Positions 1-64,000 of a stretch of DNA of 64,000 bases are shown here, in pieces (the stretch's first letter is position 1; each line of letters starts with the position of its first letter). A program made the position numbers and the translations under genes. Source of the stretch: Saccostrea cucullata (taxonomy: Eukaryota); assembly GCF_032062105.1 (NCBI RefSeq), contig NW_026926499.1, forward strand, positions 62,001-126,000. The letters run 5' to 3'. Under the pieces are notes generated by a model, which saw only the letters and a list, made by a program, of their open reading frames with translations, was not told the DNA's origin and did not search any database.

Positions 1-1003
1 CTATCGAGGCCTGATTTTGTGTATTTTTCATGTATAACCACAGTTCTCTGCAGCTTAGTTCAGACAGACAACATCTTTTGATTAGCGAGGTAATTGACTA
101 ATTGAGGAAATGATTATTCTTTTATGTAAGACTTAAATTGGTGATCAAATGCAGGAAATAGTTGACTTGTATGTGGGACGCTGGTAGAGTGATATTTGAT
201 GAGGGAACTTTTACAAGGGGTTATGCATCCTTTCTAAGGTACAACCAGTGGCTTTGATTGATGTACTCTTAAAATAACAAATCTTAGCTATTGGAAATTT
301 CCATCAAAAAGTTAAAAGTACTCTCTTGCTATTCTCATATATTTCTTTCTGATAATTTTAAAAGATTAACCTTGAATATAGTAGCAAAACAATTGAGAAC
401 AAAGAATCTGTGGAAATTTTATAAATAGCAAATTTCCACATGTTCCAAAAGGATTTTTTTTAGAGGCTTGGCTGATATAGATCAGTTATATCACAAGCAA
501 TCAATAGTTGCAGATCCAAAGGAATAAATAAAATATTAAATAAGCTACGTAATGTTTGGTTGGAGGGTACAGAAGTTGTATCAGTTTATCAATCGGGTAT
601 ATAGACGTACAGGCAATAAGATGTTCTCTTGGATTGAAATAAAAGGCAAATCAATGTTATCACCTAATCTCCAAAGGAAAGCTATGGAAGAAAACCTTGG
701 GCAGAGTTATATATTGTGATTAAGGCTGATAAAAAAATGTGAAGGTTTTATTACTTATTTACTTTAGTAAAACTGAAGGAGAGATGGAAATAGAGCAGTC
801 CTATATAATGTTAAATAACTGACACATTGTCATCAGGTGTGATTTATAAAGGGAGGTGCAATCTGAATTAAAATTTTAAAAATTCGGTTGATGAGAGAAA
901 TTATCTGAGTGACATTTAATTAGTTACTTTTGGCCACATAAGACAGAGATGCCATATTTATGACACACTTGTCTGACCTTTTTCTGGTTTTTTTCTGATG
1001 TAG

Positions 1004-4000
1004 GGCGTCCAATGTGTACAGAAGGACACCGTCAGGCCTCGTAAACACAGGGTTCCGAGTGGAAAACATGGCCAACGAGCAAGTGGAGCCCACTAATCAA
1101 AATGTAAGACCATTTCAGTATTTTATTTAACAGAAGAAAACAACATGAGATTAATTTGTAGTGTACAAAGTTTATCTTGAAAATTAATCATCTTGTCACA
1201 TAAAATCTTCATATTATAATACTGTAATCATTTAATGTAAATTATATAATTCATGGAATAATTATGAGGGGAAATTTTCTGAAGTAAAATTATTATTTGA
1301 AACTCTAAGAAAACAAATAGTAGAATGCATAGAATCTGAATATAATTTGCAATATTTAAAAAGGCAGTAACAATCTTATGTGACATACCACTGACAATGG
1401 CAAACAGTAAGAATGAATTAGCTATGTGACACCTAGGTGATTACTTGTTAAGTACAGTAGAACAATTTCCTTTCTTTGTAGGAGTCGCTAACTGTAAACA
1501 TGGAGGATCCCCCAATCTACAAGTGTGTCGAGGACCCGGTTGTCAAGGAAACTGTTGTCATAGAGAAGCCAAGGTCATCCCCTCCCGTAGGAGGAGGTAG
1601 CAATGCGGCTCGGAAAGAAAGTGACAAAAGTAAGACGTAATATTGATTAAGGAAATGCCAAGAGAATTATTGCGGGATTTCTAGTTATTTTAAGGTTTTT
1701 ACCTTGTTCCAAAGTAGAAAATAACTTGACTTTTTATTTATAGGTGAAACCAGTGATGAATTTGAGAATGTGACTATCAGATTTAAACAGCCAGTGGACG
1801 ATGGTAAATAATTCTTGTGATTGATGTGGACTAGCATGTGCCATCTGTGTTTGGCTTTTCTCTAGCTGAGTTTGGGTTTTTTTGTTGTTTTTTGTGTGAT
1901 TATATCATGCATGAATTTGCTGTTTCTAAGAATCATACTATAAAATGGGTTTTATTGATGATTGATAAGTTAGTGTCTAAATCTTAATTCAGAAAGCCTA
2001 TTTTTGTCAGTAGTTAGTAGACATATATGGATAGGTACTTACTAGCAACTAGTATTGTCAGTAATGTAAACAGGGTACTAAATATGCAGCATTTTCATGT
2101 TTTGATATACATTAAATTTATTTTTAGTGTTTACTAATAACTTTCCATTGACTAGTGTTTATTTGCTAGTTGACAATTTAACAAACTGGTAGCATTTATG
2201 TTCATTATGTATGTCTTATTTTGGGCATTTATCAGCATGTGTGGTACATTTACAGTTTAAGAATATTTATCTACTCACATACTGTCTTCTTTTTCAAAAA
2301 AGATAACTCATTTGAAAAGGGAGGGGGCAAACTTTATTAAAGATCTTGTGTTAAAAGAAATACTGTATAACAGCAATATTTAGCAATCATCTAAGTTTGG
2401 CATTATTAAGAGCGATGGTTTTGGTATCACAAAAATTAAGTATCACTAAAAGTTCAATGATAAATATTGTATAGGAAAAATAGTTATGATCCCCCTTAAA
2501 AGCCCCTAAAAATCCTAAAAAGCTAATAATCAAATCAATAATAAAAGCTGATAATTAGAGTATGCTAAAAATAATAGTTTTTGGATATTTGCTAGCTTTG
2601 GCAGTCGCTAAAATAACCTGTTATACAGTATAAACACTATATAGATCTAACCTTGTTGCAAGAAGTTTAAAAATTTCACTACCTGAAGACTCTCAAGTTT
2701 GCCTTGTTATAACACCAATAACTGTGTGCTATTCTAATTCCTAATTATATAATATATATATATTAAGTTAACACCTTTCTTTATGTTGATACTGATTCCT
2801 TTGTATGTAACTAATACTTCTGTTCATTTGTCATGATGTGTCTTTTGTTGTAATTTCGTATTATGCTATTCAAGAAAGTTGATTTGTTTTTTATTTTGAT
2901 TTATATCATTAAGATTTAATGTTTATACATACAATTAAATTAATACATTTTATTAAAATTTTTGTATATGTATTTTTTATGTAAAGACAATCCCATGAAA
3001 GAGAATATTTTTTAGTTTCATTAAAGTGAATTTAAATGAAGCAGTAGATTTAGAGTGTTTTGTTTTTTATCATTAGCTCATGGAGTTGACCAGATCACAG
3101 AAAATTCTGACCTCTCCTCTGAAAGCTATTCCATTGCGGAAACTAATTCTGAACCTTCCACAGTCACCTATGCAAACGAAAAGGAATCCCCGTGTGAAAT
3201 AGAACCATTACAACTACCTTTACCCTGGAAAAAGGCACCTGCTCAGGAAAGCCAGCAGATGGGCGTGAAATCTGATGTGCCAAATACAGTGGAACCGATT
3301 GTAACCGCAGCTGAATCCGTTTTTCCGTGGAAGAAATTTCCGCGGGATCCCATTCCATTCTCCTCCTCCCTGGCATACTCAGACGACAGCGCCCCCATTG
3401 TCGCCGAGGCTCCCACGTGGGTTAACAACCTCTCCTACAGTCACCTGAAAGAATCTGGATCCCCCTATGCTTCCCCCGAAGTGACCTTAATTCCTGAACA
3501 CAGGCAAAATCATACATCTATCTTTGATCTTTTTAAAAGGGATGATCCAATCGAAAAGTGTTTGGATGCATGTGTGGCTAAATTAAATTCTGCTTTGGAT
3601 GAAACTGACAGCAAAAGTCATGCTTCTGGGGACACTATTCCCCCACCATGGAGTCACCATGGTGAAGATGCAGACAATATTCCAGTGCCATCTATGAAGG
3701 AAACGTACGGAGTTAAAAATAATCTCCTGTTATCCAATCATACTCTTCCGCCCCCCTCACATCATGTTATTTTACCCACAGTTCATTTCTCTGAGGACTC
3801 TATAACACAGAGTCACAGTGATGACGGAGAAGTCCACAAACCATTGAAATCTCTACCAGGCTCTGCCTCAGCTCCTGATCTGCCGAAACACTTTCAGGTT
3901 ATAGAACCGATGACCAAGTCACGACTCCACTCGGAGTCCATGTTAGAGGATTTAGACTTTCACGACCAAGCTGTGTCACGCGTTAATGAGTGGTTGTCTG

Positions 4001-4143
4001 CAACGATAAGCGAGGAGGCAGGGATCGTTATTCCGATTCACGTACCCACTCCCGAGCTGTCCAGTGACAATGACGCGGACTGCAGCAGTGAAGGAGAGGG
4101 CGATGACGATGATGATTGGGATTTCGATCGCGATGATTTATGA
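1004..4143 (+). CDS. 3' part of an unknown gene (5' end outside window); low-complexity acidic C-terminus
   Basis: Phase-compatible GT-AG exons 1004-1103 (ASNVYRRTPSGLVNTGF...), 1482-1629, 1744-1803 and 3077-4143 (joins the 362-aa ORF at AHGVDQ..., ends DDDDDWDFDRDDL-stop). No recognisable domain. Confidence 0.75.
2361..2630. mobile_element. TA-flanked MITE (non-autonomous DNA transposon)
   Basis: Inverted termini TACTGTATAACAG ... CTGTTATACAGTA with internal GCTAAA-type subrepeats. Confidence 0.7.
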
Positions 4144-5059
4144 TGACAGCCTCACTCTAGTCCAGAATACTCAATTGTCTTTCCAGAATTATATGTGCAT
4201 TGCTAGTCATTATATGTCTAGTGATTATTATGTTTTTCTGAGTGTCAAAATTTGTATTTCTTCATGGCAATAAGTCATTTTGTGCTGAATATTTGAGCTT
4301 CAAAACATGTTATCATTCCATGAAATCAGGTTTATAAAATTCATCATCATATCATCCTCATTAATACTATAATACCACAATGTAAACTGAAAATTCAATG
4401 CCAACTTAAAAATTCAGGGATTCAAAATTCAGGAGACAATGAAAAAAAAATTAGATGGCATATCAGGTTTTAGTTGAGGAAGAAACATGACTCTCAATTC
4501 CCATTCTTCTGGCATTAGTAAACGAGTGATTAGTGGTAGGCTATTTATACATGTTCAATCTCAGGTTGTTATTATGGAATCTTGGTACAAATTATTGAAT
4601 GTGTTAAATTATTAAACACTGAAGAATGTATAATTGATATCACTTACCTGTTCTAGTTGTGAAGAGGCCCTACATTGTTAACATCTAAAGTTAATTTCCT
4701 TTCTATGAAAGATGACTTTCATTGACATAGGTGTGCTTCAGCATTTTAACTTTCATAAAGTGAAAAATGCATGTGCAATAAATTTTCTCATGATAGAGTG
4801 AAAAAAAAAGCATTGTTGAAGATACTTACAAAATGAAGTTCCATTTGAATTTACAACATATCATGACTCACAATAAATTTATAAGATTTTCATTTATTTA
4901 CTATGCATGCATGTAAGGTAAAATGACTGCATGTCTGAAAATATCTTCCTAACATTACAATGAGATGAGATTTAATATTTGAAATAAAAAAAATAAAAAT
5001 AAATCTCTTATTATTATTCTGAAAGTAATCCTGAGGAGGTCTTGGACTTGTTTCATTCA

Positions 5060-6200
5060 GCAACTGGTACAGTGTATTAACCATGCTTATTAGGACAACT
5101 GAACATCATTTATAATTCCTAACCCTTTTTATTTTTTTTTTACTCATCTGAAAATGTAGGTCTACTATCCAGCATCCAAAGAAAGTCAGGTACAGTAGCA
5201 AAGTAATTTCATAGGTCCCAGTGACTTCGTTATAACTGAGGTTAGCTGTAGTGTGTATCCCTAGAGGCATTGTCCTTTTAATGCTGGACAAATTAGGACT
5301 TGCATATCTGCTTAAACACTGACCTGCTCCCAAATTTTTAACTTGTTCACTTATCTGGAAAAAGTAGGTTAGAAACAGCATCTGAAGAAAATCTTTAAAG
5401 ATTACCTGCATTGGCATTTGATTTTTTTGAGATATGTTATTTTTTGAGCACCTGTTCAAGTATGGTCTTATTAACGGGTAAGGTTTATAGTAACTTGCAA
5501 ATAAAATTGCTGCAAAAACCAGTTAATTGGTCAATAACCCATATTATGTAGGTCGTTCCAATATCCAAAACAAGTGTGGTAGTGTGCATCATTATATAGT
5601 AATGGCAAATTCAATATGCAATAATGCAAATTCTGTCATCAAAGCTTTAAAGGTACCCTGTTTATTCATCTGGATTATGTAGGTTTGACCCAACTTCTAA
5701 AGTAAGTTAAACTGTTTTAGTGTGCATTTCTAGGTGCATAAACATGTAAGGTTTTTTTTGGTTAGGCCAATGGTTACTTTGAAATGAACCTGCTTAAATA
5801 AATTTACGGCAGATCCAGTATTTGAAGAAAATTTGGTAGTATGCAGTATGGTAATTAATGTATACCCATAGATCCATACAAGGTGGTCCATTTACAAGTA
5901 CCTAGAACTTATTGTAACTTGCAAATGAAACTGCTCCAAAAACAAATTTGTTTATTCATCCAAAAAAGGTAGCTATATAGATAGGTCTAGCATCTAAAGC
6001 AAATAAGGTAGAGTGCATCCCAAAATGCTTCATCCAAGTACCGTTATTAGCTTACAGACACTTAGGGAATGAACCTGCTGTAAGATCTTTCACCTTTTTG
6101 ACACATGCAGGAAATGAAAGTCAGGTCTATCACCTGAAGCAAGTTTTGTAGTTAGTATCATCCATTCGTAATAAACGATCTAGAGAGCAATTTGAACATT
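5060..6200 (+). repeat. Degenerate ~146-bp satellite/Helentron remnant
   Basis: Diverged copies of AAATGTAGGTC...CAGCATC..AAGCAAG motifs seen intact at 28333-29768 and 55935-57110; boundaries approximate. Confidence 0.5.
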
Positions 6201-7004
6201 ACTGCCGATAGAAAATGCAAACTTTTACATTTACAAAGACTGGCTTGACCTTTATGATGACCTGTGGTTGTACAAATGCATTATGCATGATAAAAATTGC
6301 ATCACTTAACATTACTTTTCATGCTTCTAATACTGTAAAGTATTATAATATAACAAAACGAAAATATGACAAATGACTAGTGTTTATTGTACAAAATCAG
6401 GGTTGCAAAAGTTACAAAATGAGCAAATACATTACACTTTAGTAAAAAAGTTACAAATGTAACCATTAATTAAGTTTATAACATTTGTATAAAAACATTG
6501 GAGAGGCACTATCATTACATAGCTTTCCTCTCAAACAATGCCCTGAACAGTGATTCACTGTCTAGTACAGATTCACTCAAATCCTCCAAGTAAAAACAGC
6601 ACAATAAATTACTTCTCACACTACCATACCATTATAAACCATACATTCTTGTGATTATTGCCAGAAGTTATACCTGACATTATTCTGGCTTTGAATAAAG
6701 AAAAGATAGTTTTCTTATTTTATAGAACCCACTTACTGATCTAAACAGTGGATAAACAAACAAAAGGCCCATGGGCCAAAATGCTGACCTTAGTCACTTG
6801 GACTCTTCTGAACTTCATCACCAAATAAGATTTTTTTTCCATATATCCAATAATATGGAAAATTTATATCACATAAATTTGCCCCAGCATAACCCACACA
6901 CTCATGATTTGAATTTGAATCTTTAATACAATAGGATGCTTCCATAAACATAGAATAAAACCTTAGAGTCTCCCCTGGTTTTACCGTTAAGGGACTAATA
7001 ATAC

Positions 7005-7125
7005 ATACCCTTTTCTACATCACATACTGTATCAGCCTGAGACACCAATATCAGCCAGAGGGCCGAAGCCCGGAGGGCTGATATTGATTGATGGCTGAAG
7101 TGGTGTGGAAAAGGGTATGTTTTAG
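7005..7125. repeat. Imperfect palindromic (foldback) mini-element
   Basis: CATACCCTTTTC...CAATATCAGCC - GGGCCGAAGCCC centre - GGCTGATATTG...GAAAAGGGTATG. Confidence 0.55.
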
Positions 7126-7352
7126 TATGTTAATTATTACATACTTAGTAATAAAATGCAACACACACCAACTTGAGAAAAATACAAATGAATAATCATG
7201 CGCTGACTACATACAATTACTATGCTTCTGTATAATATATACATACAATAATTCTTAGCTTTGGTAGACATTTTAAAACATTTCATATGCTCCTTTGGCT
7301 TAAGCGAGTGTGAAACAAGTTACTGAGAATAAGGAACCTAACTAAATTTAAG

Positions 7353-7913
7353 TACTGTAAACGTGGTTATATTGACGAGTTGAAAAATTGACGATTTTTT
7401 GTTTACGAAAATTGACGAGTGTAAATTTTGACGTAATATTTAATCAAGAATTATAAATCTTTTAAATCACGGGGATACAAATAACTAAAATTTAAGTTTT
7501 GTACAGACTAGTAGTATCTACAATGTGTAAGATTGTACAAAGTATCTAATTGTGTACGATTAAAAGTGGTCAATTGCCTGAGGTGACAAAATAGCTCAAG
7601 CACGGCATGATAATTTCGCTAAGTTATGCATGCAGTATTTGATACACTAGTTCAGCTTCAATGGTTTTAAAAAATGTGATTTTATATCACTATGTTTTCA
7701 TAACTAATTGCAAAAGAAATTAACAGTAACTTTGATCTTGTTTTAATAGGGGAAAGCCAAGAAAATTAAACGGTAATATTGTACAATAGTCAATGTCTGT
7801 TGCGACGCTATATATATGATGTGAAATTTGACGAGTGTAAATTTTGACGATAAAAGAAAAATCGTCAATATAGTCAAAATTGGCACATCGTCAAAATTTC
7901 CACGTTTACAGTA
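7353..7913. mobile_element. TA-flanked MITE
   Basis: TIRs TACTGTAAACGTGG ... CCACGTTTACAGTA; subterminal TTGACGA repeats. Confidence 0.8.
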
Positions 7914-7984
7914 TTTCTATTACAATTTCCTACATAACTTTATCATTGCTAATAATATATTTCTGCTTTAAAAAAACAGAAGTT

Positions 7985-9104
7985 AACTAGGAGACTTATT
8001 GTTCACAGAACAATAAGAGGTTTTTCCACCTTTTTGAATTTTTATTTTGTTTTATATCTGCATCCTTAAAATTAAATTCAATGAATATGAAACCAAAATT
8101 GTCATAGACAATAGAAATTAAAAATGAAAAATTAAAAAAAATGAAAGGTCCTTGACCTTTAACCTTAAAAAATATTCAGGGTCAAAGGTCAAGGGTCACA
8201 ATGCAATTGACCACATGCTTCTACCACTTATAATTTTCAAGTTATAAGGTTTAATAGTAAGTACAAAGACGTTAAAGGGCGATAACTCATAAAGGGGGTC
8301 ATCAGATCCTTTCGCAGTTATACAGTGAATTTAGGCCTAAAGACAGTTAAGACATTAGTGAAGGTTTGGTGTCTCTACGGTCTACGGTTTCAGAGGAGTA
8401 GTGATAACAAGGTTTTTCGCACAAGGGGCAATAACTTTTAAAAGTGTTAATCTTAGGGGACAAGAATGAAATAAGGTCCGCTGAAGACGGAAGACCTTAA
8501 TAAAAATAGTGGAAAAGAAACCTAAGAATTGAAATAGTTTTTAGAGTACATAGTAATGATGCAAAGACATTAAGTTTATGCTGAAAGACAAAAGAGATAT
8601 AAAAAGAGCTTAATTTCTCAGTTTTGGAATGACCTTGACCTTTGACCTTTACATAAATTTCAAGGTCAAAGGTCATTGAATCTTATGCACTTGGTCCCAT
8701 GTCTCTATGACTTCTCGTTTTGAAAATTTTTAATTATTTGTAAATTTTATAAAGTTTCAGGGGCAATAACTCATAGAAAGGGTTTACGAATCCTTTGCAA
8801 TGAATAGTTTGAAAGGTCCTCTCAAGTAGTTGTAGACATTGGTGAAGGTTTCATACCTTTACTGTTTACAGTTTTGGAGGAGTAGCGATAACAAGCATTT
8901 CTTGCGTAAGGGGCAATAACTTCAAAAGGGATCAAAGATCGAATATGGGGGGTCATTTTTCGGAATAACTTTAAATATCCAGTATCATGAACTATAAAGA
9001 TTTTCGATAAGTCTTGCAGTTTCAAAACATCTCCAGAAATAAAATAATAAGAAACAGAAGCATTTCAAGAGGACTTTCCACAGAAAGGTGGAAAGACCCA
9101 ATAA
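7985..9104 (+). mobile_element. Non-autonomous Helentron (HINE-like) element with two internal ~480-bp repeats
   Basis: 5' sub-terminal motif AGGTTTTTCCAC recurs in the 3' hairpin CTTTCCACAGAAAGGTGGAAAG; two internal blocks with GACCTTGACCTT...GGTCAAAGGTCA. Confidence 0.55.
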
Positions 9105-9479
9105 GGAATTACAAAAATCCAGTCAAACTTCATTATCTCAAACCTGATGGGGCTGAGAAAAAACTTCCGAGATATCAGAGGATTCGAGATTTTAAAGGTA
9201 AAATACTTAAAAAATATGTTGTTGGGACTTCCACATCACTTCCACATATCCATGGTACATGTATTCAAGTTACCAGAGTTGGAGATACCAAAATTCAACT
9301 GTAGCTAATTTTGTTCAGAGAAAGTAAAAATTCTCTGAACAAATTTGTAGAGAGTATAAATAAAAAAGTTTTCTTTTGATAAATGGTGGACGTGATAAAC
9401 CAGTTTCTGCAACTCTGGATTTAGCACTTATTTAATTGGCCAGACTGTTTTTCTCTACATTTAGACTATCTAGATTTGG

Positions 9480-9690
9480 CCTGTCTGTTTCTTTCTGTAT
9501 TTTGATTGGTCAGTCTATTTCTTTCTGTATTTTGATCAGTCAGTGTTTCTTTCTGCATTTTGACTGGTCAGTCTGTTTCTGTATTTTTACTGGTCAGTCT
9601 GTTTCTTTCTGTATTTTGATTAGTCAATCTATTTCTTTCTGTATTTTCCATGGTCAGTCGATCAGTTTCCTCCTCCTGATTGGTGAGATA
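9480..9690. repeat. 30-bp minisatellite overlapping the distal terminal exon of the CUB-lectin gene
   Basis: Unit TTCTTTCTGTATTTTGATTGGTCAGTCTAT, about 6 copies; encodes RLTNQNTERN on the - strand. Confidence 0.85.
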
Positions 9691-9821
9691 ATTATTATTT
9701 GCTTTCCTCCGCACATGCCTACGGACACAGAAGACAAGAATCAGGATGATAAATAGAGACGCTGCCGCAGAGCCAAGAGAGACTGCCCACGGAAAGGAAT
9801 GAGACACTGTCACGGTCACCT
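9568..9821 (-). CDS. Alternative terminal exon (TM + repeat tail) of the CUB/C-type lectin receptor
   Basis: Acceptor TTTCAG; phase-1 entry matches the 36-bp exon 18858-18893; encodes hydrophobic AVSLGSAAASLFIILILVFCV followed by RRHVRRK stop-transfer. Confidence 0.65.
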
Positions 9822-10154
9822 CTGAAATCACAGGGGGTCACATCTTACTCAGTTACATACAATGTACACATTTCACAAAACAATATTCAAAGTAAGCCAT
9901 TGTCACTCATTTCTTATAACTTTACAGATAGTGGAATATACTTTGGCACCTATTGATATGTATGGTAACTTTTTTTTATGAAGAGTCTTTGAGCATCAAT
10001 GTTGATGAGTATATAGTGAATATCTTGTATATTCTCTAAAGCAATAAAGCAAAAACACTGAAAAATATTACAAGGAGAAATCATAAATTATCTAAAAATT
10101 AATGTGAAAGTTATGTATGACATTAAATGAGTGAGGGAATAATTAATATCAAAA

Positions 10155-11236
10155 TACGAGGGGTTATCAAAAAGTTCGTGGACTGAGGCTTTAAAATTAG
10201 TACTATGTACTCTGTGCTTTCAAAATTTATAGGGAACATAAAACAACACAAAAAAAAGAAATGTTGAAAATTTTAGCCTGATACGTTCATTTTTTGCCAA
10301 ATTATCATAAAATGAAAACGATATGATATGATCACCCGGCGCTGTCGTCGTTTATTTTCATGACGTCCGATAACGTCATTTTTTTCAATGTCCTCTTCTC
10401 CTACCTCATACACTTTTTTGATGAAATTCCCTGGAGCTGAGTAAGGACTTAAACCCGCCTTGTTTATATGACTTTACATACAATGTCATGAACAGTGGCC
10501 TTCAATGAATGTATATTCCAGATGGATTAATATATTTGGAGAGATCCGCACATGATTGTGCCGGCATATTTTACTTTTGGGAGTTCAATTTATACAACAC
10601 ATGATTAACGTCATTTTTGTAGGGATTGATTTTTGCACACCTTGACAGCAAATCGACATTAATTTTGTATCTCTTTACCCTCTGAATCTATTTTGACATT
10701 AAAAGACAAGTACTCTAGATGCATATTATTTCTCTGTAGCCAGTTCCAACATATTTTAGGTATATACTGATTTTTTCAGGGTCAAAATTTTATAGAATGT
10801 TGGAAACAGAAACCCCTCCCCCTTTAAACGTCATTTTCAAGGCCTCGTTTGTTTGGACATTCCGTGTAAAACTTACGATAAAATTTCATAGGACTTTCAG
10901 AATGAAGTGAAAATTTGATATTTTATAGACCAATTGTGTCCCGACACATACCTGAATTAACGGTTTTTTTTTTTGGGATGTCAAATGATCATATCAAAAG
11001 AGTTTTTCTCAGTTACACATAGGTCGAAAAAACGTCGTTTTTGAGGTTGCGCCGCCTGGGCATACCATTGCTTACAAAAACATTACTAATTTATTTAAAA
11101 ATAAAATTCATGATTTGTGGTTTATTCTTTGGATAGAAAAGATGATGCTAACTAGATATTTCAAAATTCATTGATGTACCTTAACCGGTTTTAATTTTAT
11201 GGTGCTAGTCCACGAACTTTTTGATAATCCCTCGTA
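10155..11236. mobile_element. Non-autonomous mariner-type element
   Basis: About 30-bp TIRs TACGAGGGGTTATCAAAAAGTTCGTGGACT ... AGTCCACGAACTTTTTGATAATCCCTCGTA; TA ends; no transposase ORF. Confidence 0.85.
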
Positions 11237-11669
11237 TAAATTATGCAAAATGTAATTCATTCACACAATAGCATTATGGCCTAATTTTGTTATAACAACT
11301 TTAAAACACTGCTTTAACAGAAGCATAACCACATACATTATTTATAATTATAACATATTTAACACAAAGCAAGCATAAAATACAGAAAAAGTCTACAAAA
11401 GTTTTTCTCATACAAAATGTATATTAATAGCATCAAACTAAAAATATGTTAATCAACAAACTAACCCCCTCAAAGAAAAAAATGTTCATATGTAATTCAT
11501 GTGAACAATTAACAAAACCGGATATTTCTTGACTTTCTTGCTCAATAAAAACAACAACAAAAATCAACAATCATGAAAAAAAGGAAAAAAACAATAGAAA
11601 CCATTCCTGAACAATTTTGCCACAGTGATCTTTACAATGAAGATCAGTTTCAGTAACAGGCCTGACATT

Positions 11670-12036
11670 ATTTTTTTGTGTACGTTGGTTTGGTGATGTA
11701 ATTTTTATATGTGTACATTGGTTTGGTGATGTAATCATTTTATGTGTACGTTGGTTTGGTGATGTAATCATTTTATGTGTACGACGGTTTGGTGATGTAA
11801 TTATTATATGTGTATGTTGGGTTTGGTGATGTGATTATTATATGTGTACGTTGGTTTGGTGATGTAATCATTTTCTGTGTACGATGGTTTGGTGATGTAA
11901 TTATTTTATGTGTACTTTGGTTTGGTGATGTAATTATTTTATGTGTACGATGGTTTGGTGATGTAATTATTTTATGTGTACGTAGGTTTGGTGATGTAAC
12001 TATTTTACGTGTACATAGGTTTTGTGATGTAATTAT
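11670..12036. repeat. 33-bp minisatellite (about 11 copies)
   Basis: Unit TGGTTTGGTGATGTAATTATTTTATGTGTACGA; explains the repetitive ORFs 11571-11771 and 11810-12046. Confidence 0.9.
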
Positions 12037-13344
12037 TTCTCTGTGACTCCTCGTAGGACGGTGGCAGTGAGCTCCTGTCAGGTTCTATGGAGGGTGGTCG
12101 ATATGAGGGCAGGGGCGTTTGTTCCTCGGGAGGAGCACTAGGCTCCTGGGTCCTGCTGGGTCTCCTATCTCTACTGCTAGCCTGGTACGTCTGACGTCTC
12201 TCGAGGCCCTCGCGGATTCTCCGGGCTTTTATATGTTTACATCGGCAATATATCACAGTTATTATTATGATGAGCACAATACCTCCACTGATAGATAAAA
12301 TTATCACCCAACGTAATGAAACAGGTTCAAAATCTGAAAGACAAAAGACATCCTCTAGTCCTCGAAAAAACAACTACTAGTAATTGATTGCTTGAGCTAT
12401 AGATCTTTTCTAATTCTAAAAAAAAATTTCCCTACATATTTTCACATTAAACTTTGTTCACCTCTTGTGGCCCAACCCTTTTCTCTTGGTTCATGATTTG
12501 TACACCCTTCAATCTACACAACCTGAGAATGTTTCTGTAATACTGTAGAAGTACTTTTTTCCGCGTGGTATTAATTTACACTATGTACGCGGTCACAAAT
12601 AATCCCAGGAAATTTGTCCAAGCGTACTTAATATAAATGTAAGGCATACAGAAACAAACCAGAAAATCCGCGTAATTTTCTACCTGCAGATTAAACAGAA
12701 ATTGAGATTCCGTGGAATTATGACCCCGTGGAAAAAAAGTATGTCTACAGTAATTAACATGACTTGAATCATGGTTTGGCTGTTCTTGAGAAGAAGATAA
12801 ATTTTTTCTAAATATTCCTGTGTAAAAATTAGAATACCTATTATGGCCCCACCCTTTCCCCCTGGGTTGATATTTGAACAAAAATCTGCACTTTGAAGTA
12901 GAGCTTTTCACATTTTCTTAATCACTTCCCCTTGAAAGACCTTTGAAAGAGGGCATGACCGGTCACCCTTCATTTGACATCTTTGTCGTAGGATGCTTTG
13001 TGGCATGTTTGGATAAAAAAGGCCCAGTGGTTCTTGAGAAGTCAAAAAATGTGAAAAATTTATAGATGGATGGACAGTGAGATGAATAAGTGGACACTGG
13101 ACATTAGTGGACAAAATGAGATTTTAAAAAAAGCTTACTTTACTTGAACTTTCATTCCAAGGAGTGAACATTATAGCTGAGTCTAGCTTTTGTCTGGCTC
13201 TTTTAATTTAAATGTTAATTCTCATGGCATAGTCTCAAGAATATAAACATAAATGTGTAATACAATGAAGTTATTAATCAGCCTTTACCAATTCATAAAT
13301 AGAAGGCCCGTGAATCACATCACCCACCTGAGCACTATGGCTAG

Positions 13345-13381
<37 letters not shown>

Positions 13382-14505
13382 TCTTTTGTCATATTGTTCT
13401 TGACCAGATTTCCCCCTTGTAATACATATTGTGACCCCATCCTACCCCAATGATCATAATTTACACAATTTGAAATCTACACAACCCAGGATGCTTCCAC
13501 ATAAGTTTCAGTTTTTCTGGTCTAGTGGTTCTTGAGAAGAAGATTTTCAAAGATTTTTCCTATATATTTCTATGTAAAACATTGATTCCCCATTGTGGCC
13601 CCGCCCTACCCCCGGGGGTCAGGATTTGAACAATTTAGAATCTACACTACCCCAGGGTGCTTCCACATAAGTTTCAGCTTTTCTGGCCCAGTGGTTCTTG
13701 AGAAGAAGATTTTCAAAGATTTTTCCTATATATTTCTATGTAAAACATTGATTCCCCATTGTGGCCCCGCCCTACCCCCCGGGGTCAGGATTTGAACAAT
13801 TTAGAATCTACACTACCCCAGGGTGCTTCCACATAAGTTTCAGCTTTTCTGGCCCAGTGGTTCTTGAGAAGAAGATTTTCAAAGATTTTTCCTATATATT
13901 TCTATGTAAAACTTTGATTCCCCATTGTGGCCCCGCCCTACCCCCGGGGGTCATGATTTGAACAATTTAGAATCTACACTACCCCAGGGTGCTTCCACAT
14001 CAGTTTCAGCTTTTCTGGCCCAGTGGTTCTTGAGAAGAAGATTTTCAAAGATTTTTCCTATATACATGTATTTCTATGTAAAACATTGATTCCCCATTGT
14101 GGCCCCGCCCTACCCCCGGGGGTCAGGATTTGAACAATTTAGAATCTACACTACCCCAGGGTGCTTCCAAATCAGCTTCACCTTTTCTGGCCCAGTGGTT
14201 CTTGAGAAGAAGATTTTCAAAGATTTTCCCTGTATATTTCTATGTAAAACTTTGATTCCCCATTGTGGCCCCGCCCAACCCCCGGGGGTCATGATTTGAA
14301 CAATTTAGAATTTACACTATCCCAGGGTGCTTCCACAAAAGTTTCAGCCTTATTGGCCCAGTGGTTCTTGAGAAGAAGATTTTTTAATGACCCCACCCTA
14401 TTTTTGTCTTTTCTTGATTATCTCCCCTTGTGAGGGGACTTGGCCCTTCATTTTAACAATTTAAATTCCTCTTTACCCAAGAATGCTTTGTACCAAGTTT
14501 GGTCA

Positions 14506-14542
<37 letters not shown>

Positions 14543-14600
14543 GTGAAAAGTTTACAGACGGACGGACAGACAGATGGACGGACGGACGACGGACAAAATG

Positions 14601-14649
<49 letters not shown>

Positions 14650-17241
14650 AGAAACTGTTATTGAAAAGTTTAAAGATATACCCAAGTATAAGTTTAATCT
14701 TCTATTGTGGCCCCATTCTACCTCATTCGGAGGACTTGATTTGAACAAATTTGAATTTATACTACCATAAGAGCCTTCTGTATCAATATGATTAATCAAG
14801 GCTTTCTGTTTCTGAGAAGATTTTTAAAGATATTACCTGTATATTCCTTCATAAAACCATAGACCTATAAAGCTTTGATGCCATGTTGTGATCTATGGAA
14901 AGTTTGCTTGATACTTGTCTAGTGTTTCTTGAGAGGAAGTTAGAATGTGAAAAACTTCCAGACCACTCATGGCACACTACAGCCAGACAGACGATGGTCA
15001 CCTTTTGATCAGACAAGCTCTCTTGAACTTTCAGCTCAGGAGAGCCACAAAATCGACAACTAAAAAAAGATACATGTACAAAGAAATACAACATTCTTTT
15101 GACCTCCACAACCAATGTGTACATGTACTTGCATGCAGGTACTCAGACATAATAACATGCAGTGCAAAAATGTGTTCATATTACTTAATATACAGTTTAT
15201 ACACAAGTAATAACAAGCTCTGTACATCTATTGTCATTGCAGGCAGAAGACTAGTGATACAAATACAGCAGCTAACAAGAGGCCCAGGGGCCACATCGCT
15301 CACCTGAGCAGATCGGCTCGGAAAAAAGCACAAATCAGATCAGAATTGAAAAGTTTATGGGGGGAGGGGGGCTTGAATTTTAATACTACTTGAGAATGCC
15401 TCCACATCAATACAGCATATAACTTTGCTGTTCTTGAAAAAAAGAGTTTTAAAGATTTTTTTTACATTTTGTAAAATGTACAGTGTATATACACTTCGTT
15501 ATAATTTGAATTTGATTCCCTGTTGTTTCCCTCCCTACCCCAAAGGGTCATGATTTGAACAAATTTAAATCTTCAATACATGAAGATGCTTACATGTCAA
15601 TATGGCTAAACATAGCTTTTCTGTTTTGGGGATTCCTATCGTAAAACTTTAATCCACCATTGAGACCCCAACCTACCCCTGGGGATTATGATTTGAACAA
15701 ATTATAATCTGCACTACCTGAGGATGCTTCTATAGAAATTTCACTAATCATGGCTTTGCTATTCTTGAGAAGAACATTCTTTTTAAATATATTTTAATGT
15801 AAAACTTGGATCCCCCATTGTGGCCCCACCCTATCCCTGGGGGGTTATTATTTGAACAAACTAAAATCTACACTACCTGAGAATACTTCCATAAATATCA
15901 CTAATCATGGCTTTGCAGTACTTGAGAAGATTTTAAAAGATTTCCAAACATATTCCTATGTAAAACTTTGATTGGCCATTGTGGCCCCACCCTACCCCCG
16001 GGGGTCATGATTTGAACAAACTTGATTCTACACTACCTAAGGATGATTTCACATGAGTTTCATCTTTCCTGTCTCAATGGTTCTTGAGAAGAAGATTTTT
16101 CCTATTGTGGCAGATTAGGTTTATTTACGTTTTCATAATTATTTAATCTTGATCCCAATGTAAATCGTCCATGTTTATTTTGGAAACGCCCACTTTTATC
16201 TTTCGGCCAATAAGGTTTTTTATAGTTTCTTTTGTTCCTTTTTCATATATAAAGCTATGTAACTATTAGATTGGGGAGGGAGAGAGCTGGCTTCACTATC
16301 TAAACTCTTCATATACTGGAATTGTCCCTTGTTCATCCGTCTTAATTGAATTATATTTCTTTAGGTTAGACTATATTTGGGTTAAGTTAGGCTATATTTG
16401 GGTTGGGGAAATAAGGTTTTCATATTGTGTACTATTATAACGTACTGTAAGACTGGTAATAAATTGTAAAGTCTTCTTAATCTTATTTTCTTTTATAGTT
16501 CATTACAATTTACAAATATTTCCAAGGTATAATCTAATGTAGAGGTCTTATATTCAGAAAGTCGTTTCAAAACAAATATAAACACAATGCGGAGTACAGG
16601 CTATATGAACACCAGACCTGCTACACTATATATTCCTTTGTAAAATTTTGATCGGCCATTGTGTGGCCCCACCCTACCCCCGGTGGTTATGATTTCAACA
16701 AACTTGAATCTACACTACCTGAGGATGATTTCACACGAGTTTCACCTTTCCTGTCTCAATGGTTCTTGAGAAGAAGATTTTTAAAGATTTTTCCTATATA
16801 TTCTTATGTAAAACTTTGATTGGCCATTGTGGCCCCACCCTACACCCAGGGGTCATGATTTGAACAAATCTGAATCTACACTACCTGAGGATGATTTCAT
16901 ATGAGTTTCATCTTTCCTGTCTCAATGGTTCTTGAGAAGATTTTTGAAGGTTTTTCCTTTCAACTATTATATCCCTATGTAAAACTTTGATCGGCCATTG
17001 TGGCCCCACCCTACCCCCCAGGGGTCATGATTTGAACAAACTTGAATCTACACTACCTGAGGAATCTACACTACCTGAGGATGAGTTCATATGAGTTTCA
17101 TCTTTCCTGGCCCAGTGGTTCTTGAGAAGAAGATTTTTTAAAAATGCCATTAATTTTTCACAAAATCATAATTATCTCCCCCTGCAAGAGGGCATGGCCC
17201 TTCATTTGAACAAATTTGAATCCCCTTCACCTAAGGATACT

Positions 17242-17281
<40 letters not shown>

Positions 17282-20200
17282 GAAGAAGATGAACATGTGA
17301 AAAGTTTACAACGACAACGCCAACGACAACAACGACAGACGCCGAACAAATTTTGATCAGAAAGGCTCACTTGAGCCTTCTGCTCAGGTGAGCTAAAAAG
17401 CTATATAAAATTGAATTATATGTGAACATTTTCAGAAATACAGTCAAACTTCATTATCCCTAACTTCCAAGGCTTCAAGATAATAAGGCTTAAATACGTG
17501 AAGAAAAATTTGATAGGGATTTTCAGCTCACTTCCACATATCCATGGTGTTACAGATATCAAAGTTCAAGATACTGAAATTCAACTGTATTATTTGACTG
17601 GATACTATGTTCCTAATAATTGTACACAATATTCTGTAATTTATTACATATAAAAAATACTTTAAATTAAAAAAAATTGCCTTCTGAGTAAATTAAGAAA
17701 CAATGACATGCAGAAGGTATAATGAATTGCTCTTGTTTTTTTTTTATTTGTTTAATGTCCTTTTCAAGGATTTTTCACTCATATTGAGACGCCAGCACTT
17801 GTCAGTGGAGAGCTGCAAATTTTAGACTTATGCTCAGCACTCAGGGCCATTGAGCAGAGAGGGATCTTTTTGTGTTGGCACCTATTGCAACATGAGAATT
17901 GGGTTTATATGGTCTCTTCCAAAAGGTGATTTCAACATCCCGCAGTGGGATCGAAACCGAGAGACAAGGATCAGTTCCTTACTCCTTGACTCTAGAGTAA
18001 ACACTCTAACCACTGCACCATTTGGGCAGCCACTCTATTGCATTTTTGTCTTATGAAATACATATTACAACAAATTAAGTCAAAATAAATTATTTATTGC
18101 GTCTTATCTCATTGAAAAGTCCCTTTCTAAAAAAAATCTGACCAAAAATCAATTCTTGGCTTGTAATCACATGCACCACTGCAACAGCATGGAATAAAAG
18201 CAAAAACAGGTTTCTTGATAACCTCTCACAAAAAAGTTAGAAAATAATGTGTTCAGTACTCAAAAATTTTATTCAACTTCAATTTTAAAAGAAAAATAAG
18301 CTCCCTTCCCCACCCTGTATATAACCCCACCCCCTGTGCAGCAATTCCAGACAAAAATATTTTTACTTAAAGTATAAAAAGCTTCATTTTCTAAAAAAAA
18401 AAATTGAATATGTCCAATATATTGTAATTATTGTACTGAAGGGAAAAGTTAGGGTTAAGGGTTAATACCAAGTACCAAATACATGTCTATCTAATGATAC
18501 ATCTATATACATAGTAAGTATTTAATGCTTTCACTAGGAAACGTTAACCCAGTCAATTCAAATGATATATACAATATCTCAAAGAAGAATGAAATATACA
18601 TCATCAATGCTTACTGCAGATAATTAAAGGTATACATGTATTTATAGATAATATACTAAGAGAAAATGAAAATGAACCTTTTCCAAATTTCTAAACATTA
18701 GATGTTGTAAAAATGAGGTAAAATCTCCCTAAAGCTGGAGTATATATGCAAGGAATACATACAGTAAGTTAGTGTTTTATGTGCAATGAACACATACTAT
18801 AAGAGTGCATGTTTATATGAAAGCTTTATACATGTATCCAGATTTATCAATACTTACCAGCTTTGTCTATCGCTTCTGGTACCTTAAATACATCTGTTTC
18901 TTTCACTTAAAAAAAAATATATATAAACATAATTTTCTCTAATCTTGCAGGGGACACAATGAGCAAAGTACAGTAAATAATATGCATTGATATACTTTGA
19001 ATCTGCCCCTACTTTGAATCTGCCCCATAAAAATTTTATGCATATCCTAGCAAACGATTCACGAAAGGATACATTGTAATGAGACATTAGGGTATATTTA
19101 CATGCATGAAAATTGCCTTTATAATTTAGTGATTAACCCCCTCCGCCTTTCAAATTTCAACTTTTAAAGAAAAATATATGCTCTTATGCTGCAATCATCA
19201 TTCTTTTCTGCCGTGAAAGATTTTTTCCCTTGATAATAAACTACTACCGGGTAGTATTTAATTTGATTTTATTTAGTAGTTTCATAAATTTTCTATCGGC
19301 ACAATAGCATTTTCTTCTCTAAATCAATCAGTTCCCATATAGATTTAGACCGACATGCTGACCTTTGTGTCTTTGGCAAGCGAAGGGGAACTTGTCCCTG
19401 CTGCAGTACTTAAACGTCCACTTCTGAGTCTGTGTGTCATGGATAACACAGTCCTTGGTTTCTGTCTCTGACGATGTGTCAAGTCTACAAGCACGAATGA
19501 TAACTTTAATTCTGATTATTCTTTAAAAGCATCTTCTCAGGTTCTGAAGAAACATGTTATAAAAAATGAAGAAACATGTCATAAAATGTTTAAATTTAAA
19601 CACAAAACATAAAGCACTAAAATAATGCTAATTTTTAAGAAAGTCTTCAAAGAAGTTATGAACAAGGTGCTACCAAATGGTATTAATAGGAATGTTGATC
19701 TAAGAATTTAAACAGTTACAATTGCTATAAAGTAAGTTTCCCTCATGCCTTACCTGTTTTGTAGATACCCTGTTGTGCCACTGATCCATTTGATTGCGTT
19801 TTCCACCTCAATGTCATTCAGACCAATCCATACGTTACTCACAGACATGTTGACAGCATAGGCTATAGGAGATAACAAATATTAAAATAAGATTCTATTT
19901 CATACAATAACACAACAAAACATGCACAAATTTGTAGACTGACTTTTATGTTAATTCCACCATCATATAAAATTTGAAAAATTTAGGGGGCATACACTGG
20001 ATTGAATGAGTAAAGGTTTGAACTCAGAATATTTATCTATTTTTTTTTCCAATTTTTATGACAAATTCCACAGTTAAAACCGTTATAAGGACCAAAATAA
20101 ATTTCTACTTTAAGTTCATGTAACTATTTTTGAAGACCTTTGCATTTTTTTGACAAGTGAAGGGAACGTGCTAAGTTTTCATAAAAATTACCAAATATTC

Positions 20201-22327
20201 TTCAATAAAAGGTGAAAGTAAAAAACTTACAAGAGATTGTAAGATTGACAAACTATGATCAGAAAAGCTCACTTGTGCATTTGGTTCTGCCAGTCAAGAA
20301 AAACTTGTCCATACCTTGAAATGCTGTGAAAATGTCTTCCGTTGGCAATATAATCAGGTTAGATAGACTGTATCCACAGTACTCCTGAGCATTAGACCAC
20401 GTCAAGCCATCGACTGGCTGGGTCATGATCTTGTAGCATTCTAAGGGAGATAACTCCTTCCAGTCTGGTGGACATGAGGTATTTCCTAAGAAAAACAAAG
20501 GAGACTCTCTTCACTTAATTATGCATTGCTTTAGCATGTTTTAATACTTTTTTCAATAAATACTGTAAATTCCTTATTTTTCGCGAAATAGCTCTTTAAC
20601 GTCAAATCATGAGAATAATTATTCGCGAATGAACGATTGATGGGGACAATTTACATGGAATCTAGCAACATAAAAATAAAAGCGAGTAACTTAATTTCAC
20701 ATTTAATGCTTCTCGTGAAATTACGCGATAATTAATTCCTCGCTAATTTTTAGGAATCTACAGTAATTGAAGTTCACTATATCTCTTACCAAATGCCTCA
20801 AATTGAAGTATTATGCCTGAATATTGATAGAAATTTTTGTCATTTGTTGAAAATCTCAGATACACATGCTGCCCCTTGCTAGTGACCTCATATGGATTAA
20901 AGTATCCACATATGGACACAAGGACTTCAGAGCTAGCTGTCTCTCCTACAATCAAATATGTATACAGTATTCGATTTGTTAATGAATTCAAAACAATTTA
21001 ACTTAGAAAAACTTTTAAGAATCACTATAATTGAGTGAAAAACTAGGATAGATAGTTTTACTATTGTCCTATGGTTTCTTTGTAAAAATCCCTCCAAAAA
21101 TATGACTGTTAAAACTACTGAATGAAAAATATTTTATTTACAAAATTTTAGAGTATTTGATGATATTACCCCAATTACAAAATTAATAAATCTAATAAGC
21201 ACTCATCAGCTTCTTCATATAAGAGGTTATCTATCTGTGATCTCTCAAAAACTGACCCACTGTCTAACCCCCTCCCCCTCCCCCCAAAAAAAGACTCCTT
21301 GAATGAACATTCAGTATTCAAAAATGCTTTTGACATTCATGCGCGAATTATCAAGCAATTCATTGGCTTGATCACATCATAAAACAAAAACTACTAGACA
21401 TTTATTCATTTTATAAACACTCCCTGCCTAGGATAAAGAGATAACACTCCCTGTCTAGGATAAAGATATCCCTAAATAAAAACTTACCATCTAGTATAAA
21501 GAGGCTATCCCTGGTATAACAAGAAGTGTACGGAGGTGTGTACTCTAAAACTGAGGATAAAATTCGAAAGTGTAGCTTGTTTCCTGATCCTGCGTTAATT
21601 TTCCAGGAGCAGTCCACATTGTTGTCATAGCTACTGGCACCTGAGGCCAGTGTGCGAATCGTCCCTGAAGTCACTCCATCAATGTTCACTGTTTGTTTAT
21701 CCTCACAGTAATAGGTTGTTGCTAATGCTGTTGGTGAGAATTTGGAAAAAGATTACAAATCTTTAAATAAACATTAAAGATACCAACAATGTCCACTTCC
21801 TGCAATAAATCAAATGCAATGAAATCTTAAAATAAAAGTAAAAATAAATCTGAGGTCCTATTTTTCCTTTTTTCTATGAATAAAATTATAGCTACCCATA
21901 TTAGCAAACTGGATAGAAAAAAAATCCATCTAAAGAAACTGTAGAGCTATGGGCCTTATTTTCTGACCAGAAGCATCTTTTGTCAATATTGCAGCTTACG
22001 CCTTTCTCTATAAGTTTTTGACCCTTTGGTTGGTGAACGTAATATGATAAAACATGATACAGTGAACACACTTATAACAAATTGACAATTACAAGGTAAT
22101 AATTTTCACTCCCTGTGACTTTATAACAAATGATATACTTAAAGGATATAAACTGCCAATCCCTGAAACTTTAATATAAGCATGTTTTACCATATATTCA
22201 CTTTGCGGTTAAATTACCGGTGAACATATTTCAATCTTCTAATAAAAAAGACTGTTGCCTTTGACTTACCTTTGCAAATAAAAAATGATATGTAAACTGT
22301 AAAATGTAGAGGGCAAGACAGCTTCAT
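12005..22327 (-). CDS. Single-pass receptor: signal peptide - CUB - C-type lectin - TM - PY-motif tail (~406 aa)
   Basis: Exons 22270-22327 (MKLSCPLHF...), 21488-21727 and 20790-20945 (CUB: YDNNVDCSWKI, C..DSLFILDG, ICG, VYLRFSTND), 20315-20485, 19754-19862, 19363-19484 (CTLD: CPPDW, CY, TWSNAQEYC, WIGLND, DCV, FAC), 18858-18893, 12005-12333 (TM, LPSY/PPSY). All phases compatible. Probable non-coding exon ~24406-24480. Confidence 0.85.
13345..14643 (+). mobile_element. Non-autonomous Helentron carrying a 166-bp Cg170-like satellite array
   Basis: 5' AACAAGAGGCCCATGGGCCACATCGCTCACCTGA, about 5-6 tandem 166-bp units (ORF starts 13595 and 13761), GACG/GACA microsatellite, 3' hairpin GCTCACTTGAGCCTTCGGCTCAGGTGAGC followed by A-run. 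Confidence 0.85.
15274..17396 (+). mobile_element. Second Helentron with ~166-bp satellite array, interrupted by a solo LTR
   Basis: Same 5' motif and 3' hairpin as 13345-14643; more diverged satellite units; ACG/ACA microsatellite near 3' end. Confidence 0.8.
16106..16625 (+). mobile_element. Solo LTR (520 bp), Gypsy-like
   Basis: TGTGGCAG ... CTGCTACA termini; 4-bp TSD CTAT (16102-16105 and 16626-16629); CCAAT, TATA-like and AATAAA motifs in order on + strand. Confidence 0.75.
17745..18031 (-). mobile_element. tRNA-derived SINE (Deu/Nin-type), diverged copy
   Basis: Colinear with the 42700-43002 copy; A and B boxes on - strand. Confidence 0.7.
20561..20765. mobile_element. TA-flanked MITE
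   Basis: TACTGTAAATTCCT ... AGGAATCTACAGTA inverted termini. Confidence 0.7.
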
Positions 22328-22377
22328 AGTTAGCTCAGCATCTGTAAAAAATATAGAATGAATAAAATAATATAATA

Positions 22378-23234
22378 CAGGTGACTCTCAATCTCTCGAA
22401 CATCAAGGGACCGCAAGAAAAGTTCGAGAGATCGAAGGGTTCGAGAGATAGAAATTAAATTAATAAAATCCGGAATTTGCCGTTCCGATCACTGATGTTA
22501 TTCTACTATTATAGATACCAAAAGTATATGTAAATAGAGTTATTGCACGTTTTCAATTGTATTTTACATTGTTACAGGTAATATACTTGATATCAAGTTT
22601 CAATATTTATATGTTCTTATTTCAAGATAACATGAAACCAGAATAGCAATTGTCGGTTTCGCTATTCTGCGGCTTGATCGGGTCCTTCACCAGACTGAGT
22701 GTTCACCAGATTTCTCTTAATTAATCGGTATTCAGTCCTTGAGAAAGGAATTTCTTGTGCAATATTTGCCATACTGGGATTATGTACACTCTGATAAAAG
22801 TTCGTAGTCTATGGGAACTTTTTGAAGCGATAGTCTATAAATTTATTTTCTAAAAATTATCGTCTCGGTTTCAAGTCAAAATAAGTTGTGAATTTGTTTA
22901 TAATTTACCAATAATAACCAATTAATTATACCAACACAAGGACGACCCACAGGTATAGTGTTACCTATGTAAACACCAAATATAATTTTGCTTTCAGGTA
23001 AACCATGCTGCAAAAACTTACACGGCATGTATACACACGCAATCAAAACTTCAATAGATAGAGAGTAAAATTCAATAAAATATGTGTAACGCAAATCCCA
23101 GGTTTTCAATCAAGAGAAAGAACTTGAGAGACGAAGTTAGAGATTCATAAATTTTTAATATATATACACTGGTATAATAAAACACTTGATTACCCCTTTT
23201 GAGTTCAACATGGTGACCCATTGAGAGTCACCTG
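22378..23234. mobile_element. Pogo/Tc1-type non-autonomous element
   Basis: TA|CAGGTGACTCTCAA ... TTGAGAGTCACCTG|TA. Confidence 0.75.
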
Positions 23235-24602
23235 TATCATAATATGAATTACTTAGCTATTGCACTTTTAAAAACAATTGTTTAAACACAGTGAATAATG
23301 CAGATACCTACACTATTTAAATCTTAACTTAAAGCTATGATTTAAAAACTTGTGTAAAAATTCAGTGATTCATGTACAGTGGAGCCTCATTTATCCTGAC
23401 GCTTTGGTTCCTAGTTAATTTGTCCGGATATGTGAAGCGTCCGGATACCCGAATCACCAGTTAAACAAAACAATGTAATATTTAAAACTTGTGTAAAAAT
23501 TCAGTGATTCATGTATATATATAGGTCATTATAAAAAAAATTGTAGACAATTTTAACTTCACTTCTTCATATCTAATGAAAAGAAATTGGAGATCAACCT
23601 ATTATCAAATGAAAAATAATTTCTTTTGTTGACAAGTGCAGTTTAACTCAATTTGATAAAAAGAAACCCATCTTACTTTATTTTAAATTCAACATGCAGG
23701 TTTGCCACATTAAGGCACACACAGTAATATTGTACAGTGAATTAAACTTGTCTAATTTTGCCACCTGGCACCACTGGTTCCAAAGATATATTGGCTGAAT
23801 TGGACAAATTCTGGACTGAAATCACTAAAAGGAACCTGAAATTTTTGTTGTATTAGACAAGATTTCAGAATACACAACATAGGGATTAGACAAGTTTCAC
23901 ATTTCTTAAAAATATATACTTCCAATCTGTATAAATTTCACAGTATTTCGCTCATTACAAATGCTACCTGAATTGACTATTAATCTAATCTGTTTATTGT
24001 TCAAGTAGCACAATTAGTTCAAATTTTTAGGTGAAAGTCAGTACTAATTTCCTAATTTCTTGCCATATATGATCTTTTGCAATTGATTTCTGTTTAACAA
24101 GTCAACTATTAGACACATATGATGTATTGTTTATAAATTACTAAATTCTGACGTTCATTTTTAAAATAATTATGAAATTTATCGTATCATACTAGAACGA
24201 TTTAGCTGAAATTATTCGGGTTCATCGAATACAGATAATGTCAAGCAAAAAAAAAAAAAAAAAAACAACAACAACAAACAAACTGTAATCCTGGGAAGAA
24301 AAATGTTAAGGTACAGTTTTAATTCATCAAGATATTCGACACAGATCTTTCAACCAAATTTCAACCAAATACTCCTTTAATATACACGCCCATATTTCTA
24401 TATACCTTGAAAACGAAGAATATGTTCTTCTCTATCCTTCTATTTCGCAATGTTTATCCTCAATGAGTTTTCTCACCTCCACAAACAGGAGAGGGCAGAA
24501 CAAGAGCGTGTTGACATCCGGTCTGGGTTGCCAGGAAGCAAGGTTGTAGACTAGCAGACTTTAAAATATACCCTTTAGTGCTTCCCTATATTTTAAAGAA
24601 CA

Positions 24603-26439
24603 ATGTCAAAAGGAGCAATGGACCCCTCTACCTTCCAGGCTCTAATTGATAAGATCCATCAGGTAAAGTCACGAGATTTTACGCGTTTCTATGGTAAACA
24701 ATCAGCTGTCAAAATATGCAAACGTTAAGAATATGTCAAAGTGAGAAATTTATTCAGCAATGACATTTAAATAATGTACATTTGTTAATCTATATCTTTT
24801 GGAATCTTTAAATAAATAGAAATTGAATGAATAATCGATGTACATTAAACATGTAATTACTGCATTTCTCTCTAGTAACTCTCACAATGATTTCCCATTT
24901 TCCTCAAAGAGAAATAAGATTTTATAACTGAGACGTATAATGTTTTGAAAATCTTGACAGGAAACAACATCTTCTGAGAAAAAGGTGGAAATTCTTTATA
25001 GCTGTCGAGGATTTTATAATGCAGATCAGGTAATATAATTTTTTTTTCTAAGATGCTTTCTGTAAAAGTCAAAATCCTCTTCATAAAGATAAAACAATAA
25101 AACTATTTTTTAGGCTTCTCGACTGCTTAGTTCCTTTGCCAACCCTGCTGACAAAATCAGAGTACTTCGAATTCTGGAGCCAGTAAGTCAAATGTCTAGT
25201 GAGATTTTGTTAACTATTGATTCTCGATGTAATTTAAAAACTAATCTAATAGTAAAATCTTGTTATTATGAACTTCAACTGGAGAAAATTGAAAAAAAAA
25301 CATCAATATATTTGAGGATTTTATAAATACCTTCAAGAAAATGTGGTTAAAACTTTGACATATCCATGGTTATTTGAGATACATGTACCTTTGTTTGAAA
25401 TACTTAGTTCTTAACTTTGCAGTTTATTTAACTTTTGAATCTATTTCCAGCGATTGTGTCAAATGACCTGTCGGGATGGAAGGGAGATAATTAATGCTGT
25501 CAGCATTCACAATGATAAACTTATTGCCTTAGATTGCATTAAGAGGTGAGAACCAACAAAAGTACCTGTCAATTTATTGTACTTTAAAGAAGAGACATAG
25601 AATATGATAGAAGATATTAATTCATTTGTTTCACCTGAAAATAACTACTCTCCAACTGCTACAGTAAAGCAGGCAGAAGAAACCTATAATGCCTGCTTTA
25701 TCCTATTTTCTTCAGAGTACTTTCGGACTACCAAAGTAAACTGGGTGAGGAGTACATCCTGAGTGCCTTCCCATTTGAAAATGACAAACTTAGGGCAATG
25801 CAAATATTGCAAACAGTGAGTATATCTCTTTCTCAACATTAATAAAACAAGCAAGCATTTATTTGTCTTCCTGTGTACATTACTTCATTCTTTTATAGGT
25901 CAACTCATTTGTTGGAGACCATGTGGCTGCGGGAGGACACCAGGGCTATGCAGCCTTAGGAGGCCTGTATACACAAGCCCGCCCCATGGTGCCTCATCTT
26001 TATGGACCTGTGACTGACCAGGCAAAATTAATACCTGTAAGTTATCAGAAAATTTATTTCTATGGGAAGTTTTATTTGAAATTTCAGTTTTCTATATACA
26101 GTTGTAAGTTATTGAAATCTATCAATTTTCTCATCCACATAAAGAATGTGTAATTCTTAAAAATAATGTATAATTACAAAACTTGTGATTTTTTTGATTT
26201 AGGGTCATGGTAAAATAGAAATTCCTCCAGAAGCCCAGCCTGGTGTTGTTCCTTCTATCTACACTGGTCATCCGTCTTATGCCTACCCCCCAGACAGGAG
26301 TTATGATGAGGACAGGGGCTACCCAGGGAACTCAGACCTAGGCCAGACTCTACCGGGGGATTACCCCAAAGGAGCCCCTCCTCTGGGATATCACAGCGGG
26401 GCCCCAAATCCCACTGGCTTCTTAAAACTGGAGTCATAA
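24603..26439 (+). CDS. DUF4476 (PROSER1 N-terminal-like) protein with Pro/Gly/Tyr-rich tail (~255 aa)
   Basis: Seven phase-compatible exons 24603-24662, 24961-25029, 25114-25182, 25451-25545, 25716-25815, 25899-26036, 26203-26439. MDPSTFQALIDKIHQ...GFYNADQASRLLSSF...DKIRVLRILEP...NDKLIALDCI resembles the recalled PROSER1 N-terminus. Mostly missed by the ORF track because the exons are short. Confidence 0.75.
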
Positions 26440-27993
26440 ATTAACTATTTTTAAAATTACTTATCAGGAAAAGTATGTTTCTTTTTTGAATTTATGTATC
26501 AATCATTATTAAAATTATTGCATTGTACAAAACCACAAGCTTTTAAAATATATTAACATTGTTTTCTTTTGCCTTCATTCATTGATTAAGGATTAAAATA
26601 GCATTAGACACTGTCAGTGTTACTGCCGTCCAAAATTTGCAAGGATTATGTATTTTAATTTTCATGATTTGTACAAGTTAGCACTGCACATAAGTTTTCT
26701 ATGTATAACTCCAAATCGATCTGGTATGTATTCCATAAATTTTCTTTAAAAGGACAGACAACTCTTCCTCCTGAATTCTGTTTTACATTGAACCTATTTA
26801 TTTTTAAAAATAAATTGTTTTTATTGTTTAGATTAACATTTTTGTAATGTTAAACCACTTGTTATTCTTTTGTTGATTTTTGTTTTTTTGTGAAATTGAT
26901 TAGAAATGGATCCATGTCTGTTAAAATTTGAAAACTTTTTATGTTTGGGTTGATTCTCTTTTTATCACAGGAACTATTATATACATGCACACTTGTAACC
27001 TAATGTTGCTGTAAATTATTTATACTCACAAGTTGAGCACAGGTGATTTGGTGCATGTTGTACAACTATCAGTATTATACCTCCATGGTAGTGCAGGAAC
27101 CATGTATGCTTGTTAGATTAAGCTGACTTTGTTTTATACGTTTAGGTCTTTTTTGTGTGTGGAACACACCTGTTTTGCAATTGGAATCCTAATACATTTG
27201 CAAGAATAAATGTTTCTTCTGGAAAACGCAGTTTTGTCTCTCTCTCTCTCTCATATAATTTGTTACTTAGATAAAACTGACACCTTAACTCATGAAAGTG
27301 TACCTTAATTAACCCATCACTCATGTTCATGTACAGATCACATAAATGAAGAACAAATACAATGATAATAATTTTAATAACATTCTTGGTTACATTTTCC
27401 AGTAAAACAATAAGCCAAATATCCCAGACATGGCTTGTACAAGGAATGTCATGTGTCAGATGCTGTCTCGGTGGAATTTAAACATTAAACAATTTACACA
27501 TCAATAGTCATGAGCACATTATTCACACTCATGATTCTAACAGTTCTAAATATCATTTAAAATCAAACTTCTGACTAGAATATACATGATGTGAAATGGT
27601 CTGCTGGTATTACTACTACTTGCTAAACAATAAACTACAACTAACTGTATGTAATTCATTGGGATTGAAGTTGATAGTCTACAAGTTTTACATGCATTAA
27701 TATACATCAACACTGTTACAACCGAAAAACAATGGATTGGATTTCAACAACTTGTACCCTCATATATAATCAATAACTTTATATGGTGAAATCTGAGATG
27801 AGACATGTCTTAGATTTATATAAAAAGATGTTACAGAAAGGTTTGATTGAGGAGTTCTCACCAAATATATAATGCAAAGAGATAATTTAACCCATTTTGT
27901 CATTTGAAAATCACAGCCTTATAAATTGACAATAAACCCCTCCTTTTGGCCTCCTGCCATGTTATCAGTATATAACCTTGTCCCTGTGGTTGA

Positions 27994-28197
27994 TCAGAAT
28001 ATTGGGATGTAGCTGTCTATCTTTGCCCTATGTCTCTGGGCCACACACTCAGCTATCCAGATAATGTTTCTGTTCTCTTGCTCCTTTAGTTTGACGTAGG
28101 CATAAAACACTCCAAACTGAAACTGCTGCATGAAGGAGTTCTTCATGAATTTTACCTGAAATAAAATTACTTATTTAAAAAGCATCTCTTGAAACAT

Positions 28198-28232
<35 letters not shown>

Positions 28233-31200
28233 ATAACTTGTATGTGGTAATATTAACCTCTGAAAATAGATCAATATATCCCAGTTGACCCAATTTTGAT
28301 CTTCATTAATTTTATCATTAAAATAATAAATTAAACATAGGTAATCAGAGATTACAGAGCTCACCTCAACGAATGTTGTCTTTAAGTAAGGCAAATTAAG
28401 TCACACAATTAACCAACAAAAAGTGTACATCCAAAAATGCAAAATTTATGCAATTTTGATACTTTGGAATAGACCTATATAAAAACTTAAAACTAGTTCT
28501 TCATCATGAAAATGTAATTAAAATCCAGCATCTGAAGCAAGATTGAGAGTTTTCATCCCTTGATGCATCATTTGTGCAATTTCGGTTTATATAAGCCTTA
28601 TAGTTTCTTGGTGATAGACCTGCACCCATAACTTTTACCTTAGTGTCTATTATCTGGAAAATGTGTGCGAAGTTCAGCATTGAAAGCAAGTCCATTAGTG
28701 TTCATCCTAAGATGTATCATCCATGCAAGTTTGTTCAACATAGAGCTCAAAGTTACTTGGAAATGAAACCTGTATAAAAAACTAACATTTTCACTAATCC
28801 AGAAAATGTAGGTCAGATTCAGCTTCTGAAGCCAGCCTAGTAGAATGCACCCTTGTGTACCATCCATGCAAGTTTGGTCATTATAGGGCTCAAAGTTACT
28901 TGGAAATGAATCCTGCACCATAAACTTTAACCTGTTTACTCATCCAGAAAATGTAGGTCAGATTCAGCATCCGAAGCAAGTCTGGTAGTATGCATCCTGA
29001 GATGTACCATCCATGCAAGTTTGGTCATTATATGTCTCATAGTAATTTTGAAAGAAACCTGCACCAAAAACTTTAACCTGTTCACTCAACGCGGAAAATG
29101 TAGGTCAGATTCAGCATCCGAAGCAAGACTGGTAGTATGCATCCTAAGATGTACCATCCATGCAAGTTTGGTCATTATATGTCCCATAGAAACTTGGAAA
29201 TGAAACCTGCATTAAAAACTTTAACCTGTTCACTCAACCGGAAAATGTAGGTCAGATTCAGCATCCAAAGCAAGTCTAGTAGAATGCATCCTAAGATGTA
29301 CCATCCATGCAAGTTTGGTCATTATAGGGCTCACAGTAGGAGGAAATGAAACCTGCACCAAAAACTTTAACCTGTTCACTCAACCGGAAAATGTAGGTCA
29401 GATTCAGCATCCGAAGCAAGTCTGGTAGTATGCATCCTAAGATGTACCATCCATGCAAGTTTGGTCAACATAGGGCTTATAGTAACTAGGAAATGAAACC
29501 TACACCAAAAACTGCACCAAAAATGTTAACCTGCACCAAAAACATTAACCTGGTCATTCCTTTGCTGAAATTGCAGCATCTGAAACTCTGACTGGTACAA
29601 TGAAACACATTAGAAACATCTTCCATGCATGTCTAATCAATATAGGACATAGAAGTACATAAAAAGAAAACTGCTCCAAAAAACTTAACCTTAACTCGGG
29701 ACGCTGACGCCGACACCGACGCCGAGGGTATCACATAAGCTCCCCCCACCTTCGTTGAGGTGAGTTAAAAAGGAAAGTCTACATGGATTACCTCTTGTTC
29801 AAAGAATTTGTCCTCTAGAGTTTTCTCCCCTGGTCCAGTACCACTTCCCTCAAACAAGTCCTTGTAGTTCTAAAAATTATAATATTATCATACATTAATG
29901 ATCCACATGAAAATCTAGCTTGAATTTTTTTTAAATTATTAAACTCTGTTCATCAAAATGTATCATATCCAGATAAGTGTAAATTTAAAATGATAAGTCA
30001 AACAAAAATGTTTTTTATGTTCCTTATTTTGTTGCAATATTGATTTTGATACTCAGCAATTACACAAGTATATATTTACCTTCCACTTCACATGTTTTAC
30101 ACATAATATACAACTCCCTTGATCAAAATTAATTTGAATATCTTACGAAGGTTGAACACGACCTAACAAGTTAACTCTGTCTAAGCTTACCCCGTAGATG
30201 TCAGCGACCTGTCTGACTTGGTCGTAGTCGTCAGCCTTGGCCAGTAGCTGGAGTCCGTAGGGGTACAGGTCACCACAGCGGGGGTACAGCTTGGCCCGGT
30301 CCTCCTTAGTCAGCTCCGTCCCAAACGAGTTGATCGTGATGATGAAAGCTCTCCTGTCAGCCTCAAACTGAAATGTACGATGAAGATGGAATACCACTTT
30401 GATTATATCATCATATTCTAGGCCAATTGTTTGTTTGCCCTCCCTCAACCAACTGCCTCATCAAAATTTTTTTATAACCCCAGAAAGTGATCCCCCCCCC
30501 CCCATTTTCATACACAGATTTCCTCATTCTGTCAAAATGTATGTTTAAATGTCCTAGGAAAAAAATTCCCAACCTACTTATCAACCCAATTTTTTTACCT
30601 TGAGTCGGGAAAGGGCAAACAAACATTATTTTACAGATGGTCTTATTGTTTATATCATCATAATTTTTATGATACTCTATTCATATCCCAATTCTTCACA
30701 ATATTCTACTGAAATCATCATAATACTGAACTTCCCAATTTCAAGGTCTGAATTTAAGGCTGCTCGTAAAATAAGTTCTCATTTCTTAGTTCCTTGATCA
30801 CTGGCAAATACATGTTTTTAGTATCATTATAAGGAACAAGATATCAGATCACAAATAAGCATCAGATAAAGCAAAATTGTTTTATTGTGTAGCAGTTCGG
30901 GCTTTACGGACCGTGGATATCGGCCTGGATAGCTCAGTGGTTAGAGCACCTGACTAGTGATACAGGGGTCCCAGGTTCGATTCCAGTTCCAGGCATATGT
31001 TTTCTTTGTGCATTTCTCCTTTCCTACTATATTTGGTGGCCAGTGTGGGGGGCCTTGTTCAGGTTACAGTGTTTGTGTAAATTAGTAATTCCTGGCAGGA
31101 CCCTAGAACTTGTGTCTTTGAGGTCGAAGACTGTATAAGGAGGGAGGAATGTAGAAGTTCGGGCTTTATGGACTGTGGATATCGGCCTGGATATCTCAGT

Positions 31201-34200
31201 GGTTATTGCACCTGACTAGTAATACAGGGGTCCCGGGTTCGATTCCTGGTCCAGCCATAGGTTTTCTTCGCACATTTCTCCTTTCCTACTACAATTGTTA
31301 TGTTTTGTATTACATGTAATGGTGTACTTACAGCCAAAGCTTCACACATGGCTTCTGCAGTTGATCCCCCCAACTCTCGACAGAAACTGTAAAAGTCCTC
31401 CAAATAAGCCTGTAACAGTCAATGATATCACATACAGATTACTCAATAAAGCACATTTTATTTAAATAACATCTTATGACTACTGTTGTATGTACCCCGG
31501 TACTGTACAGTGTAAAATGTAAAGTATGAAATACCTTGTACAATGTGTTTCTGATGATTTCAATGTTCATCTCATCAAGATCTTGTTCAGATATACAGTC
31601 AAGGAAATAAGGAGCTGGAAAAGAAAGATTACTAAACTATATTGAAAACTGAGATTTCTCATCAAGTTTGTCATACCATACATGTTCAGAAATTTAAAAA
31701 CAATTATTTGGAAGTTCAGCTATGAAAAGTTTCTATTAAAAACATAGCATATGCATGAATCACATGATACGTTAATATCAGTGACACCGGAATGATGCAA
31801 GTCTTCAGTACAGTAGAGATCCGTTATTACGGTGACGGTTTTATACGATAGAACGCTTATTACGTTGTAAATTCAAAGCACAAATCCATTTCTTAACAAA
31901 TCTATACAAAAAAGAACTGTTTATTACGTTGTCCAAAATCGTCAGGTCTCAGTAATACGATGTAAAAATTCTGTCAAAAATTTTTTCACTCCGTGTTTAT
32001 TCAGTGTTGATTGCTGGTAGACACTTAAGGAGATTAATAAACATTGGAACACCTGTGCTCTGAGAGAGTGTTAACTAACAGGGCAGTTTGGTGATTAGTG
32101 ACGCTTGATTGCACCCACCTGGTCTGTTCCAGCGAGCCCAGCAGATTTGGAGACGTGCCAAAGCCATTGTTAAACAATTAAAGTTTACTCATAAACCTAG
32201 CTTCTTCTATCGCTGTAATTTTTTTTTTTAAATTCTTTTATTCTTTATTTCATACTTTGTTTAATAAATTAATTTAATAAATAAAAGGTTATATTTAATA
32301 TTATGCATGTATGCTGTACACAGGTTCACATAATGTGTAATTTCGTTTGCAAATAAACTGCGTAAATAAACAGCTTGGGTATCAAACATAATTTGGACAA
32401 ATTTTGAACTCCACACACGTTTTAACAGCTTGGGTAGTGGCTTGGACTACCTCTCAGTTGTCAGCAGAAATACAAATCGATAATTGCTGAACTGCTAATT
32501 GACCTCTGTTCAGTAATTAAAAAAAAATTATTTTGACAGATTGCTTGTCTATTTACTTTGACCTTTTTATTTGAAAAAAAAAGTTGTTGTTTATTTAGAA
32601 ATGACTTTTAATTGTATAGAAAGAGAATAAAATAATCAGAATTTTGGTAGTTGTTTATATAGAAATGACTATGACTACGAAGACATTGAAATTTTCACGA
32701 ACGCATTATCTAACATTATGTTAATTTTAAAGTGAAAGTACATGTTACAGAAAATGGCGGCAATTAAAAGAAAATTGTCGAAGTTTCTATTAAAAAATGT
32801 GCTCTATGCTTTTACTATGATGGAAAAAGAAGAAATAGCATCATGAAAATAAGTTTTACAGACAAGTAATCAATGAATTAAGTGTATATGGCATATTGGA
32901 GAAGAATTTGAGCATGAAAAGGAGATAGAAGGAGAAAAATATACCCCCTAATAAAAGAATACGTTTTCCAAACGATGTTTAACAGAATTTTATTGGGAAC
33001 TTTTATTACGTTGCCCTCAGTATTACGATATTTTACCGTGACAAAGTGAACATCGTAATAACGGGTCTCTACTGTATTACCAATAGGTGTATCCACCAGC
33101 ACAGCATTGTATAACTCTGCTGGAGTTGATGCAATATGAATGGCCTCCATTTGTTCAAAGCTTCCAAGTGGGTGACATTTTGGAATGAGTTCATTGATGG
33201 GACGTTGATGTAGAATTCCGGTGATTAGAAGGATGATGTTGTCAATCATGTAGCTGTACCTGAATTACATCCAGAAAAAAATCAATTAAAATCACCATTT
33301 TCAATTAATGACTCGTTATGATTATAAGATATTTCAGTTCAGTTACTTACGTGATATAGTCAAGGAAAGTTGACATTGGTTCAACACACTGATTACGTAA
33401 GTGCTGAAACTCTACAACTAACTTCTCCTTTAATTTGTCATCAATCACAGACACAGTGAGGGGACTTGGTTCATTAGCCAGAAAATTTCCATAGTCTGTG
33501 CTCTGTAGATGTAACTTTAAGTCTGAAAAATTTATCATCATCACATTGTCAAGAAAACATATAACATTTCCACATCATCAGGGTGAAAGAAACATCAAAT
33601 AAATAGTTTAAAATAATTTCAATGATAACCTTATAACTAAAATAACTTGTTTATCTATATCCATCTTTTTTAAATGTGCTTCCTACAATCTGCCATATAT
33701 AGAAGTCAATGAGCATTATTGACATTATTGTTGCATGCAACAGAACATAAAAACTTGTTATTCATATTAAAAACGTTTTAAAAACGAGTTTGAAATGCCA
33801 AACATTTGATGTAAATGAAAATATTATTATTTAGAGTAAAAGACACGCATACAAGCTCAAAAAGGTTTGTTATGATGAATCTGGTAAGTATTTTACGAGC
33901 AATTTTTCTTTGTATTCTTCAATATTGTTTCAAAGCAGATCCGCTCCATCTTGCTTTATTAAAACTATATAAGACGTGTTTTAACTGATGAGAACTTGTT
34001 AAATTATTCTAACTACATGTATCTGTAAACAGCAATAATTATAAGTTACATTATGTTATACCCCCCCCCCCCCCTTTTCACATAAAAAAATATTTATATT
34101 ATCATGATAATCAGCTTTCTGTAATAGCTGTAATACATTCCGAGGCAATGTCGATGAGATAGACAATTTTTTTTTCGTTAAGATAGCAGAAAAATACTAC

Positions 34201-34390
34201 AAAAAGAGAAGCAGAGAACTCCGAGGTCTTATGACAGTTACGACATCACCGTACCTTCCAAGGTTTCACACTGAACCAAGTTTAAATAATCGCTCTGCTT
34301 GAGGATCCCGCTCTTAAATCCTCGTAACAGACCCTCCAGATACCCGTGGTCTATATTAAAAGTCATCTCTTGCATGTAACCCATCATCAT
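27994..34390 (-). CDS. ATP6V0D1: V-type proton ATPase V0 subunit d (~353 aa)
   Basis: Exons 34255-34390, 33351-33522, 33081-33259, 31535-31614, 31332-31409, 30191-30367, 29792-29869, 27994-28155. Conserved motifs [75 protein letters not shown]. Confidence 0.97.
28201..28229. repeat. (AT)n microsatellite
   Basis: Pure AT dinucleotide run in the last ATP6V0D1 intron. Confidence 0.9.
28333..29768 (+). mobile_element. Helentron-type element with ~146-bp tandem array
   Basis: 5' GAGCTCACCTCAACGAA sub-terminal motif, units at ~146-147 bp spacing (28951, 29098, 29245, 29391), GACGCC microsatellite, 3' end CTTCGTTGAGGTGAGTTAAAA. Near-identical copy at 55935-57110. Confidence 0.8.
30888..31293 (+). 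mobile_element. TRIM (miniature LTR retrotransposon) with tRNA-derived LTRs, Ajax-like
   Basis: Two 144-bp LTRs (30888-31031, 31150-31293; TGTAG...CTACA), 4-bp TSD ATTG, PBS-like TGGTGGCCAGTGTGGGGG at 31034, PPT AAGGAGGGAGGAA at 31137-31149, 118-bp non-coding interior. Confidence 0.88.
30922..30995 (+). pseudogene. tRNA-Thr(AGT)-like cassette inside the 5' LTR (not a bona fide tRNA)
   Basis: A box TAGCTCAGTGG, B box GGTTCGATTCC, CCTGACTAGTGATACAGG arm one base longer than a normal Thr-AGT arm; imperfect acceptor stem; second copy at 31184-31257. Confidence 0.65.
31811..33074. mobile_element. Pogo/Tc1-type non-autonomous element in ATP6V0D1 intron 3
   Basis: TA|CAGTAGAGATCCGTTATTACG ... CGTAATAACGGGTCTCTACTG|TA. 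Confidence 0.85.
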
Positions 34391-34707
34391 CTTTGCAAAT
34401 TGTGTTGAATGCCACTGTTGTCGTGTGATCAATATTACGGAAATGATAATTTTAGGTCGCCCTCTTTCGGCGGTGTAGGATGATTCCCGAGCCCGATGTC
34501 AATATAGGTATGGAAAAATAGCTAGAATAATAGCTAAAATGATTTTAAAGTTTATTCAATTTATTCAGTCAAGTAATCTTAAAATGAACCACCAAATGTT
34601 ATCTTGATTTAGAAAACACGTTCCTCTTTTACATTGTGAAGAGAGTCGTGTGTTTTTTGGTTTTTTTTTTTGGGGGGGGGGGGGGGGGTTTAAACATATG
34701 ATTAACA

Positions 34708-34715
34708 TGACGTCA
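34708..34715. promoter_or_regulatory. CRE palindrome TGACGTCA between ATP6V0D1 and orphan gene copy 1
   Basis: Perfect 8-bp CRE about 130 bp upstream of the ATG; also present in copy 2 (38476-38483). Confidence 0.35.
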
Positions 34716-34840
34716 TAATCGTTATTGTGACTTCACTTTTGTTTGTTAGATACAGTCTAAAGGGAAAGATTCAGTTAGCCTTCGCGGTGACAGACTGTTA
34801 GAGCATTCACATCTCTTCAAGCATCACACAGACAGCAAAG

Positions 34841-37738
34841 ATGGATGTCTTCGTTCGTAAGAAGGTAATGTGTCCAAATATATTAACAATGATATTAGCA
34901 ATTTGTCATCAAAACATGTGTAAACTATTTTCAAACGGCTAAACCTATTTCTTATATTATTCTGATACCACAGGACTTATTAATTTCAATAACATCATTT
35001 GAAAATTGAGCTGTGCTTTGCTCTGCTTTTTAAAATAATTTTATATGTATATTTTTGTTAAATTTGATTTTGGAATAGTTCTAGATAAAGTAGATATATA
35101 TGCCAGAGGTACCATCATATACTGTATACAAAACGGGGGAATTCAAAAAAAAAAAAAATCAAGAGAATGTGATTGGGCGAAGTATTGTTTGCAAGTGTGA
35201 AAAGTCGAAAATAACACGATGCGAAAATTATCTTGTTTGCAGTATAATATATGTATGCCAAGACATTGGATTCCTCGGTTTCGTTCTTTGACAATAATCA
35301 AGAACAAAATACAACTTTTAACAATTTAAAATGTGAATCTTATAAGAATTAAGTCGCAAATTGCTTAAATAGTAATACTAGTACGATCCACACCCCTCGG
35401 ATACCAGAAGTCAATTGTAGTATTGTACATGGTTCTATTTTCTGCCTCCCGAGTTCAGACTACAAATTCAAAACAAGCGAGTTTATTGGTCTGTAGAGTC
35501 AAATATAAAGGGTTAGGAAGTGGATAAAATACATATGTTTCAGACTGGTTAAAAAGATGTTAAGACAGTTTAGGTGTAGAAAGTGAAATGTAGCTGATTG
35601 ACCAAAGCTGGAAAGTAAAGAAATACATGTACTAGTACTCCCCGTGTAACTGTGCGCAAAACATCTTTTGTCGTTAACTGCACCTTAATTTTGCATTATG
35701 GGATCTGTAGTGTTATGGTCAAAGGCTCAAATATACACGCTAATTCAGAGAATGTGCCCAGAGAACGCACCAGTTATACAATTAGTAAATAGCATATACT
35801 CACTTTGGTATTATGCAATTTAAGTTGCCGAAAGAATATATGTGTCATTTGGCTATCACTAACATGAGATGGATATCACTGGAGATATAGAATTTTAGAA
35901 AACATTATCATTAATTTTTAGATGTTCACCGATCCCCACACAGGGAGCTCAGCTCGTTTCCAGACAGATGGGAAAAGTGGCAAATTGAGGGAACCTGCTC
36001 GACAAAGGAACAGAGTTTGGAGCTCGAGAAGACCGGTAAATAGATATGTCTGGTTAAATTATATTTATTTGGCCTAGAGCGTTATGGGAAAGAAAATATC
36101 CTTGTATCGCATCATTGAAAAATTAGATGATGATTTGCACACTGTAATTTTGCAGTCCCAGCACCAAGAAAATCTTAATGGCGAAGACCTAACAAGATGG
36201 GAGAATAAAAGATTCCATTATAACCGTTATAGCACCAATGACGCAGCGAGACCACAGGAGAATGGCAGAGCCCCGCATAACCGCTACAATAGCGCTGACA
36301 CAACAAGGACTCTAGAAAAAGATAACGGGTCCTCTCTTAATCGCTTCAGTAGTAATGACACAGCGAGACCACGGGAGAATGACAGAGACCTGCAAAGCCT
36401 CTACAATAGCACTAGAACATCTGAACTTCAGGAGAAAGATGGTAGATTCCCTCTTAATCGTTACTATAGCACTGACGCAGCGAGACCAAAGGAAAATGAT
36501 AGAACCCATCTTACTCGCTACAATGGTACTGACGCAGGTTTGCTTCAAAAAAACGGAAGATCCTCTCTTAAGAGCTACACAGAACCAGCTAGGCCTCAGA
36601 AATATTGTAGAAACACCCCTTACCCTTACCACTGGATCGCTGGCGCAACGAGGTCTGGGGAAACTGGCAGTAACCCTCTAAACCGCTTCAGCAGTACTGA
36701 CACAACGAAGCCTGGGAAAATTGGCAGTAACCATCTTATCAGCTTCAGCAGTCCTGATACGAGACCACAAGGAAATGTGAGATCTCCTCATAACCAGAAA
36801 GTTAGCACTGGCACAATGAGGCACTTGGAGAATACGAAACCCCCTCTTCACAGCCACAGCAAGACAGTGGCCCAGTCTCCAGATCAGAGCGACAAACCCA
36901 GCCCAGAGGCAGCCAACCCTGGACCTAGCCACGCCCCCCGGATACCAGAAGTCAAGTCTCTATCCAACGACAACCAAGATGTGGGGATACAGGTTAGCGT
37001 TAATGTTTGTCAGGTTTGAACTGAGTCCCTTATATATATCCCTGGAATTCCATCACCGGTATCAATGGAACTTTTTCAGAATAAAGAGTGCGTGCAATTT
37101 GACTTTTTCTTTGAAGAATATATAGATTAAATCGACACTGTCAACGATGTAGCAGTTATTTTGTTACACTTATAGACATTCGTTCTTCTGACCTCAGAAT
37201 GAAACGTTTTTGTTCATTGTAGGATCTGAGACAGAAGTTGAACTGCTTAAGAGAATCCAGACTGTTGATCAAGCATCCTGCAATTGAACAGGTTCGTATT
37301 GATATTTAATTTATTCAGATTTGGATATTATAACTTTTTGTGAACAAGAAAATTTGCCAGGTTCACGAACCATGATTAAGTAGAACCCGTTATGAATATT
37401 ACTCATATTTCTTTTTCTGTATAGGAGCCAAATAAAACTGTGTCCAAAAAGCGAAAAAGAGTGGAAACTGCAGAGGATGACATGGTCAAACCTCCAGCGA
37501 AGAGGGTGAAAATAACCACAGTTTGTGCACAAAGTGATTGAGAATTGGTTAGTAGACAAAGATTCATCTACAACAACAACAAAAATCATTAGTAACCATA
37601 ATGCAAGAGTCGAAATGTGCATATTTATCTCCATTTTAATTTCAGTACGATTTTGAGGACGAGTTGGACCTCAGTGAGCCCCTCTCGGACGGAAGCTGGG
37701 GAGGATTCAGACCCTCACCCGGCAAGAGTGTTTCTTAG
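34841..37738 (+). CDS. Orphan repeat-rich nuclear-type protein, copy 1 (premature TGA at 37539)
   Basis: Phase-0 exons 34841-34864, 35922-36035, 36156-36992, 37223-37291, 37425-37547, 37646-37738; ~19-20-aa internal repeats; KKRKR and PAKRVK NLS-like motifs. Confidence 0.7.
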
Positions 37739-38608
37739 ATTGGTACACCAAGTAGATTAACTGAAGATAGAACTCTGAAACTGTTGATGTATTTCTAATC
37801 TTTTGTACTCAAATGGCAACGAACTTTATTTAATACAATTGAAATTCAAGTCAACAGACTAGTAGTATTATTAATAAAACTTCATAAACTAATCCATGTT
37901 GTTGTTGCTGTGAGAGAAAGACAGAGAACCAGGGTCGAGATATCCTATGTTATCAATCATTGACGATCTCTATGATTTTTTTAGCTTCAGAAAAGTTTAG
38001 GAAGCAGTCGAGTGTTCCAGAATTAAGACACAAACTGTCAAAACCCGCAAAGGAAAAGCTAAATAGACTAAGTCTCCTTTCGGGGTGTCTTTTAGAACAG
38101 TCTGGTAGATGCATATGTAATTAAAAAAAATTATCCTATTATCACCCTGTTTCAAAATGATATTGCTTGCAAGTGATGTGATTATTAAGAAGTAAAAATT
38201 TTGTGAATATTCGAAATTTTCTTCCAGTTTTCATCATTAGTAAGGCACAAAGTGTATCAGAAAACACAGAGCACAAACTTACCTATTTACCAAGTTTATA
38301 CATGTGTATCAAATACATAGTATCTGTAGAGTTAGTTATGTATGGAATTCAAATGTAGGCAAGTTTGCCTTCCATGTTTTCAGAGCAGAAAATTTACCGC
38401 GTTTCAATCTGGCAGCATTGAAATTCGGGAGGGAGGGGGTTTTGCATCCAATCAAAGTGAAACATATGATTAACATGACGTCATAATCGTTATTGTGACT
38501 TCACTTTTGTTTGTTAGATACAGTCTAAAAGGAAAGATTCAGTTAGCCTTCGCGGTGACAGACTGTTAGAGCATTTACATCTATTCAAGCATCACACAGA
38601 CAGCAAAG

Positions 38609-64000: not shown

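What the first reader, a model, noticed from the sequence alone, without database searches (positions are those of the whole stretch)
9568..12333. CUB/C-type-lectin receptor appears to swap between two unrelated TM + cytoplasmic modules
Seen: after the 36-bp stalk exon (18858-18893, phase 1) there are two TTTCAG acceptors, both entering in phase 1. Each is followed by a TM helix, a basic stop-transfer patch and a stop codon. Exon A (12005-12333) has LPSY and PPSY motifs; exon B (9568-9821) has a different TM and an RLTNQNTERN repeat tail with no PY motif. Established: PPxY/LPxY motifs bind WW domains of NEDD4-family ligases. Inference: alternative last-exon choice gives one ectodomain in a ubiquitin-regulated form and a PY-less, possibly stable or decoy form, which would be a switch on a putative pattern-recognition receptor.
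Basis: partly seen in the sequence, partly recalled or inferred. Interest (0 to 1): 0.7.

Follow-up and report, generated by a model that had tools for sequence, protein, structure and literature searches.

The report
Ancient two-tail oyster membrane receptor gene
This single-copy oyster gene for a CUB/lectin-like surface protein has two alternative final exons, each giving its own membrane anchor and inner tail, as in the gene models of other oysters and mussels; both tails carry a PPxY motif there, but here the second tail has lost it and would likely escape ubiquitin-driven removal if it is spliced.

Summary
The two-exon anatomy is real. One single-copy gene (signal peptide, CUB, C-type lectin-like domain, stalk) has two phase-1 terminal exons, A (12333-12005) and B (9821-9568). 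Named database models carry both forms in two Crassostrea/Magallana and four Mytilus species, so the choice is old and already annotated there.

Four corrections:
(1) The stalk exon is 48 bp (18905-18858), not 36 bp.
(2) "PY-less B" is not the conserved design: B tails of 6 of 6 other named species end in a PY motif. Here a 30-nt repeat expansion with 4- and 2-nt slips stopped B early, leaving the old end as a relic (9446-9378).
(3) A and B look like old duplicates, not unrelated modules.
(4) The lectin domain lacks EPN/QPD and WND, so sugar-binding pattern recognition is unsupported.

Splicing into B is not shown for this lineage: reads from a close relative cross 9821 unspliced. Yet B shows 13 synonymous versus 6 replacement changes (pN/pS 0.14), so it is likely still translated somewhere. 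It works like LAMP2 exon 9A/B/C. Verdict: a new member of a known kind, with a lineage-specific twist.

The parts
22270..22327 (-). first coding exon (signal peptide), ends phase 1
   Evidence: identical to P0007 N-terminus
21488..21727 (-). exon 2, CUB domain first half
   Evidence: joined to exon 3 in an X1 contig (record 7)
20790..20945 (-). exon 3, CUB domain second half
20315..20485 (-). exon 4, C-type lectin-like domain start
19754..19862 (-). exon 5, lectin-like domain (WIGL motif)
19363..19484 (-). exon 6, lectin-like domain end; TSS and WTF stand where EPN/QPD and WND would be
   Evidence: contig piece
18858..18905 (-). 48-bp stalk exon, the common phase-1 donor for A and B (not 36 bp)
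12005..12333 (-). terminal exon A: TM about 12307-12251, PSAP 12142-12131, LPSY 12112-12101, PPSY 12064-12053, stop 12007-12005
   Evidence: 100% to P0007; X1 contig piece ends at 12333
11667..12038 (-). 33-nt tandem array (11 copies) made from the last codons and stop of exon A; lies in the 3' UTR
10157..11234 (.). 1.08-kb insertion with 28-bp inverted ends flanked by TA; holds the only AATAAA/ATTAAA sites between A's stop and B's acceptor
   Evidence: Tc1/mariner-type label recalled
9568..9821 (-). terminal exon B: TM about 9780-9724, basic patch, EEETDRL motif, 2.6 repeat units, early stop 9570-9568, no PY
9476..9659 (-). 30-nt tandem array (units 30, 30, 26, 28, 30, 30 nt); the 26-nt unit shifts the frame and makes B's stop
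9378..9446 (-). stranded relic of the ancestral B tail end (SLAN*ISAKSRVAETGLSRPPFI), with an internal stop and PPF instead of PPxY
   Evidence: read against Crassostrea B tails

Best explanation
The gene encodes a CUB + C-type-lectin-like type I membrane protein whose final TM-plus-tail exon was likely duplicated before oysters and mussels split, so that one splice donor (18858) likely chooses the near acceptor A by default or the far acceptor B as a minor form, giving one ectodomain two anchors that would sort differently inside the cell.

Shown: the gene structure, single copy, both forms in named models of six other species, PY motifs on both tails there, loss of PY from B here, and coding constraint on B.

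Inferred: duplication origin; A as the major form; the two acceptors probably sharing one long terminal unit, so that B sits unspliced in A's 3' UTR when A is chosen; PPxY/PSAP recruiting NEDD4-type ligases and ESCRT-I to send the protein and its cargo to lysosomes.

In this lineage a 30-nt repeat expansion and frameshift cut off B's PY end, so a B form here would be PY-less. That is a derived accident that selection has tolerated, not the original reason for the switch.
For: Single locus for the protein and for each exon. A and B isoforms named under one gene in C. gigas, C. virginica, M. californianus, M. edulis, M. galloprovincialis and M. trossulus. Logan protein P0001 is a full ectodomain+B frame on a 1602-base contig, which needs splicing. 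PY in 33 of 33 A tails, 13 of 14 B tails and 3 of 3 single-form tails among the 50 proteins of 200 aa or more then held (many are alleles; the exception P0003 has a newer model P0002 with PPTY). PY in 15 of 16 distant family members examined. Profile scores: oyster A-mussel A 72.0, oyster B-mussel B 34.3 (tail-driven: E.DRL/EETPRL, NTE, PSYDxxMG), oyster A-oyster B 37.8; each above 40 of 40 segment-wise shuffles. B versus organism A reads: 13 synonymous and 6 replacement changes, pN/pS 0.14, binomial p 4.6e-5; TM part 8 versus 2. No change listed at B's acceptor or stop. No AATAAA/ATTAAA between A's stop and B's acceptor outside the insertion. Depth after A is 0.9-1.9 against 0-0.04 in a unique intron-7 bin.
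Against: No splice into 9821 was seen: no loose-end row there (listing needs 3 reads), 8 of 8 (X22) and 6 of 6 (X23) reads covering 9838 were aligned in the intron, and both contigs (X2, X8) run through. The two Saccostrea models retrieved are A only, and no Saccostrea B protein was among 6 hits. About a third of X22 reads show another 4-nt loss in B's repeat (7 of 21), so tail length is loosely held, or this is a register artefact. Oyster A scores higher against mussel B (41.4) than oyster B does (34.3), so B-B orthology rests on the tail motifs; profiles are shallow and the shuffles also destroy features generic to TM proteins. The intron depth control is confounded by divergence at the 92% cut-off, and the libraries look unstranded. 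No binding or trafficking was tested.
Confidence: 0.7

Rival explanations
1. One reading: the switch exists to toggle a NEDD4-regulated receptor (A) against a PY-less stable or decoy form (B) of a pattern-recognition receptor.
For: In this genome B truly lacks PY and A has PSAP, LPSY and PPSY. Reads of a relative list no change at the early stop, and B's shortened frame is under purifying selection.
Against: B tails carry PY in 6 of 6 other named species, and mussel B even carries PSAPPSY. The lectin domain lacks EPN/QPD and WND here and in 13 of 13 distant homologues where the segment could be cut out (3 more could not be cut). The gene is single-copy and conserved to annelids and nemerteans, unlike the expanded bivalve lectin repertoires described in the abstract of PMC10140915.
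Confidence: 0.12
2. B is a recently silenced exon in this lineage: it is now only part of A's long 3' UTR, and its synonymous bias is left over from past function.
For: Only unspliced reads and contigs across 9821 in 4 of 4 runs. A-only Saccostrea models. The tail is broken by repeats and stops. Nucleotide divergence of B (19/254) is not significantly below the adjacent intron (26/250, Fisher p 0.28; the intron count is partly inferred from contig totals).
Against: The changes between this genome and organism A arose after they split, and 13 of 19 are synonymous where about 24% of sites are. Neither contig shows an indel in B's 254 bases, against several in the flanking intron. Tissue of the runs is unknown and under half of each raw run was read.
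Confidence: 0.15
3. B belongs to another gene or is a chance reading frame.
For: It lies 9 kb from the donor, beyond A's stop codon.
Against: All 6 database hits to B are CUB+Lectin_C proteins with this ectodomain. B is single-copy. No other minus-strand ectodomain exons were recognised between A and B.
Confidence: 0.02

Closest known systems
LAMP2A/B/C (alternative last exon 9)
   Same: One luminal/extracellular part; alternative last exons each encode a distinct TM and cytoplasmic tail (PMC10549195, passages read).
   Different: Unrelated ectodomain (CUB+CTLD versus LAMP domains); tails are 50-100 residues with PPxY/PSAP instead of short GYxxZ-type ends; two exons, not three; no function tested here.
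Database isoform pairs of the orthologues: C. gigas LOC105329838 X1/X2, C. virginica LOC111137971 X1/X2, Mytilus LOC127700880, LOC143078693, LOC134720573
   Same: Same gene, same junction point after the 16-residue stalk, same two exon types.
   Different: Their B tails keep a PY motif; the B form is not among the Saccostrea models retrieved, and here it is PY-less.
PPxY/PSAP-bearing single-pass membrane adaptors (WBP1, LITAF, PMEPA1, PRRG types; names recalled)
   Same: Disordered tail with P[ST]AP and terminal PPxY-acidic motif; weak sub-threshold Pfam WBP-1 hit for exon A (E 0.015). PPxY binds NEDD4-family WW domains and P(S/T)AP binds Tsg101 (PMC6874086, passages read).
   Different: Large CUB+CTLD ectodomain and an exon switch; binding untested.
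Sugar-binding C-type lectin receptors (mannose receptor family; bivalve CTL receptors)
   Same: Lectin_C domain above the Pfam cut-off; best PDB lectin hits are MRC1/MRC2 domains.
   Different: No EPN/QPD or WND; one CTLD plus one CUB; single copy. The database name 'C-type mannose receptor 2' is an automatic label.
Arthropod Dscam1 exon 17 (alternative TM exons)
   Same: Alternative exons supply the TM segment (abstract start of PMC8042237 lists the exon 17 cluster; TM role recalled).
   Different: Internal mutually exclusive exons with a shared downstream tail, not terminal exons.

Membership tests
Alternative terminal TM+tail exon switch (LAMP2 type) | Two or more same-phase acceptors after one donor, each with its own TM, tail and stop | tested here: met
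Alternative terminal TM+tail exon switch (LAMP2 type) | Both junctions occur in transcripts of orthologues | tested here: met
   named X1/X2-type models in six species and Logan full-length A and B frames; read support behind the named models not seen
Alternative terminal TM+tail exon switch (LAMP2 type) | Both junctions occur in this lineage's RNA | tested here: inconclusive
   A: identical named model and a contig piece ending at 12333. B: no junction seen in 4 runs of a relative, but purifying selection
Alternative terminal TM+tail exon switch (LAMP2 type) | Tissue- or state-specific choice with different function | not testable with these tools
   run tissues are not given; no functional assay
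Lophotrochozoan CUB-CTLD-TM-PY protein family (unnamed) | Signal peptide, CUB, CTLD, stalk, one TM | tested here: met
   Pfam CUB 44.2 and Lectin_C 44.3 bits, above cut-offs; CUB fold matches; full-length single-stretch homologues
Lophotrochozoan CUB-CTLD-TM-PY protein family (unnamed) | C-terminal [LP]PxY motif | tested here: met
   met by form A; absent from form B of this genome only
Ca2+-dependent sugar-binding C-type lectin (pattern-recognition receptor) | C-type lectin-like domain with WIGL core and conserved cysteines | tested here: met
Ca2+-dependent sugar-binding C-type lectin (pattern-recognition receptor) | EPN/QPD and WND motifs of Ca site 2 (motif definition recalled) | tested here: not met
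   TSS and WTF at those positions; absent in 13 of 13 distant homologues that could be cut
Ca2+-dependent sugar-binding C-type lectin (pattern-recognition receptor) | Binding of microbes or sugars | not testable with these tools
   needs an assay
NEDD4/ESCRT-regulated membrane proteins | Cytoplasmic PPxY/LPxY, with or without P[ST]AP | tested here: met
   form A; not form B here
NEDD4/ESCRT-regulated membrane proteins | WW-domain binding and ubiquitination | not tested
   no binding prediction or assay run

The most novel reading that the evidence does not exclude
An exon pair kept since the oyster-mussel ancestor has, in Saccostrea only, been turned by a 30-nt repeat expansion into a true ubiquitin on/off switch: a rare, tissue-restricted PY-less B form that stays at the surface and is still under purifying selection. 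That would be a natural experiment, with PY-bearing B in Crassostrea and Mytilus as controls, for how a tandem repeat rewires receptor trafficking.
Probability: 0.3. Interest if true: 0.6.

Novelty: new member of a known kind. Interest (0 to 1): 0.38.

Why it matters
An alternative TM+tail exon pair kept in both oysters and mussels (a split of several hundred million years, date recalled) implies two selected trafficking fates for an unstudied, single-copy lophotrochozoan surface protein. The mechanism class is textbook (LAMP2) and the isoforms already sit in automatic annotations of other species, which caps the surprise. What this work adds: the conservation of both exons across orders, the family-wide PSAP/PPxY tail, and a traceable loss of PY from B in one genus with the old tail end still readable downstream. 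It also shows that exon B is missing from the Saccostrea models retrieved.

Tried and rejected
Read laying over 6300-23300 was swamped by intronic repeats: 15 of 587 joints were shown, none a splice junction of this gene, so it gave only depth, variants and contig pieces. The second lay covered B alone, so the A junction was not counted in reads and no A:B ratio could be measured.

AlphaFold on a 13-sequence alignment gave mean pLDDT 57. The CUB domain was confident; the lectin domain was mostly under 50, so no structural test of the sugar site was possible, and the fold search returned only CUB matches among the listed rows.

The ESM Atlas gave only leads under 0.9 (CUB/Lectin_C clusters).

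An intron inside B's repeat that would rejoin the relic PY end was looked for. The only joints seen (9465-9522, 9465-9606) have 15 letters between and non-splice ends, so they are indels.

A 36-bp stalk alternative was rejected: 0 of 47 homologues.

Paper searches: LOC105329838, 0 papers; CUB domain + C-type lectin + transmembrane + oyster + alternative splicing, 0. Searches listed 20 of 80, 15 of 32 and 7 of 7 papers; none has a title or abstract start about this gene. Subscription papers and supplements were not searched, so expression data may exist in tables I did not see.

Earlier scan findings: none. No complex prediction was run. Whether scallops and other molluscs also have two exons was not tested; only single forms were retrieved.

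Full report
Gene structure. The minus strand carries seven coding exons from 22327 to 18858, all with GT-AG ends, followed by two phase-1 acceptors at 12333 (A) and 9821 (B). The A form is identical over 410 residues to a named Saccostrea cucullata protein, P0007. That protein shows the stalk exon to be 48 bp, starting at 18905; 47 of 47 homologues printed have the same 16-residue stalk, and that acceptor has the stronger pyrimidine tract. Pfam gives CUB and Lectin_C above cut-off. The protein, exon A and exon B each match only this locus in the genome (such counts are lower bounds).

Exon B is a conserved part of this gene. A search with B's frame alone returned 6 proteins among 86 candidates, all CUB+Lectin_C, 61-71% identical; five are named isoform X2 of the C. 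gigas or C. virginica gene. Their X1 partners carry exon A. One unnamed Logan protein has the whole ectodomain joined to B on a 1602-base contig, which implies a spliced transcript. Four Mytilus species also have two forms that diverge at the same point. Mussel A matches oyster A clearly (profile probability 97.7). Mussel B matches oyster B through tail motifs (83.8), though oyster A also matches mussel B (92.6), so the B-B pairing is likely rather than proven.

The modules are probably old duplicates. Oyster A and B profiles align over the TM (W..L..GG..LIII..[YF]C) with score 37.8, above 40 of 40 shuffles that keep a TM of the same make-up in place (mean 16.9), and in other species both end in PPxY plus acidic residues. 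The control also destroys ordering common to many TM proteins, so this is suggestive only.

PY-less B is a local loss. Among the 50 proteins of 200 aa or more held, PY occurs in 33 of 33 A tails, 13 of 14 B tails and 3 of 3 single-form tails; many rows are alleles. The one exception has a newer model with PPTY. I picked 16 of the near-full-length single-stretch hits among the 150 listed (leaving out multi-domain repeats, two short fragments and three proteins already held); 15 have PY and 9 have P[ST]AP. Named ones come from scallops, Solemya, abalone, a nemertean, Mactra and Dreissena. In the window the segment coding RLTxxNTERN has expanded to about six units of 30, 30, 26, 28, 30 and 30 nt; the 26-nt unit shifts the frame into the stop at 9570-9568. 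Downstream, 9446-9378 still reads SLAN*ISAKSRVAETGLSRPPFI, which lines up by eye with RLANQRRASNSKETGFSNSPPSY of C. gigas B. Reads of organism A list no change at the stop or at the 26- and 28-nt units (28 lower-support rows were not shown), so this is unlikely to be an assembly error.

RNA evidence, for and against. The runs come from coded organism A, about 92-95% identical in exons, tissue unknown, and the libraries look unstranded. An X1 contig joins exons 2 and 3, and another lies on A up to 12333 with 39 further letters not shown. Over B, two raw runs and two contig sets show transcription but no splice at 9821: no loose-end row, 8 of 8 and 6 of 6 reads at 9838 aligned in the intron, and contigs spanning 9522-10071 and 9522-10120. 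One or two spliced reads per run would fall below the listing limit. Against a dead exon: the 19 differences in B's coding part are 13 synonymous and 6 replacement (pN/pS 0.14, p 4.6e-5; 8 versus 2 in the TM part). I read this as B being a minor or tissue-restricted form. Its unspliced presence fits a long A 3' UTR: outside a 1.08-kb insertion there is no AATAAA or ATTAAA between A's stop and B's acceptor, and the bin after A has depth 0.9-1.9 against 0-0.04 in a unique intron bin. Pre-mRNA, or divergence hiding intron reads, is not excluded.

Likely function. PPxY binds WW domains of NEDD4-family ligases and P(S/T)AP binds Tsg101 (PMC6874086, passages seen). Their family-wide presence suggests a surface protein cleared or sorted through ubiquitin and ESCRT; this is inference. 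The lectin domain has TSS and WTF where EPN/QPD and WND would lie (motif roles recalled), so a protein ligand is more likely than a sugar. A single conserved copy also sits poorly with the expanded bivalve lectin repertoires (PMC10140915, abstract start and passages seen). Since both tails had PY, the ancestral switch would have changed TM, juxtamembrane and sorting sequences, not ubiquitin control as such. Only in this lineage would B lack it.

Comparison and verdict. The arrangement works like LAMP2, whose alternative exon 9 gives different TM and cytosolic tails (PMC10549195, passages seen). It is not a LAMP, and it fails the sugar-site test for a classical lectin receptor. No paper on this gene was found; supplements and subscription journals were not searched. 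The isoform pair is already in automatic annotations of other bivalves. New member of a known kind; interest 0.38.

Noticed in passing
window 11667-12038 (-) and 9476-9659 (-): Both terminal exons end in a tandem array grown from their own last codons (33-nt NYITKPxYT* units for A, 30-nt RLTxxNTERN units for B). A's array includes its stop, so the protein is unharmed; B's array displaced the tail end.
   Followed up: partly
window 10157-11234: 1.08-kb element with 28-bp inverted ends (1 mismatch) and TA flanks between A and B; it brings AATAAA sites at 11126, 11095 and 10356 that could create a new poly(A) site favouring A.
   Followed up: partly
window 9602 (run X22): 7 of 21 reads lack 4 bases one repeat unit earlier in B's tail; possibly an allele with a tail 10 residues shorter, or a register artefact.
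   Followed up: no
window 6388-6885: Unique-looking RNA reads (depth about 6-16) lie just before a minus-strand AATAAA at 6388; this may be the far 3' end of this gene or of the convergent plus-strand gene whose last large frame ends at 4143.
   Followed up: no
window 27994-30370 (-): Last exons of a V-ATPase subunit d (AC39) gene upstream (Pfam PF01992, E 1.5e-12).
   Followed up: partly
window about 24300-26439 (+): Possible small plus-strand gene, head-to-head with this one, ending in a Pro/Gly/Tyr-rich frame (26203-26439); no Pfam match for four frames tried.
   Followed up: partly
window 12540-18100: Intron 7 is packed with copies of a 166-168-nt unit repeat and related short elements that draw thousands of RNA reads from elsewhere in the genome.
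   Followed up: no
P0055/P0056 versus P0040/P0057: Mytilus trossulus has two gene ids for this protein (LOC134720573, LOC134720580); a duplicate or haplotype copy.
   Followed up: no
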